Source of the DNA: a virus | IMG/VR virus record: IMGVR_UViG_3300045988_181101 | Reading direction: 5' to 3' (one strand) | Length of the DNA: 64,000 nucleotides | Shown here: positions 1 through 64,000 of the stretch, piece after piece | Position numbering within the stretch: position 1 is the stretch's first letter | Layout of the letters: the number at the start of each line of letters is the position of its first letter | Program-made: the position numbers and the translations under genes | The notes under the pieces: generated by a model | Seen by the model: the letters and a program-made list of their open reading frames with translations, nothing else | What the model was told of the DNA's origin: nothing | Databases searched by the model: none

Positions 1-136
1 AGAAATCGTCAACTATACTTCTTGACCATCTTGGATGGAGATTGAATTCATTTTCTATTTTACCAATCAATACTGTACGTCTTATTGTACTACCTTTTTC
101 ACTAAGAAATGATGATAGAAATTCTTTTTTATTCAT
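1..136 (-). CDS. hypothetical protein, N-terminal fragment (gene continues beyond left edge)
   Basis: ATG at 134-136 on minus strand, open to position 1 (MNKKEFLSSFLSEKGSTIRRTVLIGKIENEF...); absent from ORF track because truncated. Confidence 0.35.
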   Translation of the reverse strand, partial: MNKKEFLSSFLSEKGSTIRRTVLIGKIENEFNLHPRWSRSIVDDF

Positions 137-143
137 ATTTATT

Positions 144-422
144 CTAATTATCAAAATCTTCTTCAAATGACTTCATCTCTTTCTCAATAATCTTTTTGAA
201 TTGTTGAGCATCTTCAAATCTTTCTTGTTTGACTGCTAATTCTAAAGATCCATTTAGAAGAGCAATATATTTAAGACGTGTACGTCTATCAATTTCTGTA
301 GTTGAAAACGCTATTTGACTGTTAAATAGTGCAATATCTTTGATAAAGAAATATATTTTAAACAATATAAAACAACTCACACCAATTAAAATAATAACGA
401 TTATTAATAATATGTTTACCAT
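144..422 (-). CDS. small membrane protein, hypothetical
   Basis: ATG start; N-terminal hydrophobic helix VNILLIIVIILIGVSCFILF; abuts neighbouring ORFs. Confidence 0.5.
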   Translation of the reverse strand: MVNILLIIVIILIGVSCFILFKIYFFIKDIALFNSQIAFSTTEIDRRTRLKYIALLNGSLELAVKQERFEDAQQFKKIIEKEMKSFEEDFDN

Positions 423-604
423 TATATCTCTACTCTTATATAATTACTAAAATCACAATACAAATACTTACACCAACCTCCTAACTTGTATTTATCGTTT
501 ACATATCTACAACAAGAAGTCCATTTATCTTTACGAATGATTTCATATACAATATTTTTATGAATAAAAATGTCTCCTTCTTTCAATTTAAATATCTCAA
601 TCAT
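422..604 (-). CDS. hypothetical protein
   Basis: ATG start, ATGA-type overlap with upstream ORF; no recognisable motif. Confidence 0.45.
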   Translation of the reverse strand: MIEIFKLKEGDIFIHKNIVYEIIRKDKWTSCCRYVNDKYKLGGWCKYLYCDFSNYIRVEI

Positions 605-786
605 CTAAATGTATAATTAATCAAATCGCTTATCCAAGTTAGAAATTGAATTGCCATAAAAAATATTACTACACTAAGAATAGCAATTATACTGTACCAA
701 AACTTAACCCAAATCTCTCTATATTTTGCTTTCAAGACTTTCTTACCAAAACGTCCATGAATAAAGTTTTCAATTTTCGTCATCAT
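601..786 (-). CDS. small membrane protein, hypothetical (start trimmed)
   Basis: Track ORF 601..873 overlaps the 3' end of 791..1357. Tandem ATGs at 781-786 lie just after that gene's stop. C-terminal TM segment YSIIAILSVVIFFMAIQFL. Confidence 0.4.
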   Translation of the reverse strand: MMTKIENFIHGRFGKKVLKAKYREIWVKFWYSIIAILSVVIFFMAIQFLTWISDLINYTFR

Positions 787-790
787 AGCA

Positions 791-1357
791 TTATTTTCTT
801 TTGCGTTGATCATTAATTTTATTTTCTCCCCAAAGTTTCCATACTCTATGTACATTAGTATAAGAACAACCAATGATCTTACTAATCTTATAATGTGACC
901 AAGTAGGATGATCTTTCATCATTTGAAGAATATTTCTTGATTGTTCACCTTTAGGTGCATCAATAGTAGTTTTATAGACTGTCTTATTCTTTTTCTTAGA
1001 TGAAAGTTTTACAAGTGAAATAATGTTTAAGAATCGATCTACACTTGCAACAATAAATCCAAATTCATTAGCATTTATTGATTTAAATGCTTTGTCTAAA
1101 GCTTCTTTATCTTTGTAATGCAATTCGAATTCACCATTATTCTTCTGTAGAATAGAAGTAGGATTTTCATTGAGAAACGATTCAAGAGCTTCTTTATTAG
1201 TAGAAAGATTCTTCAGGTCTTCAAGATCCTTTCTCTCACACTCTTTTTCTTCAACGAGCTTTATAAGCTCATCTTTCTTGTATTGCTTAACATTCTTAAT
1301 GCCAAGTTCACTTGCTCTCTTTCTTAAAACTTCTACTGTTACATTCATCTTTTCCAT
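791..1357 (-). CDS. DNA-binding protein with N-terminal HeH/Rho_N-like motif and C-terminal HTH
   Basis: N-terminus VEVLRKRASELGIKNVKQYKKDELIKLV matches the Rho_N/SAP-like helix-extension-helix pattern; C-terminus ISKIIGCSYTNVHRVW is HTH-like; paralogue at 35170..35706. Confidence 0.6.
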   Translation of the reverse strand: MEKMNVTVEVLRKRASELGIKNVKQYKKDELIKLVEEKECERKDLEDLKNLSTNKEALESFLNENPTSILQKNNGEFELHYKDKEALDKAFKSINANEFGFIVASVDRFLNIISLVKLSSKKKNKTVYKTTIDAPKGEQSRNILQMMKDHPTWSHYKISKIIGCSYTNVHRVWKLWGENKINDQRKRK

Positions 1358-1393
1358 AATTAGTTCGTTTTTAATTATTTTTCTTTCAATGCT

Positions 1394-1424
1394 TAAAGAT
1401 ACTATTTTGTTATGTCCTATGCAA
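1394..1424 (-). promoter_or_regulatory. candidate promoter (TTG-N20-TATCTTTA)
   Basis: Minus strand GTTG-N20-TATCTTTAAG; the -7-like box ends 36 nt upstream of ATG 1357. Confidence 0.45.
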
Positions 1425-1447
1425 CACTTTTCGAAGAATAATCTTAA

Positions 1448-1765
1448 TTATTTATTAGGTGTTGCAGTACAATTACCACAACCAACTATTTCACTATAGT
1501 CTCCTTTGATAACACGTATCATAGCTTCGAAAATATAACGTACTTCGTTATAATCAGAAAAACCAAATTGAATGTATTTACAACGAAATATTTTAGCTTT
1601 CGTATTCTTTATATAGCCCAAATAATAACCATTTAAATTACCCATATTTGAAGCTCTATCTATAATAACTTCGAAATTATTACCTTCGTGTTCTACAATA
1701 GCATACCAAGAATCATTTTCATACTTAGTTCTTGCTTTTTCAAATCTATGACTTATTATTTTCAT
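1448..1765 (-). CDS. hypothetical protein
   Basis: ATG-initiated ORF in the co-oriented gene array. Confidence 0.5.
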   Translation of the reverse strand: MKIISHRFEKARTKYENDSWYAIVEHEGNNFEVIIDRASNMGNLNGYYLGYIKNTKAKIFRCKYIQFGFSDYNEVRYIFEAMIRVIKGDYSEIVGCGNCTATPNK

Positions 1766-1770
1766 AACTG

Positions 1771-2091
1771 TTATTTTGTAAGATACTTCATATCTTTATC
1801 ATTATGGTACCAATCTGTTTCTATAGGATACTTAGGATCAAACCTATATACTAAAGTTAAATTAGTTCCTTTGTTACTAAGAGGACTTTCAGAAGTTGAT
1901 TTTGTAATATTGTCAACTTCTACAGAATGAAGATTGATATTGCGTCCATATAATTCAAGTTTAGAAACTAAATTAATGATATCTTCAATCTTGCGACATG
2001 TATATTCACAGACTCTTATCCCATCTTGAAATTTTGTAATTTGAGAGATTTTCTTTTCTGCATCAAATAACTTTTTTGACATAGTTTTCAT
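1771..2091 (-). CDS. hypothetical protein
   Basis: ATG-initiated ORF in the co-oriented gene array. Confidence 0.5.
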   Translation of the reverse strand: MKTMSKKLFDAEKKISQITKFQDGIRVCEYTCRKIEDIINLVSKLELYGRNINLHSVEVDNITKSTSESPLSNKGTNLTLVYRFDPKYPIETDWYHNDKDMKYLTK

Positions 2092-2117
2092 TCGTTTATT
2101 AATAGATGAATAATATT

Positions 2118-2390
2118 TTAAATAGCTAATTTAGTCTTTGCTTTCAAATCATATTTATCCCAGATTTCCTCAGCGTGAGATTTAACACAATCTACAACAG
2201 TTCTATGGTCTGTTAAATTCATATTAAGGACTTTATTACCTTCCTCACAATACAATATTAAAGTAGTACCATTAATAGTACCAATTTGTTCTCCTTGAAA
2301 ATAGATTGCTGAAATAACTCCACTTCCTGCAACTCGTTCAAGTCTACGAGGTTTATAGACTATTTTAGATGTGAATTTAATCTTTTTCAT
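2118..2390 (-). CDS. hypothetical protein
   Basis: ATG-initiated ORF, 4-nt overlap with upstream ORF. Confidence 0.5.
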   Translation of the reverse strand: MKKIKFTSKIVYKPRRLERVAGSGVISAIYFQGEQIGTINGTTLILYCEEGNKVLNMNLTDHRTVVDCVKSHAEEIWDKYDLKAKTKLAI

Positions 2391-2632
2391 AGCTTCTCAA
2401 GTATATTAAGAATTTCTTTTTGTTTGGTCTTACTAAGTTTACTCCAACTCAAATCTACTTTGAAATTATCTGAAACTAACGATACCGTAGCAGGACCATT
2501 TTTTATAGGATTGTAGAGTATCTTATCTGCCTCGAGTGTATTAGTAGGAAGGTTAATAAGACCAACAGCAATACCTTTTCTCATTCTCTTTTCTACTTCG
2601 ATTAGAATTGGTGTAATTTCTTTTGATGTCAT
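2387..2632 (-). CDS. hypothetical protein
   Basis: ATG-initiated ORF. Confidence 0.5.
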   Translation of the reverse strand: MTSKEITPILIEVEKRMRKGIAVGLINLPTNTLEADKILYNPIKNGPATVSLVSDNFKVDLSWSKLSKTKQKEILNILEKL

Positions 2633-2653
2633 AATTCTATCATCTTTTTATAA

Positions 2654-2893
2654 TTAAAATTCTACAAAGATCAGTCTTTTCTTCCTACCTGCCTCGCACA
2701 CCCACATGTGATTTGAGCCAAAACCGTAATCGAAATAAGTATTGAAATCAGGATATTTTTCCTGTATATTCTTCATATTTCTACGAAGTTCAATTTCATC
2801 AGTGCTTCTCATAATTACATTAAGAATTACAACATAAGTTATAGTAGCAAGATTGTCCATGTTTAAAAATTCTGATTCGACTATTGTTTTCAT
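2654..2893 (-). CDS. hypothetical protein
   Basis: ATG-initiated ORF preceded by promoter-like motif. Confidence 0.5.
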   Translation of the reverse strand: MKTIVESEFLNMDNLATITYVVILNVIMRSTDEIELRRNMKNIQEKYPDFNTYFDYGFGSNHMWVCEAGRKKRLIFVEF

Positions 2894-2932
2894 ATCTTTA
2901 TTGTTTTAGTTATCGTTCCTTTTTCTTATGCC

Positions 2933-2963
2933 TAAAGATACGCCTTCTTTATGGACCACGCAA
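2933..2963 (-). promoter_or_regulatory. candidate promoter (TTG-N20-TATCTTTA)
   Basis: Minus strand GTTG-N20-GTATCTTTAGG, 39 nt upstream of ATG 2893; the leader resembles the one upstream of ligA. Confidence 0.5.
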
Positions 2964-3009
2964 CAGATACCATGTTTTTATCTCCATTATTAAGACTTAT
3001 TAATAAAAT

Positions 3010-3058
3010 AGCCAGCAAACTCAGTCCTTATGCTAAAAAGACTGTAAGTTTGCTGGCT
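3010..3058 (-). terminator. rho-independent terminator candidate
   Basis: Perfect 12-bp arms agccagcaaact/agtttgctggct, extended by an inner cagtc/gactg pairing. On the minus strand it is followed by AUUUUAUUA. It lies downstream of the stop at 3134. Confidence 0.6.
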
Positions 3059-3133
3059 CAGCATGAAAGAAAACTAAAACAATAAATCGAACAATTAAAG
3101 AACGCCCTTTCTTAAAGATTAGAGAACGATTCG

Positions 3134-3376
3134 TTACTCAATACATTCTTCCACTGGAACATTATTGATAGACTTCATTGTCCATTTACCATCTTGAACA
3201 ATCCATTCTGTAGAGGTGATCTTTCGACCTGCAACGAGTTCTTCATCTAATCCTCTTTTTAACCATGTATGAGATTCAACTCTTGTTGTCCATTTTATAC
3301 CATCAGTAAAAAGTTCGACACGTGGAAGTTGCATTTCATTGACTCTTTTAAACTCTTCAAACGCTTTATTTGTCAT
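3134..3376 (-). CDS. hypothetical protein (start trimmed)
   Basis: The track ORF begins at a GTG (3445). The first ATG (MTNKAFEEF) is at 3374-3376 and overlaps the stop of the upstream small ORF. Confidence 0.5.
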   Translation of the reverse strand: MTNKAFEEFKRVNEMQLPRVELFTDGIKWTTRVESHTWLKRGLDEELVAGRKITSTEWIVQDGKWTMKSINNVPVEECIE

Positions 3377-3545
3377 TTTCCTTATAATTAAAAAATTTAT
3401 CACATGGACAATAATCTTCATCTTCTCTAAATGGACAACTATCACATGAAGGACAATCGTCTATTGAATTTGCCTTGAATACAGAGAAGATGATTGTCAT
3501 ATATAATACTATTATTATTAGACCTACAATTATAATTGCTACCAT
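3366..3545 (-). CDS. small membrane-anchored Cys-rich protein (59 aa, below ORF-track cutoff)
   Basis: Hand translation: MVAIIIVGLIIIVLYMTIIFSVFKANSIDDCPSCDSCPFREDEDYCPCDKFFNYKENDK; ATG at 3543-3545. Confidence 0.4.
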   Translation of the reverse strand: MVAIIIVGLIIIVLYMTIIFSVFKANSIDDCPSCDSCPFREDEDYCPCDKFFNYKENDK

Positions 3546-3643
3546 AATATACTTTTTATTAAATTAAAAATAGGAACAATATTATCTTCACAGACACTTG
3601 TTCCTTTCAACTACTTAATGTATGAATGTTAAACAAGTCTTTG

Positions 3644-3719
3644 TACTCGAAGCGGGACTTGAACCCGCACAGCCGCAATGGCCAAAGGATTTTAAGTCCT
3701 TCGTGTCTACCATTCGAGC
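3644..3719 (-). tRNA. tRNA-Leu(UAA)-like gene with abnormally short D-arm region (possible pseudo-tRNA)
   Basis: Minus strand has acceptor GCTCGAA/TTCGAGT (G1-U72 wobble) and anticodon arm AAGGA-CTTAAAA-TCCTT. It also has a long variable arm (GCC-ATTGC-GGC) and T-arm GCGGG-TTCAAGT-CCCGC. Only 11 nt (TGGTAGACACG) lie between the acceptor and anticodon stems. Confidence 0.55.
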
Positions 3720-3724
3720 ATTTG

Positions 3725-3795
3725 TTGGACTAAGAGGATTCGAACCTCTACAAACAGAACCAAAACCTGTTGTGCTACCATTACACCATAATCCA
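3725..3795 (-). tRNA. tRNA-Gln(UUG)
   Basis: Hand-folded 71-nt cloverleaf on the minus strand: acceptor TGGATTA/TAGTCCA (U1-A72), D-arm GTGT-AATGGTA-GCAC, anticodon arm ACAGG-TTTTGGT-TCTGT, T-arm AGAGG-TTCGAAT-CCTCT. No CCA is encoded. Confidence 0.8.
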
Positions 3796-4089
3796 ATAAT
3801 TCATAGACCTTCAAAAGCGACCTCCACTTATATTTCAATTCTTACTCTCGGTCAATTCCACGAATCAAGAATAGAAGGTCAATGAATATTTAAGAGAGAA
3901 CATGATCAAATGCATAAAGTATAACAAATAAAAGACGAACCTTTCACGTCACGACTACAAATGTAGAAGGGCTTTTGGTAAATAATCAAAATAATAATCA
4001 ATGTCCTCTTTTTTGTCAACTACCTTAGACTTGGCTACGTTTATAAAGGTATACGGCTCCTCTTTAAATAGAGAATAAAGAATAGGTTT

Positions 4090-4227
4090 TTATTTCTTTT
4101 TCAATATAGATAATCTTTCTAATAGAGAAGTCTTGAATCGACCTTCGTTTTCATGATTACACACATTTAAACATTGTGAATAAACTCTCTTCAAATACTT
4201 TCTTTTCTGTCTTTCTACGTTCGTCAT
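4090..4227 (-). CDS. small basic protein (45 aa, below ORF-track cutoff)
   Basis: Hand translation: MTNVERQKRKYLKRVYSQCLNVCNHENEGRFKTSLLERLSILKKK; AGGAG 9 nt upstream of the ATG; promoter-like motif 37 nt upstream. Confidence 0.35.
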   Translation of the reverse strand: MTNVERQKRKYLKRVYSQCLNVCNHENEGRFKTSLLERLSILKKK

Positions 4228-4252
4228 TTTTAAATTCTCCTTTCTGTTGTTA

Positions 4253-4825
4253 TTAATTATTGTCTAAAGATACTAACTTATCTATCGTTTCAGCAAGTTG
4301 TTCTATCACATCACTATTTAAATTTGAGTCGCTCAACGACTTTAATATTAATGCTTCTTTCATTCCCTTGTAGGCGATGTAGCATTTACTTTCGTTTATA
4401 ATAGGAGTAGGATTGTTGGTTAATCTTTCTATCTCTCGTTCAAGCTCGTTAAGTTTCTCAGCCTGTTTGTCGATTACATAATTAAGTTCATCAATCTTCT
4501 TGTCCTTTGCGCTTAATTCTATGATAAGTCTATTACATTCATTTTCATCTTCTTTCTCTTCAATAGGTTTACTCACTTGCATCTTATTAGCATTCATTTC
4601 TTTAAATTCTTGTAGTATCTTTTCTTTTTCTTCGTTTGATACTCGACCTTTACCTTTATTCCTTTCAATTAGTGAACAATTAGTTAACTTCACTTGAACC
4701 TTCTTATCCTCTAAAGTGTTAATTAGTGCATTACCGTCTTTAAATGATATTACTGTTCCACCATTTAAGTTTCCTTCATGATCCTTGTATTTAACAAGAC
4801 TTCCTACTTTAATACTTTGTGCCAT
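4253..4825 (-). CDS. hypothetical protein: N-terminal SH3/KOW-like segment plus coiled coil, overlapping the sigma-factor gene
   Basis: ATG start; 17-nt overlap with 4809..5312; central heptad-rich region (KKIDELNYVIDKQAEKLNELEREIERL). Confidence 0.5.
   Translation of the reverse strand: MAQSIKVGSLVKYKDHEGNLNGGTVISFKDGNALINTLEDKKVQVKLTNCSLIERNKGKGRVSNEEKEKILQEFKEMNANKMQVSKPIEEKEDENECNRLIIELSAKDKKIDELNYVIDKQAEKLNELEREIERLTNNPTPIINESKCYIAYKGMKEALILKSLSDSNLNSDVIEQLAETIDKLVSLDNN
4265..4296 (-). promoter_or_regulatory. candidate promoter (TTG-N21-TATCTTTA)
   Basis: Minus strand CTTG-N21-GTATCTTTAGAC inside the 3' end of 4253..4825. Confidence 0.35.
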
Positions 4826-5312
4826 ACTCTTTTATAATTTTCTTTCTTATGTGATGTATTTTACTCTTTACTGTTCCTAAAGATATTTCAAGTATCTGTG
4901 CTATCTCTTCGTAGAGGTATCCATTATAATAACCTAAGAAACACCTCTTGTCTACAATTGGTACATTAATACTATCTATTATCTTTATTAGGTCTTCATA
5001 TTCTCCTGTCCAAAACCTCTCTTTACTTTCACATCTATCCTTGATGAACTCTTTATCTTCTTCATCGTACTTTTGGTCCTGTCTATTTGATTCCTGTCTA
5101 TACTTATTGAGGAACAAATTTCGTATAATAGTCGCAATCCATTTTTCACAATCTTTCTCGTTACCACTAAACTGATTGTATTTGCTCAACGCATTTAGAA
5201 CAGCTTCTTGTGCGATATCTTGTGCTTCTTCTATATTACAAGTCAACTTTAGTGCATAACAATAGAAGAACTTGTACTTCTTTTGGACTACTTCTTGTAT
5301 TATTTCTTTCAT
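4809..5312 (-). CDS. ECF-type (sigma-70 family) RNA polymerase sigma factor
   Basis: Region 2-like AQDIAQEAVLNALSKYNQF...WIATIIRNLFLNKYR; region 4 HTH YLYEEIAQILEISLGTVKSKIHHIRKKI. Confidence 0.8.
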   Translation of the reverse strand: MKEIIQEVVQKKYKFFYCYALKLTCNIEEAQDIAQEAVLNALSKYNQFSGNEKDCEKWIATIIRNLFLNKYRQESNRQDQKYDEEDKEFIKDRCESKERFWTGEYEDLIKIIDSINVPIVDKRCFLGYYNGYLYEEIAQILEISLGTVKSKIHHIRKKIIKEYGTKY

Positions 5313-5500
5313 TCCATTGAATTAAGCATTTTCTGATATCTTTCTATTCTATTAGAACATATTCTAATATTATGTTCTATTAAAAATATAGGTCCTTCAA
5401 AACTCAACCATTGGTCTATTTGTTTTCTTGTTTTGTCTATAAGAGACATTAACTCTTCTTTTGTCATCGTTTCCATAATTTGTAGTCTTTTTTCTTTCAT
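5309..5500 (-). CDS. hypothetical protein
   Basis: ATG at 5498-5500, 4-nt overlap with the sigma gene; GACCTTTAGG motif 4 nt upstream of the ATG. Confidence 0.45.
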   Translation of the reverse strand: MKEKRLQIMETMTKEELMSLIDKTRKQIDQWLSFEGPIFLIEHNIRICSNRIERYQKMLNSME

Positions 5501-5760
5501 GTCCTAAAGGTCTACTTTATTATTCAATTAGACAACATCTTGACCACAATTATTGTCCTTTTTGGTACACTTTATTTTCCATTTTTCTTGATACATTTAT
5601 AAGATCAATTAAAGGTCGATACATGCGTTATATATAATTTTCGCTGCACTAAAACACAAGTTTTGTTGTCCATTTTAATATTGACATTTTTCTTTATTTT
5701 AAGATTGGAGATTGACAATCATCACGACTCCCAATCTCCCATGTTAGCGCATATATGACA

Positions 5761-6858
5761 TTAATTTCTCAGTGCTTTTAGTCTTTGTAAGACTTTATTT
5801 TTCATATCTTGTTCTTCTATTACTACAGCGTCTTCAATGTCTGAACTCATTTCATTTAGGAATTTCTTATTCTCTTCTTTTATTTCTTCCCAGTTATATT
5901 GTTTGATTAGGTCACCAGGTAGCATTATCTTTTCACTTCCTAATATATTCTTATTGAAGCCGTTAAAGTCTTTATACCAAGATTTTGCAAGTTGATTTAT
6001 CATTATATCAGGTTTAATTCCTGCTTTTGCAGACACGAGTCCAATTACTATACTATTGATAGGTAAATCACGCATTACTCTACTTATGTTTTCTCCTCCA
6101 TGAATAGTTGCATTGATATCTATTTTTCCATCTACAGTAAGTTTTAACTCATTGCCTTTCACTTCTTTACGTGCTTGTTCAAGAAGACTTCTTACTTCTC
6201 GAGACATTGTCAATGCTTTTGTTTCAAGTCCTCTACTTATGTAGTCTTCGTACTTTAGTAGAAGGTCTGTAAGCATATCGTTTATAATCTCAAGTCGTCC
6301 TGCTTCTGTCGATACTCTATATTTGTCTGATTTTAAGGCGAATTTAGCTTGTCTCTGTTCTATTAATGTCTTGTTTTCATTATAGAATTTTGCAAGATCT
6401 GCATCATCTAAATCGTATCCTTCACGTTGTTTTATTGTCTTTTTTACGTCCTTTACCGAATACATAGATCCAAAAAGGTCGAGTAACATTGGTGTAAGTT
6501 TAGCAAGTGCTTTTGATTTATTATTGTATAAATCAAACGTATTCAGGTATTTATTACGTGCTCTATTGTATTCACCAAGTAGAGGCATGAGTACTTTTGC
6601 TCTAATTTCTTGTGCATCTTTAATTGAATCTTCTGATGCTCCTCTATTCTTCATTACTCCTTTGGCATTCACGTATTTAAGATCGATTGAATGTAGTACA
6701 CCATTTCTTCCTTCATACGTTAGAAATCTATCAGGACATTCATCAATCTTTCTTCGTGCCCTTTCATATTCTATATATATGTCTTGCATATATTTTGATG
6801 CTATTTGAACAAAGTCAGGAGCGTCTTTTAATATATCTTCTCTTGTTACGTTACTCAT
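5761..6858 (-). CDS. hypothetical protein (365 aa)
   Basis: Long ATG-initiated ORF, no motif recognised by eye. Confidence 0.6.
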   Translation of the reverse strand: MSNVTREDILKDAPDFVQIASKYMQDIYIEYERARRKIDECPDRFLTYEGRNGVLHSIDLKYVNAKGVMKNRGASEDSIKDAQEIRAKVLMPLLGEYNRARNKYLNTFDLYNNKSKALAKLTPMLLDLFGSMYSVKDVKKTIKQREGYDLDDADLAKFYNENKTLIEQRQAKFALKSDKYRVSTEAGRLEIINDMLTDLLLKYEDYISRGLETKALTMSREVRSLLEQARKEVKGNELKLTVDGKIDINATIHGGENISRVMRDLPINSIVIGLVSAKAGIKPDIMINQLAKSWYKDFNGFNKNILGSEKIMLPGDLIKQYNWEEIKEENKKFLNEMSSDIEDAVVIEEQDMKNKVLQRLKALRN

Positions 6859-6928
6859 ATTGGGACTAATTTTTAATTTATGCGCAAAATTACAGTAAAA
6901 AGTTCAATCACGCAATGAGATACTTATT

Positions 6929-7069
6929 TTAGTACCAAATATCACTTAAAATAGGAGTTTCTTCATCTTCAAGTAGACCTAATTCTTGTTGAAGTTTAAC
7001 TGTATTTAGATTTATACTGACATCAATAATATCAATACCAAAATTTTCAATTAATTCTATATCGTTCAT
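6929..7069 (-). CDS. small acidic protein (46 aa, below ORF-track cutoff)
   Basis: Hand translation: MNDIELIENFGIDIIDVSINLNTVKLQQELGLLEDEETPILSDIWY; fills an otherwise empty gap. Confidence 0.3.
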   Translation of the reverse strand: MNDIELIENFGIDIIDVSINLNTVKLQQELGLLEDEETPILSDIWY

Positions 7070-7082
7070 ATCATTTCATTTG

Positions 7083-7367
7083 TTAAAGTATTTTTGCATA
7101 ATCTTCAATAGGATACAATACGTACCAAAAAGTATCTTCTTTATTAAACTCAACAAGTATCTCTTCTTTACCTCTATAAACTGAACATTGTTCTTTCCAA
7201 CCAAAACTTGAATCAAGTGGACGAACTATTATAGAATTAAGATATAAATTATATCCAACTATCTCAGCCTCGACATCAAACTTAAAGAGAAATACCTTTT
7301 TCTTTAAATTCTTTTTTACAAATTCAATTAGCGTTTTCATAATGTCTATAAATTGATTCTCGTGCAT
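7083..7367 (-). CDS. hypothetical protein
   Basis: ATG-initiated ORF. Confidence 0.45.
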   Translation of the reverse strand: MHENQFIDIMKTLIEFVKKNLKKKVFLFKFDVEAEIVGYNLYLNSIIVRPLDSSFGWKEQCSVYRGKEEILVEFNKEDTFWYVLYPIEDYAKIL

Positions 7368-7662
7368 GTCTCATATCTTCATCTCTTAATGGCACCAAAC
7401 TCAAACATCTTACTTGATTTAAATATAAGTTTGATGAATTATATTTTACATTTTGTGTTGAATAAACTTCAACTTCTGCTAAGTAGAATGTGATATCTTT
7501 ATCAATATAAGGTTCAAAATTATAAGCAAATACACTCATCAAATGTTGTTGATCTCTTTCATCTCTATATTCAAGTCTAAAATTGCATATATATTCACCA
7601 TTCTCTTTATAAGTTTTGGTTACTTGTCTCTTGTGAATATTCGCTATTACTTTCTGTACCAT
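7324..7662 (-). CDS. hypothetical protein
   Basis: ATG-initiated ORF; overlaps both neighbours. Confidence 0.45.
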   Translation of the reverse strand: MVQKVIANIHKRQVTKTYKENGEYICNFRLEYRDERDQQHLMSVFAYNFEPYIDKDITFYLAEVEVYSTQNVKYNSSNLYLNQVRCLSLVPLRDEDMRHARESIYRHYENAN

Positions 7663-7792
7663 AATTATTGTTATTAAATGATCTTACTTCAATACAAGCA
7701 CTTTTATCTTGATATGGACAATTTTGTTGATAAATACAACTTTCACATACTTTAGAGAAACTCTTGTTTATATCTTTTATTGTTCTTGGCAT
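7607..7792 (-). CDS. small Cys-rich protein, hypothetical
   Basis: ATG start; CESCIYQQNCPYQDKSAC. Confidence 0.4.
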   Translation of the reverse strand: MPRTIKDINKSFSKVCESCIYQQNCPYQDKSACIEVRSFNNNNYGTESNSEYSQETSNQNL

Positions 7793-7894
7793 ATTGATCG
7801 TTTTTATTCGTTTTATAAAGAGGAACTGTCTTAATTGCAGGAATTAATAAATAGGTATGGTTTAACTTTTGTTTAACAATTAAAAACAGTTCCT

Positions 7895-8044
7895 TTATTT
7901 ATATCTTTCAAAGTATTTACAACCGTTCTTTCTTGATGCTTTAATACGATGTTGTAATTTTGTACAATACATAAAGAAATTCACACATCGGTAATATTTA
8001 CATATACTACAATGTCTATCTTCTTTTGATTTCGTATTAGTCAT
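7895..8044 (-). CDS. small Cys-rich protein (start trimmed to first ATG)
   Basis: The track start 8098 is a TTG that coincides with the -33-like element of a promoter motif. The first ATG is at 8042-8044 (MTNTKSKEDRHCSICKYYRC...). Confidence 0.4.
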   Translation of the reverse strand: MTNTKSKEDRHCSICKYYRCVNFFMYCTKLQHRIKASRKNGCKYFERYK

Positions 8045-8068
8045 ATTAGTTGTTTTCTTTTTATATTG

Positions 8069-8098
8069 TAAAGATACCAATAATTTATCTATAGTCAA
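8069..8098 (-). promoter_or_regulatory. candidate promoter (TTG-N19-TATCTTTA)
   Basis: Minus strand GTTG-N19-GTATCTTTACA, 24 nt upstream of ATG 8044. Confidence 0.45.
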
Positions 8099-8328
8099 CT
8101 TTTTAGTTCCACATTCTGCTCAAGTTTATAACCCTTTTCTTTTAGGAAGATTTTCACAACAATCCTATTCAACATCTTCTTTCCATAATGCATATAAGAA
8201 CCTACAAGATTGTTTTCAACTTCCCATTTTTTAAACGTTTCACTTTCTATGAATTTCCATAGAAGTTTGTCAAAATCTTCATTTGATAGTATCTTTTGTT
8301 CACCTTTTGGATTTGTTATGCTTACCAT
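8095..8328 (-). CDS. hypothetical protein
   Basis: ATG-initiated ORF. Confidence 0.45.
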   Translation of the reverse strand: MVSITNPKGEQKILSNEDFDKLLWKFIESETFKKWEVENNLVGSYMHYGKKMLNRIVVKIFLKEKGYKLEQNVELKS

Positions 8329-8864
8329 TACTCCAATTGTTTATGATATGAACTTACTTCCATTGTAGACATCAAATTTTGAATTCTTGAAATTCTTTCC
8401 CAATCCTCCAAAGTAAGTGTTTTATGTTCATTATCTTCTTGATTGTGAGAAATTTCATTTTTAGAAATAAATGCATCAAATAAATCATTCAAAGATGATT
8501 TCATAATTTTACTCCATTCCTTACGATAGAATTCAAACATTCCTTTAAGATCTATATACTCGATACGTGTTAAATCAAACTCAATTATATTAGGTCTTGA
8601 TTTACTTGTAAAATAAGATATCTTTTTGTTGTTTGTAACTTTAGCATAACATTGAAACAACAATTGTTTATCAAACTTATTATTGTATTTGATTTTAAAT
8701 ACATATCGCTTTTTCTCTTCTTTAAAAAGATCTTCAATGTTTACATTATGAAGTTTACATAGATTTTCAAGTACATGTTTAGCATTAGATGCTTCACCAT
8801 CAAGTCCTCTATCAACAAGCTCTTTAAGTTTGATTATTTTGTCTATAATTTTATCGTATTCCAT
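8328..8864 (-). CDS. hypothetical protein
   Basis: ATG-initiated ORF. Confidence 0.5.
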   Translation of the reverse strand: MEYDKIIDKIIKLKELVDRGLDGEASNAKHVLENLCKLHNVNIEDLFKEEKKRYVFKIKYNNKFDKQLLFQCYAKVTNNKKISYFTSKSRPNIIEFDLTRIEYIDLKGMFEFYRKEWSKIMKSSLNDLFDAFISKNEISHNQEDNEHKTLTLEDWERISRIQNLMSTMEVSSYHKQLE

Positions 8865-8866
8865 AA

Positions 8867-9154
8867 TTACAATTTTATCTTTTGAGTGTAAATAAGTTCA
8901 CCTCTATATCCTCGTGAAATCAATTCATCCATTAATTGTCTTGGAGTGAAATCTTTTAATTTAGGATTACCATTTTCAAGATTACTTATTCTTTCTTTTC
9001 GTCTTGCAGTTCTCTTTTGAGCATAATTTTGGTTTTGCTTTTTTTGACAATCCCTACAATAAGCCTGAAGTCCATCAGGACGACTTGAATTTTTACTAAA
9101 AGAATCTAACGGTAAAATTCTTTCACAACGTGGGCAAAGTTTAGTTTCTTCCAT
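8867..9154 (-). CDS. stand-alone Zn-ribbon protein related to the N-terminal module of the HNH family in this window
   Basis: CPRCERILPLDSFSKNSSRPDGLQAYCRDCQKK parallels CSHCRRELSLDHFNKCKSCSDGLEAQCKDCKK of 32706..33446; no HNH domain follows. Confidence 0.55.
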   Translation of the reverse strand: MEETKLCPRCERILPLDSFSKNSSRPDGLQAYCRDCQKKQNQNYAQKRTARRKERISNLENGNPKLKDFTPRQLMDELISRGYRGELIYTQKIKL

Positions 9155-9230
9155 GACTATTCTTATTTAAAATTTATACATTATTTCTATAATTCTTCAA
9201 TTTTTTAGTTGTCCTTTTCTTTTGATATTG

Positions 9231-9261
9231 TAAAGATACGACTTATTTTGGAGATAACAAA
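9231..9261 (-). promoter_or_regulatory. candidate promoter (TTTG-N19-TATCTTTA)
   Basis: Minus strand TTTG-N19-GTATCTTTACA; 38 of 40 nt identical to the cassette upstream of ligA. Confidence 0.5.
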
Positions 9262-9350
9262 CGTTTATCTATATTTATGGTCGAAATTAAAGTTTATTAA
9301 GAAAGGACAACTTGTTTCACAACAAATCGCCCTTGAAACTAATTAAATAA

Positions 9351-9782
9351 TCATGGCTTGACAAAATAAAGGATTTTTGTTTCTTTTATATCTACAACTC
9401 TTGCAGTACAATAGTTTTCAGTTAATTCCTCTGAAGCAATTCTATTAGCTTCTTCAGTATCTTTTGCTTGGATCAAATAATTTATATTGTAAACCTTTTC
9501 TTTACCTTTTTCATTTATTTCAATCCAAACTCCTTTTACTACGTAATAAGAACCTTCTTTATCTTCATTAGGAATAAATCGAAATACATTCAACTCTTTG
9601 ATAGGTGAAATTTCAAAGTCTACATTTATATTTTCTTCACCCCATTTTGTAGCAAGTGCTTCAGCTTCAGTATAATTTACAGCTTCACAAGCTATGACGT
9701 TGGTGAACTTCTTAATTTTCATTGATGTTGAATTTTCATCTACATCATAGTACGTCAATGTTATTTCGAAAAACTTATCCAT
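9351..9782 (-). CDS. hypothetical protein
   Basis: ATG-initiated ORF overlapping the 3' end of the DpdA-like gene by 8 nt. Confidence 0.5.
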   Translation of the reverse strand: MDKFFEITLTYYDVDENSTSMKIKKFTNVIACEAVNYTEAEALATKWGEENINVDFEISPIKELNVFRFIPNEDKEGSYYVVKGVWIEINEKGKEKVYNINYLIQAKDTEEANRIASEELTENYCTARVVDIKETKILYFVKP

Positions 9783-10563
9783 TGTTATTGCAACATTTCT
9801 TCAAATATCGAACATTTGATTCGATAAGTTCCATTTGTTCTTCTTTGATTTCTTTTTCAAAATAATCTGAAGGTGTAGGAATACGTTCGAACTTCTCTAC
9901 TTTTTCAATATCTTGTCCATTTATTGCTGCAAGTATTGGATAACAACTATCTGTAGACCTAAAGATTTTCTCATTCTTATAAGGAATAAATTCTTTAGGA
10001 TCACCTTGTCCAAGAAAATGAAGAGGTTTCGACAATGAATTGTATGATTTCAATTTTGATACAACTTTACTTCTTGCAAATGCAATGTTATCTGTATTCA
10101 TTATATGTGGAATAGCTTTCTTACTCATTCCAATACAAGAAACATATCTATTCCACATAAAGAATTTATAACAATCATACCAATCTTCCCAATTTTTACC
10201 TTGAGGACAAGCAAGAATTGTCGTATTTAACAACTTTCCTTTTAATCTTGCTTCTTTCATCCATTCTAAGAATTGATTGAAATTGATTAATGTCTGTTTT
10301 CTATCGAACAATACGTCAAGAGGTATTACTTCATTAGGTTCTAATTCAAGTGTCAATTGAAATAATTCTTCATTAGTCAATATTTCACCTTCTTCTCCTG
10401 TACCATTATCAAGTATAGTAAAACGACCTTGTTTGATTGCTTCCTTTACATATTCACGATATCGTTCATTTTTTTTATAATATTGACCTATAATATAGAG
10501 ATTATTATCTCCTAACTCACTTAAATTTAGGTGTTTCATAGGAGGAGTTAAAAATATTTTCAT
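9775..10563 (-). CDS. dpdA: DpdA-like (tRNA-guanine transglycosylase superfamily) DNA transglycosylase, putative
   Basis: KPLHFLGQGDPKEFI...IFRSTDSCYPILAA resembles the TGT-family LMGVG-P...FDCV-PT segment; ILDNGTGEEG earlier in the protein; folE, queD and queE co-occur in the same genome segment. Confidence 0.55.
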   Translation of the reverse strand: MKIFLTPPMKHLNLSELGDNNLYIIGQYYKKNERYREYVKEAIKQGRFTILDNGTGEEGEILTNEELFQLTLELEPNEVIPLDVLFDRKQTLINFNQFLEWMKEARLKGKLLNTTILACPQGKNWEDWYDCYKFFMWNRYVSCIGMSKKAIPHIMNTDNIAFARSKVVSKLKSYNSLSKPLHFLGQGDPKEFIPYKNEKIFRSTDSCYPILAAINGQDIEKVEKFERIPTPSDYFEKEIKEEQMELIESNVRYLKKCCNNNG

Positions 10564-11204
10564 TTTAAAGATTCTTTTATATTGTTAATAATTTCTTCAA
10601 CATTATCTGGAATTTTTGCATTTTTAATTCCTGAATTCTCATATCTCCACAATGGTTGTAAGTTTTTATAATTGAAACAAATTCTTAATTGTGTTTCATC
10701 TAATAAATTAAAATAACTTCTTGGAACAATATGATCAACTGCCCAACCATCTTTTCCACCATAATTTTCCCAACTCATTCCTTCTTTAAATTGAGATTCA
10801 AGATGTCGTTTTAAATGTTCGATTGAACAACCAAGAAGGTCGAGTATGCTTTTATACCAATTACATTTATCAGGATTAGCTGGAGGAACATTCAATGCTT
10901 TGTAGAGTCTATTCATATATAACATCGAAGTTCTATAATTTTCATCTAAAAATCTCTTTTTACTTCTTCGAGATTCTGCACCAGTTTCCTGTCGTTTTTG
11001 TCGAATCTTCTTTTGAGAAATTCTTCCTTTTTCCGATTGTCTATATTTTTTATCAGCTAATTTTCCTTTCTCTGAATATTTATAACGAAATTTAGCAATC
11101 ATAGAACATTCTTTGCAAATATAATATAAACCATCTTTATACGATCTACATTTAAAGAATTCTGATTCGTCTTTATTTTTACAACATTTAGGACAATATT
11201 TCAT
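10560..11204 (-). CDS. HNH homing endonuclease with N-terminal Zn ribbon (paralogue 1)
   Basis: CPKCCKNK...DGLYYICKECS; WENYGGKDGWAVDHIVP...NYKNLQPLWRYENSGIKN; free-standing between the dpdA-like gene and the T-fold/kinase gene. Confidence 0.85.
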   Translation of the reverse strand: MKYCPKCCKNKDESEFFKCRSYKDGLYYICKECSMIAKFRYKYSEKGKLADKKYRQSEKGRISQKKIRQKRQETGAESRRSKKRFLDENYRTSMLYMNRLYKALNVPPANPDKCNWYKSILDLLGCSIEHLKRHLESQFKEGMSWENYGGKDGWAVDHIVPRSYFNLLDETQLRICFNYKNLQPLWRYENSGIKNAKIPDNVEEIINNIKESLK

Positions 11205-11251
11205 AAATTAAAATTCTAAATGATCTATAGGTGGCGTTACAAATGCTTTCA

Positions 11252-12142
11252 TTATACTTCCTCCGTTCTAATAATAAGACAATTAGGTTGATCAATACAC
11301 CAAGTGATTAATTCGTTTATGCCAAGTGATTCGTCACCATTTTCAATTTCTTCAAATGTAAGACCTTTATTCTTTTCTTTATCAACAAGTTTTTCAAATC
11401 TTTCTTTTCTTATTTCATTTGAAGCAGATAAATATATTATATTATAATCCAAATGAAGATGATTTAACTCACAAAGATACAACATTTGCTCTATAACAGA
11501 TTTTTGTCTACAACCAACTATATAGACGTGTGCATCTGAAGTTACTTTTGTTAAAATATGAAATATTCTTTTAGCTATTTCCTTAGAAAGGAATCCTTCG
11601 AAAATACGTTTTTCTTCTTGTTTGATTTTTCTTACAATCTCTCCAACCTCTACTGTTACACATCCAACCTCTTTTATCTTCTCATTAACATAATAAGATT
11701 TTCCTGAAAAAGCTTTTCCAACAACAAAAGTAACTAACGGTAATTTGTTATTATCTTCTTTTTCTTGTTTAATATTATCACATTCTTCTTTTTCAACTAC
11801 AGCATAGTTTTCACCATCTTCACTTACTTCAACACTATCAAAATCAAATTCCTTAAGTAATTGTTTTGCAATCATTTCACACGACATGGAACCGAAATCA
11901 TAACATTCACAATGTGATTCAAATACTGGAAAATTTTGATTTATATATTGTTTTACTTTTCTTCTTAACAATATAAACTCTTCATCACGATTATCATGAT
12001 TAACCCGTTTTTTACAGTTAAATTTAAAAATATGTCTGTGAGATTGTTCTAAAAACTTCACTAAATCACCATGATTTTTTGATGCATCCGGATAATTATG
12101 AAATCCTTCTACTTCAAAACGAATTCCTACAAATGTTTTCAT
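11252..12142 (-). CDS. two-domain protein: N-terminal PTPS/QueD-like (T-fold?) domain fused to a P-loop dNMP-kinase-like domain
   Basis: N-terminus FEVEGFHNYPDA...SHRHIFKF...SCE (His-x-His plus Cys-Glu, reminiscent of PTPS/QueD). C-terminus has Walker A GKAFSGKS and YIVGCRQKSVIEQM, reminiscent of T4 gp1-type kinases. Assignment by eye only. Confidence 0.4.
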   Translation of the reverse strand: MKTFVGIRFEVEGFHNYPDASKNHGDLVKFLEQSHRHIFKFNCKKRVNHDNRDEEFILLRRKVKQYINQNFPVFESHCECYDFGSMSCEMIAKQLLKEFDFDSVEVSEDGENYAVVEKEECDNIKQEKEDNNKLPLVTFVVGKAFSGKSYYVNEKIKEVGCVTVEVGEIVRKIKQEEKRIFEGFLSKEIAKRIFHILTKVTSDAHVYIVGCRQKSVIEQMLYLCELNHLHLDYNIIYLSASNEIRKERFEKLVDKEKNKGLTFEEIENGDESLGINELITWCIDQPNCLIIRTEEV

Positions 12143-12151
12143 ATCGAATTT

Positions 12152-12415
12152 TTAATACGTTAATTTAAACCTTCTTTTAATTTCATCTTTATTAGAAATA
12201 TTGTAGATCAAACAATAATCTTTTTTCTTCATCTGACAAAATTGAACAGGACCTTTATAAATACATTTTCCATCAAGAAATAATCTCATAATTTTTTCAC
12301 CATTAATATTTTTATTACGTGAAGCCTTTTTAATAATTTCTTTTGGAACTTTATCATCTATCCAACCGTTTTTGTGATAGATAAAATCTTTCAAATTAGG
12401 AGATAGTTCTTTCAT
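12152..12415 (-). CDS. hypothetical protein
   Basis: ATG-initiated ORF. Confidence 0.45.
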   Translation of the reverse strand: MKELSPNLKDFIYHKNGWIDDKVPKEIIKKASRNKNINGEKIMRLFLDGKCIYKGPVQFCQMKKKDYCLIYNISNKDEIKRRFKLTY

Positions 12416-12713
12416 AATAAATATAATGTCCTGTAGGAGAGTTTTTACGATATTCGTATTCTTTAACTTCTTGTTCGTCTAAAGCATTCATTATAATATC
12501 AATAATTTCATCTTCTTTACCTTGTGGTACTTCAATTGAAATCTTCTCTTTTCTCTTCTTACTTTCAATAGTTAAATTAACAGTAGAGGTTTGATTTTTA
12601 AGTTCTGCCTTCTCTTTGATTTTTAAACATTCTTTCTCAAATTGATCTAATTTTGATCTTTGTTCTTCAATCCACTTTAATTGCTCTTCAACTAATTTAA
12701 TTTCTTTTGCCAT
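12396..12713 (-). CDS. hypothetical coiled-coil protein
   Basis: ATG-initiated ORF preceded by a promoter-like motif. Confidence 0.45.
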   Translation of the reverse strand: MAKEIKLVEEQLKWIEEQRSKLDQFEKECLKIKEKAELKNQTSTVNLTIESKKRKEKISIEVPQGKEDEIIDIIMNALDEQEVKEYEYRKNSPTGHYIYYERTIS

Positions 12714-12739
12714 AATTGTAATGTTTTTAATTGTTTATC

Positions 12740-12747
12740 TAAAGATA
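12740..12747 (-). promoter_or_regulatory. candidate -7-like box TATCTTTA
   Basis: Minus strand CCTATCTTTAGATAAAC, 26 nt upstream of ATG 12713; no clean TTG at N19-21. Confidence 0.35.
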
Positions 12748-12798
12748 GGACTAATTCATAATAAACACTACTATTAGGTCCATACGAATTAGTCCTAT
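12745..12798 (-). terminator. 13-bp perfect inverted repeat downstream of the RNR gene (terminator or regulatory hairpin)
   Basis: ataggactaattc (12745-12757) pairs with gaattagtcctat (12786-12798), 28-nt loop; the promoter-proximal arm overlaps the TATCTTTA box. Confidence 0.4.
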
Positions 12799-12808
12799 TG
12801 AGACACAG

Positions 12809-15136
12809 TTATCTTAATTCACATGCTCCTCCACTGCAAGCTGTAGCTACATTCTCACCTACATTCTTATATTCTTGTTCCCATTGAACATTCTCCCAAT
12901 CAACAGGTTTTTGATTTTTAATTTTCTGCCATTGATGGAATATATTGACATGCTTCAAACAACAAGAACACTTTTTATCATCACCATTAAAATGATTTTT
13001 AGAGAATTTCTTGAATCTACGTACCCAATCATTTCTAAGTTCTACTTTATGTTGTAAATGAGATGAAATTGCATTTACATCACTAACATAAAGTCCATCT
13101 ATATTGACAAGAAGTTTACCATCTTTCATATGTTTCTTAATAAAAGAAAGTAAATACTCATCAGTATAAGTAAGTAAATCATCTGCCTTACCTGTAGCTG
13201 CATTGCATGCTGTCCATATGTCACCAAATACTTGTAATCCATCTACAATAAGACCTGATGAGAGTATTGCGCCTTGTCCATAAGTTTCAGCTAATTCTTT
13301 TTCATTAAGATAAGAAGTATAAGGAGCTTGAGGATAATCAAGATCACCTGTTTCAGGCAAAAAACTTAATCCACAAAATCCTTCTCTGTGTTCCCAAATC
13401 CAATCAGCAATTTCCTTCCATTCATTATCTCTAACAGAAACTGTGCAACTTATATTATGATGATATTTAGGTTTAAGAATAGATGAAGGATGTTCTTTAT
13501 TAGTGCCTTCCATTATCCAACCTTTTTCAGTAGTATAAATCCTATAAAGAAAATCAAGAGTACTAAAATCTGTACGAACCATTGTTTTATCATCAAGTTC
13601 AATGGGAAATGATAAAACAGTTTCGTTCTTTTTATTCCAAAAAGAAGGATTAGAAATTTCAGAATTTACTTTTAAAATCTCTTTTAATGCTTGTTCATTG
13701 TTATTTGCTTGAATATTACGAATATACTTTCTAAAATGATAAGCATGAATACCAGATCCACAACCAAGTAATTGTGAAGCATTTCCTGAAGGTTTAATTA
13801 CAGTTGTACGTGCAGCTTCATTTATTCCAAGTATGTTAGCAACTTCTTTATTAGTTTCTTTGACAATTCGTGCACCATTTATTTGAATTCTTTCGTTAAA
13901 CAAAATTCGAGGATTATCTGCCATGCCTGTAATACCTACACCAAGCAAAGCATCACGTTCCATAATCTTTTTTGTTGCTTCTGAAAGTAGAGGAAGATTT
14001 TCAGTATATGCTGCTTGAAATGTTCCTAATATAGCTGCTGTACGACATGCTTTATAAAAATCCTGCTCGGTTTCAATTTTCTTTCCATTGATTTCACATA
14101 AATTACAAAAGGACCATCCGTATTCTTTACTACCGTCAGAATTTATGTACATTGGATATAATAATGCTTCTGCACAAGGATTTATAACTGCTTCAGTATC
14201 AGGCATAAATAACAATCCAGGTTCTCCATATTGTTGAATATATTCAAAAATTTTGTCATATTTTTCCTTTGGAGTATCTTCATAAATAGCTACAGAATTA
14301 TTGCATCTACATAATTCAGGATAAGTTAAGAACCAATCTCCTGTTTTACATTGCAACATTTCTTCATCATCTATATCAAATATAGAGATCATTGCACTTC
14401 TTCTAATACCACCACTTATAACAGCGTCTGCAATTATACACGATATTAAATGAAGTTCAAATGGTCTTAATTTTCTACCTTTTGCTTTACTTAGAATCTT
14501 CCGTAATTTATTATGACAAATTTTTAATGGCTCAGGACCTGGAGCTTTAAATCCGCCTGACACAAAAGCACCTTCAGGTCTTATCTGTGAATAATCAAAT
14601 TCAATATCCGGACATCCTTTATAATATGCTTCAATTAAATCTCCCACAGAATTTGCCCATCCTTCAATTGAATCTTCTATTATAGAATAAATTTTAGGGA
14701 TATCATTTGCAACTCCTTTAATAATAGGAAGTTGTTCTATATGAACTTTTTGAACTGAAAATCCAGTACCACACCCACTTAATAAGAGTTCCATTAACTC
14801 TTTAAAGAATTCAATTCTATTACAATAACTTCCTGAACAATTAAAAGACCTAAAATTATTTTTCAATAATTGTGGTCCTCCATATTGAAGAGATCTTTGA
14901 GAACCAAGAATTTCTTGATTATTATATGATACCCAAGCTTCTTGGAAAACTTTGTTAAATGCATCTTTATTTTCTTCTTTGATCTTACCATCAAAAAATT
15001 GATAATGCATTTCCATTACTCTACTTACTGCTTCTTCCCAAGTCTCTTTTTTACCATCAGGCTTAACACGAGAATATTTACTGTAAAAAATATAGTCAGA
15101 AATTATATCCCGACTATCTACACGTTCATTACTCAT
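12809..15136 (-). CDS. nrdJ: class II (adenosylcobalamin-dependent) ribonucleotide reductase, RTPR-like
   Basis: 775 aa; NPCAE catalytic-Cys motif; GCGTGFSVQ; KPSGNASQL; C-terminal Cys pair CSGGACELR; the N-terminus YSKYSR...ETWEEAVSRV resembles monomeric RTPR. Confidence 0.8.
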   Translation of the reverse strand: MSNERVDSRDIISDYIFYSKYSRVKPDGKKETWEEAVSRVMEMHYQFFDGKIKEENKDAFNKVFQEAWVSYNNQEILGSQRSLQYGGPQLLKNNFRSFNCSGSYCNRIEFFKELMELLLSGCGTGFSVQKVHIEQLPIIKGVANDIPKIYSIIEDSIEGWANSVGDLIEAYYKGCPDIEFDYSQIRPEGAFVSGGFKAPGPEPLKICHNKLRKILSKAKGRKLRPFELHLISCIIADAVISGGIRRSAMISIFDIDDEEMLQCKTGDWFLTYPELCRCNNSVAIYEDTPKEKYDKIFEYIQQYGEPGLLFMPDTEAVINPCAEALLYPMYINSDGSKEYGWSFCNLCEINGKKIETEQDFYKACRTAAILGTFQAAYTENLPLLSEATKKIMERDALLGVGITGMADNPRILFNERIQINGARIVKETNKEVANILGINEAARTTVIKPSGNASQLLGCGSGIHAYHFRKYIRNIQANNNEQALKEILKVNSEISNPSFWNKKNETVLSFPIELDDKTMVRTDFSTLDFLYRIYTTEKGWIMEGTNKEHPSSILKPKYHHNISCTVSVRDNEWKEIADWIWEHREGFCGLSFLPETGDLDYPQAPYTSYLNEKELAETYGQGAILSSGLIVDGLQVFGDIWTACNAATGKADDLLTYTDEYLLSFIKKHMKDGKLLVNIDGLYVSDVNAISSHLQHKVELRNDWVRRFKKFSKNHFNGDDKKCSCCLKHVNIFHQWQKIKNQKPVDWENVQWEQEYKNVGENVATACSGGACELR

Positions 15137-15160
15137 TATAACTTACTTAAAAATTTAACA

Positions 15161-15511
15161 TTAATCTTCAATTGTAGGTTGTATTATACAGATTGGTAAT
15201 GCAGGGTATTGAAATACAAGAGGAATTCTTTCTCTATCAACACCTTGTCCACCTTTAAATGCAACCTTAGCAATTATCGTGTTAAATATACTCTTTTTTA
15301 TTGTAAGATATAGAGGTTCAGGTTTATAATTTTCGTCTTTTTGCACTTTTATTTTTTGAATTTGTAAGTGTGTTTGTAATGCTTCTTCACTTGGTATAAA
15401 TTCTTCCAATTCTTTTATCTTATTAGCGTTTACAAGCGTTACATTACTTAACACTTTTTCACCATAATTTTTATAAGTGTATATAGGTATATACATTTTT
15501 GGTTTTTTCAT
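15161..15511 (-). CDS. hypothetical protein (start trimmed to first ATG)
   Basis: The track start 15535 is a TTG inside the helicase gene; the first ATG is at 15509-15511. Confidence 0.45.
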   Translation of the reverse strand: MKKPKMYIPIYTYKNYGEKVLSNVTLVNANKIKELEEFIPSEEALQTHLQIQKIKVQKDENYKPEPLYLTIKKSIFNTIIAKVAFKGGQGVDRERIPLVFQYPALPICIIQPTIED

Positions 15512-15522
15512 TTTTCTTAATT

Positions 15523-16992
15523 TTATATTAAACAATAAATTAACTCATTTCTCGCTCTTGTAATAGCTACAAATTTCAAACAATATTCACTATAAAGAGC
15601 TTCTTGTGATATTGCATATTGACTTGGAATCAAATTAGGATTTAAAAAGAATACTCTATCAGCTTCTAATCCTTTTGATTTGTGAATTGTACTTAAAATA
15701 ATACCGTCAGTATCTTCATCTGTATAAATCTTTAAAACATGTTCTTTCAATTTATTTACATCCTTCCAAATAGAATATAATCTCATTATAATAGCACATT
15801 TTTCAAGCAAATTAACATAAGATGGATTATTAATTGCAATATTATGAGGAATGCCTTTATCAAGTAACGATTGAAGTTTTTCTTCTTTAAGAATTTCAAG
15901 ATCGTCTATATACTTGATCTTTTCTAAAAGTCTACATAAAGATTCTCCAAAATCTCTTCCCTTAATACTTGATCTTTTACCAAGCTCCAATAACTTAATA
16001 AATACTTCTATTAAAGGTAAATTATTTCTACATAAAATAAAGTCACCATTTTGTGCTTCTTCAAAATCACCGTTTCTTACTATACCTTCTTTAGCATTAG
16101 GTGCAGCTACGATTCCACTTGAAAAAACTTTCTGTGCTTCTTCTACAATCTTCTTAGAACATCTATAAGTAATATCGAGAGGTAAGGTTGTTGTGTTAGG
16201 AAGTTGTTGAAGTAATCTAAAATTTGTTACACTGGACCCTGAAAATTGGTAAATGCACTGTTTTTCGTCGCCCACGGAAATTAATCTGCCAAATTTTGGT
16301 TTTATAAATCTTAAAGTCAATTCTCTTTGAAGAACATTTTGATCCTGTGTTTCATCTATAAACACAACATCATATTTAGGAAAATCATCTTCGTCTAATA
16401 AAATATAAGGTAAATAAAGCATATCGGTGAAATCCATTTGAAATTCTTTATTACTGTCAATCAACTTAGAATTCTTATGCCAATAATATTCTATATCCTT
16501 AATATCTTGTATCATTCTATCATAGAAATCAAAGTCTTTATCTAAACAGATGTTTTGTATATCGTTTTCATAATCTACAAGTAAATTAATTCTTATTTGA
16601 TTCCATATTTCTTGTAAAGAAAAGATATACCTCGTTTGTTGATTGAAAGGAACTTCGTCTTCTTTATCAAACTTCAAAATCTTTTTACAAAGTTGAAAAC
16701 ATTTATTTTCATTTATCTTCAATTGAAATTTAAAGTTAGAATATAATGTTCTCAATCCTTTTGAATGAAAAGTGCTAACATCAATTCTATCAGGAACTTT
16801 TGTTTTTAATTCTTCAGCAATACTTTTGTTAAAAGCCATAAATAAAACTTTTTTTGTAGGTGAAGTTCTTCTACAACATTCAATAATAGTAGCCGATTTC
16901 CCTGCTCCGGCTGTAGCACTAATCATTATATTATTCCGAGTCCTTTCGTATTCATCAAAAATAGCTTCTTGTCTATCACTCCATTTTACCAT
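15523..16992 (-). CDS. UvrD/Rep/PcrA-like superfamily 1 DNA helicase
   Basis: Walker A SATAGAGKSAT, motif II VFIDETQDQN, motif VI STIHKSKGLEADRVF, C-terminal VAITRAR. Confidence 0.9.
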   Translation of the reverse strand: MVKWSDRQEAIFDEYERTRNNIMISATAGAGKSATIIECCRRTSPTKKVLFMAFNKSIAEELKTKVPDRIDVSTFHSKGLRTLYSNFKFQLKINENKCFQLCKKILKFDKEDEVPFNQQTRYIFSLQEIWNQIRINLLVDYENDIQNICLDKDFDFYDRMIQDIKDIEYYWHKNSKLIDSNKEFQMDFTDMLYLPYILLDEDDFPKYDVVFIDETQDQNVLQRELTLRFIKPKFGRLISVGDEKQCIYQFSGSSVTNFRLLQQLPNTTTLPLDITYRCSKKIVEEAQKVFSSGIVAAPNAKEGIVRNGDFEEAQNGDFILCRNNLPLIEVFIKLLELGKRSSIKGRDFGESLCRLLEKIKYIDDLEILKEEKLQSLLDKGIPHNIAINNPSYVNLLEKCAIIMRLYSIWKDVNKLKEHVLKIYTDEDTDGIILSTIHKSKGLEADRVFFLNPNLIPSQYAISQEALYSEYCLKFVAITRARNELIYCLI

Positions 16993-16998
16993 AATTAT

Positions 16999-17475
16999 TT
17001 AATTTTTAATATCTTCTTTGTAATTATCAAATTGTTTATAGTCAGCAAGTAAATCTGCAACAGCATTACCAAACACAATAGGATCATCTAAATTCTTTCC
17101 ATGTCCTGGAGTCCAATTTATTCTTATTCGCACTTTTTTATCAAGTCTCTGTAGCTCATTATAAACTTCTCTCCATAAATCTTGATTTTCAATATCTTCA
17201 AAATCTTTAGAAGCAATATCAATAATTGTTCTCATACCATTGACAACATATTGACTATCACTCCATATTGTAACAAGAAGAGGTTTTTCATTATTCAAAG
17301 ATTTTAATGCTAAAAGAATTGCTCTAAGTTCACATCTACTTATGGTCGTATTCTCATAACCTTCCTGAATAAAATATTCGTTACCATTCCATTGTATATA
17401 AACTCCTGAACCTCCTTTACGAAGTTTCCAATAACAACTACCGTCACAAAAGATTGTCACTTGCTCTCTTTTCAT
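16999..17475 (-). CDS. rnhA: ribonuclease H (type 1)
   Basis: IFCDGSC...NTTISRCELRAILLAL...IWSDSQYV...WTPGHG...NAVADLLA. The first five track residues (start 17490 through VSLS) are read from the promoter motif, so the start is set at ATG 17473-17475. Confidence 0.85.
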   Translation of the reverse strand: MKREQVTIFCDGSCYWKLRKGGSGVYIQWNGNEYFIQEGYENTTISRCELRAILLALKSLNNEKPLLVTIWSDSQYVVNGMRTIIDIASKDFEDIENQDLWREVYNELQRLDKKVRIRINWTPGHGKNLDDPIVFGNAVADLLADYKQFDNYKEDIKN

Positions 17476-17478
17476 ACT

Positions 17479-17486
17479 TAAAGATA
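17479..17486 (-). promoter_or_regulatory. candidate -7-like box TATCTTTA only 3 nt upstream of the RNase H ATG
   Basis: Minus strand GGTATCTTTAAGTATG. Confidence 0.35.
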
Positions 17487-17512
17487 CCAATTATTTATCT
17501 TCTAATATCAAT

Positions 17513-19189
17513 TTAGTTACTCTTATAAGATTTAAGAAGTTCCATATCTATCGATTGTATTTTATCAATATTATCAATAGATGTTCCTTTATTTACAGCA
17601 TTTATAACTTTAGATTTTTCTTTAAAAATTTCACCTATACGAGTATCAATAGTTTCATCAGATAAAAGAAAATACACATTAATACTATTTTTTTGTCCCA
17701 TTCTTTCTAAACGTGAAATTGCTTGTTCTAAATCAGTAGGACCTACAGGATATTCTATAAAAATCATATTACTACAAACCTTTTGTAAACCATCTACACC
17801 TGTAGATAATGTTGCAGTGTTTGCAAATAATATTTGTTTCTTTTCTTTCCATCTTTCTACTTTATTCATCTTATCTTCAGTAGTGCTTTCACCAATAACA
17901 AGTTCACTTTCATCTTTAAACTTTTGATGTAATTGTTTTAGAGGTTCTTTTAATGTACCAAACACTATGATCTTATCATCTTCGTTACTTTCGATCCAAT
18001 CTTTCAAAAATTGTTCTATAAAATTCAACTTACCTTCTAAAGACAATCTTTTCAAATTAGAAATTTTAACAAGATGTTCAGCTTTTAAAGCTCTTTCTGC
18101 AGCATCTATATCTATACCTTCAAGATATTTAATCAAATCGTTTTCAGCTTGTTTATATTCTTTTTTATTTGTAATTGAACAATTTACAGTTTGATTAATT
18201 ACATCAGGCAATTCTATCAACACATCTCTTTTACTCTTCCTAAAATAACAATAATGAGAAATTATTGAATTCAATTCTAAAGTATAAGAAGCTCCTGAAC
18301 AATCCAATCCAAATCTCGTTTTCTTAGCATTACAATATCTATATAAAAAATAGTGTAGACTTGGAAATATCTCCTTAAATCTTCCTAATATATCAAGTAC
18401 ATTTATTAGCTCTTGAGGTCTATTCATTATCAAAGTGCCACTTAAAGCCAAAACCTTCGTAGATTTTTTCACAATCTTTTTGACACTTCTTGATCTCAAA
18501 GACTTTGGATTTTTACATAAATGTATTTCATCTAAAATGACAGTACCCCATTTTTTAGATAGACTTCTTGAATATCTTAGTTTAATTTCCTCTTTTGAAC
18601 TTCCCCTTTTATAAAGATAATCGTAATTTATAATTGTCACATCTGCTTTCCAATCTGTATTCTCACCATCTTTAGAATCTATAACATGAATCGTTCTATT
18701 AGGGTTCCATTGTTTCCATTCTTTCAACCAACTTGATTTAACTGATGAAGGACATATTACTAAACAAGGAAATAAATCTAATACTTCTACATACAAAATA
18801 CTTTGCATAGTTTTGCCAGTTCCACATTCGCAACCGTTGATACAGTTACCATGATTGATCATATAAGTAATACCTTCTATTTGATAATCTCTTGGTTTCA
18901 TAGGAAAATCAAGATATTCTATCATTTCTCGAAGAAGATCTTCATCTATCGCTTTAGGTTTTTTCTTCAATTCGATTTCGCATGGCAACACAACTTTTTT
19001 ATTTTCAAATCTGTTTGATTCTAAAAACATTTTTAATTTATAAGAATCATCTAACCCTATTTGAAAATACCATTCTTTTGTTGCTATATTGTATTTTGCC
19101 TTGAATTCTTTTTTCATCATATCGATAAAATATCTATTATATTCAAAGCCTACATATATCCAATCTTTCTCTCTGTACCAATATCTCAT
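17513..19189 (-). CDS. SNF2-family DEAD/H helicase-like ATPase
   Basis: YQIEGI...CGTGKTMQS (motif I), ILDEIHLCKN (motif II), LSGTLIMNRPQEL, C-terminal helicase domain with QAISRLERMGQ. Track start 19207 is TTG; the first ATG is at 19187-19189. Confidence 0.85.
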   Translation of the reverse strand: MRYWYREKDWIYVGFEYNRYFIDMMKKEFKAKYNIATKEWYFQIGLDDSYKLKMFLESNRFENKKVVLPCEIELKKKPKAIDEDLLREMIEYLDFPMKPRDYQIEGITYMINHGNCINGCECGTGKTMQSILYVEVLDLFPCLVICPSSVKSSWLKEWKQWNPNRTIHVIDSKDGENTDWKADVTIINYDYLYKRGSSKEEIKLRYSRSLSKKWGTVILDEIHLCKNPKSLRSRSVKKIVKKSTKVLALSGTLIMNRPQELINVLDILGRFKEIFPSLHYFLYRYCNAKKTRFGLDCSGASYTLELNSIISHYCYFRKSKRDVLIELPDVINQTVNCSITNKKEYKQAENDLIKYLEGIDIDAAERALKAEHLVKISNLKRLSLEGKLNFIEQFLKDWIESNEDDKIIVFGTLKEPLKQLHQKFKDESELVIGESTTEDKMNKVERWKEKKQILFANTATLSTGVDGLQKVCSNMIFIEYPVGPTDLEQAISRLERMGQKNSINVYFLLSDETIDTRIGEIFKEKSKVINAVNKGTSIDNIDKIQSIDMELLKSYKSN

Positions 19190-19209
19190 ATTATTATTAA
19201 ATATCAAAT

Positions 19210-19241
19210 GGAGGAATCTTATTTCGCAATAAAGTTCCTCC
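19210..19241 (-). terminator. terminator-like hairpin after ligA
   Basis: ggaggaatctt / aagttcctcc stem with a one-base bulge, 11-nt loop; followed on the minus strand by AUUUGAUAUUU. Confidence 0.4.
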
Positions 19242-19267
19242 TAACTTTTAAACAAAACTAAATTTGG

Positions 19268-21190
19268 CTACATTAAAAACTTTTCTTTAAATTCTTGAAG
19301 TGTAAAAATAGGTATACCTAATTGTTCAGCTTTACTTTCTTTTGTAGATCCACTATTCTTGATTTTAGTCACTACACAAGAAGTTTTTTTACTTACAGAC
19401 GATCCTATTTTATGACCTTTATCAGTTAATTGTTTTTCAAGATTCTTATCTCTAAATCCTGTAAAGACAACTGTCATTTGACCTTCAAAAGTCCTTTCTT
19501 CTTGACCATAATAAGTAATAGGAATATCAATATCATTATTCATCCACCAATCTACAACACCTTGAATAAACGAAATAGCTGTAGAAACACCTACACCTTC
19601 AATATTTTTTTCAATATCTAAAGCCCAACTTTCATCGCATTCTTTTGCAAAAGAAGATATTTCTTTGTAGGAATATAATTTTAATCCATCAAGAATTTTC
19701 TGACACGTCTTTTCAGCGATTACTCCATTAAATACATTGCAAGCTGTTAAAAACTTTGCAAAATTTGTACCTTTCTTCTTCAAATCTTCAAATTGCTTTG
19801 AAAGTACTTTAGCTGCAACATTTCCTAATCCTTCAATCTTCTTCAAATCTTCTTCACTTAAATTGAGGATTTTAAAAGGAGTATCGTAACCAGCATTAAA
19901 TAATTTTTTAATCGTAGGCTCTCTAAATTCCTTAAAGTCTAATACTGAGAAGAAATAAACACATTTAGCAAGTTTAATACCGTCACAATTTGCATTTTTA
20001 CAAATCAAATCAACCTTATTTTCATCCCAACATAATTCTTTTCCACATAAAGGACATATAGAAGGCACTTTAGGATAAAGATTATTACTGTGAATAGTCT
20101 TTAAATGTTTAGGTATAACATCACCTGATCTACATATTATTACACGAGCATCTTTGATTATATTATTATTAACTATATATCGAGCATTATATGCAGTACA
20201 ACGAGACACTGTAGCACCACATAGATCTATAGGTTCAATGTTTACAACAGGAGCAAGTCGTCCATCTTTAGAAATTTGCCAATCTACACTTTTAACAACT
20301 GTTTCTTCTCTTTCTGACCAATCAGGATTTTTATAAGCAATAGCGTATCTTGGATTATTATTAGGTAATCGACCAAGTTCTGCTCTTAAATTCGAATCAT
20401 TAACGTCTATAACAAGACCATCACATTTATATCCACGTGTTAAATCTTCGAATAATTTATTCATCAAATTTATAAAAGATTCTTCAGATGTAACCAACGA
20501 ACCTACTGTTGTTGAAGCATATTGAACTTGCGAACTTGGTATAGTTGCTTCGTTTAAAAAATCAAGTTGTTTTTGTTTTGACCAATCTTCTCTATCACAT
20601 CCATAACGTACATATGTAACGTGTGATAATATAGGATTGACTTCTGATGAATTAATTAAACCTGCAACTGCATTACGAGCTGATTTATATCCAGCGTCTT
20701 CTTTAATTTTTAAGAAATCAGTCGTTTTAAATATAGCTTCACCGAATGTGATTTCTATTTGATCAAAATCTTTCGGTTCCCATTGACTTCCTTTTATAAG
20801 TTTATAATGTTCGGAACAATCTTGACCATATTCACCATCACCTCTCGTTAAAGCATGACCTACAACATCATTAACACATAATGAAATACCATCATATTTA
20901 GGGGTTATAATCAGTTTATCAGAAAGTTTAAGATTACATGATTCAATCCATCTTTTAATTTCTTCATACGTTTTAACCTTTTCTAAACTGTACATAGGAA
21001 GATGTAATTTTTGTTTCCTTCCTTTAACTTTGTCTTGAACACCTTTTTTAAACCAATCATTATTAGGATCTATTTTATGTAAAACATCGATTAATTCATC
21101 GTATTCAGAATCTGTCATAATTGGATTACCCCTACGATAAGCATCATTTGCTTTTCTTATTTCACTTACTCTTTCTTCTATAGATTTCAT
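19268..21190 (-). CDS. ligA: NAD+-dependent DNA ligase
   Basis: N-terminal Ia-like segment NDAYRRGNPIMTDSEYDELI; adenylation motif TPKYDGIS; Zn finger CPLCGKELCWDENKVDLICKNANC; HhH region; C-terminal BRCT-like VVFTGFRDKNLEKQL. Confidence 0.95.
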   Translation of the reverse strand: MKSIEERVSEIRKANDAYRRGNPIMTDSEYDELIDVLHKIDPNNDWFKKGVQDKVKGRKQKLHLPMYSLEKVKTYEEIKRWIESCNLKLSDKLIITPKYDGISLCVNDVVGHALTRGDGEYGQDCSEHYKLIKGSQWEPKDFDQIEITFGEAIFKTTDFLKIKEDAGYKSARNAVAGLINSSEVNPILSHVTYVRYGCDREDWSKQKQLDFLNEATIPSSQVQYASTTVGSLVTSEESFINLMNKLFEDLTRGYKCDGLVIDVNDSNLRAELGRLPNNNPRYAIAYKNPDWSEREETVVKSVDWQISKDGRLAPVVNIEPIDLCGATVSRCTAYNARYIVNNNIIKDARVIICRSGDVIPKHLKTIHSNNLYPKVPSICPLCGKELCWDENKVDLICKNANCDGIKLAKCVYFFSVLDFKEFREPTIKKLFNAGYDTPFKILNLSEEDLKKIEGLGNVAAKVLSKQFEDLKKKGTNFAKFLTACNVFNGVIAEKTCQKILDGLKLYSYKEISSFAKECDESWALDIEKNIEGVGVSTAISFIQGVVDWWMNNDIDIPITYYGQEERTFEGQMTVVFTGFRDKNLEKQLTDKGHKIGSSVSKKTSCVVTKIKNSGSTKESKAEQLGIPIFTLQEFKEKFLM

Positions 21191-21225
21191 ATTTTTATTG
21201 TTTTTAATTGTCCTTTTTCAATACC

Positions 21226-21256
21226 TAAAGATACTCCTTATTTTGGAGATAACAAA
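21226..21256 (-). promoter_or_regulatory. candidate promoter (TTTG-N19-TATCTTTA) for ligA
   Basis: Minus strand TTTG-N19-GTATCTTTAGG, 35 nt upstream of ATG 21190. Confidence 0.5.
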
Positions 21257-21275
21257 CGTTTATCTCCAAAATAAG
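21237..21275. repeat. perfect 16-bp inverted repeat with 7-nt loop
   Basis: cttattttggagataa (21237-21252), caaacgt, ttatctccaaaataag (21260-21275). It lies 23 nt after the stop at 21298. The -33-like TTTG sits in the loop. Confidence 0.85.
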
Positions 21276-21297
21276 AACGAATTAAAGACTTTTAAGA

Positions 21298-21630
21298 TTA
21301 TTCACCGAAGAATTGTTTAGTCATTTGTTCTCTTTTGTATCTTATTTTATCTTCTACACCTTCCTTTTTAGCATTTTCCTTGTAACGTTTCTTTAATACT
21401 GATGCTTTATCTTCGTTACTTTTTGAATTAAAAGACATAAATGATATATTTATATCACCTTCATTTTTAGGAAGTTCCTCTCTATATCCCATTTGTTGTC
21501 CACAACATTTACAATAAGGAATGTTTATAGGAACTGTACCATTTTCTGTATATTTAAATGTAGGATTTATTTCGAGAATCTCTTTTCCAAAATTTTTACA
21601 TTTTTCGTTTTCACACTTCCAATATAACAT
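21298..21630 (-). CDS. Zn-ribbon protein, hypothetical (start trimmed)
   Basis: CENEKCKNFG...CKCCGQQM; track start 21639 is TTG, first ATG at 21628-21630. Confidence 0.45.
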   Translation of the reverse strand: MLYWKCENEKCKNFGKEILEINPTFKYTENGTVPINIPYCKCCGQQMGYREELPKNEGDINISFMSFNSKSNEDKASVLKKRYKENAKKEGVEDKIRYKREQMTKQFFGE

Positions 21631-21642
21631 AATCTTCAATTT

Positions 21643-21951
21643 TTAATACTCATTCTTTTTATCAGAAATTAACCACATATAATTATCATGTCCAAATTTA
21701 AAATCCTTTTTTGAACGACCTTGAATTCTTTCTTCAAAAGAGATAGGATTCATCTGAGATATTTGAAAAACCATGTGTTCTGCAAGATCAGTCACATCTT
21801 GTGCCCCTCTAACTTCATTAAAGTACACATCACGAGTTTTTGGAGAAAAACTCTCAACAAGATAAACTTTTATTTTACCTAAAAAATCAATAACAAGAAA
21901 TTGTTTCTTAGTCATTGCTACTATAGTCCATAAATCATTTATATCTATCAT
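21643..21951 (-). CDS. hypothetical protein
   Basis: ATG-initiated ORF. Confidence 0.45.
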   Translation of the reverse strand: MIDINDLWTIVAMTKKQFLVIDFLGKIKVYLVESFSPKTRDVYFNEVRGAQDVTDLAEHMVFQISQMNPISFEERIQGRSKKDFKFGHDNYMWLISDKKNEY

Positions 21952-21962
21952 AACCTTATTAT

Positions 21963-22484
21963 TTAAAAATTCATTCTACGTCCATATTCAGCCATAAGTA
22001 AACTGTCAGAAAAGTTATCATCTTCATTCTTACATTTATTTGTTCTTCTAAGATCTACAGTAGGAAAAATTCTATGAGAAGCTAAGAAGCTCATTTTCTT
22101 TGTATCAATAACTTGAGTTTTACCTGTTGTAGAAGGTTTTGTTATCACATTAATTCCTCTAAACATTTCTTTTTGCCAAATCTTGGGATTTACTTTTGTA
22201 TAAGGTAACCCGATTGTAGCAATAACACCTTCGATTAATCCTGCTATAAATCCAAAGTTAAATGTTCCTTTTGCTGAACTACCGAAAATTGCGTGTATAT
22301 TCTCAATTATAACATGACAATTATCTTCATACTTAGAAAGGTTTAATAATGTATTACTTATTTCGACTGCATCTACATTTTTCGCATTTTTCAATAAAAA
22401 AAATGATTCTATGAATTTTCCAGTTTCATCTACAATCGAGATACAACCTTTAACACCGGGGTCTATACCTATATAATATTTCAT
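21963..22484 (-). CDS. RuvC-like Holliday junction resolvase
   Basis: YIGIDPGVKGCISIV (first acidic residue), VIIENIH (Glu), SDSLLMAEYG (C-terminal Asp); sits in the recombination module. Confidence 0.7.
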   Translation of the reverse strand: MKYYIGIDPGVKGCISIVDETGKFIESFFLLKNAKNVDAVEISNTLLNLSKYEDNCHVIIENIHAIFGSSAKGTFNFGFIAGLIEGVIATIGLPYTKVNPKIWQKEMFRGINVITKPSTTGKTQVIDTKKMSFLASHRIFPTVDLRRTNKCKNEDDNFSDSLLMAEYGRRMNF

Positions 22485-25400
22485 ACTTCTAATCTACTTA
22501 CTCCATTTTCTTTAATAACGCGAATTTGACTAATTTCTTCATTCAGTTTTGGTACATGAGTAACTATAAGAATAGGTTGCTTGAAGAAACTTATAGAAGT
22601 TGTAATATTCTCAATACCAAGTGAATCTACACTTTCCAATATTTCATCTATAAGTAAGAATTGCATTCCACCATATTTCTTAGTAGTGTTGATCATTGAT
22701 TGAAGAGCAAGTATAAGTGCTATTTCACAACGTGCTTTTTCACCTTCAGAGTAAAATGTAAATAATTCCATTTCATCTCTAAAAATGTAAGGTGTAATTT
22801 CTTCTTTAAGTTTACCGTTTGCACCTTTCTTAAAACCTTCAATCATTAATCTTAAATCACTACCCATTTTCTTTAAAATATCATTAGCAGAAAATTGAAT
22901 ATTCTTCAACTGTTCCATTGCAAGATACATTTTAAAATCCTTGAAACGTTGAGTCCATTGATTTATATTGAAAATATCATTTGTTTTATCTTCTATTTTT
23001 GAAGCAATTTTAGAAATAGATTTGTTTATACTTTCTATTCGTTTTTCAATATTAGATGTATCTTTTTCTTTTAATGGTTCTTTTAAAATTTCTTGAATAA
23101 GTTTTTCTTTATGTTCTATTGTCTCATAAGCTAACTCAACTTCAACTTTACCTGATTTTAAATTCTTATTCAATTTTAAAATCTGTGTATCAATAGTATC
23201 AATTGATTGAATTACGGTATTTAATTTATTTTTAATTGATCGTTGTGATTGTAATATAGAGTTTTCTTCATTTTCAGTCTCCTTTCTTAGAGAGTTATAT
23301 TCTTTTATAACTTCATCTAAATCTATTACAATTTGATTACATTCATCCTTTTCTTCTTTTTCTTTTTCAATAGAATTATTACACTTATCCTTTTCTTCTT
23401 TTAATTCGTCAATATTTTTATCACATTTAAGAAGGAATTCGTGATGACATTTAGGACAAACAATCACACCTGACAAGATATTATCTATAGAATTAAGAGT
23501 TGATTTCAATTCCCTTATTCTATCATTATGTTTATCAATTTCCTTTTCTGTAGACCTTTTATCTTCTTTATATTGATTTAAATCTTTATCAATTTCACTA
23601 TATACTTCTTGAAATCTATTTAAATCAATAGACGATAATTCTTTTTCAACCTTTTCTTTTATTTTTTCAAGATCCTCTTTCTCTTTAAATTTATCCTCGA
23701 GATCCTTTTGATAAGAACCTAATAAAATTTGCAAATCTTGAGTCTTATGATCAATTTTCTGAATTTCTTGTCGAATCTCTTCAATTCGCTCATTTCTTTC
23801 AGCTTCTTGATCTTTAGAATTTTCTTGTTCTAATTGTTCTTCATATACAGAAAGTTTGCCTGTCAATAAAGATTTTTCATCTTCTAATGAACGTTTTTCT
23901 TCAGTTATTTCATCAATTTTTTCTATAATAACATCCTTCGTTTTATCAATCTTTGAAAAATTGATAAAACGACTTATAAGAGCCAATTTTTCAGTATTAG
24001 ATGCTTTAAAGAAAGAATTATAATTATCTTTTGTTACAATATAATAAGATTTAGCATCTTCTGCAGAAATTTCAATCCAATTAGATACATATCTATTTCC
24101 ATCAAGAACTGTAGCACAATTTACTGGTGTAACCTTTTCATTTTCATCAATCAAAGATAATCTTAATGTAGACGAACCTTTTATACGTATTTCTCTTTCT
24201 ATAGATAGAGTTTGTTTACGTATAGGGCAATATATTTGAACACAAGTATAAGCTACATCAAATCCATATCGAATCAACTTTTTATCTACATTTCCACGTA
24301 AATTAACACCGTAAATACCATAAAATAAACCTTGACCAAAAAATGAATTATGTGTAACAATAAAATTGTTGGTTAAATATAATCCATCTTTATTAGAAAC
24401 GGTAATACATTGCATTTCTTCTTTTCCAACATATTGAATATCAACAATTCTCCGATCAACACAGTTCATTTTCTTCTCTTGCATCAATCTTTCAGATTTT
24501 CTTTTCAGATGAAAAAGATCAAGTCCTTTAGGAGGAACAATTCTTAACCGATAACTATCCTTACATTGAATTTTCTCTCCTTTTTTATTCTTATAAGAAG
24601 ATTTTAAATGAGAAACTTTATGACATAGACAACCGAGACTTCTTGCTATAAAAGCAACGTCTTCAATTAATTGTTTAGAAGTTAAAGTTAATTCTACCTT
24701 TCCTCTTTTATCAACATATCCGTCTGTATCTAAAAGGCCTCTAAGAAGTTCAAGTCTGACTTCTTTATTATTGTACATGTATTCCTTCGGAATAAATTTT
24801 TCAGAAGAATAAAGTCCAAATAAATTATATTTTTCTAAGATCTTCCAAAAAGCATCTTCTTGATTTTGAACTTTATTAATACGATAATCAAGTTTATTTG
24901 ATGATTGAACTAATTCAAATTTTTTATAAAAATTCAATCTATTTACAATCTCTTCGTCAGGTGAAGTAAAACCAATAATTTTTTGTGTAAATCCTCCATC
25001 ACCTAACAAAGCTCCTAAGGTGTAGGGGTCAATATCGACTTTTTGATAAGGATAATCTATACAATCGACTGTTGGCACTCTATATCTATAAGGATTACTA
25101 TTTCCACAATTACATTGTATAGATTGTTTCATTATATCTTTAAGCGATTTTATAACCCATTTCTTAGGAGTATAACATGAAGCAACTTTCCATAGATGCT
25201 CGTTATTACATTTGACTTTTGTTCCATCATTGAATGTAATTTCGTAACAATCAATGATTCCTTGAGGATGAATCGCTACTACTACTTGTTCTTTTCCATC
25301 AGAACCTAAAATTTTAGTTCCAATTCTAACATCTCTCATTTTTATAGATCCGGATAATGTCATAATATCAGAATCTAAACTCTGCGCTTTACCTCCACCA

Positions 25401-25522
25401 TTTGAAAGTTGATCATCCTGAGTTCTATTCTCTCCTATTACAGCAATAGGTTTGTGTACAAAATCATAATCAAGAGATTCAAATGGACCAAAATTCTTTA
25501 ATACTAATCTTCTTGGATACAT
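22481..25522 (-). CDS. Rad50/SbcC/T4 gp46-like recombination ATPase, interrupted by an intein
   Basis: N-extein ...GENRTQDDQLSNGGGK joins C-extein SFFGQGLFYGIYG to rebuild Walker A NGGGKS. Long coiled coil with central CPKC zinc-hook-like motif. C-terminus has the signature/Walker B region LLIDEILESVD. Confidence 0.85.
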   Translation of the reverse strand: MYPRRLVLKNFGPFESLDYDFVHKPIAVIGENRTQDDQLSNGGGKAQSLDSDIMTLSGSIKMRDVRIGTKILGSDGKEQVVVAIHPQGIIDCYEITFNDGTKVKCNNEHLWKVASCYTPKKWVIKSLKDIMKQSIQCNCGNSNPYRYRVPTVDCIDYPYQKVDIDPYTLGALLGDGGFTQKIIGFTSPDEEIVNRLNFYKKFELVQSSNKLDYRINKVQNQEDAFWKILEKYNLFGLYSSEKFIPKEYMYNNKEVRLELLRGLLDTDGYVDKRGKVELTLTSKQLIEDVAFIARSLGCLCHKVSHLKSSYKNKKGEKIQCKDSYRLRIVPPKGLDLFHLKRKSERLMQEKKMNCVDRRIVDIQYVGKEEMQCITVSNKDGLYLTNNFIVTHNSFFGQGLFYGIYGVNLRGNVDKKLIRYGFDVAYTCVQIYCPIRKQTLSIEREIRIKGSSTLRLSLIDENEKVTPVNCATVLDGNRYVSNWIEISAEDAKSYYIVTKDNYNSFFKASNTEKLALISRFINFSKIDKTKDVIIEKIDEITEEKRSLEDEKSLLTGKLSVYEEQLEQENSKDQEAERNERIEEIRQEIQKIDHKTQDLQILLGSYQKDLEDKFKEKEDLEKIKEKVEKELSSIDLNRFQEVYSEIDKDLNQYKEDKRSTEKEIDKHNDRIRELKSTLNSIDNILSGVIVCPKCHHEFLLKCDKNIDELKEEKDKCNNSIEKEKEEKDECNQIVIDLDEVIKEYNSLRKETENEENSILQSQRSIKNKLNTVIQSIDTIDTQILKLNKNLKSGKVEVELAYETIEHKEKLIQEILKEPLKEKDTSNIEKRIESINKSISKIASKIEDKTNDIFNINQWTQRFKDFKMYLAMEQLKNIQFSANDILKKMGSDLRLMIEGFKKGANGKLKEEITPYIFRDEMELFTFYSEGEKARCEIALILALQSMINTTKKYGGMQFLLIDEILESVDSLGIENITTSISFFKQPILIVTHVPKLNEEISQIRVIKENGVSRLEV
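24347..25387 (-). mobile_element. intein (347 aa) with LAGLIDADG homing-endonuclease domain; class 3-like (Ala1, Trp-Cys-Thr triplet)
   Basis: Starts AQSLDSDIMTLSGSIKM and ends FIVTHN followed by S. Block B is NNEHLW, block F MQCITV, block G VTHN. LAGLIDADG motifs are LGALLGDGGF and LLRGLLDTDGYV. Confidence 0.8.
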
Positions 25523-26484
25523 AACATCTTTTCTTTAACAGATTCGTTAATTTCATCAAACAATTCTTTATCTTGTAATAAAGCTTCTCTAACATTATCC
25601 ATTCCTTGTCCTAATCGATAATCATCGCCATAATAGAACCAAGCTCCTTTTTTCTGACACAAACCAAGTTTTACAGCAAGTTCTACTGTTTCTTGAACTA
25701 TATCGAATCCGACTCCAAATCTCAACATTACTTCACACGTTCTTAATGGAGGAGCTATCTTATTTTTAACTATCTTAATTTTAGTCTTATTAGCTACTGC
25801 TATATCTCCACTTTTATCTGTGCTGATTCGAGCAAACTCGACTCTTTGTGTAGAATAAAATTTAAGAGCTTCACCACCAGGAGTTGTTGTTGTAGGTCCA
25901 AAACCAAAACCTCCATTAATTTTTTGTCTCACTTGATTAATACATAATAGAATGTTTCTATTCTTATTACATATGTTCTTGAAAATTCCTAATTGTGCAG
26001 ACATTAATCGAGCAATCAATCCAATCTTAGCATCACCAACATCACCTTCAATTACACATTGAGGAACAAGACCTGCTACTGAATCAAGAACAACAATACC
26101 TATCTCAGGTTCTTCTAATCCTAAACGAACAGCTTCAAGTGCACTTTCTGCAGTATCAGGTTGAGAAAGTAGAAATTTATTTTGATCTAAATCAAGTCCT
26201 ATTTTCTTAGCATATTCAAGATCTAAAGATTGTTCTGTATCAACATAAAATACAGCTTTACCTCTTTTTTGCACTTCCTTACATAAATGTAATGCAGCAG
26301 TTGACTTTCCTGATGATGGTGGTCCATATATCTCATGTATACGAGCATTTGCAAAACCTCCTCCAAGAACTTCGTCAAAAGCTAAAGATCCTGACGAAAT
26401 TGTTTCCACTTCTATTTTCTTCGTCACAACAATACCTTGTCCTAATCTTTTTTCAATAGTTGATAAAAATTTATCTAATGCCAT
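25504..26484 (-). CDS. recA: RecA recombinase
   Basis: FDEVLGGGFANARIHEIYGPPSSGKSTAALHL (Walker A), IVVLDSVAGLVP (Walker B), bacterial RecA-like length; overlaps the downstream gene by 19 nt. Confidence 0.95.
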   Translation of the reverse strand: MALDKFLSTIEKRLGQGIVVTKKIEVETISSGSLAFDEVLGGGFANARIHEIYGPPSSGKSTAALHLCKEVQKRGKAVFYVDTEQSLDLEYAKKIGLDLDQNKFLLSQPDTAESALEAVRLGLEEPEIGIVVLDSVAGLVPQCVIEGDVGDAKIGLIARLMSAQLGIFKNICNKNRNILLCINQVRQKINGGFGFGPTTTTPGGEALKFYSTQRVEFARISTDKSGDIAVANKTKIKIVKNKIAPPLRTCEVMLRFGVGFDIVQETVELAVKLGLCQKKGAWFYYGDDYRLGQGMDNVREALLQDKELFDEINESVKEKMLCIQED

Positions 26485-26486
26485 AA

Positions 26487-27533
26487 TTATAATACTTGTT
26501 CTAAAATAGTTAATCCTTTTTCATAAGAATAATCATTCTGTTCACAAAAAATCTTAAACTTATTGATAATATCAGAATTAGTAAGAGTTTTAATTTCAGA
26601 TACTTCTGCTTCTTCTGAAATCTCTTCAATTTCTTTAGCTTTCATCTTTACATCAATACCAAGTTCTGTATAAACTTTCTTATCAATAGATTTGAGCTCA
26701 TCCTGATTACCTTTAAATTCTACTCTCAAAAGATTATCAGGATTTTCATCTTTAAACATTTTAACAATCTTATTAACTTGTTTGAGAGTCGTTACACTTA
26801 AATCAATAACAATCTTTCTAAATTTCTTTCCTTTCGAAGGAATCAGATCATAAGTCAAATCATCGTAAATGATCCAAAATCCTTTATTTTCGTCTTCACC
26901 AAAATTATTTTGAGTCAATGATCCAAGATGAACGAATTTTTCTCCAACTTCTTGATAATCGTGAAAATGACCTTGAAAAGTCATATCAAAATCATCAAAT
27001 GTCTTTAGACTTAATCTATTTTCTGTTACATGACCAAGATTCTTACTTCCTGTTATAGCAATATGTCCTAAACAAACAAGTTTATCTTTACTATCCTTTT
27101 CATCTTGAATACACTCAATAAGTTCATCAAATCTTTCTACCCAAATATCTTCATCATAATAAGCAATACATCCAAATAAAATATCTCCTATTCTAACAAT
27201 ATCTATATCATCAATGAGTTTAAAATTAGGATGATGTTTAAATGGTTTAAGAAAAGAATCTGAACTTTTATAATCTGATGAATCGTGATTTCCTCTAATA
27301 CAAATCAATTCTATACCAGCTTTATCGTAATGATCTAAAATCTTATCCCAAGAAGATAGAACAACTTGTTTTTGACTTATTCTTGAATCAAAAACATCAC
27401 CAAGACAAAAACATTGTTTTAAATTGTTAGTTTTACAGATATCAATACCTTGTTTTATCAATAATTCTTCAATTTCTTGATAATTAGATTCTTTTAAATG
27501 AATATCTGTAAAAATCATTGTGAGTGGTTTCAT
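26487..27533 (-). CDS. Mre11/SbcD/T4 gp47-like nuclease
   Basis: Calcineurin-like phosphoesterase motifs: FTDIHL, GDVFD, GNHD, GHIA, GHFH. Confidence 0.9.
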   Translation of the reverse strand: MKPLTMIFTDIHLKESNYQEIEELLIKQGIDICKTNNLKQCFCLGDVFDSRISQKQVVLSSWDKILDHYDKAGIELICIRGNHDSSDYKSSDSFLKPFKHHPNFKLIDDIDIVRIGDILFGCIAYYDEDIWVERFDELIECIQDEKDSKDKLVCLGHIAITGSKNLGHVTENRLSLKTFDDFDMTFQGHFHDYQEVGEKFVHLGSLTQNNFGEDENKGFWIIYDDLTYDLIPSKGKKFRKIVIDLSVTTLKQVNKIVKMFKDENPDNLLRVEFKGNQDELKSIDKKVYTELGIDVKMKAKEIEEISEEAEVSEIKTLTNSDIINKFKIFCEQNDYSYEKGLTILEQVL

Positions 27534-27733
27534 AACGAACTAACTTTTAAAACATTATCTAATCCTGATAATATATCATTCTTTTCTTTCTCTGTATTAA
27601 AATAAAAATTTTCCCAAACGTTTGAAATCTTTATTTCAACTCTATACTGTTTCTTGGATTGACTAAAACCCATATCACGATAGCGTCCAATTGACGAAAT
27701 TTTAATTCTCTGATTTCCTATTTGTACAAACAT
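27530..27733 (-). CDS. hypothetical protein
   Basis: ATG-initiated ORF, 4-nt overlap. Confidence 0.4.
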   Translation of the reverse strand: MFVQIGNQRIKISSIGRYRDMGFSQSKKQYRVEIKISNVWENFYFNTEKEKNDILSGLDNVLKVSSL

Positions 27734-27737
27734 AATT

Positions 27738-28397
27738 TTACCAAATTAAATAAGTTCCTGTTACTCCAATAAATATATCTGGTTTCTTTGTAATTAAACC
27801 GTATCCAGCTCCAATTGATATACCTACTCCAAATCTTTTCTTCTTTATAGGTTTAGTCCAAACTGTTACATCTTGAATTTTACCAGGTAATTGAGAATTT
27901 ATCTCAATCTTATTTTGATTGTCTACTTGTTGTCTTGTTATAAGAAACTCGTTTGTAAGATTAAAATTAATCTTATATTTTTGAATATGAGTCGCCCATA
28001 TCTCAAGATCATAACTTATTGTATCTGTCTTTTCCTGGAAAATATAACACGAATCCGTCTGAATAGATTTATCAACTAATTGCTCTTTCCCTTCGTATTT
28101 ATATTTATATTCAAATTTAATTGCTTCTACAAGATCCTCTTTATCTCGTAATTGAGAATAAAGTTCTTTATTTTCTTTTTTCAATTGAGAAAAACTTTTT
28201 GAAGAATATATCTTAGTATAACGATTTAAAGAATCAATGTAGAATTCAACTTCATTTGAAATCGTTTTTAATTGTTTTTTATAATGTAAATTATCCCAAA
28301 TTAAACATACGACTAATAAAGCTAACGATACAACTAAACAAGTTTTAACATCTATTTTCATACGAAACTTTTTAAGGGAGGAATTTCTTCCTCCCAT
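27738..28397 (-). CDS. membrane-anchored hypothetical protein
   Basis: N-terminal TM CLVVSLALLVVCLIW; Gly-rich C-terminus GVGISIGAGYGLI. Confidence 0.45.
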   Translation of the reverse strand: MGGRNSSLKKFRMKIDVKTCLVVSLALLVVCLIWDNLHYKKQLKTISNEVEFYIDSLNRYTKIYSSKSFSQLKKENKELYSQLRDKEDLVEAIKFEYKYKYEGKEQLVDKSIQTDSCYIFQEKTDTISYDLEIWATHIQKYKINFNLTNEFLITRQQVDNQNKIEINSQLPGKIQDVTVWTKPIKKKRFGVGISIGAGYGLITKKPDIFIGVTGTYLIW

Positions 28398-28402
28398 TAA
28401 TA

Positions 28403-29707
28403 CTATTTCTTCATTCTATTTCTTAAACCTGCTAATCTATCTTGAACAGATTGAGAAGTTTTAGATGAAGCACGATCTTCGTTTATTGGACTTTTTTCTT
28501 CAGATTCATTCGAATCATCATTTTCTTCACTTTCACGATAATCGTCAAATGGTAACATCATTCCTTCTTTCATCATATCGTACCATTTTCGTAATTCTGT
28601 AACAGAAAGATTAGGAAGTTTTTCAGTACCTTCGTATTCTGCTTCAATATAATCATTAAGCTCAGCCTTCATCTTAATCAACGGCGGATAAGATGTTATG
28701 GGGGTAGAGGTTTGTTTAGGTTCTTCTTTCTTCTTAGAAGGAATTTTTGCAACTTGTTTGACTTCATCATCTTCAGGGACAAGTTTTTCAAGTTCTTCAA
28801 GAGCGTTCAAAAATTCATCATTTTGAAAGATTTCAAAACCATTTTGTTTATCAAATCTTTCAAGGCCTTCAATTTGCATATCCCAATCTTTTCTTGAAAA
28901 GACATCTTTATACTGATCTTCCAAAGAAGGTAATTCTTCGAGTTCTTGCAAAATATTATCAGGAACTCTTGTTCTCAAGAAGAAATCATCCCAACTTTCA
29001 CGTTTAGAAGCATCAGGTAATCCGCATGAAATATCAAATTGTGACTTACCTTTTTCATTTAAAGTTGTATTAATAATCAAAGGATAACCTTCATCACAAT
29101 CTGAAAAAATATCTATATTAATTACATTATCATTAGATCTTTCAAGAGAAATGTTTTTCATCTTCTTCCACCATTGTGGACGTACATCAAAACGGTGAAT
29201 TTCATCTTCAACATAAACATAACAAACATAATTCAAATTTGGACTAACACCCCAAACCCATTGTTTTTGTCTATTGAAATAACCTGTTATAGGTGCTAAA
29301 AATTTCTTTTTCTCATCTGAATCTTGAATATCATTCGCAAGTGCATAGACAAAATCGATATAAATCATTACAGCATCTTTGCCACCCATTTTATCACTAT
29401 GAACATCAGATGTAAAGACATCCTTTTGTCTTACCTCTTTTTTACCTGTATCTTTTCCATCTTTATCATAGATAGGACATTCAATAGGAAGTTTTACAAC
29501 TTTACGTGAAATATAAGGTTTTTCACCTTTTACTGAAGGTAAAACTCTTAATTCATAACGACCTTCTTTATTTACTGTATAAAAACTTGCTCTACCACCT
29601 TGATTCCCAAATGCAGGATTTTTCATTGTGGCTTGCGCTTTTTTCAAATCATCATCTACTTCATCAATACTAACTTGTTTCTTGTACTTTGAACGATCAA
29701 AACTCAT
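28403..29707 (-). CDS. putative ssDNA-binding protein (gp32-like position, acidic C-terminal tail)
   Basis: Segment GGRASFYTVNKEGRYELRVLPS resembles the T4 gp32 N-terminal region by eye; acidic tail DDYRESEENDDSNESEE; lies between the replication and recombination genes. Confidence 0.4.
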   Translation of the reverse strand: MSFDRSKYKKQVSIDEVDDDLKKAQATMKNPAFGNQGGRASFYTVNKEGRYELRVLPSVKGEKPYISRKVVKLPIECPIYDKDGKDTGKKEVRQKDVFTSDVHSDKMGGKDAVMIYIDFVYALANDIQDSDEKKKFLAPITGYFNRQKQWVWGVSPNLNYVCYVYVEDEIHRFDVRPQWWKKMKNISLERSNDNVINIDIFSDCDEGYPLIINTTLNEKGKSQFDISCGLPDASKRESWDDFFLRTRVPDNILQELEELPSLEDQYKDVFSRKDWDMQIEGLERFDKQNGFEIFQNDEFLNALEELEKLVPEDDEVKQVAKIPSKKKEEPKQTSTPITSYPPLIKMKAELNDYIEAEYEGTEKLPNLSVTELRKWYDMMKEGMMLPFDDYRESEENDDSNESEEKSPINEDRASSKTSQSVQDRLAGLRNRMKK

Positions 29708-29731
29708 AATAATAAAATTTAAAATTAATAC

Positions 29732-30019
29732 TTACTTTAATTTAATACTTTTCAATTGTTTTAAAACTTCTTCATTAATCTTCTTATACTCTTCTATATA
29801 TTTTTCAAATGTTTCAAATTCCTTCTTAGTTTCAAAAATCTCATAATCTCCAATTTTATTCATAAGATGTTGTAAGGACATACCAAATGCAACAGGTTTT
29901 TCAACTTCAACATTCTCTTCGCCATTTCTATTACCATAAGATATTTTAATCAAATCCCAATTAAACGGTGCATGAATACATTGACTAATAAAAAAATTCT
30001 CAGTTAATTTTATCTTCAT
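29732..30019 (-). CDS. hypothetical protein
   Basis: ATG-initiated ORF. Confidence 0.45.
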   Translation of the reverse strand: MKIKLTENFFISQCIHAPFNWDLIKISYGNRNGEENVEVEKPVAFGMSLQHLMNKIGDYEIFETKKEFETFEKYIEEYKKINEEVLKQLKSIKLK

Positions 30020-30546
30020 AATTCAGGTTTTATAATAGTAAATGAATTTATTTTACCTTCGATTAATTCGTTCACAAATTCTTTAGGTGTTACTTTAGGT
30101 AACAAATTATTCAATTTCTGATCTTTACTTTTTATTGCCCACCATAATGCATCTAATTTATCTCTTTTTGATTCAATTTCTATTTGCTCCATTAAATATT
30201 CTTGATATTTATCATTAAGCAAAACTAATTCATCAAGTCCTTTTTCAGTCAATTTAAATTCTTCTTCATCAATAGTAACTTTACCATTATTGTTAGCAGC
30301 TTCTCTTCTATATTGTCTTTTCAATTCAGATACATAAACATCACAATAAAGTTTTGCTTCTCTTGCTTTTCTTTCGTAATCTGCTTTCCATTGTCCTATC
30401 TTATTCAATAATGCAGGTATTGTAACTACTTCACCATACAAATTAGAATAATTGATTGATGTGATATTTTCAAGATAAATCTCTTCGTCTGCATCAGGTG
30501 ATATAAGTACGATTGTTTTATCTTCTTGTTCAATAATAAGTTTCAT
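30016..30546 (-). CDS. hypothetical protein
   Basis: ATG-initiated ORF. Confidence 0.45.
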   Translation of the reverse strand: MKLIIEQEDKTIVLISPDADEEIYLENITSINYSNLYGEVVTIPALLNKIGQWKADYERKAREAKLYCDVYVSELKRQYRREAANNNGKVTIDEEEFKLTEKGLDELVLLNDKYQEYLMEQIEIESKRDKLDALWWAIKSKDQKLNNLLPKVTPKEFVNELIEGKINSFTIIKPEL

Positions 30547-30564
30547 ATCTTCTTTATTTTTATG

Positions 30565-30610
30565 TAAAGGTATGGTTTTTATTCGTTTTATACAACATAA
30601 ACCATACCTT
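30565..30610 (-). promoter_or_regulatory. variant -7-like box (TACCTTTA) embedded in a 12-bp inverted repeat downstream of dnaE
   Basis: aaggtatggttt (30567-30578) pairs with aaaccatacctt (30599-30610); the box is 18 nt upstream of ATG 30546. Confidence 0.35.
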
Positions 30611-30641
30611 ATAAGTATCCTTATTATCTAAATAATGTACC

Positions 30642-32654
30642 TTATGTTAAAACAGTAAATAACGAATTTATTGTCGTCTGTAAAATGTATTCTTGTCTAA
30701 ACTTATCCCATTGAATATAACCATTAAGAAGTAAAATGTTCCCCTTACTATTTCTTAATGATTCTGCAACTTCTTCAAATAATTCAGGAAATACATAGAC
30801 GTTTATAAAATCATAATTACTTTCTAATGTTATAGTAGCAAAAAGACCTTTCTTAGATTTTTTCTCTACTAAATCTACAACATATCCACCTATAGAAGCT
30901 AAGCGATATTTTGTAGTGCCTGTCCAGTATTTAACTTGACTAATATCGTAGAAATCATGTTCGTCATCATAAAGTTGAGGAATATGATAATTTCTTACAA
31001 GATATTCATAATCAAAAAATGCAAGTCCTGATACCTTCTTTTGTTGTAAAGTCCACCACCAATCATTTTTCTCTTTACGAGCTTTAATAATATTAGTCAA
31101 AAGATCTTTATCTTCAAGAATCTTCACTTTCTTATTTTCTCGATAGGATTCAATCAATTTCAATCTTTCATGAGGACGTTCTATATTCTCCAATTTATCA
31201 AACGCACCACTATAGATGAGATTTTCAATAACAGATTTGTTTACAGGAGATCCTTTTATTACACATCTATCTATAAATTCATCAAGTGAAAAGAATTCTC
31301 CATTCTCATGTCTTTCCTTTGAAATAAATTCTTGAGCTTTTTCACCACATTGTTTAACTGAATTCAAAGCCCAATACATACTTCCTGTTTTGACATCTGA
31401 AACAATATTTATATCAGACTTATTTATATCTACAGTGCGAAGTTCAATGTTACCTGATTTCTGAATTTCATTAACATAAAAAGGATAATCTTTACTTTCA
31501 GCATAGGAGAATGTTACAGACCAAAACTCAATAGGATAATGCACTTTCAACCAAAGGCAATTATATCCATTTCGCGAATAAGCGATTGCATGGGATTTGT
31601 TAAACGCATAGGCACCAAATTTCACCATTTGATCCCAAAGTTCTTTTGCATAAGATTCTTCTACACCAAATTTATTGATATAACCTTTTACAAACTTTTC
31701 TTCATACGATTGAAGTTTTTGTAAATTTTTTTTACCAATAGCTTTTCGGACACCATCAGTGGTCTCTAAGTCAAAATCAGCAAGATACTGACAGAGACGC
31801 ATTATATCTTCTTGGTACACTATAAAGTTTTTTGACTTTGATAAAACTTTTTCTGCACCTATTGGAGCTTCTTTATCAATTTCTCCTTTCTTAGCAAGAA
31901 TGTATTCATTGTGAAAATTATTCTCAATAGGTCCAGGACGATATAAAGCTGCACATATCCCCATCTCATCAAGACTTTCAGGCTGCATCTGAACGCAATA
32001 AGACGAAAGTCCTTTTGCACCGAAGTGGAAAATATTCGATAAAAATCCTTTCTTTATATATTCAAAGACTATTCTATCATCTAAAGGAATATCTTTATAT
32101 AAATCAAGTTTTATACCGTGATTTTTATAAATCAAATCAAGTATATCAGATAATTGTGATAATTGTCTGATACCTAATATATCTTCTTTCAAAAATCCAG
32201 CATCTTCAATTTCTGAACCTTCCCATTGTGTAACCATTAAACCTTGTTGTTTCTTGATAGGAGTCCATTGAGCAGAGGTTTTCTCATCAGGTAATACTAC
32301 TGTACCACAAGCATGAATAGAAGATGTCTTCGGTGTATTAAGAATAATCATCATATCATCAAAGAGTTCTGTGTTATCTTTGACAAATTCTCTCATTTCT
32401 TTATCCTTACAAATAATTCTAAAGAAATCCTCTGCACTTTCCATCCCTTCTTCATCTCTTAATCTTGATGTAAATCGTCTTACTGCTCCAATAGGTAAGT
32501 TGTGACAGCGAGCAAGGTCTGTAATGGCAGCTTTAAGTTTTAATGTACCATAAGTTCCAAGAGAAACGACTTGTGTTTCGCCAAATCGACTCTCCATGTA
32601 TTTCTTTACTTTTTCTCGTCCTTCAGACGAAAAATCCGAATCGATTTCACTTAG
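30642..32654 (-). CDS. dnaE: DNA polymerase III alpha subunit, C-terminal part (palm catalytic Asp pair onward); 5' boundary approximate
   Basis: The frame is open upstream of the track ATG back to a TAG at 32664-32666 and encodes (SPG)LSEIDSDFSSEGREKVKKYMESRFGETQVVSLGTYGTLK. This is the PDxDxDF...GT segment of DnaE. Later motifs include ALYRPGP, FNKSHA and an OB-fold-like C-terminus. Confidence 0.85.
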   Translation of the reverse strand, partial: LSEIDSDFSSEGREKVKKYMESRFGETQVVSLGTYGTLKLKAAITDLARCHNLPIGAVRRFTSRLRDEEGMESAEDFFRIICKDKEMREFVKDNTELFDDMMIILNTPKTSSIHACGTVVLPDEKTSAQWTPIKKQQGLMVTQWEGSEIEDAGFLKEDILGIRQLSQLSDILDLIYKNHGIKLDLYKDIPLDDRIVFEYIKKGFLSNIFHFGAKGLSSYCVQMQPESLDEMGICAALYRPGPIENNFHNEYILAKKGEIDKEAPIGAEKVLSKSKNFIVYQEDIMRLCQYLADFDLETTDGVRKAIGKKNLQKLQSYEEKFVKGYINKFGVEESYAKELWDQMVKFGAYAFNKSHAIAYSRNGYNCLWLKVHYPIEFWSVTFSYAESKDYPFYVNEIQKSGNIELRTVDINKSDINIVSDVKTGSMYWALNSVKQCGEKAQEFISKERHENGEFFSLDEFIDRCVIKGSPVNKSVIENLIYSGAFDKLENIERPHERLKLIESYRENKKVKILEDKDLLTNIIKARKEKNDWWWTLQQKKVSGLAFFDYEYLVRNYHIPQLYDDEHDFYDISQVKYWTGTTKYRLASIGGYVVDLVEKKSKKGLFATITLESNYDFINVYVFPELFEEVAESLRNSKGNILLLNGYIQWDKFRQEYILQTTINSLFTVLT

Positions 32655-33649
32655 TCCGGGAGACTACCTAATGACGTAGTCTCCCGGATCTCCTTTCTTA
32701 AATCTTTAATTGTTATCATTATTTATTTCTTGTTTTAAAAATTCAACCAATTCTTCAACGTTGTCAGGAACCTTATTTGATTTTTTAATATTATCAACTT
32801 TCCATAACGGCTGTAGATTCCTGTAATTAAGACAGATACGTTGATTTTCTTCTTTAGTCAGATCAAAGTAAGATATAGGAATAATATGATCAATCTGCCA
32901 ACCGTCTTTTCCACCATAATTCTCCCACGTCATTCCAGGTTCGAATTGTTGTTCGAGATGAACTTTCAGTTCACCAAGAGAACAACCAATTAAATCAAAT
33001 GTACTGTTTTTCTTCGATCCATTTAATCTCGTTCTCAATCCGTTTCTCAAAAGGTGAGCTAATTTAAAATTCAAATCTTCCTTTCTCCTTCTTCGACTAT
33101 TAATCGATCTTTTTAATCGACCTTGATCTGATTTTAAATATAAATTCGATTGTAAAATTCTCTTCTCTTTATTCTTTTCGTAATAATCTTTATCATATAA
33201 AGACCGTCTTTCTTTATTTTCTCTTCCCCTCTCTAATATCACTTCTTTGTGATTTTGATAATAAAGTTTATCGCTTTTCTTTCGATTTTCAGATTTTAAA
33301 TACAATTTAGTATATTCTTTCTTGCAATCTTTACACTGAGCTTCTAATCCATCTGAACAGCTCTTACATTTGTTAAAATGATCAAGTGAAAGTTCTCGTC
33401 TACAATGACTGCAAATCTTCAATCCTGTCTCAAAATTAGCTTTCATACTTTATATAAAATTTTTCATTTTTCTTTATATGTTTATTCGTTATAATCCATC
33501 AATTCATCATCTTCTTGTAATTCACCAGCCTTAACAATCATCTTTTCTTTATTACGTAAAATTCGCACAAAATCAGTAGATTTGATACAAATAGGTGAGG
33601 AACTATTTTCGTTTATAACTACCTCTTCAACTTTATCGTGACGTATCAA
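32655..33649 (-). mobile_element. HNH-carrying insertion of about 1 kb splitting dnaE: candidate group I intron (boundaries approximate)
   Basis: DnaE homology stops at ...LFERFLTTGR (R codon at 33650-33652) and resumes at LSEIDSDF (32654 downward). The interval holds HNH ORF 32706..33446 and a 13-bp GC-rich hairpin at 32655-32688. Confidence 0.5.
32706..33446 (-). CDS. HNH homing endonuclease with N-terminal Zn ribbon (paralogue 2), inside dnaE
   Basis: CSHCRRELSLDHFNKCKSCSDGLEAQCKDCKK; WENYGGKDGWQIDHIIP...NYRNLQPLWKVDNIKKSN. Confidence 0.85.
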   Translation of the reverse strand: MKANFETGLKICSHCRRELSLDHFNKCKSCSDGLEAQCKDCKKEYTKLYLKSENRKKSDKLYYQNHKEVILERGRENKERRSLYDKDYYEKNKEKRILQSNLYLKSDQGRLKRSINSRRRRKEDLNFKLAHLLRNGLRTRLNGSKKNSTFDLIGCSLGELKVHLEQQFEPGMTWENYGGKDGWQIDHIIPISYFDLTKEENQRICLNYRNLQPLWKVDNIKKSNKVPDNVEELVEFLKQEINNDNN

Positions 33650-35092
33650 GCGACCTGTTGTTAGGAAGCGTTCAAATAGAAGATCGTATTCAAGAGGATT
33701 AATATAATTAAGTTCCAATAGATAAGAAATGAGACTCCCACAAGCTGACCCTCTACCAGCCCCTAAAAGTATATTTTCTTTCTTACACCAATTGACGATA
33801 TCTCTCAACATTAAAAAGTAATCGACTACATCTCCTTCTTCAATTACCTTCATTTCTCTTTCAAGTCGTTCTTGAATAACTTCATCTGAATATTTCTCAA
33901 GAAGCTCAGGATGATTTTCAATACCTTTAAATATCAAATCTTCAAACATATCAATATTAGTTTCGTATTGAAGAGCTTCTTCATCAGTCATGTGATAAAC
34001 AGGCATGTGTCGTATTTGCGTTTCAATTACGAAATTACATTCAAATGATACTTCTTTTAGATTTGAAACGGCTCTTTCCCACGTAGAAAAGAATTTTTCA
34101 TCATTACCGAATAAATAACTTAACTCTTCAAAATACTCTTGATAATTTTTGAAATATTGATTTTTACTTTCGTGTGTAATTATCTTACCAATAGAATTTA
34201 ATTTCTTTTTAACGGGATACCATTCTTTCTCTATATAATAAGCATCACACATTGCGATAGGTTCAAGTTCACTTAAAAAGAATCTTTTTAAATTATTTAA
34301 ATAATCTATATCCTTTTCTTCTTTTTCAAATACAGTTGTATCAAGTTGATAATAAGGTACTATTTCTTTTAGATTTGTAGGTATATTTCTATATTCTATT
34401 GATTTAGGATCCCAAATTAAAACTAATCCATCATAACAATCTTCAATATCTTCTTGCGTAACAAAAGCTTTATCATTTGTATTTATTATTTCATTCAATT
34501 TTAGAAGGTTCTGCCAACCTATTTGATTTTTTACAAATGCTTTAATAGTGTACTTCAAATCTTTTTTCTCGTCTACAATTATGATCTCCATTCCTTGAAT
34601 AGAACGTAATCCTGCTTTTTGACAAGCATTTTGAAATTTCATACAGCCTGCTAATGTTCCTTTTTCACAGATACCAAGACTTGTGATTCCTAAGAATTTA
34701 GCTTTCTCACACCATTTCTTATAGAGACCTACACTATTTAATAATTCAAGAGGACCATGAATCCCAAGATAAGTATCTATATAAAATTCTTCATCTTCAA
34801 GTTTAGCTTTACCTAACCATTTTATAGGATTTAATTTTACTTGCAATTCATCTCCCTTTTTAAGAGAATACCAAATACTACCAAAACTAAAAATGTAATT
34901 ATCACAATCAGTTCTATCGCATGCCCAATGAAAATCTTCATCAAAAAGAACTTTCTTACCTTCTTCCCATTCTATAGGTTCAAATAGTTCATACGTTTGA
35001 TTATTTATCTCAATGACATAATCTCCTAATTCTTTGTAATCTATAAAATTGTCATTAAGATATTGAATTAATTCTTTATATAATTCTTTCAT
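33650..35092 (-). CDS. dnaE: DNA polymerase III alpha subunit, N-terminal part (degenerate PHP domain and start of palm); 3' boundary approximate
   Basis: GAGRGSACGSLISYLLELNYINPLEYDLLFERFL matches the DnaE GRGSAAGSLV...LFERFLNPER block. The track ORF continues 55 non-homologous codons to the stop at 33482. Confidence 0.85.
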
Positions 35093-35110
35093 ATACGAAT
35101 TTAATTAAAA

Positions 35111-35141
35111 AGGGCCAGAAACATATTTATTCTCTGACCCT
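35111..35141 (-). terminator. rho-independent terminator candidate
   Basis: Stem agggccaga/tctgaccct (one mismatch), followed on the minus strand by UUUUUAAUUAAAUU; just after the stop at 35170. Confidence 0.5.
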
Positions 35142-35169
35142 CCTCTATCAACTAAAAAAGAACTGAATA

Positions 35170-35706
35170 TTATTCTGACACTACATCAAAATGTTTATCA
35201 CACACATGCTTTACAACTGTATAATAGGTAGATAATGCTTTAGCAATTTGATAGAAAGAACGTCCGTCATTCTTCAATAGTTCATCATAAATCTGAGAAG
35301 AAAGATCTTTCATACCTTCAGGTTTAGTTTCAGATTTAGGTTTAACATTGAGAATTGTTTTCGGAGCTCTTGGTTGCTTTTCTTTTTTTTCTTTTGGCTG
35401 TTTCTTTTCTTTCTTCACAGTTTTTGCAACAATCTTTTCAGCTTTCTTGGTTTCTTTACGCTTTTTCTCATCTTCAGGACGAGGTTCTTCAGCGTTTTTA
35501 CTAACAGATTCTGCGTGTTCTTCTACTGTTTTTTCTTCTTTTGCTACATCTTCATCAGAAGCAATGTACTCAGGATCTGTATAGGTTTCTATACCTGCTT
35601 CTTTTTGTTCAATCAACTTTGCAAGTTCTTCTTTAGAATACTTTGCATAATTCTGAATACCAAGTTCATTAGCTTTTTTACGAAGTGTTAACAATGATTC
35701 TGCCAT
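35170..35706 (-). CDS. HeH/Rho_N-like, Lys/Glu-rich DNA-binding protein (paralogue of 791..1357)
   Basis: LTLRKKANELGIQNYAKYSKEELAKLIEQKE; highly charged KEK-rich middle; C-terminal HTH-like SFYQIAKALSTYYTVVKHV. Confidence 0.6.
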   Translation of the reverse strand: MAESLLTLRKKANELGIQNYAKYSKEELAKLIEQKEAGIETYTDPEYIASDEDVAKEEKTVEEHAESVSKNAEEPRPEDEKKRKETKKAEKIVAKTVKKEKKQPKEKKEKQPRAPKTILNVKPKSETKPEGMKDLSSQIYDELLKNDGRSFYQIAKALSTYYTVVKHVCDKHFDVVSE

Positions 35707-35752
35707 AACTTTAAATTTTACGAATTAATAAATTTGTTTCTTTTTGATGACC

Positions 35753-35760
35753 TAAAGGTC
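35753..35760 (-). promoter_or_regulatory. variant box GACCTTTAGG
   Basis: Minus strand GTAGACCTTTAGGTC, 46 nt upstream of ATG 35706; the same 13-mer core occurs at 5501-5515. Confidence 0.3.
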
Positions 35761-36359
35761 TACATTTTCTCATTACGTTGCAACATTTGGACATGAGAAA
35801 ATATTATCTCTTTTAATTGTTTAAGTCTCTGTTCTACGGAACCTGATATAGTCTGATAAGGAATGCTATTTAATTGAAGAGTTGATCGAATAATCAGATC
35901 GATCTCTTTCTGAAATTCTTTTTTCATCGACCTTATACCGTCACCAACTACATTGAATTCAATAGGGAAATATATCACCGTTCCTAAATCATTCTTTCTT
36001 TCTTTTAAGATAGAAAGTTGTCTTTCTGTTTCAATTCGAGTAAACTGTTTTTCTTCTTCAGACATTTCTTTGAAACTTAGTATCCATAAAGTATATGAAA
36101 CTACATCAATGATACATCTATCACTTATCAGACTTTTCTTTTGATCGAGGACTTTCATATACTCATCAAAAATAAGTTTCTGAGACTTCCAATCACCTTC
36201 TTCGTTGATTGTAACTTTCTTTTTCTTTAAAAGATCTCTTACTTTCTCATTGCTGAATAAAAACTCTTTAAAATCAGGATCTTTTTTAGCTTCCTCAAAA
36301 AGAGTGGTTTTGCCGGTCCCTTGAGAACCGGCAAATTGAATTTTCAAATTATCTTTCAT
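35760..36359 (-). CDS. P-loop NTPase, NadR/AAA_28-like kinase fold
   Basis: Walker A FAGSQGTGKTTL; later DRCIIDVVSYT; assignment by eye. Confidence 0.45.
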   Translation of the reverse strand: MKDNLKIQFAGSQGTGKTTLFEEAKKDPDFKEFLFSNEKVRDLLKKKKVTINEEGDWKSQKLIFDEYMKVLDQKKSLISDRCIIDVVSYTLWILSFKEMSEEEKQFTRIETERQLSILKERKNDLGTVIYFPIEFNVVGDGIRSMKKEFQKEIDLIIRSTLQLNSIPYQTISGSVEQRLKQLKEIIFSHVQMLQRNEKM

Positions 36360-36370
36360 TATTTTGATAA

Positions 36371-36910
36371 TTATCTATTATCTCCTGAACCATGTATCAC
36401 CCCTCTACGAGCTCTCGAAGCAAGTTTATTAATATTACCTTGAGCAATCTCATTCATTGGTTTATCAAACACAATTGATGCAAGATCAACAAAACTCTGT
36501 AAAAGCTCATCCCATCTTTGTTGAATCTTTTCTCTTCTACTTTCAGGGAAAATACCAAAATCATTCTTTTCTGTATCCCAATCATCTCTCAAATATTTCT
36601 TCATTTGTTCGCAAATCGCTCCTGAATGAATAGATACTTTAAGGAGAGCTGCTGTAGGATTTTCACTTGGTTCCGGCCAATCAATTCTTTCTTTTAAATT
36701 GAATTCGGTTCGAATTGCTGCCATACACCATAAACAATCTTGAAATTCTGCTTCAATTGCATCAATTGGAGCTTCTTCATTAAGTTTTTCATAAAATTCT
36801 CCGACCTCTCCGGCAAGCCCGAGTGTAACATAAATCAATGCTATCTTTGGAGAATACATTTTTGTTGTGCTTGCTAAATTCTCGTAAGATTGATAATTCG
36901 TAACTTCCAT
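36371..36910 (-). CDS. mazG: MazG-like nucleoside triphosphate pyrophosphohydrolase
   Basis: GLAGEVGEFYEKLNEE and EFQDCLWCMA (EXXE...D-LW metal-binding pattern of all-alpha NTP-PPases). Confidence 0.75.
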   Translation of the reverse strand: MEVTNYQSYENLASTTKMYSPKIALIYVTLGLAGEVGEFYEKLNEEAPIDAIEAEFQDCLWCMAAIRTEFNLKERIDWPEPSENPTAALLKVSIHSGAICEQMKKYLRDDWDTEKNDFGIFPESRREKIQQRWDELLQSFVDLASIVFDKPMNEIAQGNINKLASRARRGVIHGSGDNR

Positions 36911-37625
36911 TTACTTCTTTATTAATTTGTTCTACAATAAATAAATAATTCTTAGGTAATCGATCGTTTTTAGATCCATTTTCTTTCGACCACATTGGTT
37001 GACAGTTTCTATAATTAAAACAAATAAGAATCTCTTTTTCATTTGTTAAATCAAACCATCTAATAGGAACAATATGATCAACTGCCCAACCATCTTTTCC
37101 ACCATAATTGTCCCAGGTCATTCCAGGCTCAAATTGACTTTCTAAATGTTGTTTAAATTCATCAATGGAACAACCGAGAAGATCGATGGTGTGACAATCA
37201 TTATATCCTTTTGTAAGATGTCTGTGAACTCGATTTCTAAGTCTTTTTATCAATCGATTGTTTACATTAGAATTGATTCTTTCTAATTCTTTTACTGCTA
37301 TCTGTTCTTTATGAGTTTGACGATACTTAATATTCGCTCTTTTATAAGATTCAGATTTTGCATTTAATCTTGCTCTTTGTCGACAAAGAGCATCGTATTC
37401 AGGATCAATTTGACGTTTAATAGCTTTAGAAATTGCTGCTCTTTTACTTAAAACATCTTTTCCGGTTTTCTCTATTCTACGTTGATTTTGTTTCTTTTTG
37501 CATTCCTTACAACAAAAATGAAATCCGTCAGGACTATTCTTCCAATGATGAAATTCAGACAAAGGTTTTTCTTGCTTACAATATCTACAAACTTTAACTC
37601 CTTCCGTTTTAATTTCTGAATCCAC
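36789..37625 (-). CDS. HNH homing endonuclease with N-terminal Zn ribbon (paralogue 3), GTG start, 3' end reads into mazG
   Basis: CRYCKQEKPLSEFHHWKNSPDGFHFCCKECKK; WDNYGGKDGWAVDHIVP...NYRNCQPMWSKENGSKN; the last ~40 codons overlap mazG in another frame. Confidence 0.8.
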   Translation of the reverse strand: MDSEIKTEGVKVCRYCKQEKPLSEFHHWKNSPDGFHFCCKECKKKQNQRRIEKTGKDVLSKRAAISKAIKRQIDPEYDALCRQRARLNAKSESYKRANIKYRQTHKEQIAVKELERINSNVNNRLIKRLRNRVHRHLTKGYNDCHTIDLLGCSIDEFKQHLESQFEPGMTWDNYGGKDGWAVDHIVPIRWFDLTNEKEILICFNYRNCQPMWSKENGSKNDRLPKNYLFIVEQINKEVNGSYELSILREFSKHNKNVFSKDSIDLCYTRACRRGRRIL

Positions 37626-37626
37626 T

Positions 37627-38271
37627 TTATTTATGATTAATTTTCCAAATTTGGATTTGTCTTAAAAACTCATCTCGACTATTCATAGAATTATCTAAAA
37701 ATAATCCTGAACAATAATTTGTTACCATAGAAGAGTTATCTTCTGCGCCTCTCATACTTACACACATATGTTCAGCTTCAATATAAACAGCAATTCCTCT
37801 AACAGAATCACCGAACACTTCTTTAAGATAATCATGAATCTGTTTTGTCAACTGTTCCTGAAGTTGAGGTCTTTTTGCAAACCAATGAACAATTCTATTT
37901 AATTTAGAAAGTCCTACGACATCTCCGCCTTCTTGTGGAATGTAAGAAATGTGGCAAACTCCGCAAAAAGGTAAAAAATGATGGCTACACAATGAATTAA
38001 CTTCAATACCCATTTCTGTTACCATCCCTGTATAACCAGTTCCTGGGAACGTTGCAATTCTTGGTCTTTCTTCATAAACTCCTGAAGTAATTTCATTTAC
38101 CATCATCTTTGCAACACGATAAGGAGTTTTTACCATATTAGGATCATTCTTCCAATCATATCCTAATGCTTCAAGAAACTTACCGTAGGCTTCTTCTGCA
38201 TTTTTCATCATTTCCTCTTTTCTTTCTTTAGAAAGAACAATGTTTTGACCTGCTTTTAATTTAAAATCCAT
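37627..38271 (-). CDS. folE: GTP cyclohydrolase I
   Basis: SLCSHHFLPFCGVCHISYIP and VVGLSKLNRIVHWFAKRPQLQEQLT, the FolE type I signatures. Confidence 0.95.
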   Translation of the reverse strand: MDFKLKAGQNIVLSKERKEEMMKNAEEAYGKFLEALGYDWKNDPNMVKTPYRVAKMMVNEITSGVYEERPRIATFPGTGYTGMVTEMGIEVNSLCSHHFLPFCGVCHISYIPQEGGDVVGLSKLNRIVHWFAKRPQLQEQLTKQIHDYLKEVFGDSVRGIAVYIEAEHMCVSMRGAEDNSSMVTNYCSGLFLDNSMNSRDEFLRQIQIWKINHK

Positions 38272-38295
38272 ATTATTTATTCCTTTCTTTTTATA

Positions 38296-39594
38296 TCAAA
38301 CTCCTCTTTTTGTTCCCCAAATTATAATTTGCAATCTATCTGAATAGTGATATCCATGTTCAGCACAATATTCTGCTACCATTTGTCTTTTTTTCAATAA
38401 TTGTTCTTCATTGATACCTTCAGGCATTAAACAAACAGAACCTTTTTTAGGCTTCAGCTCTTTCAAAAGATTTTCAATTTCTTCAAAATCTTCTCTTTTT
38501 GATACAACAAACTTTAACTGATAATTTTGAGCATATTTCATCCATTTTTTAAAATTATCAATTCTAATTCTATTCTTTTCATGAATATTTTCATACTTAG
38601 TTCCTATTGGAGTAGAATCTCTTAATTTAGGTGAAATTGATACTAAATCTATCATTTTCATTAAAGATTCGTCTAAACAAACAGTTCCATTTGTTTCTAA
38701 AGTTATAAGTTTCTTATTATTTTTAGCAATAATTATAAGTTCTTCAATTCTATTGGAAATGCAAGGTTCGCCTCCAGATAAAACGATGTGTCTTATTAAT
38801 GGGTTTTCTTTGATAAGATTTTTAACGTCTAAATTGGAATAAGAACCTTTTTCCGGTTTCCAAGATGTAAATGATGTATCACACCATCTACATTTTAAAT
38901 TACATCCTATCGTTCTAATAAATAAAGAAGGTATTCCTGCATATCTACCTTCACCTTGAATTGATTTAAATATTTCTGAAAGATATTTTTCCTCAAATAT
39001 TTCTTTCTTTAAAAATTCGACTAATTCTTCAACATTATTCGGAACTTTTGCTCCTTTAGAATCATTTTCTTTTGCCCATAACGGTTGTAAATTCCTGTAA
39101 TTGAAACAGATACGTTGATTCTCCTCTTTTGTTAAATCAAAATAAGAACAAGGAATAATATGATCGACATGCCATTTTCCATAATTATCCCAACTCATTC
39201 CTTCTTTAAATTGAGATTCAAGATGTCGTTTTAAATGTTCGATTGAACAACCAAGAAGATCGAGTGTATGTGTCGATTTTCGATTGTTTTTACATTTTAA
39301 AGCATTATAACAACGAGACCTTAGAATTTGAGTTAAATTCAAATTTAAATTATTTTTAACCTTTTCTCGTCTTTTTCTATCGTCTTCTTTGGCATATCCT
39401 AAAACTCGTCTTCTTATTGTCTGCTTTCTTTGAATTCTTTTACCACTTTCAGAACGATTAAATTCACTTTTACATTTTTTACAATAATTTTCTAATCCAT
39501 CGTTTGAAGATTTATTTTTTCGGAAACAATCTAATGATAATTTCTTTTTACAACGACTACAAATCTTCATTCCTTTTTCAAAATCAGCTTTCAT
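38296..39594 (-). CDS. queE: in-frame fusion: HNH endonuclease (paralogue 4, aa 1 to ~200) plus 7-carboxy-7-deazaguanine synthase QueE (aa ~203-432)
   Basis: HNH part: CSRCKKKLSLDCFRKNKSSNDGLENYCKKCK...HVDHIIP...NYRNLQPLWAKEN...VPNNVEELVEFLKKEI. It continues without stop or ATG into YLSEIFKSIQGEGRYAGIPSLFIRTIGCNLKCRWCDT (QueE radical-SAM cluster motif) and LSGGEP. Confidence 0.85.
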   Translation of the reverse strand: MKADFEKGMKICSRCKKKLSLDCFRKNKSSNDGLENYCKKCKSEFNRSESGKRIQRKQTIRRRVLGYAKEDDRKRREKVKNNLNLNLTQILRSRCYNALKCKNNRKSTHTLDLLGCSIEHLKRHLESQFKEGMSWDNYGKWHVDHIIPCSYFDLTKEENQRICFNYRNLQPLWAKENDSKGAKVPNNVEELVEFLKKEIFEEKYLSEIFKSIQGEGRYAGIPSLFIRTIGCNLKCRWCDTSFTSWKPEKGSYSNLDVKNLIKENPLIRHIVLSGGEPCISNRIEELIIIAKNNKKLITLETNGTVCLDESLMKMIDLVSISPKLRDSTPIGTKYENIHEKNRIRIDNFKKWMKYAQNYQLKFVVSKREDFEEIENLLKELKPKKGSVCLMPEGINEEQLLKKRQMVAEYCAEHGYHYSDRLQIIIWGTKRGV

Positions 39595-39599
39595 TATTA

Positions 39600-40193
39600 T
39601 TATTTAATTTGTTTTTCTACTTTAGGATTAATAAAATATTTTCCATCAGATTCTTTAGTATGACGAAAGAAACTATGTAATTCTTCTGACCAATCATTTA
39701 ATACACCAACAGAATAAGCTGTAGATAAATCTACAGGAAGTAAATCAAAATCATTTATTGTTGCTTCAGCATAACCTGTTGCAGTTTCATGATAAATTAC
39801 CTTATTACATTTTACATTCCCTTCGCCATTATTAAATTCTGTTGCTTTAATCATTGCATTAATCATATAACAAATATACAATGCAAGATTTTCAGCAGAA
39901 GGACTTATAGGAAGTTCAATCCAACGATCGCACCATTTTTTCATATCGTTCTTATATTCTTCCTTGTCTTTATTCCAAATCAGCATACAATGATCAAAAG
40001 AATCGATCCATTGTCCTATATTTTTCTTAATCAAAGAGAAATCTACAATCATTCCTCCATTATCAAGTTTATCTGAAGTTAAAAATACTTCAATGACTGC
40101 TGAATGACCATGAATACTTTTTCGACAACGATTTGTTGAACAATTGCGTACAATATGCGCTCCTTCAACTTTAAATAATTTTCTAATCTGCAT
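39600..40193 (-). CDS. queD: 6-carboxy-5,6,7,8-tetrahydropterin synthase
   Basis: FKVEGAHIV...CRKSIHGHSAVIEV (Cys...His-Gly-His QueD motif). Confidence 0.8.
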   Translation of the reverse strand: MQIRKLFKVEGAHIVRNCSTNRCRKSIHGHSAVIEVFLTSDKLDNGGMIVDFSLIKKNIGQWIDSFDHCMLIWNKDKEEYKNDMKKWCDRWIELPISPSAENLALYICYMINAMIKATEFNNGEGNVKCNKVIYHETATGYAEATINDFDLLPVDLSTAYSVGVLNDWSEELHSFFRHTKESDGKYFINPKVEKQIK

Positions 40194-40220
40194 AATTTTA
40201 ATTCGTTTAATTATTTTGTC

Positions 40221-40228
40221 TAAAGATA
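40221..40228 (-). promoter_or_regulatory. candidate -7-like box TATCTTTA upstream of queD
   Basis: Minus strand GTATCTTTAGAC, 27 nt upstream of ATG 40193. Confidence 0.4.
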
Positions 40229-40233
40229 CTACT

Positions 40234-40713
40234 TTACTTTAAAGCATCTATCGAAATGGTGTGCAACAGTTTAATTTTTACATAAATATATGGAACAAAT
40301 GTCTTCTTTCCATTTTTATAAATCTTGATAGAATCATAAATGGGATAATTGTTCTTGATCTTATATTCAATATTGTCAAATATCACTGTTTCACCAGGTT
40401 TTAAAAGATAAAATTTGTCCCAATATTTAGTCTTCTGATTCTTAGGTGAATATTGAAATGAAGGTAATCCTTCTTTATTTAGAAACTCATTTTCATAAAA
40501 TGATTTAAATTGTTCATCAGAATCAAAAATACAACTTAACGAGAACTTTTCTGATAATTCTATAATTTTAAACTTCTTCTTATTTGCTACATCATTATTT
40601 ATTTTCTTGAATTCAGCTTGTTCATATATCAATGCTCTTAATTTATAACTAAAATATTCCAATTGAAGAATTCTAAGAAAATCTTCTTTTGATAATTCTC
40701 TTGTCTTTTCCAT
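40234..40713 (-). CDS. hypothetical protein (start trimmed)
   Basis: Track start 40719 is TTG; first ATG at 40711-40713. Confidence 0.45.
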   Translation of the reverse strand: MEKTRELSKEDFLRILQLEYFSYKLRALIYEQAEFKKINNDVANKKKFKIIELSEKFSLSCIFDSDEQFKSFYENEFLNKEGLPSFQYSPKNQKTKYWDKFYLLKPGETVIFDNIEYKIKNNYPIYDSIKIYKNGKKTFVPYIYVKIKLLHTISIDALK

Positions 40714-40766
40714 ATTCAAAAATTTTCTTGTAAAATTACAAAAAGAATTCTTGAATACGATTATCT

Positions 40767-41777
40767 TTATAAAATTCTTGTATAAAAATTTATAGGTTCT
40801 ATAACATTATCTAATGCTTCAAGTAATTCTTCTTGAGTCGCATCTCCTGGATCTTTTTTCTTATCTTTTAATTCTGCTATTGTAACATTAAAATATTTTT
40901 GCAAAGTCAATGCTGCAGTCTTTATCATTTCAGGTTTATCAGGATCGTACATTAAGATTATATTTCGAACACTTTTCTTTTGTCTCAATAGTGAGATTTG
41001 ATTATTTCCTATATTATTACCAAATGTAAATACACACTTTATCTCTTCGCTTTCATATAGATGTAATTTATCATCTACGGAAATATAATCAAACATCCCT
41101 TCTACTATAATAATAGTATCTGTATTGTCTGTTATTAAATCATAACCACCTACAACCTTAGCGAATCCATCTTTAGAGTTTTCATATCTAAGAACAAGTT
41201 TTGATTTACCTTCTTTAAATTCTTTCAAGTTTTGTTCATGCCATTCTTTACTTTTCTTAGAACGTGCTAACCAGGCTACAGTTTTACCTTTCATAGTAAA
41301 TTGAAAAATGAATTTGTCTTGCAATTTTCTCTCAAGAAAGAAATTTGTTATAGCTGGTTTAAATTGTTCATAATATCTTTTATTAAATCCGCGATTATTC
41401 AAATACTCATCGTTTTTTATATACTCAAGTTTTTTTGGTAATTCACATTCTTCTAAATCAAAATTTACTTCTTCATTATCTTCTTCATCTTTAACGAGAG
41501 GTGTGAGTTTTGATACTTTAACACTATTTTCATAATTGATTTTCGCAAGATCGATCCTACGAATCTTTTCAAGAAATTTCTTTAAAGTTGTTTTAGTACC
41601 GCATTTAAAACAAAAAAATACTGCATTTGTACCGAGTTCATTAAAGTGAATTCCCCATTTTTTACCACCTTTTCCACAAAATGGACAAACTTCATCTTTA
41701 TTAGTCAACCAACCTGCACTTCCATTAGGACTTAACGAAAGTTCTTGTATAATTTCATCTTTATCAACTCTAAACAT
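40767..41777 (-). CDS. DNA primase (Zn ribbon plus TOPRIM)
   Basis: CPFCGKGGKKWGIHFN...FCFKCGTKTT; TOPRIM IIIVEGMFDYISV and ILMYDPDKPE. Confidence 0.8.
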   Translation of the reverse strand: MFRVDKDEIIQELSLSPNGSAGWLTNKDEVCPFCGKGGKKWGIHFNELGTNAVFFCFKCGTKTTLKKFLEKIRRIDLAKINYENSVKVSKLTPLVKDEEDNEEVNFDLEECELPKKLEYIKNDEYLNNRGFNKRYYEQFKPAITNFFLERKLQDKFIFQFTMKGKTVAWLARSKKSKEWHEQNLKEFKEGKSKLVLRYENSKDGFAKVVGGYDLITDNTDTIIIVEGMFDYISVDDKLHLYESEEIKCVFTFGNNIGNNQISLLRQKKSVRNIILMYDPDKPEMIKTAALTLQKYFNVTIAELKDKKKDPGDATQEELLEALDNVIEPINFYTRIL

Positions 41778-41779
41778 AA

Positions 41780-43225
41780 TTATATCGTATTGACTTTTCG
41801 CTCACCTCTTTTTAATTTTTCAACTTTGTCTTTAGATTTTTTATGATTGAAATTTCGTTCATCTTCATTACTGAATAATTGTATGGTTCTTGATTTGTCA
41901 TAAAATCTACCTTTATCATAATTTGTTGCTATTGGAAAAGTTAATTGAGATTCTTTAAAATCACGTAATTTATCTATATAAATACGCATAGTACAGTTAT
42001 TCTTTTCTTCTCTTGTTGTATTGCCTGTAAAAACGAATGAAAACGGCTTTACTAATGTTCTATCTCCTTCTGTATAACTTCTATCAATTACTTTTTCAGG
42101 ATTATCCCAAATTTCAATAGGTACATTACCTGTTTGTGTTGCTGTTATCCCAACCATTTTAAATTCTACACAAAGATTTTTGAATAACTGAGCACAAGAT
42201 TGAAGTTTATCCTTCTTAAAATTAGGATTATTATCTATTGTACTATTAATACCAGTCTTTACAAGATCAAGTGAATCTAAAATTAAAACTCGAGGATAAA
42301 AACCATAAATTTTATGATAATCAAGAACAATATTCCTAACTTCTACCATTGAAGCTTCACCGAATTTTTCAAAACCATAAACCGTTATATCTTCACCATA
42401 ATTTTTCATGGCTTTATATGCATTCATAATTTGTTTTTGGTCTTCAGGTTTCAAAAAACCACTTCTAATATCATTAAATTCTTGTCCTGTCCAATATTGA
42501 TCATACTTATCAAGACAAGCTTTTACACCACCTTCTAATTGTATATGTAGTACAGGATGTCCATCATAAGCTGCTGCCATTCCATGATGTCTTAATACCG
42601 TAGACTTACCTTGACCACTTTTCATGATCCATAACACAGTATCTTCTATCAAAGCTCCACCATAAGAAATTGCGTCTAACCTATCGATACCTAATGTTAT
42701 ATGATCAGGAACTTTGTTTTCTTCTGAATCACACCTTCTATTTTTCATTCGAGTTTCGAATCCATTGAAAACTCTTGAAAAATTTCCTCCATCATGTCTT
42801 AGAGAAATAGAAAGTATTCGTTGACTTTCTTCAAGATTTACTTTAATTGCTTCATCTTTTTTATTTTCTTCATATAAATCATGAACTTTCTTAGACAATA
42901 ATTGAAATTCAACATCTTTAATGTATGATTCTAATTGATCTATTATAATCTCTCTATCAACTTTATTTGCGTTTTGAATTTCAGCAATTGTTTCTTGAAC
43001 TGAATCATTTTCTATATATTTTTGAGAAACTACTCCAAGCGAAGGTACAACTTCATTCTTTGTAAAGATTTCGATAGCCTCTCTTAATAAATACTTATAA
43101 CCTGGCCATTCTTTAGGTATTAATTGATAAGTCAAATTACATACAGCTATTCTTGTTAACGAAATATCTGAATAAATCAACTTAAATAATTCTGCCATAA
43201 AATTGGCACTTAATTTCTGAGCCAT
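41780..43225 (-). CDS. DnaB/gp41-like replicative DNA helicase
   Basis: RecA-fold Walker A IMKSGQGKSTVL, Walker B VLILDSLDLV, ATQTGN; adjacent to the primase. Confidence 0.75.
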   Translation of the reverse strand: MAQKLSANFMAELFKLIYSDISLTRIAVCNLTYQLIPKEWPGYKYLLREAIEIFTKNEVVPSLGVVSQKYIENDSVQETIAEIQNANKVDREIIIDQLESYIKDVEFQLLSKKVHDLYEENKKDEAIKVNLEESQRILSISLRHDGGNFSRVFNGFETRMKNRRCDSEENKVPDHITLGIDRLDAISYGGALIEDTVLWIMKSGQGKSTVLRHHGMAAAYDGHPVLHIQLEGGVKACLDKYDQYWTGQEFNDIRSGFLKPEDQKQIMNAYKAMKNYGEDITVYGFEKFGEASMVEVRNIVLDYHKIYGFYPRVLILDSLDLVKTGINSTIDNNPNFKKDKLQSCAQLFKNLCVEFKMVGITATQTGNVPIEIWDNPEKVIDRSYTEGDRTLVKPFSFVFTGNTTREEKNNCTMRIYIDKLRDFKESQLTFPIATNYDKGRFYDKSRTIQLFSNEDERNFNHKKSKDKVEKLKRGERKVNTI

Positions 43226-43226
43226 A

Positions 43227-45965
43227 TTAAATCAAATTTATTCCTACTTGAACTTCTTTCTCACACTCTCTCAACGAGTTAATCGAAATAAAGGTACTCA
43301 TACAAACATCATCGTGTCCCGAAGCAGCTTCAAGTTTACCATTATCACTTTTAAACGTTATAGATGAGAATTCACCAAACATTAAGTCAACTGCTTGTCT
43401 CGTTTCTCCTACAGCATAAGGACATTTTAATTGACCTCTTTCAAACATTGCTGAAAGACTTGGTAATCCTGTATAAAGATCCTTCTTATTTCCTTCAGTC
43501 GTAGTAAAAGTTTCAATATTTTTCAATCCTCTTTCTCTTGCTAACGCAGATAATATGGACTGAAATCCGTTTGATTCACATACAATTTTATTAGGTCTAA
43601 ATAATCTATCAAGTTGAACAATCTTATCTATCTGCTCATTATGAGACATTCCTTTTTGTCTGTAATAAGTAAGTAGATAATAATTCTTCATTGAATCAAT
43701 ACCCCAAACTGAATATACAGTATAGTCTGCACCAATATTACCTGAAACAGCAAAGTCTACACCTATATGAACTCTTTGTAATTTTATAGGATAATCATCT
43801 ATAGATGTAGCGAATCTTATATTTTCCATTCCTACAGTTGATCTCATCAAATATTCATAAGGAAATATTGTAGATGAATCACTAATAGGTACTACAAGAT
43901 ACTCACGATTAAACACGATTGTTCCAAGTTCTTCTCTCTTTGCAAGAATCTGATCAAACGTATATCTATCAGGAGCAAGTGGTCTACCATCAGGAAATAT
44001 AACTGGATATTCAAAACAGTAAAATCGCTTATCAGCTTTCAATACTTGATATAATTCATTTGGTGCAGAAGAATATGGTGTTCCACAAACAATAAAATAT
44101 CCATAAGGCTCTACGATAGGCTCAATTGTTCCTTTTAGAAGTTCTTTAAGTTTTTCTCTTTGTTCGTCTGAATATAAAGAAGATTCATCAGGCATATCAT
44201 CACATAATACAGCTCCTACGTGTAGACCGCGAATGAAACCATCGCGACCACGAATATGTAATGTGCTTCCTGTTTCAGTTGTTATACCTGTTTCTCCAAT
44301 AGATGCTTTACCATTTGGATTAAGTTTCTCAGCTATCAAATCATTTGTTTCAATTTCCTCTCTTACTTTTTTAATCTGAACTTTCGCAAGTGTCATCGTA
44401 GATGTGATATAACACGTTTCTTTTCTGTTTTGATTATCTACAGTATTTTGTCTCCAGGGAACAGGTCGACAATAACTCCATAATCTCCAAAGAATAAATG
44501 CATAAGACCACATATAACTATTATGAACAACAGTTCCATCACTGAGTAGAAATTTATGATCACCATCTAAAGCAAATCCATAATAGTCTCCTTCTCCTGC
44601 TTGAGTAATAGTTAAAGCTGATTTATTACCTTGTTGAACTTTATCATATTGTTGAGCTTGCTTTCTCTTTACTTTAGTAGGTATTGTCCAAATTTTACCG
44701 GATATATAAATTCTGTAGAATTTATAATTTTTATAACTATATTCACCAATTTGTATATTTTTTCTCACATGTGTTTCTATAGAAGTACATTGAAATCCAA
44801 GTGACAAAGCAAGATAACGAATTTGTTCTATAAGCTCATATTTCTTTAAAGATAATTCAAACGAACATGAATTTCTCGAAGTTCCTTTTCGTTTTAAATA
44901 TTTTTGTTCATTTAAATGACCGTCCGAATCCAAGATACCTGCTAATAATTGAAGTCTCTGTTGACGAGAACCTTTCATATAAACATCAGGAATATGCTTG
45001 TTTTGAATTAAATTCAAATCTCTCAATTTAGATGATAAATCTACTCCGGAAATTCCGTTTAACATTTCTTTTTCTTTATAAGAATATTTTCCTCCTATCC
45101 TTTTACTATATTCTTTAATTGCATTTCTTACTTCTATATCCGGATTTGTTATGTAATAATTGCAATTCGTACCATCACCAAGCCAAAGTCCAAGCCAATA
45201 TGGATCAATAGAAAGTTCTTTTTCAGGAAGTTCCCATCCATCAATCTTTCTGTATCCAAAAATTTTCTTCCGACCATAACCTGCATGTTTAGGGATGTCT
45301 TCAACAGGAATGTCTTTATAAATTCTTTTTGTTACTCTTTTATTATCTATTGTTGTTGGTCGATCCCAAATACAACAAACCAAATGACCTTCATTCACAT
45401 AATAATCTTTAGCATAAGTTTGATGAACTTTATACATCTGCGACCGACCTCTATGAAGTTGAAGAACTGTTCTTGGAGTATTATCTATTCCCATCACTTG
45501 ATCTCCAACTTTAATATCTTGAACAGGCTTTAAAGAACCATCATACATAACTACTAACTCGTTGATACTGAGACATTTACCTGAACCGCGACCACAAAGA
45601 TAACAGCTCCACGGAAACAGTTGTGTCATATTACCCCATTCAACATTTCTCCAACCCATCCTAAAATTAGGGAGCATTGTCAAAATGAAGTAATTCAATG
45701 AATAAATCTTCAAAGTTGTATCCATTGAAGCTTTTACATTCTCTATATAATCAAGACTTTCAGAATCAAGTGTTCTACCAAGATACAGTGTTTTTTCAGT
45801 TTGAGTAAGTATTTCCTTTAACATTTTATCAACATCATTATTATAACCTTCAAGAAGTTGATTTAATGCTTTAGGAGATAGATCCTCAATTATTTTATCT
45901 ACAGTATCATATAGATAATTCATTTGATTTACTGAAAGTAAATCTTTACCATCTAATGTTAACAT
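43227..45965 (-). CDS. terL: terminase large subunit, interrupted by an intein
   Basis: The exteins join as CYLCGRGSGK + SYMWSYAFILW (Walker A GRGSGKS). Walker B is AVLCDDMPDE. The C-terminal RNase H-like nuclease has IGVDFAVSG, VCESNGFQ and GHDDVCMS. Confidence 0.85.
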   Translation of the reverse strand: MLTLDGKDLLSVNQMNYLYDTVDKIIEDLSPKALNQLLEGYNNDVDKMLKEILTQTEKTLYLGRTLDSESLDYIENVKASMDTTLKIYSLNYFILTMLPNFRMGWRNVEWGNMTQLFPWSCYLCGRGSGKCLSINELVVMYDGSLKPVQDIKVGDQVMGIDNTPRTVLQLHRGRSQMYKVHQTYAKDYYVNEGHLVCCIWDRPTTIDNKRVTKRIYKDIPVEDIPKHAGYGRKKIFGYRKIDGWELPEKELSIDPYWLGLWLGDGTNCNYYITNPDIEVRNAIKEYSKRIGGKYSYKEKEMLNGISGVDLSSKLRDLNLIQNKHIPDVYMKGSRQQRLQLLAGILDSDGHLNEQKYLKRKGTSRNSCSFELSLKKYELIEQIRYLALSLGFQCTSIETHVRKNIQIGEYSYKNYKFYRIYISGKIWTIPTKVKRKQAQQYDKVQQGNKSALTITQAGEGDYYGFALDGDHKFLLSDGTVVHNSYMWSYAFILWRLWSYCRPVPWRQNTVDNQNRKETCYITSTMTLAKVQIKKVREEIETNDLIAEKLNPNGKASIGETGITTETGSTLHIRGRDGFIRGLHVGAVLCDDMPDESSLYSDEQREKLKELLKGTIEPIVEPYGYFIVCGTPYSSAPNELYQVLKADKRFYCFEYPVIFPDGRPLAPDRYTFDQILAKREELGTIVFNREYLVVPISDSSTIFPYEYLMRSTVGMENIRFATSIDDYPIKLQRVHIGVDFAVSGNIGADYTVYSVWGIDSMKNYYLLTYYRQKGMSHNEQIDKIVQLDRLFRPNKIVCESNGFQSILSALARERGLKNIETFTTTEGNKKDLYTGLPSLSAMFERGQLKCPYAVGETRQAVDLMFGEFSSITFKSDNGKLEAASGHDDVCMSTFISINSLRECEKEVQVGINLI
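44520..45575 (-). mobile_element. intein (352 aa, class 1: Cys1...His-Asn / +1 Ser) with LAGLIDADG domain
   Basis: CLSINELVVMYDGSLKPVQDIKVGD...LLSDGTVVHN followed by S; LAGLIDADG motifs WLGLWLGDGT and LAGILDSDGH; Cys1 codon at 45573-45575, Asn codon at 44520-44522. Confidence 0.9.
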
Positions 45966-46624
45966 AATTGAAACGAATCTCTATATCTTTTTTGTTCGAC
46001 TTTTTGAATAATCTGTCCTTCTCCTCTTAACTTTTTAATACACGAAATTAGATATTGAGCGTTTGCTTTTGTATCATTCAAAGCTCTATGTGCATCAACA
46101 AGATCAATTCCTGCTAATTGACAACAAGTACCAAGTTGATAATTTTCTTGCTCTAAAGAACTTATATGAGCCCAATGCATTGTATCTATATAATATTTTA
46201 CATACTTATCTATATCATCATTCATGTATGTAAAGAAATTTCTCAAAAAAGGATTGTCAAATCCATTTGTACTTTGTCCTCCTATATTATGTCCTGCTAA
46301 TGTACATAATTGTCTTGGATTCTTATACTTAGTGAACCAAGTTTTAAGTTCTTTATATATATCTTTTAATGGAGTTGCAAGTTCTTCTTGCATCTGCTCT
46401 GTAATTCCATGTACTGCAGTGGCTTGTTCTGAATAGATGAGATCCTCCTTATAATTATAAGGGAAAATTCTATCAAGTTCATCTACTATTTCCAATGTCT
46501 TCATATCAATACAAACCATTGCTATTTCAACACAAGGAGCATTTTCAAAGGCAATACATTTACTATTACATAAATTGCCAGTCTCGAAATCGTAAACTAA
46601 AATGTAATTACAAGATGTTTTCAT
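45959..46624 (-). CDS. DnaQ-like DEDDh 3'-5' exonuclease
   Basis: Exo I ILVYDFETGN, Exo II LAGHNIGGQSTNGFDNPFL, Exo III HRALNDTKA. Confidence 0.85.
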   Translation of the reverse strand: MKTSCNYILVYDFETGNLCNSKCIAFENAPCVEIAMVCIDMKTLEIVDELDRIFPYNYKEDLIYSEQATAVHGITEQMQEELATPLKDIYKELKTWFTKYKNPRQLCTLAGHNIGGQSTNGFDNPFLRNFFTYMNDDIDKYVKYYIDTMHWAHISSLEQENYQLGTCCQLAGIDLVDAHRALNDTKANAQYLISCIKKLRGEGQIIQKVEQKRYRDSFQLC

Positions 46625-46866
46625 TCTTCACACACTTTATTAATATCATTAGCTAATACATTGTACAATTTTATAGTACAATGTTTTTTAGGTATAATCA
46701 CAATTTCATTTCCTCCTAAATATTCAGGAATATGACCTCTTTTAATATAAAATGTCACATCATTTCTATTAAAAGGTTTACCATTATCTTTCGTAAAATT
46801 CTCATTTAGCCAAATTAAAAGACCTTGAGCATTAACATCTCTTATTAAATATTTTTTTTCGTCCAT
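46621..46866 (-). CDS. hypothetical protein
   Basis: ATG-initiated ORF. Confidence 0.45.
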   Translation of the reverse strand: MDEKKYLIRDVNAQGLLIWLNENFTKDNGKPFNRNDVTFYIKRGHIPEYLGGNEIVIIPKKHCTIKLYNVLANDINKVCEE

Positions 46867-46867
46867 A

Positions 46868-47263
46868 TTATCTCATCATTAATAATTTTTCAAAATCAAT
46901 ATCACGCATTTCTTCACTCTCGTATTTTATAAAAAGATTCTTTATAGGATTATCTTTGAATGAAGCTGTTTCATCTTCAAGTTTGTTTATAGCAATTATA
47001 GGATTACCATTTGAATCATAATCTTTTTGAAACGAAATTATGAAATATTTCAAAAGACTATATTGATTTTCACCAAAAATAAAATTTCTTTTCTTGTTCT
47101 TTTCTGAAAAATCATCCCATAAAAATGCTTCTGAATAAAGTCCTAAAACAGTATCGTTATTAGGTTTCTCCAAATAATTATCGATTCTATGAGAGAATCT
47201 TTTTAATCCTATATTCTTAAAGACTTCGTTACATATTTCAATAACTTCTCTATCTCTATTCAT
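46868..47263 (-). CDS. hypothetical protein
   Basis: ATG-initiated ORF. Confidence 0.45.
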   Translation of the reverse strand: MNRDREVIEICNEVFKNIGLKRFSHRIDNYLEKPNNDTVLGLYSEAFLWDDFSEKNKKRNFIFGENQYSLLKYFIISFQKDYDSNGNPIIAINKLEDETASFKDNPIKNLFIKYESEEMRDIDFEKLLMMR

Positions 47264-47687
47264 TATGCTCTTTTTTTAATAATTCGTCAATCATTTCTTC
47301 AGATATCTGACGTTTCAATTTCTTTCTATCTCCAAATTCATAAATTCTATGACATTGAGGACACGTCAAAACTATATTATCTTTATCACATCTTAATTTT
47401 GGATGTGCTCCTCTTGAAAGAATATGACTAAAAAAGATTGGTTTAAGTTCTTTTCCAAGATAAGTGCCACAATGATAACAATAATGAAATCTCTCATTCC
47501 AAATCTCTTCAAATATAGATTGTAAATTATTAGATTTTTCTTCTAAATTACTTCGATCTATTCTTACAGATTTTCTTTTACTATCACAATCTTTACATAG
47601 CCATTTGATGCGATTCCAAATCTTGTAATTTGTTTTACAACACACACAAGGTCTATTTTCTATCCTTTCTTTCTTTATATATCCCAT
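47256..47687 (-). CDS. Cys-rich HNH/NinG-like nuclease, putative
   Basis: CVCCKTNYKIWNRIKWLCKDC; CYHCG...FSHILSRGAHPKLRCDKDNIVLTCPQCH. Confidence 0.5.
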   Translation of the reverse strand: MGYIKKERIENRPCVCCKTNYKIWNRIKWLCKDCDSKRKSVRIDRSNLEEKSNNLQSIFEEIWNERFHYCYHCGTYLGKELKPIFFSHILSRGAHPKLRCDKDNIVLTCPQCHRIYEFGDRKKLKRQISEEMIDELLKKEHNE

Positions 47688-47836
47688 TCTCTCAATCCTC
47701 TAATCAAAGCTTCTTCTATACTTATAGAAGGGTCTTGTTTTAATTCTAAAAATGCAGAAGCTAAAACTTCGAATTCTAATCCTTCCTTTTTAGCAATTTT
47801 GAAATTTCTTTCTATAAAATCAATTAGATCTTCCAT
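47675..47836 (-). CDS. small protein (53 aa, below ORF-track cutoff)
   Basis: Hand translation: MEDLIDFIERNFKIAKKEGLEFEVLASAFLELKQDPSISIEEALIRGLREWDI; overlaps both neighbours and fills the apparent gap. Confidence 0.35.
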   Translation of the reverse strand: MEDLIDFIERNFKIAKKEGLEFEVLASAFLELKQDPSISIEEALIRGLREWDI

Positions 47837-48320
47837 TTTTACATGCATTATAATAATAACAATCTTTACATTTTAATTCATCAAAAAGAATACCATTATA
47901 TTCTCCACAAAATATAAATCCTTTTGGAGTACTCCAAAATTTATGTCTCAAAAAATCTTTATATCTATCAGAAAAATAAGATTCTTCATCTTTTTTTAGA
48001 GGGTTGATCAAACATCTATCTCTTTGAAATTTTGAAACATAAAACATTTTTTCTCTTGTTCTCTCATTCCAACGTTTTAAAGCGTTTGAACTTACTATCT
48101 TTGTTAATGTTAAAGGATATCTGCTTATATTATTATTTCCTGATAAAACAAATTGAAACAACAAATATTCCCATAATTCATTTGTCGATTTTATATTTGA
48201 ATTTAAAAAGAATTTTTCTATAAGTTGAATTTCTCTTTTCTTCCTTTTCAAACTATAATTAGGAGAACAAGTTAATCTCTGTTTTAAATATTCAAATATT
48301 TCACAAAACTCCTCTATCAT
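47820..48320 (-). CDS. hypothetical protein
   Basis: ATG-initiated ORF; first gene after the late-operon terminator. Confidence 0.5.
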   Translation of the reverse strand: MIEEFCEIFEYLKQRLTCSPNYSLKRKKREIQLIEKFFLNSNIKSTNELWEYLLFQFVLSGNNNISRYPLTLTKIVSSNALKRWNERTREKMFYVSKFQRDRCLINPLKKDEESYFSDRYKDFLRHKFWSTPKGFIFCGEYNGILFDELKCKDCYYYNACKNGRSN

Positions 48321-48348
48321 AACAAAATTGTATCTCTAAAAGTTAAAG

Positions 48349-48372
48349 AAAAGGACGAATTCTCGTCCTTTT
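48349..48372 (-). terminator. rho-independent terminator at the end of the structural operon
   Basis: Perfect 10-bp stem aaaaggacga / tcgtcctttt with 4-nt loop, followed on the minus strand by CUUUAACUUUU. Confidence 0.65.
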
Positions 48373-48401
48373 GATTTTGTAAAATTACAGAAATAAAATT
48401 A

Positions 48402-48959
48402 TTAATCCCACGTTATCTTTAAATCAACAGTCTCTTGTTTCCCTTTTTCTATAGGTTTATATCTTGATCTATGAAATGGATCAGGTTCTGCTACATTATT
48501 ATATTCTTCAAGAGCTTTTTCTTTGTCTGCTGTTCTTGATAACCATAATCCTATCATCTGACCTGGATTAAGATTACCAATACTAACTTTACTATCAACT
48601 GTAGCATCGTAAAGTTGAGTATATAATGGTTTACTATAGACAGAAGGAATATGTTCCATAAAAGGTTGTTCGTCATTAGAAAGAAGAGTTGCTCCTATTT
48701 GATAGGAACAAATATTCGAATCCTTCTTTTCGAACCATAATTCTATATTTTCAATAATTTCTTCGCTTTCATTTTTAATGATAATAGCTCTATATTGCGT
48801 TTTTACATCTTTAATTTCTGAAAGACTTATTTCATCAAAAAGATTATCAAAAACATCATTTGGAACTTCAGTAGACGAAGGAAATCCACCTAATGAGTTT
48901 ATATAGTTTCCTTGAATATCAAGATAACCTGAACTTACAGTATAATATAATTTCAACAT
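48402..48959 (-). CDS. hypothetical protein (structural module)
   Basis: ATG-initiated ORF, last gene before the terminator. Confidence 0.5.
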   Translation of the reverse strand: MLKLYYTVSSGYLDIQGNYINSLGGFPSSTEVPNDVFDNLFDEISLSEIKDVKTQYRAIIIKNESEEIIENIELWFEKKDSNICSYQIGATLLSNDEQPFMEHIPSVYSKPLYTQLYDATVDSKVSIGNLNPGQMIGLWLSRTADKEKALEEYNNVAEPDPFHRSRYKPIEKGKQETVDLKITWD

Positions 48960-48966
48960 AATTGCA

Positions 48967-49797
48967 TTATTTATTTACAAATCCTGCTAAAGACCAAAAT
49001 TCTTTCTTTACAGAATTATCAATTGTTATTGAACCACCACTATTACGTATTCTTGATATATAAAACTCAGTATCTTCTTTAGCAGGAGGAGTTGAGTTTT
49101 CAGTTTCTTTTTCTAAGGAAATATTGTAAAAATCGTAAGTATATAATCCTGCTTTTTGTTCTTTTGAAAAGACTGCTGTAATAGGTATTGTTCCAAGAAT
49201 AATAACTCTCAAATTAGACTCCGGTGTAAATTCAGCATTTGAAGTTAAAATCAAATTTTGATCATCTACAACTGAAACAATTTGATATACACCATCATTT
49301 AAAGGTTTACTACCATCTTCTCTTTCAAATCTAATTGAAACAGGAGTTGAACCTGCTTGACCTCTCACTTTTCCTGAAAAAGAAACGTTACCATTTACAT
49401 TTCCCTTTTGATTTATAGAAACTGTTCCAAATTCATAATTTCGTGTAGCATAACTTATTTTTACCCAATAAAACTGATCATCTTGAGGACAAACAAGATT
49501 ATCTTGAATATCATCTATAAAAATTATTTGTCCTAAATTATTAAACGCTAATCCTGGAAGAACTTTATAAGTTCCATTGGTCGTACCTTGTTCAACTTTA
49601 AATGGATCATTCGGTTCAAATTCTACAGGTTTTTGAAATCCTGTATTAAATTTACTCGGATCGTTTGTTACAATTCCATAAGTATAAGTTGCTTGCAACA
49701 ACAATTGTTTAAATAATGAATTTTGCAAAAATCCTTGTAAATTCATTAATTCTTCTTTTTCAAGAAAAATGTTTCTATATATATTTAATTGATTCAT
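48967..49797 (-). CDS. hypothetical protein (structural module)
   Basis: ATG-initiated ORF. Confidence 0.5.
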   Translation of the reverse strand: MNQLNIYRNIFLEKEELMNLQGFLQNSLFKQLLLQATYTYGIVTNDPSKFNTGFQKPVEFEPNDPFKVEQGTTNGTYKVLPGLAFNNLGQIIFIDDIQDNLVCPQDDQFYWVKISYATRNYEFGTVSINQKGNVNGNVSFSGKVRGQAGSTPVSIRFEREDGSKPLNDGVYQIVSVVDDQNLILTSNAEFTPESNLRVIILGTIPITAVFSKEQKAGLYTYDFYNISLEKETENSTPPAKEDTEFYISRIRNSGGSITIDNSVKKEFWSLAGFVNK

Positions 49798-49800
49798 ACC

Positions 49801-50229
49801 TTATACAATTTCAATAGTTATTTCTTCGCCTCTTTTCTGAGCAGCATCAATTATTTCATTTAATTTATCAGAAGTGTATCTTGATTCTGATAGCATTCCT
49901 TTAGAAGTGTTTTTACCAACAAGTATACATCCAGCACTATCTCTTGCTGTATTTCCGCTGTGTATAAGAATTCCTTCGAAATGAGGAACATCTAATAATC
50001 TTGGAAGATTACGACCAAACTTAGGAGACCAATTGTAGATTACTTTATATTTGCCATACGGAATGGCAGATTCTCCATAAACTTTCTTCTCGCCATTATC
50101 AAATGCTCCACTCTTATCTTTATCTATAATTTTATCTTCTAAAGTATTAGAAAAAAATTCGTTATTCACATATAATCGACCAACAGTATAATTTTCTTTT
50201 GGCCATAATCTTTCAACTCTTAATTCCAT
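49801..50229 (-). CDS. DUF5675-like / YkuD-like (L,D-transpeptidase fold) protein, possible cell-wall hydrolase
   Basis: TVGRLYVNNEFFSNTLED...AIPYGKYKV...FEGILIHSGNTARDSAGCILVG (His...Ser-x-Gly-Cys motif). Confidence 0.45.
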   Translation of the reverse strand: MELRVERLWPKENYTVGRLYVNNEFFSNTLEDKIIDKDKSGAFDNGEKKVYGESAIPYGKYKVIYNWSPKFGRNLPRLLDVPHFEGILIHSGNTARDSAGCILVGKNTSKGMLSESRYTSDKLNEIIDAAQKRGEEITIEIV

Positions 50230-50711
50230 ATAGCATTACTGATTATTGATATATATATACTTACAAACATCCATATCTCTAACCAAAAAACAGGCTTATC
50301 ATATTTATGGATTAAAAATCCTGTAGGAATTATTAAAATTAAAGGTATAAATATATAACCTGCAAAAATCATATAAAGTAATGAAGCTAATCCGCAAACT
50401 ATTGTTGCTCCTATATGAACTTTACCGTCAAGTTCTAATTTAAAGCAAGGTGCTGCTCCAACGAAAATTAATCCAGCACAAGCTAAAAATGCACAACATT
50501 GATAATTTTCGCCATCAGTTAATTCTAACCATTCAGGTAGAAGTATTCCTGCTGTTAAAATCATTACAACTTGAAACCACCAAGCCGATCGGTTACGTTT
50601 CTGTAATTGATAATAAGTATCGGAAATGCTCCAAGGAATACCTATTAATTTTATCACTTTCCAAAGATAAACAACTAAAACAATTAATGAAATAGGAATT
50701 AAATACCACAT
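50220..50711 (-). CDS. polytopic membrane protein (holin-like candidate)
   Basis: At least four hydrophobic segments; overlaps the putative hydrolase gene by 10 nt. Confidence 0.45.
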   Translation of the reverse strand: MWYLIPISLIVLVVYLWKVIKLIGIPWSISDTYYQLQKRNRSAWWFQVVMILTAGILLPEWLELTDGENYQCCAFLACAGLIFVGAAPCFKLELDGKVHIGATIVCGLASLLYMIFAGYIFIPLILIIPTGFLIHKYDKPVFWLEIWMFVSIYISIISNAIWN

Positions 50712-50736
50712 AATTTTTTATTTTTAAATTAAACAA

Positions 50737-53700
50737 TTATTTCCAATCTGAAGGTATATCATTATAATCAGATAAATTAACACAACCTCTGTAACAACCT
50801 GTTCGTTTAGACGTATACAATGTACTATTGTAACTTGAAGCTTGCATATTTTCAGCAGGTATATATCCATTCGTAAATCCCCATAAAGCTGTCAACCACC
50901 CCATAAAAGTTTCTCTTTCATCATCCAATTCAGAACAACAAGATTCTCCTGTCAAAGAAGAACAACCTTCAAAACAAAATGAATAATCCTTACAATAAGC
51001 AGAAACACCTTGAACTTTCCAATAATTTCCACCTTGTGTTCTTCTTCTTGTTACTGCGTATGAATAAAATAAATAATAAAGATCCCCTCTTAGATTAGAA
51101 CATCCTGAAAAAGCTGAATTTAATGATTCTACAGGACATCCAAAAAAAGGACTTGATTCTTTTTCTCCATATATATATTGTAAATTTTTACAATTTTGAA
51201 ATACACCAGCAAAATTAACGCAATTTGTAAGTCTTGAAAAATAATTAGAAGGAATTGAATTTACGCCAGTACCTGAAAACAAAAATTGAACTGAAGTTAC
51301 ATTAGAACATCTTAAATCAATGTTAGTTATAGTTCCTAAATTTCCACAACCCATAAACGTTCTATCTAAAGTAGTTAAATTAGAACTTTCTATAACTGCA
51401 AACATAGAAGATAATTGACTATTCTCAAACATTTCATCAGCATTTATACAATTTCGTGGGAATCCTCCTCTAAAATTAGAAAATCCTGAAGAACGAAACA
51501 TTGCATTACAATTTACATTTGCAGTTAGATCTTCTATACGTGGCATTTGTTGTAATTTACTCGTATAATCAAACATCTCTGATGCATTTGTTAAACCAGA
51601 AGCATTTTGAAAAATCGAATCAGATACTACTTGTAAATTTGAACAACTTTTAAACATGGCACTTGCATTTGTACAAGTAGATGGAATTTGAATAGTTACA
51701 CTTTCTAAACTTTTACAATCTTGAAACATTTTAGAAAGATATAATACTGTTTCAATATTTTCAATTAAACCTGATCTTACCTCAATTAAACCTGAATTTG
51801 CAAAGCATTCTGTAAAATCACCTAATTTAGCCCAATCAAGCATACCTGGTTCAATTGAATTTAAACTCAAACAATTTGCAAATAATCTCACGCACGAACC
51901 TTGAACAAATCCAACACGTAATTTATCTAATCTACTTAAAAGTATACATTTATAAAATCCTCCGTTTCCAAAATTAACTTGATTTGTATTTTGAAAAAAC
52001 CTTTCTACATACCTTAATTTATTTTGAATTCCATCAAGTAAAGGAGCTTCTTCACACGACCATCTTAAAGTTCCTATTTCTGAACCAAAACTAATCTTAA
52101 TTTCTGTATTTTGTGATATATCAAGACTTTCTTTAAAAATCTTACCGTAAGTTATAGTGCCATCTCCCCAATCAACTTTTAAATTAGATAATCCTTCTTG
52201 ACTTGTATTAAGAATAGGAAGACTAATTTTTTCAACTCCTGAACCACGAACAACAATGGCCATTGTATCTTCTATAGTTACAGTTACAGTTTTAGATGTT
52301 AAATCATTTGTAAAACTGCCTAAAGAATCCATACAATGTGGATAAGTAACTTTATAATTATAAGTTTTTTGTTCTGTTACTAAAAACAAAACTTCTCCAT
52401 GACTATCAGTTGCTTCATTTAACTCTCCAATCTGAATTGAAGCACCTTGTAATGCTAAACCATCACTTGTTTGAACTTTAAATGTGATTTCAGTATAAGA
52501 TCTTTTCAATGTTCTTGTTATAAAAACAGATTCGTTTTGAACAATAGCATTACCTGAAATAGTTTGATATCCTTCTTTTGAAATCGTATAATAATAACCG
52601 CTTAAATTATTACCATAACCTCTTAAAGTTAAACGACCTGGTTCTGATGAATTTAATGGATTCGTATTACCAACTTGACCACCACAACTAATATAAGCAT
52701 TAGGAATTGGATTACTTAATTCATCAACTACAGTAAAAATTATAGAATATGTTGATTCACCCATTACAACATCTATTTCAGGATTTTCTGTAGTGATTGT
52801 TGTATTTTGTACTATATCTTCATATGGCGGTTTTTTAGAACATCTATATTCTTTATTTTCAAGTGAAAGTGGTACATTTGAAAAGACTGCTTTTCCTTGT
52901 TGATTTGTTTTAATTGTCGAACCATTAAAAGTTATAGATACATCTTGTACAGGTAACTTTTCATCAGGATTACTTGGATTAGGAATGTAAGTTGTGTTAA
53001 AAGTCACATTAGTTGTTTTTCTCGTTAAATTAACACTTACATCAGAATTTGAACCTGATATTACTCGATTACCTTCCGTTTGATTTATAAAATCTCCATT
53101 ACTAACTGTATATCTATAATCTCCATTAGGAAGATTAAACGAAACTACACCTTCACTATTAGCATATCCTATTATATTACCATTAATCGTTACTAATGCT
53201 CCAACAGCAGGATTTGATTCTTGAGTAATTGTAAACTTTAACACATAAACTATAGTCGTTTGACGATACATTGTTACATTTACATTCAAAGCTTCATTCG
53301 TTACTCGAATATCTCCCCAATTATAATTATATCCATCAGCTTCAACAGTATAATGATAATCACCATAAGATAGAAGAAACGAAGCAAGTCCTTCTTCTGT
53401 CGTATAATGAACCTCTTTATTAATTATAATTGCTGCATTGGAAAGGATCTCTCCTGATTCATTTCTAACATAGAACGTTACAACGTTTGATGATAACGTC
53501 AAATCTACAGGAACAACTGTATTCCTATTACCAACTTCTACAGTTGAATCATATCTTTCAAACCCTTCTTTTGTAATTGAAAAAGGATAATTTCCTGAAG
53601 CAAAATTAAATATAGCTTCTCCATTTCTATTGGTTAAAATAGAATCTCTATCACCACATTTTACAGAAGCACCTTCTACAGGATTCCCATCACTTCGAAC

Positions 53701-56700
53701 AACAAATCTAACTTCATATTGAATGTTACTCATTTTAATATTAAGTTGTTCATCTTTATTTGAAATAACAACAATTCCTGTATAGGTGTTATAATTTGCT
53801 AAAGAAATAGAATAATTGTATTCACCGACTATTCTTTTAAATGTAGCTGCACCTAATGCTGTTGTAGTTTGTCTCTCAGTACCAATTGTAATTACAGCTC
53901 CAATTAACGGATTTGATTTTTCATCTGTGACTATAAAATTAATATTATATTCAATTGCAGTTACATCTATTGTTAAATTTTGATCTGCATCATTTACAAT
54001 AACAGTACCACTTTTTTCAATATAACCAGTTTTAGAAACTTTATAACTATAAGTTCCATTAGGAAATGAAATAGAAGCTTTACCTTTATTATCTGTTACT
54101 AAGGTATTATTATCTATAGAAATAGAAGCGTTATCTACTGGAACTCCATCTCTTAATACTGTAAAATTAACATTATAATAAGGTATTGCAGTTAAATCTA
54201 CATTTATAGTAGCATTATTAATTATATTAAAATCAGATTCCTTCGTAAAATAATCTTTCTTAGAAACAAGATAATGATAAGTTCCAGCTCTCATTAAGAA
54301 AGGATTACCATCTGAAGTTTGATTTACAGTTCCTTGTGCATTTGTTGTTCCTGTATATTGCTGTGTTTGACCACTTCCATCAAAATCACCTGTTAAAACG
54401 ACTGCTGCATTTGCAATAGGTTCAAATCCTTCTCTAACTCTTATTGTAACAGTATAATAAGGTACTTTATTTAATTCAACTGTTATATTAGTACTATCAA
54501 CAACACTTACAGTATTTGAAACACTTATATAATCATACTTTTCTACTGTATAAGTATATAAACCAGGATAAGCTTCAAATAAAACTAATCCATTTTCTCC
54601 TGTAATTTGAGTTTGTTGATTGAAAGTTACCCGAGCATCCTTTAAATAACGACCAGCTTCATCTAAAACTAAAAACGAGATTGTTCTTTGATAAATTCTA
54701 CCTTTTAATTGAACATACTTAATATAATCTACATCTTCAATTGTAAGAATATCTTCTTCTATTTCAAAATCTTGACCTTTTTTAATTGAATAAACATATT
54801 CACCAGGATATAAATTTATAAAAGCTTCACCGTTTATATCAGTTTTTAAAGTTTGTCCTGCTATAGTTATAATTGCATCTTGAATATAATTATTTCTTTC
54901 AGAAAACACTTTAAAAGTAATTTTTCTTTCAGATTTATCTTTAATAAATATACCTTTTAAAATATTCTTATAAGAGATTAAGTATTGTTTAATAAAGGTT
55001 TCAATAGAATTTTCTGATTGAAATGCGTTATTCTTATAATAAGCAGCAATTACATTCTTACCTCCTAAACAACCTTGTTTAAACGGTAATTCAAGAGGTC
55101 TTACTTTTACATCATATATATAAACATTAGGATCTTCATTTGCTTCTCTATTTTGAACAAAAACTGGACATATAAATTTTGTATTTGGTAAAAAGCTTAA
55201 TGCTCTACCTGAAGGAAAATTCAATTTAATTGCATCATAATTCCTTTCATTGTAAGCTAAAATGATACCAGTTAAATTATAATAGAGGTTTTCGTTTACT
55301 AACTCTAAATATTCAGTCGAATGAAATAAGCTATCGTCAGAAAGTTGATATTCTCCATTCTCAATATATTGAGTCTCTATAACATTATAATCTTTATCAT
55401 AACATATAACTCCAAATTGAATTTTAGAATTTATCAAAGAAGATAGTTTAACTCTAATAGAGACTTCGTAATTTAAAGCTGAATCTACAACCAATAATTT
55501 TGATTTATCTTCAGTAGGATAAATACCTGTTTTTTGACTTCCTCCAAAGACCATTGAAGAAATTATTTCATCTTCATTATTGATATCATTAGCAATTCGA
55601 ACATTTGAAGATCTTAATAAAGGATAATTTTTAAGATCAATAATACTCTCAGTAAACTCGTATCCTTTAGTTACATTTGATACTGTATTAGTTCTTTTCC
55701 AACAAGGTGATGAAAATCCTATTGCCCAACTTACATCTTGAGGTCTTAGTACAGCAAAAATAAATTCATCAAGATCATTGTATCTAATCAATCTTAATAA
55801 TTCGCCTAAAATAACTCCTTCTTTATTTACAATATCCAATCTACCTCTCTTCTCATATTCTTTAATATAATTGTAGAAAAGATATTGCATTTGATCTTGT
55901 GATGTTACAAGATTTGATACTAATCCTCTATTTTCAATAAACAATTCAAATAGAATTTGATTAGTATCAATCTCTTTATATTTTCTTGAATAAAGTACAA
56001 TTAAAGCGAATAAATGTGTAATCGTTCCCCAAAACGATTGAAAATCCTTACCACCTTTTTCTATAAATTTAGGTAAAATGTTTGATCCTGAAACTTTAGC
56101 TAAAACATTTTCAGCCCACTTCATTACAGCGGGATCATTTTCTTCGAAAAATCTACTAAAAACTGAACTTTTATAAACAGGATTATCTTGTAATATGAAA
56201 AATTCACTATCAGGACCCCAATACTCTATTTTGATAAATTCAATTTCTTCCTCTGTTAAAGTCCGATCAAATAACATCAAACTATACAAAACAAATCCTT
56301 CAAAATTTCTAAATCTATCAGAAGGATTAGTTTGAGATAAATCTTGAATTTGAGCTCCAATTAATAAAATATCAGAATCTGTTCCAGTTCCAGCTTTTAA
56401 CTCAATCTTATTATTGATTCTATCCTTTGTTAAAAAGATACCTTCTTTCATAGAATTCAATAATTCTGATGAAACATTAATAGGATCACCATTAGAATCA
56501 GGAAAAGAATAAATATATTTATTACCTATAACAAAAGCTCCATTTTGTTGATTACCTTTTCTTTTAGTTACTATTGGATGATTTTCAATTTGTTGTTTAT
56601 CTATATAATCAATTTTTAAAAATACTGTATAATCCTCTAAGATAGGTAAAGATTTGATATCTCCTGAATAACAACAACTATTATTAGCAGCATACGAAAC

Positions 56701-56919
56701 CAATCCGTCATTTAATATTTGAGAAGAATTTTCTTTCTTTTCACCCCAATCAAAGTTAATACAATCTAAATCATAACCATTACCTGAAAGATCTTTTAAA
56801 ATAGGATTTTTCTTCATTTCTTCATTAGTAACATTCTGTCTTGCGACATCATACCAAGCTACTAACGATTCTTGCATCCAAATTGGTTTTTCTTTTTCAA
56901 AAGGATTATATGTTTTCAT
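50737..56919 (-). CDS. giant tail-fibre / receptor-binding protein: LamG-like N-terminus, 11 tandem beta-sandwich repeats, BspA-type LRR C-terminus
   Basis: N-terminus LKDLSGNGYDLDCINF...FEGFVLYSLMLFDRTLTEEEIEFI is Laminin_G_3-like. The C-terminus has repeated F-x-x-C-x-x-L units (FANCLSLNSI, FQDCKSLESV, FKSCSNLQVV, FQNCKNLQYI, FSGCSNLRGD, FEGCSSLTGE). Track start 56925 is TTG; the first ATG is at 56917-56919. Confidence 0.75.
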   Translation of the reverse strand: MKTYNPFEKEKPIWMQESLVAWYDVARQNVTNEEMKKNPILKDLSGNGYDLDCINFDWGEKKENSSQILNDGLVSYAANNSCCYSGDIKSLPILEDYTVFLKIDYIDKQQIENHPIVTKRKGNQQNGAFVIGNKYIYSFPDSNGDPINVSSELLNSMKEGIFLTKDRINNKIELKAGTGTDSDILLIGAQIQDLSQTNPSDRFRNFEGFVLYSLMLFDRTLTEEEIEFIKIEYWGPDSEFFILQDNPVYKSSVFSRFFEENDPAVMKWAENVLAKVSGSNILPKFIEKGGKDFQSFWGTITHLFALIVLYSRKYKEIDTNQILFELFIENRGLVSNLVTSQDQMQYLFYNYIKEYEKRGRLDIVNKEGVILGELLRLIRYNDLDEFIFAVLRPQDVSWAIGFSSPCWKRTNTVSNVTKGYEFTESIIDLKNYPLLRSSNVRIANDINNEDEIISSMVFGGSQKTGIYPTEDKSKLLVVDSALNYEVSIRVKLSSLINSKIQFGVICYDKDYNVIETQYIENGEYQLSDDSLFHSTEYLELVNENLYYNLTGIILAYNERNYDAIKLNFPSGRALSFLPNTKFICPVFVQNREANEDPNVYIYDVKVRPLELPFKQGCLGGKNVIAAYYKNNAFQSENSIETFIKQYLISYKNILKGIFIKDKSERKITFKVFSERNNYIQDAIITIAGQTLKTDINGEAFINLYPGEYVYSIKKGQDFEIEEDILTIEDVDYIKYVQLKGRIYQRTISFLVLDEAGRYLKDARVTFNQQTQITGENGLVLFEAYPGLYTYTVEKYDYISVSNTVSVVDSTNITVELNKVPYYTVTIRVREGFEPIANAAVVLTGDFDGSGQTQQYTGTTNAQGTVNQTSDGNPFLMRAGTYHYLVSKKDYFTKESDFNIINNATINVDLTAIPYYNVNFTVLRDGVPVDNASISIDNNTLVTDNKGKASISFPNGTYSYKVSKTGYIEKSGTVIVNDADQNLTIDVTAIEYNINFIVTDEKSNPLIGAVITIGTERQTTTALGAATFKRIVGEYNYSISLANYNTYTGIVVISNKDEQLNIKMSNIQYEVRFVVRSDGNPVEGASVKCGDRDSILTNRNGEAIFNFASGNYPFSITKEGFERYDSTVEVGNRNTVVPVDLTLSSNVVTFYVRNESGEILSNAAIIINKEVHYTTEEGLASFLLSYGDYHYTVEADGYNYNWGDIRVTNEALNVNVTMYRQTTIVYVLKFTITQESNPAVGALVTINGNIIGYANSEGVVSFNLPNGDYRYTVSNGDFINQTEGNRVISGSNSDVSVNLTRKTTNVTFNTTYIPNPSNPDEKLPVQDVSITFNGSTIKTNQQGKAVFSNVPLSLENKEYRCSKKPPYEDIVQNTTITTENPEIDVVMGESTYSIIFTVVDELSNPIPNAYISCGGQVGNTNPLNSSEPGRLTLRGYGNNLSGYYYTISKEGYQTISGNAIVQNESVFITRTLKRSYTEITFKVQTSDGLALQGASIQIGELNEATDSHGEVLFLVTEQKTYNYKVTYPHCMDSLGSFTNDLTSKTVTVTIEDTMAIVVRGSGVEKISLPILNTSQEGLSNLKVDWGDGTITYGKIFKESLDISQNTEIKISFGSEIGTLRWSCEEAPLLDGIQNKLRYVERFFQNTNQVNFGNGGFYKCILLSRLDKLRVGFVQGSCVRLFANCLSLNSIEPGMLDWAKLGDFTECFANSGLIEVRSGLIENIETVLYLSKMFQDCKSLESVTIQIPSTCTNASAMFKSCSNLQVVSDSIFQNASGLTNASEMFDYTSKLQQMPRIEDLTANVNCNAMFRSSGFSNFRGGFPRNCINADEMFENSQLSSMFAVIESSNLTTLDRTFMGCGNLGTITNIDLRCSNVTSVQFLFSGTGVNSIPSNYFSRLTNCVNFAGVFQNCKNLQYIYGEKESSPFFGCPVESLNSAFSGCSNLRGDLYYLFYSYAVTRRRTQGGNYWKVQGVSAYCKDYSFCFEGCSSLTGESCCSELDDERETFMGWLTALWGFTNGYIPAENMQASSYNSTLYTSKRTGCYRGCVNLSDYNDIPSDWK
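52267..54924 (-). repeat. 11 tandem ~78-90-aa carboxypeptidase-regulatory-like (CarboxypepD_reg/PEGA-type) domain repeats (protein level)
   Basis: The pattern h-x-F-x-V...A-x-V/I...T-D/N-x-x-G-x-A-x-F...G-x-Y-x-Y-x-V/I-x-K-x-G-Y recurs 11 times (e.g. ITFKVFS..., ISFLVLD..., YTVTIRV..., NVNFTVL..., NINFIVT..., EVRFVVR..., VVTFYVR...). Confidence 0.75.
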
Positions 56920-56942
56920 CTTCAATTTTCTATTTTATTTTG

Positions 56943-56972
56943 TAAAGATACAAAATTGAATTCAAAATACAA
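56943..56972 (-). promoter_or_regulatory. candidate promoter (TTG-N19-TATCTTTA) for the giant fibre gene
   Basis: Minus strand GTTG-N19-GTATCTTTACA, 23 nt upstream of ATG 56919. Confidence 0.45.
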
Positions 56973-57036
56973 CTTAAATTATTTCTCATTTATCAAGAAT
57001 AAAAAATTGTATATTCGTATAACAAATTTCTTAATG

Positions 57037-57527
57037 TTATTGTGGAATATCAAAGACAAAAGTTATACAAGCAAATTGATCAAAATTACCCGCTCCTATA
57101 CTATATACTAATTCTCCAGGATTATAATTTCTATTATACACTTGACCATCATTAATAGTTTCAGAAGTACTTCTCCAATTTGTATAATATAGAATTCTTT
57201 GTCTATAATCAGCATTAGCAAATAATTGAATATTAGCTACATTAGGAAATCCAGTTGAATACCAATCTATTTTTCCAGCTTCAACAATAATTATTTCTCC
57301 ATTACGTTGCAATTCAACATTATGAGAACTAAGATTAGCAACAACGAAAAAGAAACTATTAGTAAAGGTGGTATCTGTCCAAACGTAACTTAAATTAAAA
57401 TATAATTGACTCCAATCAAATTCTTTACCAGCAATAAGAGTATTACCAATATAAGCACCAGTTTCAACTTCACCTACTCTAAGCCCCCACTATTTAAAAG
57501 TTGAATACTATTATTTTCATTATTCAT
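57037..57527 (-). CDS. tail-fibre-module protein, reading frame broken at a C5 tract (57484-57488)
   Basis: ATG 57525-57527 gives MNNENNSIQLLNSGG then a stop. The adjoining frame is open from the tract (LRVGEVETGAYIGNTLIAGKEF...) into track ORF 57037..57312. One extra C/G would join them. Confidence 0.55.
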
Positions 57528-57557
57528 AATATTTAAATTTTAAACATTAATAAATAG

Positions 57558-57590
57558 ATTAATCTCGACAAGATTATTGCCGAGATTAAT
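57558..57590 (-). terminator. terminator-like hairpin
   Basis: Perfect 10-bp arms attaatctcg / cgagattaat, 13-nt loop, followed on the minus strand by a U-rich stretch (CUAUUUAUUAAUGUUU). Confidence 0.45.
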
Positions 57591-57625
57591 GCGATTATTT
57601 TAATTAAGATTATCATTATTATTTT

Positions 57626-58351
57626 TTATAAATGTTTAATCATTTCTTCTTTTGTAGCATTAACTGGAGTAAATGTAGCATCTCTCCATGTTAAATTATA
57701 ATCTTCAAAATTCATTCTATAAATAGAACCTCCAGAGGTATCACTTTGAACATATTTAAGTTTACCTCCTTCGCCATTAAAATTTTCATAATCAGTGCCT
57801 ATAATAATTTGTAGATTAGCACAAGAAAAAGTATCATAAAACGTATCAAGATATTGTTTGTTAATACAATCAACACCATTAACTTTTGCAGTTTTAAGTC
57901 TATTGACTCCTTTTTGAGAATGATCTAATTCTATTTGTAAATCAACCCATTGATTAATAAATTCATTAGGAAATTCACAAGATAAAGCATAAAGAGTTCC
58001 AGTATTAATAGTTTTACTTACAAAAACAAAACCACCAGCAAGACCAACTCCCGTAGAACCTATAAACCATTGAATACCACTATTACCAGCAACAGTTTCA
58101 AATCTAACATATTTACCATCTTCATTCTTAAAACCAAAACTAAATTTATCTTGCATAAAAAGAGTATAAATTTTAAGAGCTGCATAATTTTCGACATTTA
58201 GATATGGAGCTTTAGTATTTATTACATCAAAATCTGCATACCACAATCCTTTATCTCTATGATAAAATTGTTTAGTACCTACATAACCGTCATTGATTTC
58301 ATTTGTACCTTGTAATGGATTATCAATATTTATACTACCAATATATAACAT
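57626..58351 (-). CDS. hypothetical structural protein (fibre module)
   Basis: ATG-initiated ORF between fibre-like genes. Confidence 0.5.
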   Translation of the reverse strand: MLYIGSINIDNPLQGTNEINDGYVGTKQFYHRDKGLWYADFDVINTKAPYLNVENYAALKIYTLFMQDKFSFGFKNEDGKYVRFETVAGNSGIQWFIGSTGVGLAGGFVFVSKTINTGTLYALSCEFPNEFINQWVDLQIELDHSQKGVNRLKTAKVNGVDCINKQYLDTFYDTFSCANLQIIIGTDYENFNGEGGKLKYVQSDTSGGSIYRMNFEDYNLTWRDATFTPVNATKEEMIKHL

Positions 58352-58361
58352 AACATTAATA

Positions 58362-59355
58362 TTAATCGGTTACAAAATAAGCTGTATTAGCATCTTTACT
58401 TGAAGAAGCATATTCAGCAGATGTTTTCTTAGTAATAGTAGTAATATTATCAGAATTAACAAGGTCTACAATAATAAATTTAGAATAGTTTGTATCATTA
58501 TGTACTTTTATAAGAATTCTTTTTGTATATAATATGTTATTAGAAGAGTAATAACATACTATGAAATTTAATTCAAAAGATAAGTTATCAGATCTTTTCC
58601 ATGCATTAACAGCTGATAATTCTATACAATTATTATTACTGCTCGAATCAGAATGAAAATAATATCTTGAATGATTAATTAAAATATCATTAACTATATT
58701 TCTAAAATTAGCTAAACTGCCAAATATTTCATTTACAGCTTGTTCTGCTTCTACTCCTGAACTGTTTCTATTAGTAATTAAACTAGTTGGGTTTGCTATA
58801 ATAACTTTACTAAAGAAATCAGTTGAGACCCAAGAACTCCAATTATTATTTAAACGACTTCTTCGTTTAACGCTTAAATCTGAATAACTTATAGCTTCTT
58901 GTACAACATCAGCAATACCTACAACTCTTAACCAACAATAATACGGAGAATAAGGATTACCTGAAACACTTGGACTTATTACATATCCTCCAACTTGAGT
59001 AACATCATCCATTGAACCACTGTCAATAAATTTTACCTTCGTTAAATCATCAACATATTTTTTAGTAGAAGGATTATAATCTCCAGTAGGAGTAAAAACA
59101 GTTGTATTATCTCTTGTTATATATCCAACATTGTTCTCAAAATCTCCAACGTTTGTTGGAACATTAACCTGCGTTATATATTTAGAATCATTTTCTAATT
59201 GACTTACCTTAGTTGGAATATTGAAATATTCTTTAATATTATCAAGTGTTGTTATAAAATTATCTTCTACCCCCCCGAATGAAAGGAAATATTTCAGCTC
59301 CTGTCAAATTTGAATCAGGAGTCATTTCACTTATTTTTAAAGTTGTCTCACTCAT
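58362..59355 (-). CDS. tail-fibre-like protein, reading frame broken at a C7 tract (59270-59276)
   Basis: ATG 59353-59355 overlaps the stop of the J-like gene (ATGA). It gives MSETTLKISEMTPDSNLTGAEIFPFIRGG and stops soon after. The next frame is open from the tract (VEDNFITTLDNIKEYFNIPTK...) straight into track ORF 58362..59012. Removing one C/G joins them. Confidence 0.6.
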
Positions 59356-62300
59356 ATCTTTTCACTTATTAAATTTATATTATCTTCCGAAGTAATATTT
59401 TTCAAACCATTTTCTGAAACAATAGGTATAGGTGGTTGTTCGCTCAATCGAATATTAAGAATCTTACTTACCTTACTATCTATTTCAAATTCTTCAGAAA
59501 ATTCCAAATATTTTTTCGAATTAACTGTTACTGTAACTCTTGAATAACTTGGTAAATTTAAAACAACTGGAGAACCATCATCACTTTGACCTTCGTATGA
59601 AAAAGCTGGATGATATTCGTTTGCATCTGAAGTTACTTTATAGGTATAAGATCTTGGTGTTGCAGCAGTTTTAAAATTTAAACCATCTGAAGTTATTAAA
59701 TATTCATTGTTAGAAGTAATGAAAAATCCTGATGAAATTGTCACATTTAAAGTAACGTCAGGCAAATAAGGTTCAACTTCTATATTAACAATTTCTCCTG
59801 CTGTATTAACTGTTTTTAAAAATGTCTGAGCAGGAAAATAATTCGTTTCTTCTGTAGTTAAATTATATTCTTTACTAAGAAATACTTTAACATTAATGCT
59901 GCTAACTTGACCAAAATCAATATCTCCAAAAAAAAGGTTTCCTACTGATATAGGAAGATTAAAAAGATTGTTTTTATAGAATCTTTTAAATGTTGCTGTA
60001 TCAGTAGCTTCTAATACTAAATCAACATTTACAGTTGAAATTCCTATCGTTATTGTCTCAACTTTTGAAACACCATACTTAGAATAAGTTATTTCATAAT
60101 CGGAACCGATAACTCCTTTAGCTTGGAAATTTCCTTGAGAATCTGTTGTTCCGCTTACTACTTGAGATGTAAATAAATCTTTAACAGAAATTGAAGCACC
60201 TGAAGAATTTACAGCACTTTCTAAAGAATCATCTTTTTCCTTTATATTATAATTAATGTCCCTTGGTTTGAGGGACATTAATACAATTTGTTCTACATCT
60301 TTTTTCTCTACTAAAATTTCACCCGAAGAATCCTCGTAATCAGGAAAAGAAACTTCATAAGTATATTCACCTTCTTCTATATCATCAAATAATGCTACAC
60401 CTAAAGAATTGCTTGTAGTGTTTCCTATAACAACTCCAGTTCCCTTATCTTTCAAAACTGCTGTAGCTCCTACTAATAAAACTTGCGTTCTCTCATCTTT
60501 GATGATAAGACTAACTTTTCTTGCTTTAGGGGTTGCAAAAACTACTCTTTCAATATCCTCATCTAAAACATCAATAGATCCACTTGTAGTTCTATAATCA
60601 TTTTGAGTAATTGTGTATTGATATGTTCCATTTGAAAGAACAAAGTCAACTTCTCCGTTTATATCTGTATAATATGATTGATTGTTTATAAAAACTTTTG
60701 CATTATTAACAAAACTACCTGTTAATGAATCTTTAACTATTAATTTTATATTCCAATAAGCTAACGATAAATAAACAACTCTACTTACATTACCGTTATC
60801 AACTACAATAGATCCCGTTACAGGGGTATATCCTGAATAATTTATCGAATATTCGTGAGTACCATTCGGAATTGATGCAACAGCATTACCATTTGAATCA
60901 GTTGAATAATTTTGTCCATCTATAGTTACTACAGCTCCTTTTATAGGTTTATTTGTTCCACCTTCTAAAACAGTAAACGTTACTATATATGGCATTGGGT
61001 TTAAATCAATTAAAATATTATTTCTATCTTGAACTTTTATCTTAATTTGATCATCATAATCTATATACCCTTCTTTCTTTACAATTGTATTATAAGTACC
61101 TTCAGTTAAATTTAATCGAAGTTGACCATTTTCATCTGTATCTTCAATTAAATCTTGGATTAATACTTTTGCAGTAGGTACAAAAATATTGTTTTTAGAA
61201 TCTATAACACTAATATTGACAACTTGAGGTTCAGGAAAAATATATTCAGTAATATCAACATCTTCAATTCCTATAGTTACAGCATTCGAAATTTGTATAT
61301 AACCCTCTTTTTTAATTGTATAGGAATAAGAACCAGGCTCAAGTTTTATACTTACATGTCCATTTTCATCTGTATTTAAAACTTGATTATTTATATTGAT
61401 TTCAACATCTTCTGCAGGTAGAGTTCCTTGTAAAACTGTAAAATTCAAAGAATGTTGTACAGCACTAAAATCATTTATAGTTATATAAACAGCAGCATTT
61501 AATACTATAAACGATCCTTCTTTTGAATTCCAATTTAATTTTGTAAGAACGTAATTATATTCACCATTCTCTAATTTTATAAATGCTTGACCATTTTCAT
61601 CTGTGATAAGAATTTTATCACCAACATTTATTACAGCTCCTTCAACAATAGAATTTCTCGTTGTAGTAACTGTAAAATATACGTATTGTGTTCTTGTTAA
61701 AACTTGACTCTGATTACCTTTATATATATCTTCTTTTATAGCAGGATAAAATAAATTAGATAATGTTTGTCCGGAATCATAGAGAATGTTCCCATTTAAA
61801 TCTCTCATTCTAAATCCTCTAATTCGAGGTAATTGATTTAATGGAACTTCTTCGTCAAATGATGGATAAAAATATTCATCAGGAACATACTTTACACCTG
61901 TTGCTGTTTTTACAATAGATAACAAATCATCCCATTGAATAGATTTACCAGGTGTCCAAAAACGAAAATCAAGATATTTTGTAAGTGCTACTTGAATGTT
62001 TTTTCTTACAGTTGCAACGTTATATTCTGCAGATAATTCAATTCTAAAATCTATACCTACATCACCTCCAACATATTTCCATTCAGCATTTTTCAATTCA
62101 ACTCCAAGAGCATTACCTTGAACATTTATATCAGATAAAGATAAATAAGGAGTTGCTTTTTGCAACAAGACATCTAATTCTTCATCTGTAAAAAACGAAC
62201 CGTTCTGAGTAATTAAGTAAATGTAAATTTTAGCATTTTCACCTAATCCAACATTCATTACCTTTAATACTCGAGGATCAAGATCTTGAAAAATTTGAGT

Positions 62301-62903
62301 CCAATATTCAAGAGTTGTTTGACTTAATTTATTATTGTTATTAATGATTCTTGCTCTGAATGTGTCATCGTCTTCTTCATCACGACCTCCTACAGCTTGA
62401 TATTCATTTGTACAATCGATATGAGATAAAGGTCTTGGTATAACCTGAGTTATACTGTTTGCGTCTACATTTGTAACTGAACCTACGATTGTACTTCTAA
62501 CGCTTACATAACCATAACCTGAATCATCAACTACTAATGGAGTGTCTACTTCAAAACGAATACCATTCTTATTAATGAAAACAGTATCAAGTCCGTATTC
62601 AGTTCCAGGTTCTGCATAAACTCTAACATATGTTGAACTACCAAGAGCGCCTTTTCTTGGACTTACGCCGAATAAGACTGCTGCACGATCAAGATATTCT
62701 CCTGTTGCATTTTCAGGGAAAATCTGAGCTTCTACAATAGCAATATCTTTTATTGCTTTTTGAGCAACCTTTGCTGTTGCAAATGCTGTTGCATTTACAA
62801 CTGAACCATCTGCAATATTCGTTGCTTTATTTGTCTTATTTTGAAAAATCTCGATCCAAAGATTTTTCAAATTTGATATTGTTGAATTAACTTTTGTAAT
62901 CAT
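59352..62903 (-). CDS. Baseplate-J-like wedge protein with 7 C-terminal tandem beta-sandwich repeats
   Basis: N-terminal 400 aa: ...IFPENATGEYLDRAAVLFGVSPRKGALGSSTYVRVYA... follows the gpJ/gp6-like pattern. Then come 7 CarboxypepD_reg-like repeats of the same family as in the giant fibre. Confidence 0.65.
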   Translation of the reverse strand: MITKVNSTISNLKNLWIEIFQNKTNKATNIADGSVVNATAFATAKVAQKAIKDIAIVEAQIFPENATGEYLDRAAVLFGVSPRKGALGSSTYVRVYAEPGTEYGLDTVFINKNGIRFEVDTPLVVDDSGYGYVSVRSTIVGSVTNVDANSITQVIPRPLSHIDCTNEYQAVGGRDEEDDDTFRARIINNNNKLSQTTLEYWTQIFQDLDPRVLKVMNVGLGENAKIYIYLITQNGSFFTDEELDVLLQKATPYLSLSDINVQGNALGVELKNAEWKYVGGDVGIDFRIELSAEYNVATVRKNIQVALTKYLDFRFWTPGKSIQWDDLLSIVKTATGVKYVPDEYFYPSFDEEVPLNQLPRIRGFRMRDLNGNILYDSGQTLSNLFYPAIKEDIYKGNQSQVLTRTQYVYFTVTTTRNSIVEGAVINVGDKILITDENGQAFIKLENGEYNYVLTKLNWNSKEGSFIVLNAAVYITINDFSAVQHSLNFTVLQGTLPAEDVEININNQVLNTDENGHVSIKLEPGSYSYTIKKEGYIQISNAVTIGIEDVDITEYIFPEPQVVNISVIDSKNNIFVPTAKVLIQDLIEDTDENGQLRLNLTEGTYNTIVKKEGYIDYDDQIKIKVQDRNNILIDLNPMPYIVTFTVLEGGTNKPIKGAVVTIDGQNYSTDSNGNAVASIPNGTHEYSINYSGYTPVTGSIVVDNGNVSRVVYLSLAYWNIKLIVKDSLTGSFVNNAKVFINNQSYYTDINGEVDFVLSNGTYQYTITQNDYRTTSGSIDVLDEDIERVVFATPKARKVSLIIKDERTQVLLVGATAVLKDKGTGVVIGNTTSNSLGVALFDDIEEGEYTYEVSFPDYEDSSGEILVEKKDVEQIVLMSLKPRDINYNIKEKDDSLESAVNSSGASISVKDLFTSQVVSGTTDSQGNFQAKGVIGSDYEITYSKYGVSKVETITIGISTVNVDLVLEATDTATFKRFYKNNLFNLPISVGNLFFGDIDFGQVSSINVKVFLSKEYNLTTEETNYFPAQTFLKTVNTAGEIVNIEVEPYLPDVTLNVTISSGFFITSNNEYLITSDGLNFKTAATPRSYTYKVTSDANEYHPAFSYEGQSDDGSPVVLNLPSYSRVTVTVNSKKYLEFSEEFEIDSKVSKILNIRLSEQPPIPIVSENGLKNITSEDNINLISEKI
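60009..61685 (-). repeat. 7 tandem ~78-86-aa CarboxypepD_reg-like domain repeats (protein level)
   Basis: YVYFTVTT..., SLNFTVLQ..., VVNISVID..., YIVTFTVL..., WNIKLIVK..., KVSLIIKD..., DINYNIKE... Confidence 0.7.
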
Positions 62904-63808
62904 ACAGTAATATTCGTTAAATATTCTTGATTTGTAATAGCTTTAGCTTTTACAGTCAAAAATACATTATCTCCTTTAATTTGCAAATCTAACAATTCAA
63001 CAGATTCCCATCTACTATCTCTCTGAAACATATTCATAACACTTTTAAATATAGAAGGATATTGAATTGCATTCACTGTTGTTCCTATAAATTCATTTGA
63101 AATACCATAATCAGGAAATTCGGGAATTGAACCTGTCAGTGAAGATGCAATGATATTTAATGCTTGTACCATTGCATCGTGACCATTCACTGTAATTAAA
63201 TCACCAGTTTTATCAAATGAAAATTTTACTGAAATATCTTTCCCTAATATCTTATCACCTACTAAAGTGTCAACTACAGTATTAACTTCATTAGAACCAG
63301 TATTACGCATATTAATATAGAATGTATTTCTCATTCCATCTTCATCATCATAATCTTCTTCTCTAATATATTGAGGTATTACAATATTTCTCCAATCATT
63401 TTCAAAATCTTCATCTCCTTTTTCTAAAGAAACATTTTCAAAATCTTCACCTAATCTTAATTTCCTACTTATTTGAATTGTATTATCTCTTCCTATAGAA
63501 GAACTTCTCAACCATCTGTTTGAATTCTTTATAGTCTCTAACTTTGTTTGAATCTCTGTAAAATCATCTAAAATATCCCACATCGAAATATCATCCAAAG
63601 CATTACCATGTAAAGAAAATAAAGGTTCTATTACATTAGTACTTTCAATTAATTTATCAAGTTTTTGAAATGCTTCAGCATTAACTATTCCCCCTTGATA
63701 AAAAGATATTATAGATGGATAATAGGTATTACTAAAATCCACAAAAGATTGAAAGAACGATTTAATATCGTATCCTGTTATCTGATTGAATTTTTCGAAT
63801 TTATCCAT
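62900..63808 (-). CDS. baseplate component, possibly GPW/gp25-like C-terminal domain
   Basis: Sits immediately upstream of the J-like gene with a 4-nt overlap. The C-terminal third (PEFPDYGISNEFIG...VELLDLQIKGDNVFLTVKAKAI) resembles gp25/W by eye only. Confidence 0.4.
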   Translation of the reverse strand: MDKFEKFNQITGYDIKSFFQSFVDFSNTYYPSIISFYQGGIVNAEAFQKLDKLIESTNVIEPLFSLHGNALDDISMWDILDDFTEIQTKLETIKNSNRWLRSSSIGRDNTIQISRKLRLGEDFENVSLEKGDEDFENDWRNIVIPQYIREEDYDDEDGMRNTFYINMRNTGSNEVNTVVDTLVGDKILGKDISVKFSFDKTGDLITVNGHDAMVQALNIIASSLTGSIPEFPDYGISNEFIGTTVNAIQYPSIFKSVMNMFQRDSRWESVELLDLQIKGDNVFLTVKAKAITNQEYLTNITV

Positions 63809-63809
63809 C

Positions 63810-64000
63810 TTATAAATTACTTGAAATATCTTTTGCTAAACTATTCACACTCTTTTGTATCGCATCTGCTGCACAAGTCTTCAATAAGGTTGTTTTAATT
63901 TTTGTACTACCAACAACAGCTTCAAGTGGAGCTATTATAGTTAAATTTAAATTGTACTCCCAAATCATATTCTTTTGTAATGATTGATTAAAACTTACTC
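63810..64000 (-). CDS. structural-module protein, C-terminal fragment (gene starts beyond right edge)
   Basis: Open frame from the window edge to TAA at 63810-63812 (...EYNLNLTIIAPLEAVVGSTKIKTTLLKTCAADAIQKSVNSLAKDISSNL). Confidence 0.4.
   Translation of the reverse strand, partial: VSFNQSLQKNMIWEYNLNLTIIAPLEAVVGSTKIKTTLLKTCAADAIQKSVNSLAKDISSNL

Follow-up and report, generated by a model that had tools for sequence, protein, structure and literature searches.

Class 3 inteins, which are defined by a non-nucleophilic residue at position 1 together with a Trp-Cys-Thr triplet (PMC2807308, PMC5050341), were first characterised in the DnaB intein of mycobacteriophage Bethlehem, as a sequence-only reading of the locus described here had stated (PMC2807308). 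The key residues of that intein are Trp67, Cys320 and Thr339, with Thr at +1, and mutants with Ala or Ser in place of its block F Cys gave neither splicing nor cleavage (PMC2807308). Biochemically, the class is recognized by an obligate block F Cys and a thiol-labile branched intermediate, and also by N-terminal cleavage when there is no +1 nucleophile (PMC2807308, PMC5222942). Use of the block F Cys has been shown experimentally for the class 3 DnaB1 inteins (PMC5222942, PMC7664689), and the M. smegmatis DnaB-1 intein, at a GK/S site (the slash marks the point of insertion here and below), was found in experiments to follow the class 3 route (PMC5222942). A class 1 intein given Trp-Cys-Thr and Ala1 by grafting failed to work as a class 3 intein (PMC7664689), so the triplet is necessary and not sufficient. 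In actinobacteriophages, class 3 inteins are reported from four extein types only, none of them SbcC or Rad50 (bioRxiv 10.1101/2025.01.02.630785), and intein jumping from one gene to an unrelated one, made possible by near-identical P-loop codons, has already been proposed (PMC5050341; bioRxiv 10.1101/2025.01.02.630785).

We analysed a window of 64,000 nucleotides of viral DNA (IMG/VR record IMGVR_UViG_3300045988_181101; the window is this whole stretch), which very probably carries a mobile class 3 intein with an in-frame LAGLIDADG homing endonuclease in the Walker A motif of a phage SbcC/Rad50-like ATPase. The precursor reads through as one 1013-aa ORF whose ATP-binding loop is interrupted by 347 residues, and its parts are as follows.

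22481..25522, - strand: precursor gene, 1013-aa SbcC/Rad50-like ATPase split by the intein (ORF list)
25388..25522, - strand: N-extein, residues 1-45, with the opening of Walker A at its end (alignment with intein-free orthologues)
25388..25402, - strand: NGGGK, the first part of Walker A, at the N-extein end
24347..25387, - strand: intein, 347 aa, residues 46-392 (exact 1041-nt indel against an intein-free allele)
22481..24346, - strand: C-extein, residues 393-1013, opening with Ser393 (motif location)

Translation of the - strand ORF places the insert in-frame within the Walker A motif, with Lys45 before it and Ser393 after it; Ser393 serves both as +1 nucleophile and as the Ser of Walker A. 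Removal of the insert in silico gives a 666-aa protein reading ...LSNGGGK/SFFGQGLFYGIYG, and the fused intein-free target is CTTTCAAATGGTGGAGGTAAA/TCATTTTTTGGTCAAGGTTTA. The NGGGKS...FGLFG P-loop string of T4 gp46, to which the rejoined loop had been likened, is indeed present in T4-like phages, where the gene is annotated as gene 46. The + strand beneath the insert has no ORF of at least 60 aa in the ORF list.

The limits of the insert are set by its relatives. Among the 120 best extein homologues, 119 are without the insert, 586-668 aa long and contiguous through G-x-G-K-[ST], and the spliced length of 666 aa is that of the orthologues. The N-extein aligns with intein-free orthologues residue for residue as far as Lys45, which is invariant. 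On either side of the insert an intein-free allele (L002) runs collinear with the window at ~90% nucleotide identity, and the two differ by an exact 1041-nt indel; at the target the allele reads …GGTACTGGTAAG/ACGAGTGTA…, and its substitutions are clustered at the target site. Because intein-free orthologues fix the N-terminal junction at Lys45-Ala46, the intein starts with Ala as had been claimed, and residues 46-392 are the insert, mapping exactly to 24347..25387 with flanks that rejoin Walker A. A junction at Ser48, named beforehand as a possible refutation, would leave GGGK-AQ-SFF, whereas the intein-free orthologues read GK[ST] with no extra residues; these orthologues and the 1041-nt indel exclude it.

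The extein and its neighbours are recognized by the following features.

23447..23458, - strand: CPKC zinc hook in the coiled coil, residues 689-692
22730..22753, - strand: signature-like motif YSEGE
22643..22660, - strand: Walker B, FLLIDE
22550..22567, - strand: His switch, IVTHVP
26487..27533, - strand: SbcD/Mre11-like nuclease, the partner gene (Pfam Metallophos, E 3.5e-11; phrog_100 "SbcD-like subunit", E 2e-41)
25504..26484, - strand: RecA/UvsX-like recombinase gene (Pfam RecA, E 2.7e-73)

Most of the extein motifs show no variation across 15 homologues. In YSEGE the position following Ser is variable, and the majority of homologues have YSGGE. Spliced residues 5-665 match phrog_77, "SbcC-like subunit of palindrome specific endonuclease", at E 3.8e-46. 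The extein lies below every curated cut-off of the Pfam and NCBIfam SMC, Rad50 and SbcC models, far below in the case of NCBIfam, with Pfam SMC_N giving the spliced extein 23 bits against a cut-off of 40, and a profile search of solved structures (PDB) with the extein returned no Rad50 or SbcC, only spurious coiled-coil matches. Since the Pfam and NCBIfam matches are only sub-threshold, the assignment rests on phrog_77, the motifs and the neighbours. The partner SbcD/Mre11-like gene is one gene upstream of the ATPase gene on the same strand, and the RecA/UvsX-like gene between them shares 19 nt at its 3' end with the beginning of the precursor gene. By its sequence the extein is a divergent SbcC/Rad50-like ATPase, and the claim that the intein occupies the Walker A loop of such an ATPase is supported by the contiguous P-loop of the orthologues, by phrog_77 and by the motifs. 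Public sources, where they name the gene, call it "DNA repair exonuclease SbcCD ATPase subunit". What it encodes is really a 666-aa ATPase plus a 347-aa mobile element, and annotation gains from reading it correctly as both.

Within the insert, the two halves of a splicing domain flank a nuclease domain.

25073..25387, - strand: N-terminal half of the splicing (Hint) domain (PDB alignment with 6bs8, 6rix and 6riz; limit approximate, from the secondary structure of the model)
25349..25387, - strand: block A, AQSLDSDIMTLSG
25184..25219, - strand: block B, KVKCNNEHLWKV, with His109 at B10 and Trp111 at B12
24473..25072, - strand: LAGLIDADG homing endonuclease domain (Pfam LAGLIDADG_3 and Hom_end; limits approximate)
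24989..25024, - strand: LAGLIDADG motif 1, YTLGALLGDGGF, residues 167-178, with Asp175
24713..24754, - strand: LAGLIDADG motif 2, LELLRGLLDTDGYV, residues 257-270, with Asp267
24347..24472, - strand: C-terminal half of the splicing domain (invariant Cys, Thr, His and Asn in 51 homologues)
24374..24421, - strand: block F, EEMQCITVSNKDGLYL, with Cys372 at F4
within 24347..24472, - strand: block G, NNFIVTHN, with Thr390 at G5, then His391 and Asn392

Pfam LAGLIDADG_3 (E 5e-10) and Hom_end (E 5e-8) match the insert above their cut-offs, and Intein_splicing and Hom_end_hint match below theirs. One chain holds both LAGLIDADG motifs, each intact and with the acidic residue in place. Across 51 aligned homologues, which are only 27-41% identical to the query, Lys242 (intein Lys197) and Asp267 (intein Asp222) are invariant and Asp175 (intein Asp130) is conserved in at least 90%. 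An AlphaFold model of the intein (pLDDT 93.8, pTM 0.92) gave PI-SceI, TliVMA and PI-PfuI as the best full-length Foldseek matches, from E 3e-17 (PI-SceI) to 6e-11, and the class 3 DnaB1 mini-inteins as the top matches among mini-inteins (E 1e-5). The best PDB sequence matches were the class 3 Mch and Msm DnaB1 inteins and a WCT-grafted gp41-1 intein (E 4e-7 to 2e-6). Pfam, the PDB matches and the AlphaFold/Foldseek comparison thus agree with the earlier identification of an intein with a LAGLIDADG homing endonuclease from its THN/S end and two motifs.

The residues that bear on the class of the intein are encoded at the following positions.

25385-25387, - strand: codon of Ala46, intein position 1
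25190-25192, - strand: codon of Trp111, block B position 12, in NNEHLW
24407-24409, - strand: codon of Cys372, block F position 4, in MQCITV
24353-24355, - strand: codon of Thr390, block G position 5, in VTHN
24347-24349, - strand: codon of Asn392, the intein end
24344-24346, - strand: codon of Ser393, +1

All of the class 3 features that can be tested on sequence are present, namely Ala1, His at B10, Trp at B12, Cys at F4, Thr at G5, the terminal His-Asn and Ser at +1, and Tyr382 occupies the block F aromatic position. In the PDB sequence alignment, Ala46 is residue 1 of 6bs8 and 6riz, with Trp, Cys and Thr in register: Trp111 and His109 align with Trp67 and His65 of the DnaB1 inteins, Cys372 with Cys118/124, Thr390 with the Thr of THN, and MQCITV and the insert end with VRCVEV...PTHN. 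The block assignments first given to W111, C372 and T390 thus stand. The Trp, Cys and Thr, the block B His and the terminal His and Asn are invariant columns in the 51-homologue alignment, and with such invariance among divergent proteins the Trp-Cys-Thr match is, as an alignment result, far beyond chance. A survey of 161 homologous inteins found Trp-Cys-Thr in 158, the block F Cys and the block G Thr each in 160, Ala at the intein start in 133, Ser or Thr at +1 in all 161, and Gly-Lys before the intein in 112. Seven Trp-Cys-Thr homologues start with Ser and two with Cys; the presence of the triplet thus does not always go with a first residue that is non-nucleophilic. By its signature the insert classes as a class 3 intein, the rarer type, in which splicing would proceed via Cys372.

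We infer splicing, the block F thioester and endonuclease activity alike from sequence, and the mechanism that we propose is as follows. With Ala at the start, the usual N-terminal acyl shift would be impossible. Cys372, positioned with His109 and Trp111, would instead attack the Lys45-Ala46 bond to form a thioester-branched intermediate, from which the N-extein would be transferred to the hydroxyl of Ser393. Cyclisation of Asn392 would release the intein, and an O-to-N shift would restore GGGK-S, giving an active 666-aa ATPase able to partner the neighbouring SbcD/Mre11-like nuclease. The freed intein would act as a homing endonuclease, cutting intein-free alleles of related phages in co-infection, with repair copying the intein in. 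Homing of this kind would explain the presence/absence polymorphism among phages that are ~90% identical.

The bearer is an uncultured phage of ~105 kb. No near-identical DNA was found among GenBank phages; human faeces are the source of the nearest GenBank phage records, and cultured phages with a related extein infect Bacteroidota. A protein identical to the precursor (P0001) is found on 23 contigs from independent metagenome samples, six of them listed at 32-105 kb. Six contigs were compared: on one the gene is identical to that of the window, and on the other five it differs from it in 3-5 codons, in every case synonymously. This identity on 23 contigs and the synonymous-only changes indicate that the precursor gene is in use. 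Among 11 full-length protein variants the intein is unchanged in nine; in the variant P0129, of the same 90% cluster, the first LAGLIDADG Asp is altered (D175N), along with six further nuclease-domain changes.

Three other explanations were weighed against splicing and homing. The intein could be decayed and non-splicing, leaving the SbcC/Rad50-like gene a pseudogene in effect or its product without ATPase activity. There is a precedent in the Arthrobacter Arth_1007 intein, a WCT-like case documented as non-splicing, with Asp replacing the block F Cys (PMC3196547), and the changes in P0129 mean that nuclease decay has begun in at least one lineage. In the window, however, His109, Trp111, Cys372, Tyr382, Thr390, His391, Asn392 and Ser393 are all present and the six catalytic ones are invariant, and the retention of the precursor on contigs from different samples, with only synonymous changes in intein and extein codons, and the predominance of variants with an unchanged intein also count against decay, which we judge very improbable. 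Alternatively, there might be no intein at all, with a homing endonuclease or other domain fused permanently into the ATPase. Such a fusion would fit the Pfam scores, in which the curated cut-offs are reached by the LAGLIDADG families alone and not by the two families for intein splicing. Against it, the nuclease domain lies between the two Hint halves in precisely the PI-SceI arrangement (Foldseek E 3e-17), the first 65 residues find solved mini-inteins in the PDB sequence search (E ~1e-7), and the insert ends in His-Asn followed by Ser. Moreover, the Lys and Ser of the P-loop would stay split and ATP binding would be impossible in that state, and we give this explanation hardly any credence.

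The remaining alternative accepts splicing and dispenses with the block F thioester, through either a direct, class 2-like attack of Ser393 on the Lys45-Ala46 bond or a class 1 pathway from a Ser48 junction. Class 2 (KlbA-type) inteins likewise start with Ala (PMC2807308), and the Trp-Cys-Thr homologues with Ser or Cys at the start make mixed mechanisms possible in the family. Class 2 inteins by definition have no Trp-Cys-Thr, however, and the known examples have Cys at +1 (PMC2807308), whereas in the window intein the triplet is complete and the +1 residue is Ser. The GK[ST] of the intein-free orthologues and the orthologue length of the spliced protein speak against a Ser48 junction, and the loss of both splicing and cleavage in the Bethlehem block F mutants against any route without the thioester (PMC2807308). 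We consider such a route improbable and retain the class 3 pathway through Cys372.

Relatives of the intein were sought with the whole precursor among 1.84 billion representative proteins, and the best 150 of 20,241 matches were considered. In these best 150, the only protein joining an SbcC/Rad50-like extein to this intein was a mini-intein protein, P0259. In P0259 and in MT835601 (L009), a related gut phage, the SbcC/Rad50 site is occupied by a class 3 mini-intein that is 50% identical to the window intein across the splicing domain and like it in having a GK/S junction, with Ala1, SHLW, QQCITV and PTHN/S, in an extein of the same family (~45% identical); unlike the window intein it has only 141 aa, the nuclease domain being absent. 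Candidates that were rejected include the long proteins P0284, P0294, P0302, P0361, P0370, P0299 and P0310, in which the intein is near the N-terminus and Pfam gives SNF2, a ClpB-type domain or none, with no SMC/Rad50, and P0268, P0270, P0276, P0278, P0282, P0300 and P0312, which have two such inteins each, are putatively PhoH-like from their flanking motifs, and have no SbcC/Rad50-like C-terminal region.

The nearest inteins lie in the P-loop of a DnaB-like helicase of syntenic gut phages (P0263/L010; MT835760/L001). These have the same architecture, signature and GK/S or GK/T site as the window intein, although they sit in another extein, and the window's own helicase (41783..43231) is intein-free. 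Overall amino-acid identity to the window intein is 57% (P0263) and 52% (L001). It is unevenly spread, with the P0263/L010 intein 78-85% identical to window intein residues 201-347 (77% in DNA over 470 nt) and the helicase inteins only 25-53% identical over the first 200 residues. The helicase and SbcC target sites have little in common beyond a GGT-nnn-GGT-AAR/WCN core. That the nearest relative is in the helicase P-loop of a syntenic phage suggests that the lineage has moved between two P-loop genes of one phage group.

It is also conceivable, albeit doubtful, that the intein is no mere selfish passenger but a post-translational switch, holding the SbcCD-like nuclease off until the precursor matures under the reducing conditions of an anaerobic host. 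On this reading splicing would hinge on one exposed catalytic thiol, that of Cys372, much as it does in mycobacterial DnaB-1. Oxidation is reported to block splicing reversibly in a study of that intein. Two mycobacterial DnaB inteins are described as differing in their response to environmental stressors (PMC6195587). Were the switch real, it would time or gate DNA-end processing during infection, and the repeated keeping of class 3 inteins at this site, including a non-homing mini-intein in a distant relative, would reflect selection and not chance.

With this locus, SbcC/Rad50-type ABC ATPases join the P-loop proteins invaded by class 3 inteins, and the range of the class extends from actinobacteriophages to abundant uncultured phages with nearest GenBank records from human faeces. 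The nuclease-bearing SbcC form, the mini-intein at the same site and the related helicase P-loop copy make up a natural series for the study of host-gene change. As splicing tools, class 3 inteins compatible with Lys at -1 and Ser at +1 have some use. The understanding of inteins overall is unchanged.

Compared with the inteins already described, the window intein is most readily set beside the M. smegmatis and M. chimaera DnaB-1 mini-inteins (6bs8, 6rix, 6riy), with which it shares Ala1 (AQSLD... against ALALD...), the His-x-Trp of block B, Cys at F4 and the terminal T-H-N. The insertion site is also the same, between the Walker A Lys and Ser (NGGGK/.../SFFGQ in the window, FGVGK/.../STLGL in DnaB-1). 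In contrast, the DnaB-1 inteins have 139-145 aa, carry no nuclease and reside in a bacterial replicative helicase, and identity is 26-31% over aligned splicing-domain columns. The Bethlehem DnaB intein, compared by description, is like the window intein phage-borne, of class 3 and endowed with an endonuclease domain; it differs in starting with Pro rather than Ala, in having Gln rather than Lys at -1, and in its host protein, the helicase of an actinobacteriophage. The class 3 mechanism proposed for the window intein is the one worked out on it (PMC2807308). PI-SceI, TliVMA and PI-PfuI have the same two-domain fold with a LAGLIDADG nuclease (TM ~0.6-0.69) but belong to class 1: they start with Cys1, lack Trp-Cys-Thr, are 13-18% identical and sit in other exteins.

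The sequence-only reading knew of no class 3 intein in the SbcC/Rad50/gp46 extein family, and in the incomplete body of literature that was searched no paper on any intein in Rad50, SbcC or gp46 turned up. Phage P-loop NTPases very often carry class 3 inteins of exactly this architecture, GK/S or GK/T is the classic intein site, and both the element type and its insertion site are already well known. The "classic" TerL1-a P-loop inteins of mycobacteriophages also lie between the invariant Walker A Lys and the next Ser or Thr. The actinobacteriophage cases for which movement between P-loop genes was proposed concern terminase, Cas4/RecB-like and helicase genes, whereas the gene invaded here is SbcC/Rad50-like.

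We conclude that the insert is an intein with exact boundaries. An ORF call and exact codon mapping place the precursor and the intein as follows.

22481..25522, minus strand: precursor ORF, 1013 codons (ORF call)
24347..25387, minus strand: intein, residues 46-392 (exact codon mapping)

The mapping put all of the residues named in the sequence-only reading (Ala46, Trp111, Cys372, Thr390, Asn392 and Ser393) at the positions claimed. The plus strand under the insert holds no ORF of at least 60 aa. With 29.3% G+C against 29.0% for the window, the insert shows no compositional sign of recent foreign origin. Removal of residues 46-392 gives a spliced protein of 666 aa, which was used as the query against 5.8 billion proteins. 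The precursor was recovered as P0001, the representative of a 90% cluster with 27 sequences, and the insert is absent from the other 119 matches listed, which are 586-668 aa long and 54-91% identical. The N-termini of these intein-free homologues read ...DDQLSNG[ST]GK[ST]... without interruption. The closest intein-free allele, at locus L002 (encoding P0002), aligns collinearly with the window gene apart from one indel of exactly 1041 nt; DNA identity is 89% on the upstream side of this indel and 92% on the downstream side. The uninterrupted homologues and this exact indel fix the junctions at Lys45/Ala46 and Asn392/Ser393. A junction at Ser48, named earlier as a possible refutation, is ruled out since it would leave two extra residues that are present in no orthologue, and the N-terminal junction at Ala46 is upheld.

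Class 3 inteins are defined by a non-nucleophilic residue 1, by Trp at B12, Cys at F4 and Thr at G5 co-varying as a triplet, by Ser or Thr at +1 and, in their chemistry, by a block F Cys that is obligate and forms the first, thiol-labile branched intermediate (Tori et al., PMC2807308; restated in PMC5050341). The window intein has every one of the sequence features. Its best PDB sequence matches are 6rix/6riy (Mch DnaB1), 6bs8 (Msm DnaB1) and 6riz, the last being the gp41-1 intein with grafted Trp-Cys-Thr and C1A (PMC7664689). The alignments set Ala46 opposite residue 1 (AQSLD versus ALALD), block B NNEHLW opposite AAHQW, block F MQCITV opposite VRCVEV, and the C-terminal IVTHN opposite VPTHN, and the block assignments proposed from the sequence thus hold in register with the class 3 DnaB1 inteins.

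More distant homologues point the same way. An alignment of 51 of them, only 27-41% identical to the window intein, has among its invariant columns His64, Trp66, Cys327, Thr345, His346 and Asn347 in intein numbering (His109, Trp111, Cys372, Thr390, His391 and Asn392 of the precursor). In a survey of 141 proteins with 161 homologous inteins between them, Trp-Cys-Thr is present in 158 of the inteins, Thr or Ser at +1 in every one, and a preceding Gly-Lys in 112. The first residue is Ala in 133, another non-nucleophile in 17, Ser in seven and Cys in four. By these sequence comparisons the window intein appears to be typical of a large class 3 family that occupies the P-loops of NTPases from both phages and cells, among them PhoH, UvrD-like and DnaB-like helicases, polynucleotide-kinase-like AAA_33 proteins, and terminases. 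The triplet alone is no guarantee of class 3 splicing, as the unsuccessful attempt to convert gp41-1 shows (PMC7664689); from its sequence and its close, experimentally studied relatives, the window intein can be predicted with good confidence to splice by the class 3 mechanism.

The earlier proposal that the insert is an intein with a homing endonuclease is borne out by the exact indel, by LAGLIDADG_3 and Hom_end matches above Pfam cut-offs (Intein_splicing and Hom_end_hint matches fall below them), and by structure. An AlphaFold2 model built on the 51 homologues (mean pLDDT 93.8, pTM 0.92) matches the two-domain inteins PI-SceI, TliVMA and PI-PfuI in Foldseek (E 3e-17 to 6e-11). Of the mini-inteins that lack a nuclease, the DnaB1 inteins from M. 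chimaera and M. smegmatis, both class 3, match best (26-31% identity).

Over residues 5-665 the spliced protein is a match to phrog_77 at E 3.8e-46, a family labelled 'SbcC-like subunit of palindrome specific endonuclease'; Pfam SMC_N and the NCBIfam SMC, Rad50 and SbcC models give sub-threshold matches only, and a profile search of solved structures returned only coiled coils. The extein has an N-terminal Walker A, a long coiled coil with a CPKC hook, a signature-like YSEGE, the Walker B FLLIDE and a His switch, and 15 homologues share most of these motif residues without variation. Upstream on the same strand, separated from the ATPase gene by a RecA gene alone, lies a gene for an SbcD/Mre11-like phosphoesterase (phrog_100, E 2e-41). 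These features sustain the original Rad50/SbcC-like identification. The T4 gp46 P-loop string cited in the sequence-only reading is real in T4-like phages, yet BLAST gave no link between the extein and T4-like gp46. The cultured relatives found by BLAST are phages of Bacteroidota (Cellulophaga, Tenacibaculum, Chryseobacterium and Bacteroides) and, distantly, of Staphylococcus. We therefore describe the extein as a divergent ATPase of SbcC/Rad50-like type, and not as an orthologue of gp46.

The ATPase needs splicing, since nucleotide cannot be bound by a P-loop whose Lys and Ser stand 347 residues apart. Several observations suggest a gene in use: a protein identical to P0001 is read on 23 contigs (up to ~105 kb) from different metagenome samples; five of six contigs compared with the window have 3-5 codon changes, all synonymous, across intein and extein (the gene on the sixth is identical); and the intein has no amino-acid change in 9 of 11 full-length variants of the 90% cluster, although these nine have 1-9 changes in the extein. 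One variant from this cluster, P0129, has seven substitutions, all within the nuclease domain; D175N hits the acidic residue of the first LAGLIDADG motif while the splicing residues are intact, which suggests incipient decay of the endonuclease in this lineage.

The intein occurs sporadically, the pattern expected of a homing element. The intein is absent from relatives at 91, 75, 64, 60 and 55% extein identity, and a 141-aa class 3 mini-intein (Ala1, SHLW, QQCITV, PTHN/S; no nuclease domain) occupies the same GK/S site in P0259 and in a related gut phage, MT835601, with ~45% extein identity. Between this mini-intein and the splicing domain of the window intein, identity is 50%.

L009 (MT835601.1) 2356..4854: SbcC/Rad50-like gene with mini-intein
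Window 25367..25408 and 24326..24346: region compared with L002 at the insertion point

Around the insertion point these two alleles (GGTACTGGTAAG/ACGAGTGTA versus GGTGGAGGTAAA/TCATTTTTT) differ at 10 of 42 positions, concentrated in the 21 nt spanning it. As a result L002 has GTGKTSV in place of GGGKSFF, in a gene otherwise ~90% identical. The cluster may mark a tract of co-conversion, or a target that resists cleavage.

When the whole precursor was searched against 1.84 billion representative proteins, the best intein match was P0263, the DnaB-like helicase encoded by a syntenic phage (contig L010; 66-77% nucleotide identity to the window across the shared genes).

L010 5477..7984: P0263 helicase gene
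L001 (MT835760.1) 3380..5905: DnaB-like helicase of another syntenic phage, with an intein of this closest group in its P-loop

The P0263 intein, class 3 and nuclease-bearing, is flanked by ...RSGIGK and STVLRHH, while the orthologous helicase of the window (41783..43231) has no intein. The P0263 and window inteins are 57% identical overall, very unevenly: residues 1-200 are at 25-53% and residues 201-347 at 72-85%, with the last 470 nt at 77% by blastn, equalling flanking orthologous genes. Their target sites have little in common beyond the P-loop core GGT-nnn-GGT-AAR/WCN. These comparisons are best read as one intein lineage having moved between two P-loop genes within the phage group, followed by either recombination or faster change in its N-terminal half. 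Nucleotide-binding sites have already been proposed as an extein-switching route for actinobacteriophage class 3 inteins (bioRxiv 10.1101/2025.01.02.630785).

The window also holds a second intein, of 352 aa, class 1 and with a LAGLIDADG domain.

43230..45980, minus strand: terminase large subunit gene
44520..45575, minus strand: terminase intein

It begins CLSINE..., ends ...VVHN/S, and lies between the Walker A Lys and Ser (CGRGSGK/SYMW), so that one genome has both classes at equivalent P-loop positions. The terminase of MT835760.1 (L001 1265..3364) has a class 1 mini-intein of 405 nt at this same GK/S site. In L010 the DNA polymerase III alpha-like gene (15564..17984) is called at 1094 aa, versus a 673-aa ORF at window 30645..32663; by blastn ~1.2 kb between L010 16532 and 17753 is found only there, and may be another mobile insertion. 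Genes matching PTPS (QueD-like) and GTP cyclohydrolase I at L010 10060..12157 (~window 37700..39800) hint at a 7-deazaguanine-type DNA modification pathway.

The sequence-only reading knew of no class 3 intein in this extein family, and we found no description of an intein in Rad50, SbcC or gp46 in the literature searched. The principal survey of bacterial and archaeal inteins does not name these proteins in its main text (PMC4760082); in the 2025 actinobacteriophage survey, class 3 inteins are confined to four types of extein, SbcC/Rad50 not among them (bioRxiv 10.1101/2025.01.02.630785); and a crAss-like phage study mentions inteins, none in an SbcC/Rad50-like gene. The SbcC/Rad50-like family is thus provisionally a new host for a class 3 intein. 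The element itself, judged on its sequence, would be a standard class 3, LAGLIDADG-bearing P-loop intein: its kind and insertion site are known already, and only the extein family is, provisionally, new. The Walker A Lys/Ser insertion point is the 'classic' P-loop intein site (PMC5050341), and it is the position of the Msm DnaB-1 intein (after FGVGK, before STLGL), for which splicing by the class 3 route has been shown experimentally (PMC5222942).

Follow-up and report, generated by a model that had tools for sequence, protein, structure and literature searches.

The DNA of the marine Cellulophaga phage phiST contains 302,000 2'-deoxy-7-deazaguanine (dDG) residues per 10^6 nucleotides, undetectable dG and zero dCDG (PMC10516641). 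According to the pathway proposed for this phage in 2023 (Cui, Hutinet et al., NAR; PMC10516641), 7-carboxy-7-deazaguanine (CDG) is converted to 7-deazaguanine (DG) by DpdL, after which the base is inserted by DpdA3. The decarboxylation of CDG by DpdL is a proposal only; when dpdL and dpdA were expressed in E. coli, dDG was not produced (PMC10516641). A kinase homologue encoded at the same locus, CGPG_00066, was set aside as not conserved (PMC10516641). This was the only paper that our literature search returned for DpdL, for DpdA3 or for a kinase involved in making dDG. Guanine is also fully replaced in the DpdA3-encoding phages of Campylobacter and in Flavobacterium immuto (PMC10516641).

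We analyzed a 64-kb stretch of viral DNA, referred to as the window, for which an initial annotation had reported folE, queE and queD and a DpdA-like gene but no queC. Our results indicate that queC is missing because the phage has the same set of pathway genes as Cellulophaga phage phiST. Since this pathway was published in 2023, the puzzle of the missing queC is solved and has an ordinary answer, and the phage is a further member of the pathway, in an abundant clade of gut phages. The hosts of this clade are probably Bacteroidota. Megablast with a 6-kb part of the locus as the query found no match among 50,697 phage records, and there is no close cultured relative in this set. The features discussed below are listed in Table 1.

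Table 1. Positions and assignments of the features at the two gene modules of the window.
Feature	Coordinates	Strand	Description
DUF4494 gene	9351..9782	-	Pfam DUF4494, E 1e-15; linked to dpdA3 by position alone
dpdA3	9775-10563	-	262 aa, DpdA3-type guanine transglycosylase
HNH gene	10560..11204	-	Between DpdL-kinase gene and dpdA3; phrog_1035
NMP-kinase-like P-loop domain	11255..11752	-	aa ~131-296, fused in frame to DpdL
DpdL domain	11786..12142	-	aa 1-119, QueD-like T-fold, proposed CDG decarboxylase
Thymidylate-kinase-like P-loop gene	35760..36359	-	Pfam AAA_28, E 3e-10; phrog_2107 'thymidylate kinase', E 2.8e-25
mazG	36371..36910	-	MazG-like nucleoside-triphosphate pyrophosphatase; phrog_229, E 2.5e-18
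Free-standing HNH gene	36789..37625	-	Between folE and mazG; 36-39% identical to other HNH copies
folE	37627-38271	-	214 aa, GTP cyclohydrolase I; Pfam GTP_cyclohydroI, E 2e-50
queE ORF	38296-39594	-	432 aa, N-terminal HNH and C-terminal QueE
QueE part of queE ORF	38296..38994	-	aa ~201-432, 7-carboxy-7-deazaguanine synthase, CxxxCxxC radical-SAM motif
HNH domain of queE ORF	38995..39594	-	First ~200 aa, fused in frame; phrog_1035, E 8e-22, aa 6-201
queD	39600-40193	-	197 aa, 6-carboxytetrahydropterin synthase; Pfam PTPS, E 7e-21

Genes for the synthesis of CDG

The three genes folE, queE and queD are genuine and contiguous, with gaps of 5 and 24 nt, and their coordinates needed no revision. 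The translations contain the motifs that the initial annotation had named, CSHH and QLQEQLT in FolE, GCNLKCRWCDT and LSGGEP in QueE, and CRKSIHGH in QueD, which matches the QueD signature CxxxHGH. In tblastn comparisons, FolE and QueE were 45% and 32% identical to their respective counterparts in phiST. The queE ORF matched Pfam Radical_SAM (E 1e-13), and its QueE part matched phrog_2076 'QueE-like radical SAM' across aa 204-432 (E 6e-54) as well as the NCBIfam QueE models (E 4e-26). QueD showed no tblastn match at E <= 1e-3 to the phiST locus, including the phiST QueD; its identity was assigned here from Pfam and the CxxxHGH motif, and the NCBIfam model queuosine_QueD matched with E 3e-17. 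The conversion of GTP to CDG by the FolE, QueD and QueE families is established, and the three enzymes would carry out this first part of the pathway.

Insertions of HNH endonuclease genes

Four HNH genes are present in the region, one of which is fused to queE. This part of the queE ORF had been overlooked in the initial annotation. There is no in-frame ATG, GTG or TTG at the HNH/QueE junction, and most close relatives encode a QueE of 282 aa without HNH. The HNH::QueE allele of the window is, judging from its sequence, a putative CDG synthase. The free-standing gene downstream of folE is missing from that site in relatives L098 and L100. The copy upstream of dpdA3 is missing from divergent relatives, in which dpdA3 either shares 4 nt with the DpdL-kinase gene or is separated from it by 4 nt. 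No group I introns were detected around the HNH genes, a search against Rfam at the gathering threshold yielding two tRNAs only. We conclude that the HNH genes are selfish mobile insertions, outside the chemistry of the pathway.

Absence of QueC

The absence of QueC from the window was confirmed by tblastn, motif and Pfam searches. With E. coli QueC as the tblastn query, the best E-value in the window was 7.3, and the motif SGGxDS did not occur in any of the six frames. No QueC, QueF, GATase or TGT families were identified by Pfam among the minus-strand ORFs of at least 60 aa, all of which were searched except ORF 62900-63808. For this ORF, precomputed hits gave a weak match to Sheath_initiator.

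The suggestion that queC may be located elsewhere in the phage genome was ruled out, at the sensitivity of tblastn and HMM searches, for a composite genome of ~105 kb. Of this composite, the other ~41 kb were taken from relatives that are 93–100% identical, and the circle was closed via loci that are 93–100% identical to one another. Five diverse QueC queries gave no tblastn match at E <= 1 to the composite genome, and the best match of a QueC HMM built from five sequences had an E-value of 0.27. No deazapurine enzymes were identified by Pfam in 20 ORFs outside the window, and the SGGxDS motif was absent from 1.57 Mb of related loci. Borrowing of QueC from the host is unnecessary for a pathway of the phiST type.

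A DpdA3-type transglycosylase

The DpdA-like gene was verified both by its homology to phiST CGPG_00065 (DpdA3), with 39% identity over the full length (E 4e-63), and by its TGT/DpdA fold. The protein also matched phrog_20335 (E 2e-54). The AlphaFold2 model (pLDDT 95) displayed the TIM-barrel fold of TGT enzymes, and its best match in the PDB was 7ui4, 'DNA preQ0 insertase DpdA' (E 2e-5), followed by more than 40 TGT entries. With its 262 aa it is smaller than the matched chains of 344–413 aa, and the target-normalised TM-scores were 0.36–0.49. The tRNA-modifying TGT enzymes contain a C-terminal zinc-binding subdomain with three Cys and one His. No such subdomain was found in DpdA3, in which C207 and H182 are the only Cys and His residues that are invariant among 34 homologues. 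There was no match to Pfam TGT (PF01702), nor any other Pfam hit at E <= 0.01; the kinship of the phiST DpdA3 to TGT was seen only by HHpred (PMC10516641). Homologues in isolated phages were restricted to the Cellulophaga phiST group, Chryseobacterium MA9V-3, Flavobacterium immuto and the Campylobacter firehammerviruses, all of them lineages defined as DpdA3 in PMC10516641. The DUF4494 gene is located directly after dpdA3 in relatives L093-L096, and a Glyco_hydro_108 gene is placed between the two in relative L092.

In-frame fusion of DpdL to a kinase-like domain

The initial annotation had included ORF 11252-12142, a T-fold/kinase fusion, among the neighbours that might supply new downstream chemistry. 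The ORF was correctly singled out, but the chemistry is not new, having been proposed for phiST in 2023. Its DpdL domain is 44% identical to phiST CGPG_00067 (E 2e-31), matched phrog_17812 (E 4e-30) and is structurally similar to E. coli QueD (4ntk, TM 0.71). The DpdL signature LxxxHRHxF, which replaces the CxxxHGH of QueD, is present in its exact form as LEQSHRHIF at aa 31-39. Residues H15, L31, H35, H37, F39, R52, E55 and E108 are invariant in all 38 divergent representatives, and the residues of the metal site are strictly conserved in this set. With this domain encoded, and with a gene-for-gene match to phiST, there is no support for the earlier view of a pathway ending at CDG.

The kinase domain is 35% identical to phiST CGPG_00066 (E 1e-18) and matched phrog_19196 (E 3e-16). 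In the Foldseek analysis, the best matches were 5ukd, 1uke and 2c95, with E-values of about 1e-6; the UMP/CMP kinase 5ukd (E 1e-6) was followed by adenylate kinases and polynucleotide kinases, including 4gp6 (E 1e-5). No match was obtained to the curated Pfam family ADK or to one equivalent to it, nor to NCBIfam; the Pfam matches were generic only, namely AAA_18 (best E 4e-8), AAA_33, AAA_17, Zeta_toxin and APS_kinase. The domain contains the P-loop GxxxxGK[ST], of which G142, G147 and K148 are invariant in the 38 representatives, as are G210 and R212. Other arginines are conserved to different degrees, R248 in 37, R/K171 in 36 and R245 in 32 of the 38. The segment 'evgdivrk' aligns weakly (E 0.2-0.9) with 'stGDLLR' of AK1, and the other arginines may match further acceptor-phosphate arginines of NMP kinases, namely the one that follows strand 3 and that of the LID. 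The residue at the general-base site of hydroxyl kinases varies (D in 18, S in 6, E in 5 and Q in 3 of the 38).

The fusion is common to about 45 of the best 150 representatives (50%-identity clusters, with the fusion protein as the query), and 73 full-length homologues were identified. In the 38 representatives, the catalytic residues are kept in both halves. We conclude that the DpdL-kinase fusion is old and widespread. Among 10 DpdL proteins with long extensions, no other fusion partner was recognized by Pfam, with the exception of two weak matches to AAA_18. A kinase as the general partner of DpdL was considered and rejected: in Acidovorax phage ACP17, QueE and hypothetical proteins flank DpdL and no kinase is annotated next to it, and the tblastn matches to the fusion protein in the other isolated phages cover the DpdL part only. 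The kinase is not universal among DpdL phages, as exemplified by ACP17.

What is new at this locus is the in-frame fusion of DpdL to a homologue of CGPG_00066, which ties the kinase to the putative CDG-to-DG step. Since the two proteins are fused, it can be argued that DpdL and the kinase act together (a "Rosetta-stone" argument), and the kinase is, as we infer, a functional part of the branch from CDG to dDG. This link may explain why DpdL and DpdA did not produce dDG in E. coli.

MazG and other neighboring genes

MazG is 29% identical to the MazG/dUTPase-like protein CGPG_00068 of phiST (tblastn, E 8e-13), and its gene comes after folE, which matches its place in phiST. In relatives L097-L104, the gene that comes next after mazG is always the thymidylate-kinase-like gene. 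ORF 40234-40719, which had been listed as a candidate, is conserved in relatives; it was not assigned to the pathway, its matches being limited to a sub-threshold hit to Pfam Prophage_tailD1 (E 0.004), with none in PHROG. NCBIfam provided no names for the DpdL-kinase protein, DpdA3, MazG, the thymidylate-kinase-like protein, ORF 40234-40719 or the DUF4494 protein.

Interpretation of the gene set

Taken together, the window probably encodes a phiST-type pathway by which guanine is swapped for dDG in the phage DNA. Downstream of CDG, QueC would be dispensable, with the DpdL domain stripping the carboxyl group of CDG to yield 7-deazaguanine. As inferred from phiST, DpdA3 would then replace G in the DNA with this base, with the MazG-like pyrophosphatase and the DpdL-fused kinase as conserved partners. 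Several observations count against this reading: the DpdL decarboxylase is a proposal and the reconstitution in E. coli failed (PMC10516641), QueD has no tblastn match at the phiST locus at E <= 1e-3, the two modules are ~24 kb apart, the queE gene is an HNH fusion allele and the kinase is not shared by all DpdL phages.

An alternative that we regard as unlikely is that dDG is made on nucleotides prior to replication. MazG would convert dGTP to dGMP, DpdA3 would exchange the base on the mononucleotide, DpdL would decarboxylate the base or the nucleotide, the kinase would phosphorylate the deazaguanine monophosphate, and DnaE would incorporate dDG, in parallel to the pathways for hmC in T4 and for Z-genomes. 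Such a scheme would suit the NMP-kinase fold of the domain fused to DpdL, its conserved P-loop Lys and three to four Arg, one of them in the weakly aligned 'GDLLR'-like motif, and its variable general-base residue, which is more in keeping with phosphate than with a hydroxyl group as the acceptor. It would also suit DpdA3 as a minimal barrel of 262 aa without a conserved Cys/His zinc cluster. However, no TGT-family enzyme is known to act on mononucleotides, all known substrates being polynucleotides, and in view of the match to 4gp6, a polynucleotide kinase is an equally good reading of the domain. Further points in favour of the scheme are that phiST has the genes for MazG, DpdL, the kinase and DpdA3 side by side, that replacement is 100% in DpdA3 phages, that DpdL and DpdA failed to reconstitute the pathway, and that cells infected with CP220 are reported to contain ADG nucleoside in their cytoplasm (PMC10516641). 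The authors of that paper argue for insertion after replication. Furthermore, tblastn found no match to the kinase domain in the DpdA3 phages that make dADG or fdPreQ1, yet their guanine is replaced to 100%.

The other two alternatives are less probable still. It was suggested in the initial annotation that the DNA may carry the carboxy derivative; the pathway would then end at CDG and the DpdL-like domain would have another job. The DpdL activity is a proposal, DpdA3 might insert CDG, and dCDG occurs naturally in the Sulfolobus virus STSV-2 at 149 per 10^6 nucleotides, but STSV-2 differs in its gene set, with DpdA and ArcS homologues only, and phiST, with the same gene set as here, has dDG and zero dCDG (PMC10516641). 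Because a DpdL homologue is present, and one with strictly conserved metal-site residues, we consider dCDG in the DNA very unlikely. It is similarly improbable that a host QueC completes the pathway, to preQ0, ADG or later products, or that the genes only boost the queuosine or folate metabolism of the host. Many bacteria encode QueC, and a host enzyme is conceivable. However, DpdA3 and DpdL would be pointless for queuosine in tRNA, phages that rely on QueC chemistry carry their own QueC, as 313 phage records do, and DpdL co-occurs with the absence of QueC in published surveys (PMC10516641). We retain the phiST-type synthesis of dDG as the preferred explanation.

Implications

The dDG gene set of the phiST type extends beyond marine phages, into a large and diverse clade with genomes of ~100–107 kb and many assemblies of the human-gut metagenome type. 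The DNA of this gut clade may lack normal G. If this is true, there would be consequences for restriction and CRISPR targeting, for sequencing chemistry and for how well such phages are recovered in viromes. The fusion may mark the missing component of dDG synthesis. If synthesis took place on nucleotides, DpdA3 would be the first enzyme of the TGT family to act on free nucleotides.

Comparison with known systems

Replacement of a base before replication is known from T4, with its dCTPase, dCMP hydroxymethylase and dNMP kinase, and from Z-genomes, with MazZ, PurZ and DatZ. By analogy, an NTP pyrophosphatase and an NMP kinase are located beside base-modifying enzymes and the replacement is 100%, but the modifying enzymes lack homology and a transglycosylase of the TGT family is present here. 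The systems for PreQ0 and dG+ (DpdA1, DpdA2 and bacterial DpdA, as in phage 9g and Salmonella dpd) resemble the locus in the FolE/QueD/QueE front end and in an inserting enzyme with a TGT fold. They differ in requiring QueC or Gat-QueC, in having a larger DpdA (413 aa in 7ui4 as compared to 262 aa here) and in replacing guanine only partially, from <0.1% to 30% (PMC10516641).

The Flavobacterium immuto and Campylobacter phages share a DpdA3-type transglycosylase with 24–28% identity. However, Flavobacterium immuto encodes QueC and QueF, and the product in the Campylobacter phages is dADG (PMC10516641); in neither did tblastn find a match for the DpdL-kinase protein. Chryseobacterium phage MA9V-3 (PV245944), with a genome of ~103 kb, is more similar, in that it encodes folE and queE and that DpdL, the kinase and DpdA3 are adjacent and in the same order. 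Its kinase is a separate gene, its DpdL makes up the C-terminal portion of a protein of 293 aa with an unrecognised N-terminal part, and thyA and recA lie in among its deazaguanine genes.

The gene set of the window has its counterpart in phiST. DpdL and CGPG_00066 are two genes overlapping by 23 nt in phiST, whereas they form one polypeptide here, and the modules are adjacent there but ~24 kb apart in the window. The second, thymidylate-kinase-like gene after mazG and the four HNH genes also distinguish the window, and phiST is a marine phage of 79 kb as compared to ~105 kb and gut metagenomes here. Yet every component of the pathway in phiST has a homologue in this phage, QueC is absent from both, DpdL carries LxxxHRHxF and the transglycosylase is a member of the DpdA3 subfamily. 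Both phages have their genes in the orders QueD-QueE-FolE-MazG and DpdL-kinase-DpdA3, and in both the replication genes for DnaE, SbcD and an exonuclease are located nearby.

A predicted route to CDG in the absence of queC

All genes of the window are encoded on the minus strand, and its G+C content is approximately 29%. They include folE, queE and queD (see the table), and every motif quoted for their products in the initial annotation was found in the sequence. As established for these enzyme families, FolE, QueD and QueE would together convert GTP to 7-carboxy-7-deazaguanine (CDG).

The reported lack of queC in the window was borne out. A tblastn search with E. coli QueC gave a best E-value of 7.3; against the phage collection, the same query had 313 matching phage records, the most distant at 25% identity. 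The motif SGGxDS occurred in none of the six frames. Pfam detected no QueC, QueF, amidotransferase or TGT families in the minus-strand ORFs of at least 60 aa other than ORF 62900–63808; the scanned ORFs represent replication, recombination and structural proteins, and the precomputed Pfam record of ORF 62900–63808 lists a weak Sheath_initiator match. Beyond the window, a metagenome scaffold in ENA (105,449 bp) was 100% identical across an 11.1-kb overlap, and the remaining approximately 41 kb of the genome were walked via IMG/VR and JGI contigs of 93–100% identity until the circle closed. In this composite, five QueC queries (E. coli, Cellulophaga phiSM, halovirus HCTV-1, the 9g Gat-QueC and a mycobacteriophage) gave no tblastn match at E ≤ 1, and the best E-value of an HMM built from them was 0.27. 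Pfam found no deazapurine enzymes in 20 further ORFs, which include a portal protein, a BACON domain and an ADP-ribosylglycohydrolase. Thus, for this composite genome and at the sensitivity of these searches, the suggestion that queC lies elsewhere in the phage was not upheld.

Identification of DpdL and DpdA3

The DNA of Cellulophaga phage phiST contains 302,000 2'-deoxy-7-deazaguanine (dDG) per 10^6 nucleotides and undetectable dG, and the signature LxxxHRHxF characterizes DpdL, a QueD-like T-fold protein (Cui, Hutinet et al. 2023, PMC10516641). In the window, ORF 11252–12142 (N-terminus MKTFVGIRFEVEGFHNYPDASKNHGDLVKFLEQSHRHIF) contains an exact copy of this signature, LEQSHRHIF, and its residues 1–119 are 44% identical to phiST DpdL (CGPG_00067; E 2e-31). 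The claim that the encoded pathway stops at CDG is therefore not supported, although the initial annotation rightly named this ORF among neighbours that might supply downstream chemistry. Residues 126–294 match CGPG_00066, the gene after DpdL in phiST (35% identity, E 1e-18).

The ORF at 9775–10563 matched phiST DpdA3 (CGPG_00065) over its full length (39% identity, E 4e-63). Its AlphaFold2 model (pLDDT 95) was most similar in the PDB to the DNA preQ0 insertase DpdA (7ui4), with tRNA-guanine transglycosylases as the next matches. Among isolated phages, homologues were confined to the Cellulophaga phiST group, Chryseobacterium MA9V-3, Flavobacterium immuto phages and Campylobacter firehammerviruses, which are the lineages defined as DpdA3 in PMC10516641. 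Model, structural match and homologue range support the conclusion that this protein is DpdA3. FolE, QueE and MazG of the window also matched phiST, as did the surrounding DnaE, SbcD and an exonuclease.

The phiST homologues suggest that DpdL, a putative decarboxylase, would remove the carboxyl group from CDG and that DpdA3 would put 7-deazaguanine into DNA in place of G, with the MazG-like pyrophosphatase as a conserved partner. We consider dDG the probable product of the pathway.

Features of the window discussed in the text
Feature	Position	Strand	Evidence or remarks
Two adjacent tRNA genes	3644–3795	-	Rfam; ARAGORN, one only, tRNA-Gln (UUG)
Sigma-70 family factor	4809–5312	-	regions 2 and 4
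HNH N-terminal zinc-ribbon remnant	8867–9154	-	HNH paralogue family
87-bp intergenic stretch	9184–9270
DUF4494 gene	9351–9782	-	after dpdA3
dpdA3	9775–10563	-
HNH gene	10560–11204	-	absent in divergent relatives
DpdL-kinase fusion gene	11252–12142	-
Adenosylcobalamin-type ribonucleoside-triphosphate reductase-like gene	12809–15136	-	NCBIfam RTPR E 3e-56, below cut-off
SbcC/SMC-like protein	22481–25522	-	internal LAGLIDADG_3, Hom_end
DnaE (DNA polymerase III alpha), two ORFs	30642–32597, 33482–35092	-
HNH gene	32706–33446	-	paralogue of other window HNH genes
Second P-loop kinase	35760–36359	-	phrog_2107 'thymidylate kinase' E 3e-25; Pfam AAA_28
HNH gene	36789–37625	-	missing in some close relatives
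folE, GTP cyclohydrolase I	37627–38271	-	Pfam E 2e-50
queE ORF	38296–39594	-	Pfam radical-SAM E 1e-13; PHROGs 'QueE-like' E 6e-54, aa 204–432
HNH domain of queE ORF	38995–39594	-	HNH/endonuclease-VII-like, phrog_1035 E 8e-22, aa 6–201
queD, QueD-type PTPS	39600–40193	-	Pfam E 7e-21; motif CRKSIHGH
Large terminase	43227–45965	-	internal Hom_end_hint domain

Structure and conservation of the DpdL-kinase fusion

The model of the fusion protein (pLDDT 86) comprised two domains with a disordered linker between them (aa 120–130). The N-terminal domain resembles E. coli QueD (4ntk, TM 0.71), and the C-terminal domain resembles UMP/CMP kinase (5ukd, E 1e-6), adenylate kinases, polynucleotide kinases and deoxynucleoside kinases. 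In a profile search the P-loop of the C-terminal domain and its 'EVGxIVR' motif aligned to their counterparts in adenylate kinase 1 (P-loop and 'STGDLLR'), weakly (E 0.2–0.9) but repeatedly across many entries for that enzyme. Pfam returned only generic small-molecule kinase families for this domain, chiefly AAA_18, which matched 11 of the 27 members with E-values as low as 4e-8.

Full-length homologues of the fusion numbered 73 (39–99% identity), and the longest of their contigs reached 107 kb. An exhaustive search was made against representatives of 50%-identity clusters, and the best 150 were sorted by length and motifs into approximately 45 full-length fusions (down to 30% identity), approximately 85 stand-alone DpdL proteins and 4 stand-alone kinases. 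With these numbers, an assembly artefact or a peculiarity of one phage was rejected. Eleven residues of the DpdL half (H15, L31, H35, H37, F39, R52, E55, S87, C88, E89 and E108) and five of the kinase half (G142, G147, K148, G210 and R212) were invariant in 38 of 38 fusion representatives; R248 was retained in 37 and R/K171 in 36. This residue conservation argues that both halves are selected as enzymes.

In divergent relatives, dpdA3 directly follows the fusion gene (4-nt overlap or 4 nt apart), and the DUF4494 gene is next or next but one after dpdA3. All isolated phages in which the kinase was detected also have DpdA3; other DpdL phages, such as ACP17, showed neither a sequence match nor an annotated kinase adjoining DpdL. 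The word 'kinase' appears nowhere in the 2023 paper, which discounts CGPG_00066 on the grounds that other deazaguanine phages lack it (PMC10516641).

Other extensions of DpdL were also observed. In the cultured Chryseobacterium phage MA9V-3 (XQU63047, 8461–9342 of locus L002), DpdL forms the C-terminal approximately 114 aa of a 293-aa protein, whose N-terminal approximately 180 aa have no counterpart in the window, and approximately 15 other metagenome DpdL proteins carry unrecognised extensions. The reductase-like gene lies just upstream of the fusion gene, and one relative's copy contains an intein.

Possible role of the kinase domain

To our knowledge, kinase domains of the NMP type do not act on free bases, and decarboxylation needs no ATP. 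The kinase domain may have a polynucleotide-kinase role in DNA processing. A pre-replicative route at the nucleotide level, in which MazG yields dGMP, base exchange and decarboxylation take place on a mononucleotide and the kinase carries out the first step towards dDGTP, appears improbable. It would accommodate the adjacency of MazG, DpdL, kinase and DpdA3 in phiST, the variable residue at the general-base position of hydroxyl kinases and the ADG nucleoside reported from infected cells. However, every TGT-family enzyme known to us acts on polynucleotides, and the 100% replacement that would also fit this route is equally seen in DpdA3 phages with no detected kinase of this kind.

The second P-loop kinase gene always follows mazG in close relatives, and no counterpart was found in the phiST locus examined.

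HNH genes and other mobile elements

The window contains four HNH paralogues (36–47% identity to each other) and one remnant. Three of the four lie within the deazaguanine genes, and their presence varies among relatives. The HNH domain of the queE ORF had gone unremarked in the initial annotation. Its junction with QueE lacks an in-frame ATG, GTG or TTG, and the product of the queE gene is thus an HNH::QueE fusion. Most close relatives, whose FolE is 100% identical, carry an HNH-free QueE of 282 aa, to which the QueE part of the window is only 38% identical, except in the last approximately 40 residues. From this divergence, the HNH gene seems to have arrived along with a foreign queE segment.

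The two DnaE ORFs are likewise parted by an HNH gene; Rfam detected no group I intron, and the inserts that relatives carry at this site include inteins and a TnsA-like endonuclease. Intein or homing-endonuclease domains also occur within the SbcC/SMC-like protein and the large terminase.

Other genes and host

The DUF4494 gene follows dpdA3, directly or one gene further, in relatives of only 39–46% identity, and its product could be an additional partner of the system. The 87-bp stretch recurs at 94% identity in an early-gene region outside the window (272–356 of the related locus L076) and may be a repeated regulatory element. The BACON-domain protein and the ADP-ribosylglycohydrolase, the latter in the structural region, were located in related loci (L076 12285–13577, L054 12308–13159). 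The BACON-domain protein, CarboxypepD_reg/PEGA tail proteins of the window and DUF4494 point to a host in the Bacteroidota.

Comparison with phiST

We conclude that the phiST-type dDG pathway has a further representative in the window. The order in phiST is QueD-QueE-FolE-MazG-DpdL-CGPG_00066-DpdA3; both halves of this order are kept in the window, but approximately 24 kb of replication genes lie between them. In phiST, DpdL and CGPG_00066 are two genes overlapping by 23 nt, whereas the window encodes a single 296-aa polypeptide. This fused architecture has not been described before and offers a testable clue to the putative decarboxylation step of the pathway.

Follow-up and report, generated by a model that had tools for sequence, protein, structure and literature searches.

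A gene for an HNH homing endonuclease and the DNA-modification gene queE, which encodes the radical-SAM enzyme QueE (7-carboxy-7-deazaguanine synthase), share a single reading frame in the phage DNA analysed here, a window of 64,000 nucleotides (IMG/VR record IMGVR_UViG_3300045988_181101), and comparison with its relatives confirmed that this fusion is real, old, and fixed throughout the clade. We consider it likely that QueE is made from the start codon of the endonuclease as a chimera, that the endonuclease reading frame is thereby locked in, and that this state arose through the change of the former queE ATG to TTG together with a change of one nucleotide. An earlier note on this DNA had described an in-frame fusion in which the stop codon of the endonuclease and the start codon of queE are both missing, an arrangement that was borne out in every relative sampled. 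That note offered three outcomes, namely a 432-aa chimera, initiation of QueE at a non-canonical codon, or a queE gene disabled by the insertion, and the first is the best supported of the three.

Layout of the fused reading frame

The fused open reading frame (ORF), within which the stretch KVPNNVEELVEFLKKEIFEEKYLSEIFKSIQGEGRYAG lies, its two modules with their principal motifs, and its neighbours are as follows.

38296..39594, minus strand: HNH::QueE fused ORF, complete, 432 aa with an ATG start; full-length orthologues P0001-P0005
38998..39594, minus strand: HNH homing-endonuclease module, aa 1-199, identified by phrog_1035, the AlphaFold2 model and BFVD Foldseek matches
39472..39561, minus strand: N-terminal CxxC...CxxC zinc-finger-like element (C12, C15, C38, C41), confidently folded, its Cys columns nearly invariant in alignment A4
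39055..39201, minus strand: HNH catalytic core, aa 132-180 (GMSW..W141..D144-H145..N168..N177..K180), with invariant columns in A4
38296..38997, minus strand: QueE module, aa 200-432 and stop, without a start codon of its own
38881..38904, minus strand: radical-SAM cluster motif C231-x3-C235-x2-C238, invariant columns in alignment A3
39600..40193, minus strand: queD (6-carboxytetrahydropterin synthase), upstream neighbour; Pfam PTPS E 6.7e-21, TIGR03367
37627..38271, minus strand: folE (GTP cyclohydrolase I), downstream neighbour; Pfam E 2.2e-50, NCBIfam

The HNH module starts 5 nt past the queD stop. Residues 6-201 of the fused ORF match phrog_1035 (endonuclease VII/HNH) with an E-value of 7.8e-22, residues 204-432 match phrog_2076 (QueE-like) with an E-value of 6.4e-54 over profile positions 14-247 of 247, and the Pfam Radical_SAM domain spans residues 227-378. 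In the AlphaFold2 model, a helix at residues 188-201 runs into the QueE strand at 205-212, and the linker between the HNH part and this first beta-strand of QueE has about 3 residues. In-frame ATG, GTG or TTG codons are found at positions 1, 9, 85 and 133 and then from 312 onward; none of these canonical starts lies between codons 133 and 312, in agreement with the earlier remark that no ATG separates residue 140 or so from the QueE core. The tryptic peptide across the junction of the chimera would be EIFEEK or, with a missed cleavage, KEIFEEKYLSEIFK.

The two halves were aligned separately, QueE in A3 and the HNH family in A4, since a mixed alignment (A2) laid the N-terminal halves of QueE proteins over the HNH part and was therefore dropped. 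Profile matches, residues and predicted fold all point to the N-terminal half as a member of the HNH (beta-beta-alpha-metal) endonuclease superfamily. AlphaFold2 predicts an HNH fold with a pLDDT of 93, and a Foldseek search of BFVD with this model returned 56 matches at E<=1e-3 (best 1.4e-17), many of them named HNH, HNHc or intron endonuclease; phrog_2255, an "HNH endonuclease" profile, is also matched (E 5.9e-5). In the PDB fold search, the top matches were the HNH domains of Cas9, Hpy99I and McrA, all with E>0.1, and none of the Pfam HNH models was matched at E<=0.01. D144-H145, N168 and N177 are invariant across 53 family members, the window copy included, and we infer that the HNH domain of the chimera is still a nuclease. 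The zinc-finger-like element is presumed to be its DNA-binding part. The earlier note also gave significance to a small deletion in this copy, which reads NYGKWHVDH, with a 3-aa gap after NYG compared with the NYGGRTGW or NYGGKDGW of other fusion lineages. The gap is real, but because all HNH-family invariant residues are kept in the window copy and a loop of this short length often occurs in free-standing members of the family (P0007, P0019, P0046, P0096, P0101), it is a common loop-length variant and no sign of decay.

With regard to the QueE half, residues E207, F209, S211, I212, Q213, G214, E215 and G216 of the E-I-F-x-S-I-Q-G-E-G motif are invariant or nearly so in A3, and all 20 of the 20 family-invariant residues are present, those of the CxxxCxxC motif among them. 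This part of the AlphaFold2 model has a pLDDT above 90 and matches the PDB QueE 5tgs (E 7.5e-16), and the five best NCBIfam matches are all QueE models, at 52-92 bits against cut-offs of 200-300. The counterpart of L205-E207 sits at chain position 25-29 in the QueE structures that have been solved; judging by this numbering, these chains would be tagged constructs carrying about 20 additional residues at the N-terminus, a sign that QueE may tolerate N-terminal additions. In the window, as in all relatives, queD lies directly upstream and folE directly downstream, and neither QueC nor DpdA was found among the roughly 40 ORFs scanned in the window.

The junction and its free-standing counterparts

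Four HNH paralogues and one fragment are found within the window, and those at the mazG and dnaE sites are present or absent among otherwise syntenic genomes. The free-standing copies and the elements of the junction are as follows.

36789..37625, minus strand: free-standing HNH paralogue before the mazG-like gene; its homologous part ends at 36912
32706..33446, minus strand: free-standing HNH paralogue at the dnaE split site, with the C-terminal end VPDNVEELVEFLKQEINNDNN and a stop, as the earlier note had it
10560..11204, minus strand: free-standing HNH paralogue whose stop codon shares letters with the start codon of the gene that follows (ATGA)
38998..39018, minus strand: last 21 nt of the HNH cassette, conserved, GAATTTTTAAAGAAAGAAATA (EFLKKEI), also in free-standing paralogues
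38994..38997, minus strand: junction TTTG; in paralogues, N+ATG (TATG/AATG) belonging to the gene downstream stands at this place

The 21-nt end is identical in the paralogues or carries one change, ATA to ATT (L001 and the dnaE-site copy of L002). Free-standing cassettes end in GAATTTTTAAAGAAAGAAAT(A/T), followed by one nucleotide, after which the displaced gene starts with its ATG in the +1 frame; the HNH cassettes of this family themselves lack a stop codon and terminate at any out-of-frame stop lying beyond. For instance, in the paralogue at 36789..37625, a single nucleotide separates the end of the homology from the ATG (36910) of the mazG-like gene, inside which the ORF continues out of frame for 41 codons. 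With a slash marking the boundary, the sequences read GAAATA/TATGG at the P0007 site, GAAATT/TATGT at the dnaE site of L002, GAAGTA/AATGG at the mazG site of the window, and GAAATA/TTTGA at the fusion. The fusion differs from the free-standing arrangement by ATG to TTG and by a frame change of 1 nt, and the TTTG of the junction is probably the former queE start; the HNH copy at this site has its own ATG and no stop, and reads on into QueE. An empty site is seen in the syntenic distant relative L003, in which there is no HNH between queD and queE, the queD TGA is followed by a T and then by ATG GAT AAG (MDKEKKFLSELF), and queE has its own ATG; a comparison of this sort, with related phages that lack the endonuclease, had been proposed in the earlier note. 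None of the sampled genomes shows an intermediate between the free-standing and the fused state.

Conservation, selection and alternative readings

The fused ORF occurs with an identical junction in four 90%-identity clusters (99, 94, 82 and 79% identical to the window), and JGI/IMG, ENA, Logan and NCBI together supplied at least 80 contigs with about 25 distinct full-length fused sequences of 432-436 aa. In orthologues at 99, 94, 94, 82 and 79% identity and 100% coverage, the junction reads EI-F-(E/G)-E-(K/R)-YLSEIF, with variation at the bracketed positions only, and the order queD, fusion, folE is constant in L001, L002 and L004-L007. Every genome of the clade carries the HNH copy at the queE site, whereas the presence of those that follow folE or lie in dnaE varies among the same genomes; within the clade there is no presence/absence polymorphism at the queE site, and the HNH-less site is confined to the distant relative L003. 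An exhaustive scan of 1.84 billion representative proteins found only one 50%-identity cluster that carries both domains, and a search of 5.8 billion clusters turned up no QueE standing free at >50% identity. GenBank phages gave no megablast matches and no records with both domains, and the literature searched, which mostly does not extend to subscription journals, contains no description of an HNH-QueE fusion or of any translational fusion between an endonuclease and a host gene.

Purifying selection acts on both halves. For QueE, dN/dS is 0.02-0.05 at dS up to 0.58, and for like-for-like pairs of the HNH half, it is 0.13 (window and L004, dS 0.33) and 0.10 (L001 and L002, dS 0.77), with values of 0.04-0.22 for the HNH core. 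The N-terminal third of the HNH has been swapped between lineages by recombination, and the constraint on this half could in part have been imported from paralogues by that route. Recent gene conversion from a paralogue was rejected as the source of the low dN/dS, since the paralogue closest to the fused HNH (P0007) is just 81-84% identical in DNA. Two database members deserve mention. P0255 (300 aa) begins at Met133 and may be a variant with a disrupted N-terminal HNH. P0273 (206 aa) shares 95% identity with the HNH part of P0004, yet its tail is of the dnaE-site type; we rejected it as a sign of recent mobility, since its contig L015, in which the 3′ end of queD and the 5′ half of a fusion-type HNH are followed by the 3′ half of a dnaE-site HNH and dnaE-C, is a chimera that assembly or recombination produced across the paralogous core.

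Shine-Dalgarno-like motifs precede 4 of the 48 tabulated genes, all 48 of which start with ATG, with T favoured at position -1. The phage does not use Shine-Dalgarno sites, and its translation signals are of the Bacteroidota type; its nearest cultured relatives by DnaB have Bacteroides or Chryseobacterium as hosts, its size is roughly 105 kb, and its group consists of gut phages. Given that Shine-Dalgarno sites are not used and that queE has no start of its own, QueE is most likely made as a chimera from the HNH ATG. Two other candidate signals at the junction were dropped: a Shine-Dalgarno-like GAGGA in the window, which is unconserved (GAAGA, GGAGA and GAAGAG in relatives) and of a kind that the phage does not use, and a start at a TTG in the +1 frame followed by a -1 shift on GAAAAAT, a heptamer that is imperfect and whose A-run is missing in L002.

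It could be argued that internal initiation at a near-cognate codon (ATA or ATT at 199, ATA at 208, or ATT at 212) yields a separate QueE, and that the chimera is minor or irrelevant. These in-frame isoleucine codons sit where free-standing QueE proteins begin, and the preceding 21 nt, being rich in A/T, resemble the regions ahead of true starts in this phage. Nevertheless, we consider this unlikely, given the uniform use of ATG in the tabulated genes. Codon 199, the example chosen in the earlier note, is indeed ATA, as seen in four lineages, yet L001 has ATT there; none of the canonical starts is conserved at the junction, and a start at 208 or 212 would cut into the conserved SEIF-x-S-I-QGEG motif. 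Furthermore, nothing would then hold the HNH frame, yet not one of the roughly 25 distinct fused sequences has a broken HNH allele, and this half is under purifying selection. It is similarly doubtful that a host or phage protease cuts the chimera in the short linker, releasing a free HNH nuclease and a free QueE. A possible precedent, by analogy, comes from fungal mitochondria, in which endonucleases of group I introns that are translated as an in-frame continuation of the upstream exon undergo proteolytic processing. However, Pfam and PHROG profiles gave no match to Hint, Intein_splicing or LAGLIDADG in the fused ORF, and none to a Hint/intein or protease domain in its residues 1-204; the linker offers only its 3 or so residues between the helix and the first strand of QueE, and no conserved cleavage motif is known.

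The idea that the fused ORF stems from an error of assembly or sequencing, such as an A-run indel or a collapse over paralogous HNH copies, is effectively refuted. The junction is A/T-rich with homopolymer runs, and paralogous HNH cores do mislead assemblers, as contig L015 illustrates, but the same frame and junction recur with synonymous and conservative differences in lineages 79-99% identical, the contigs come from four data sources and different assemblers, and the synteny of queD, fusion and folE is constant. The resequencing of the junction that had been suggested earlier is, in effect, provided by these many independent assemblies. Refuted as well, by the selection data, is the idea that queE was inactivated by the insertion and that its QueE part is a decaying remnant. 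The missing start codon would fit such a decay, as would NCBIfam scores far under the equivalog cut-offs (92 against 260 bits), but the strong constraint on QueE, the intact CxxxCxxC, QGEG and family-invariant residues, the confidently predicted fold, and the intact neighbours queD and folE all speak against it.

Proposed history and comparison with known systems

For the chimera read from the HNH start codon, we propose that an HNH cassette lodged in the gap of a few nucleotides between queD and queE, that the queE ATG then became TTG, and that a 1-nt change brought the endonuclease frame into register with queE. This mutational path (ATG to TTG plus a 1-nt indel) and the order of its mutations are what the compared sequences suggest. 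QueE, left without an initiation codon, would be translated from the endonuclease ATG as a 432-aa HNH-QueE polypeptide, which we infer to be the active QueE. As QueE synthesis would require reading through the endonuclease, the endonuclease ORF could not be lost or broken.

Homing-endonuclease genes are commonly held to go through a cycle in which they invade, become fixed, decay and are lost. Decay would be the expected fate of a purely selfish endonuclease for which no empty site remains, but the HNH shows clear purifying selection long past fixation, and one may ask whether it has been co-opted. Linked physically to the enzyme by which GTP is committed to 7-deazaguanine synthesis, the nuclease would cut unmodified DNA of the host or of competing phages without the modification and spare the phage's own modified genome, as a restriction-modification-like unit in one polypeptide. 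We regard such co-option as distinctly improbable, and it is much more likely that the endonuclease escaped decay as the only translation start of QueE.

In several respects the HNH family resembles free-standing phage HNH homing endonucleases (T4 Mob family, I-HmuI-like, PHROG 1035/2255), which combine an HNH core with a separate DNA-binding region, occur as several diverged paralogues per genome, in or beside DNA-metabolism genes, vary in presence among close relatives, and have ORFs packed against their neighbours. T4 endonuclease ORFs are known to overlap upstream genes (PMC2988022); that overlap is at the 5′ end, whereas members of the window family overlap at their 3′ end with the start codon that lies downstream. 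Unlike free-standing HNH homing endonucleases, the queE-site copy is stop-less, co-translated with its neighbour, and fixed in the clade. As with inteins and in-frame intron endonuclease ORFs, expression of the host gene would need an intact in-frame endonuclease, but here there is no Hint or splicing domain and no intron, the HNH is an N-terminal extension, and no mechanism for its removal is evident. True inteins do occur in QueE of other lineages (P0239, P0249), and they look different from the fusion. A further parallel is provided by "fractured" or endonuclease-split genes (Dassa et al. 2009, PMC2677866), such as the split nrdA and DNA polymerase genes of T4-like phages. In these, a free-standing endonuclease is likewise lodged at the boundary of the gene for an important enzyme, and dnaE in the window shows that arrangement; however, they split a host gene into two polypeptides, whereas the fusion merges two genes into one.

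The QueE half shares with canonical QueE (B. subtilis 5TH5/5TGS, E. coli 6NHL) the radical-SAM CxxxCxxC and the N-terminal EIF-x-S-I-QGEG, and differs in its 199-aa N-terminal nuclease domain and in the loss of its own start codon. The gene order queD-queE-folE is that of phage 7-deazaguanine clusters, and, as in the FolE/QueD/QueE set of Cellulophaga phage phiST (PMC10516641), there is no QueC or DpdA in the part examined. The fusion is a curiosity of mobile-element evolution; it is no new kind of system and opens no long-standing question. Domain fusions through stop-codon loss are common in general, and fusions within this pathway are known (Gat-QueC), which join two metabolic enzymes and involve no mobile nuclease. 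Here, a homing endonuclease has long stayed fixed and intact, over synonymous divergence of up to about 0.5-1, and the apparent reason is that its neighbour's start was lost into it; the loss of a useful neighbour's start codon would be a simple route by which a selfish element could become irremovable. QueE, in turn, is predicted to tolerate an N-terminal domain of 200 residues. Stop-less HNH cassettes flush with the next ATG would also explain odd overlaps and long ORFs in gut-phage annotations. The JGI label of the 432-aa protein is just "7-carboxy-7-deazaguanine synthase".

The fused reading frame and its relatives

In the window, an HNH endonuclease runs in frame into QueE as a single feature:

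38296..39594, minus strand: HNH::QueE fused ORF, 432 aa, ATG start

Its ATG follows the queD stop by 5 nt. Residues 6-201 match the PHROG profile phrog_1035 (HNH/endonuclease VII-type nucleases, E 7.8e-22), residues 204-432 match phrog_2076 (QueE-like, E 6.4e-54; profile positions 14-247 of 247), and Pfam places Radical_SAM at residues 227-378. A PDB sequence search matched three solved QueE enzymes (5tgs, E 7.5e-16; 6nhl; 4njg), whose chain positions 25-29 align to residues 205-207 of the fusion; if, as we assume, these chains carry about 20 tag residues, the equivalent of a free-standing QueE start would fall at around residue 197-201. The ORF sequence, the C-terminus of the HNH paralogue at 32706..33446 and the ATA at codon 199 reported in an earlier note all proved correct on rechecking. 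The absence of a queE ATG was borne out, with zero in-frame ATG, GTG or TTG codons between codons 133 and 312 of the window ORF, and the main interpretation of that note, an in-frame fusion of the two proteins, is supported. We regard the fused ORF as virtually certain to be genuine.

Among 5.8 billion protein clusters searched, five matched with 100% query coverage (99, 94, 94, 82 and 79% identity; 432-435 aa). Membership counts, which cover four of the five (P0001, P0003, P0004 and P0005), amount to about 25 different full-length proteins (432-436 aa), carried by at least 80 contigs from JGI/IMG, ENA, Logan and NCBI. All share the junction ...VEFLK(K/Q)EI-F-(E/G)-E-(K/R)-YLSEIF..., while its nucleotides vary among relatives by synonymous and conservative changes; these are therefore independent observations and not copies of one error. 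When 1.84 billion 50%-identity representatives were scanned exhaustively with HMMER, only one cluster carried both domains (764 bits), all other matches being single-domain at 230 bits or less, and the fusion was absent from the GenBank phages searched. A tandem HNH-HNH fusion of the same endonuclease family (P0046) was also seen.

The window's gene order (queD, HNH::queE, folE, mazG-like, AAA_28 kinase-like gene, dnaE) is kept in L001, L002 and L004-L007, the related loci, and the queE-site HNH is the sole fixed HNH copy among the genomes compared; the folE-mazG copy occurs, among these loci, in the window only. A more distant syntenic phage, L003, has a 50% identical QueE without the HNH. 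Its queE has its own ATG, as the earlier note had proposed to check in relatives lacking the insertion: queD ends in TGA, followed by T and then ATG (MDKEKKFLSELF...). Since the protein databases searched held no free-standing QueE above 50% identity to that of the fusion, and given the HNH-less L003, the fusion predates the diversification of the sampled clade.

The cassette boundary and a proposed route to fusion

Free-standing members of the HNH family end at one common helix (..VEELVEFLK-K/Q-E-I/V), and the ATG of the next gene lies one nucleotide beyond that end, in the +1 frame.

HNH junctions with the downstream gene
P0007 site (free-standing paralogue): ...GAATTTTTAAAGAAAGAAATA then TATGG
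L002 dnaE site: ...GAAATT then TATGT
Window mazG site: ...GAAGTA then AATGG
Fusion: same 21 nt (ATA>ATT in L001), then TTTGA(A/G)GAA, or TTTGGAGAA in L001

The free-standing ORFs stop out of frame, 4-41 codons inside the next gene, and the cassette thus lacks its own stop codon, a boundary that provides a useful annotation rule for this HNH family. In the post-folE copy (window 36789-36912), the stop is missing at the natural end (..NKEV), and the ORF enters the mazG-like gene in the wrong frame and continues there for 41 codons; the ATG of that gene (36910) lies 1 nt past the last conserved HNH codon. From these paralogous junctions we infer that an ancestral 'T ATG GAA GAA AAA TAT' (M-E-E-K-Y-L-S-E-I-F) would have become the fusion through ATG>TTG and the loss of one nucleotide, the former queE start persisting as an out-of-frame TTG; the intermediate is absent from the sampled genomes.

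Selection and the making of QueE

The earlier note offered three outcomes: a disabled queE, initiation at a non-canonical codon such as ATA199, or a 432-aa chimera. By Nei-Gojobori estimates, dN/dS is 0.02-0.05 for QueE (dS 0.14-0.58), 0.13 and 0.10 for the whole HNH module in like-for-like pairs (window vs L004, dS 0.33; L001 vs L002, dS 0.77) and 0.04-0.22 across all pairs for the HNH catalytic core (aa 132-199), and the family-invariant residues are all kept in both domains (D144, H145, N168, N177; C231, C235, C238). Neither half is thus decaying, and the QueE values together with its intact cysteines exclude disablement. The amino-acid constraint on the HNH exceeds what a merely open frame needs; the domain has probably kept its nuclease function or, at a minimum, needs to fold well. 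Recent gene conversion does not explain this constraint, because the closest free-standing paralogue, P0007, is merely 81-84% identical in DNA to the fusion's core.

As for the remaining outcomes, each of the 48 tabulated genes begins with ATG; T occupies position -1 in 33 of them, and just 4 have a Shine-Dalgarno-like tetramer; upstream regions are A/T-rich, and the window has a GC content of 29%. The phage does without Shine-Dalgarno sequences and has a Bacteroidota-type initiation signature, its DnaB being closest to those of Bacteroides and Chryseobacterium phages. In such systems, start selection depends on an AUG in an unstructured A-rich region. The junction has only the near-cognate codons ATA/ATT, codon 199 being ATT in one lineage. 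In the AlphaFold2 model, QueE has pLDDT >90, and the last HNH helix (188-201) ends three residues ahead of the first QueE strand (205-212); modelled alone, the HNH module reaches pLDDT 93 and matches viral HNH/HNHc proteins (down to E 1.4e-17), its PDB matches also being HNH domains, but at E>0.1 only. The most economical reading is that a single 432-aa polypeptide carries QueE activity, and we consider it likely that QueE is made as this chimera, which would account for the intact endonuclease frame in every sampled allele. The large genes of the window all lie on the minus strand.

The first 131 residues fall into two types, grouping the window with L004/L007 and L001 with L002, in conflict with QueE, which groups the window with L002 and L001 with L004. 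This conflict suggests that recombination has occurred within the fused ORF, probably swapping the DNA-binding part. The small deletion described in the earlier note, a 3-aa gap, is specific to the window's lineage among fusions; free-standing members often have the same short loop.

In sum, a homing endonuclease is fixed at the N-terminus of a DNA-modification enzyme and probably provides its only translation start, a clean example of a selfish element becoming locked in.

Known systems and other elements in the window

The fusion is not a new mechanism or system; it works like an ordinary free-standing HNH homing endonuclease captured by its neighbor gene, and the searchable literature yielded no account of an HNH-QueE fusion. 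Unlike inteins, it has no Hint domain and its endonuclease is N-terminal, which rules out an intein reading. It reverses the situation of endonuclease-split or "fractured" genes (PMC2677866). In T4, endonuclease ORFs are known to extend over genes upstream (PMC2988022), whereas here it is the downstream start against which the ORF is tightly packed. The deazaguanine cluster (window 35760-40193) comprises only folE, queD and queE, adjoined by the MazG-like pyrophosphatase and AAA_28 kinase-like genes; QueC and DpdA were not found among about 40 window ORFs scanned (64 kb of a ~105-kb genome). It resembles the FolE/QueD/QueE set, without detectable QueC or DpdA, of Cellulophaga phage phiST, which carries 7-deazaguanine (PMC10516641). 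QueE homologues of other lineages (P0239, P0249) have inteins at the radical-SAM motif (LAGLIDADG/Hint).

The dnaE site holds an HNH in the window, whereas in L002 the split site is filled by a TnsA-like nuclease ORF (11414-12319; weak Pfam Tn7_TnsA-like_N match), with an HNH further on; different nuclease families therefore use the same site. L001 (11380-11450), L005 and L007 have no insertion, merely a 1-nt frameshift (GATTATGATAACGATTAA vs GATTATGAAACGATTAA) that splits dnaE into overlapping N and C ORFs exactly at the window's HNH position; in L004, dnaE is one intact ORF. In the window, dnaE (Pol III alpha) seems to be interrupted at three points within 32597-32706 (minus strand), the stretch that separates the HNH at 32706..33446 from the C-terminal ORF at 30642..32597. 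The final HNH codons hold the ATG of a short ORF, MITIKDLRKEIRETTSLGSLPD*, built of dnaE residues; following 8 additional nt, the catalytic IDSDF motif resumes in a different frame (TAAGTGAA; L004: GSLPDIDTDF); only past this motif does the listed C-terminal ORF begin; and a perfect 12-bp hairpin, CCGGGAGACTAC-N8-GTAGTCTCCCGG, just ahead of the stop recurs in L015. Recoding, a pseudogene or a polymerase in three pieces are possible explanations for this break. L015 itself (Logan ERR14033636 contig, 2568 nt) is chimeric: the queD 3' end is followed by a hybrid HNH, with its 5' half from the queE-site copy and its 3' half from the dnaE-site copy, and then by dnaE-C. The contig reflects either a jump of the assembler between paralogous HNH cores or a recombinant genome that is defective.

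A short fragment at 8996-9142, which resembles the zinc-finger region at the N-terminus of HNH family members (aa 10-58, 43% identity), is probably the remnant of a fifth copy. The large terminase (43227-45965) has 912 aa, as in L002, and the L005 protein has 901, against 560 for those of L001 and L004; in L002 and L005 the orthologue matches Hom_end_hint/LAGLIDADG, so the window terminase probably contains an intein. Finally, residues 40-430 of the SbcC-like protein (22481-25522, 1013 aa) match unrelated PHROG families (terminase, primase, DnaC-like), a pattern typical of a shared intein or inserted mobile domain.
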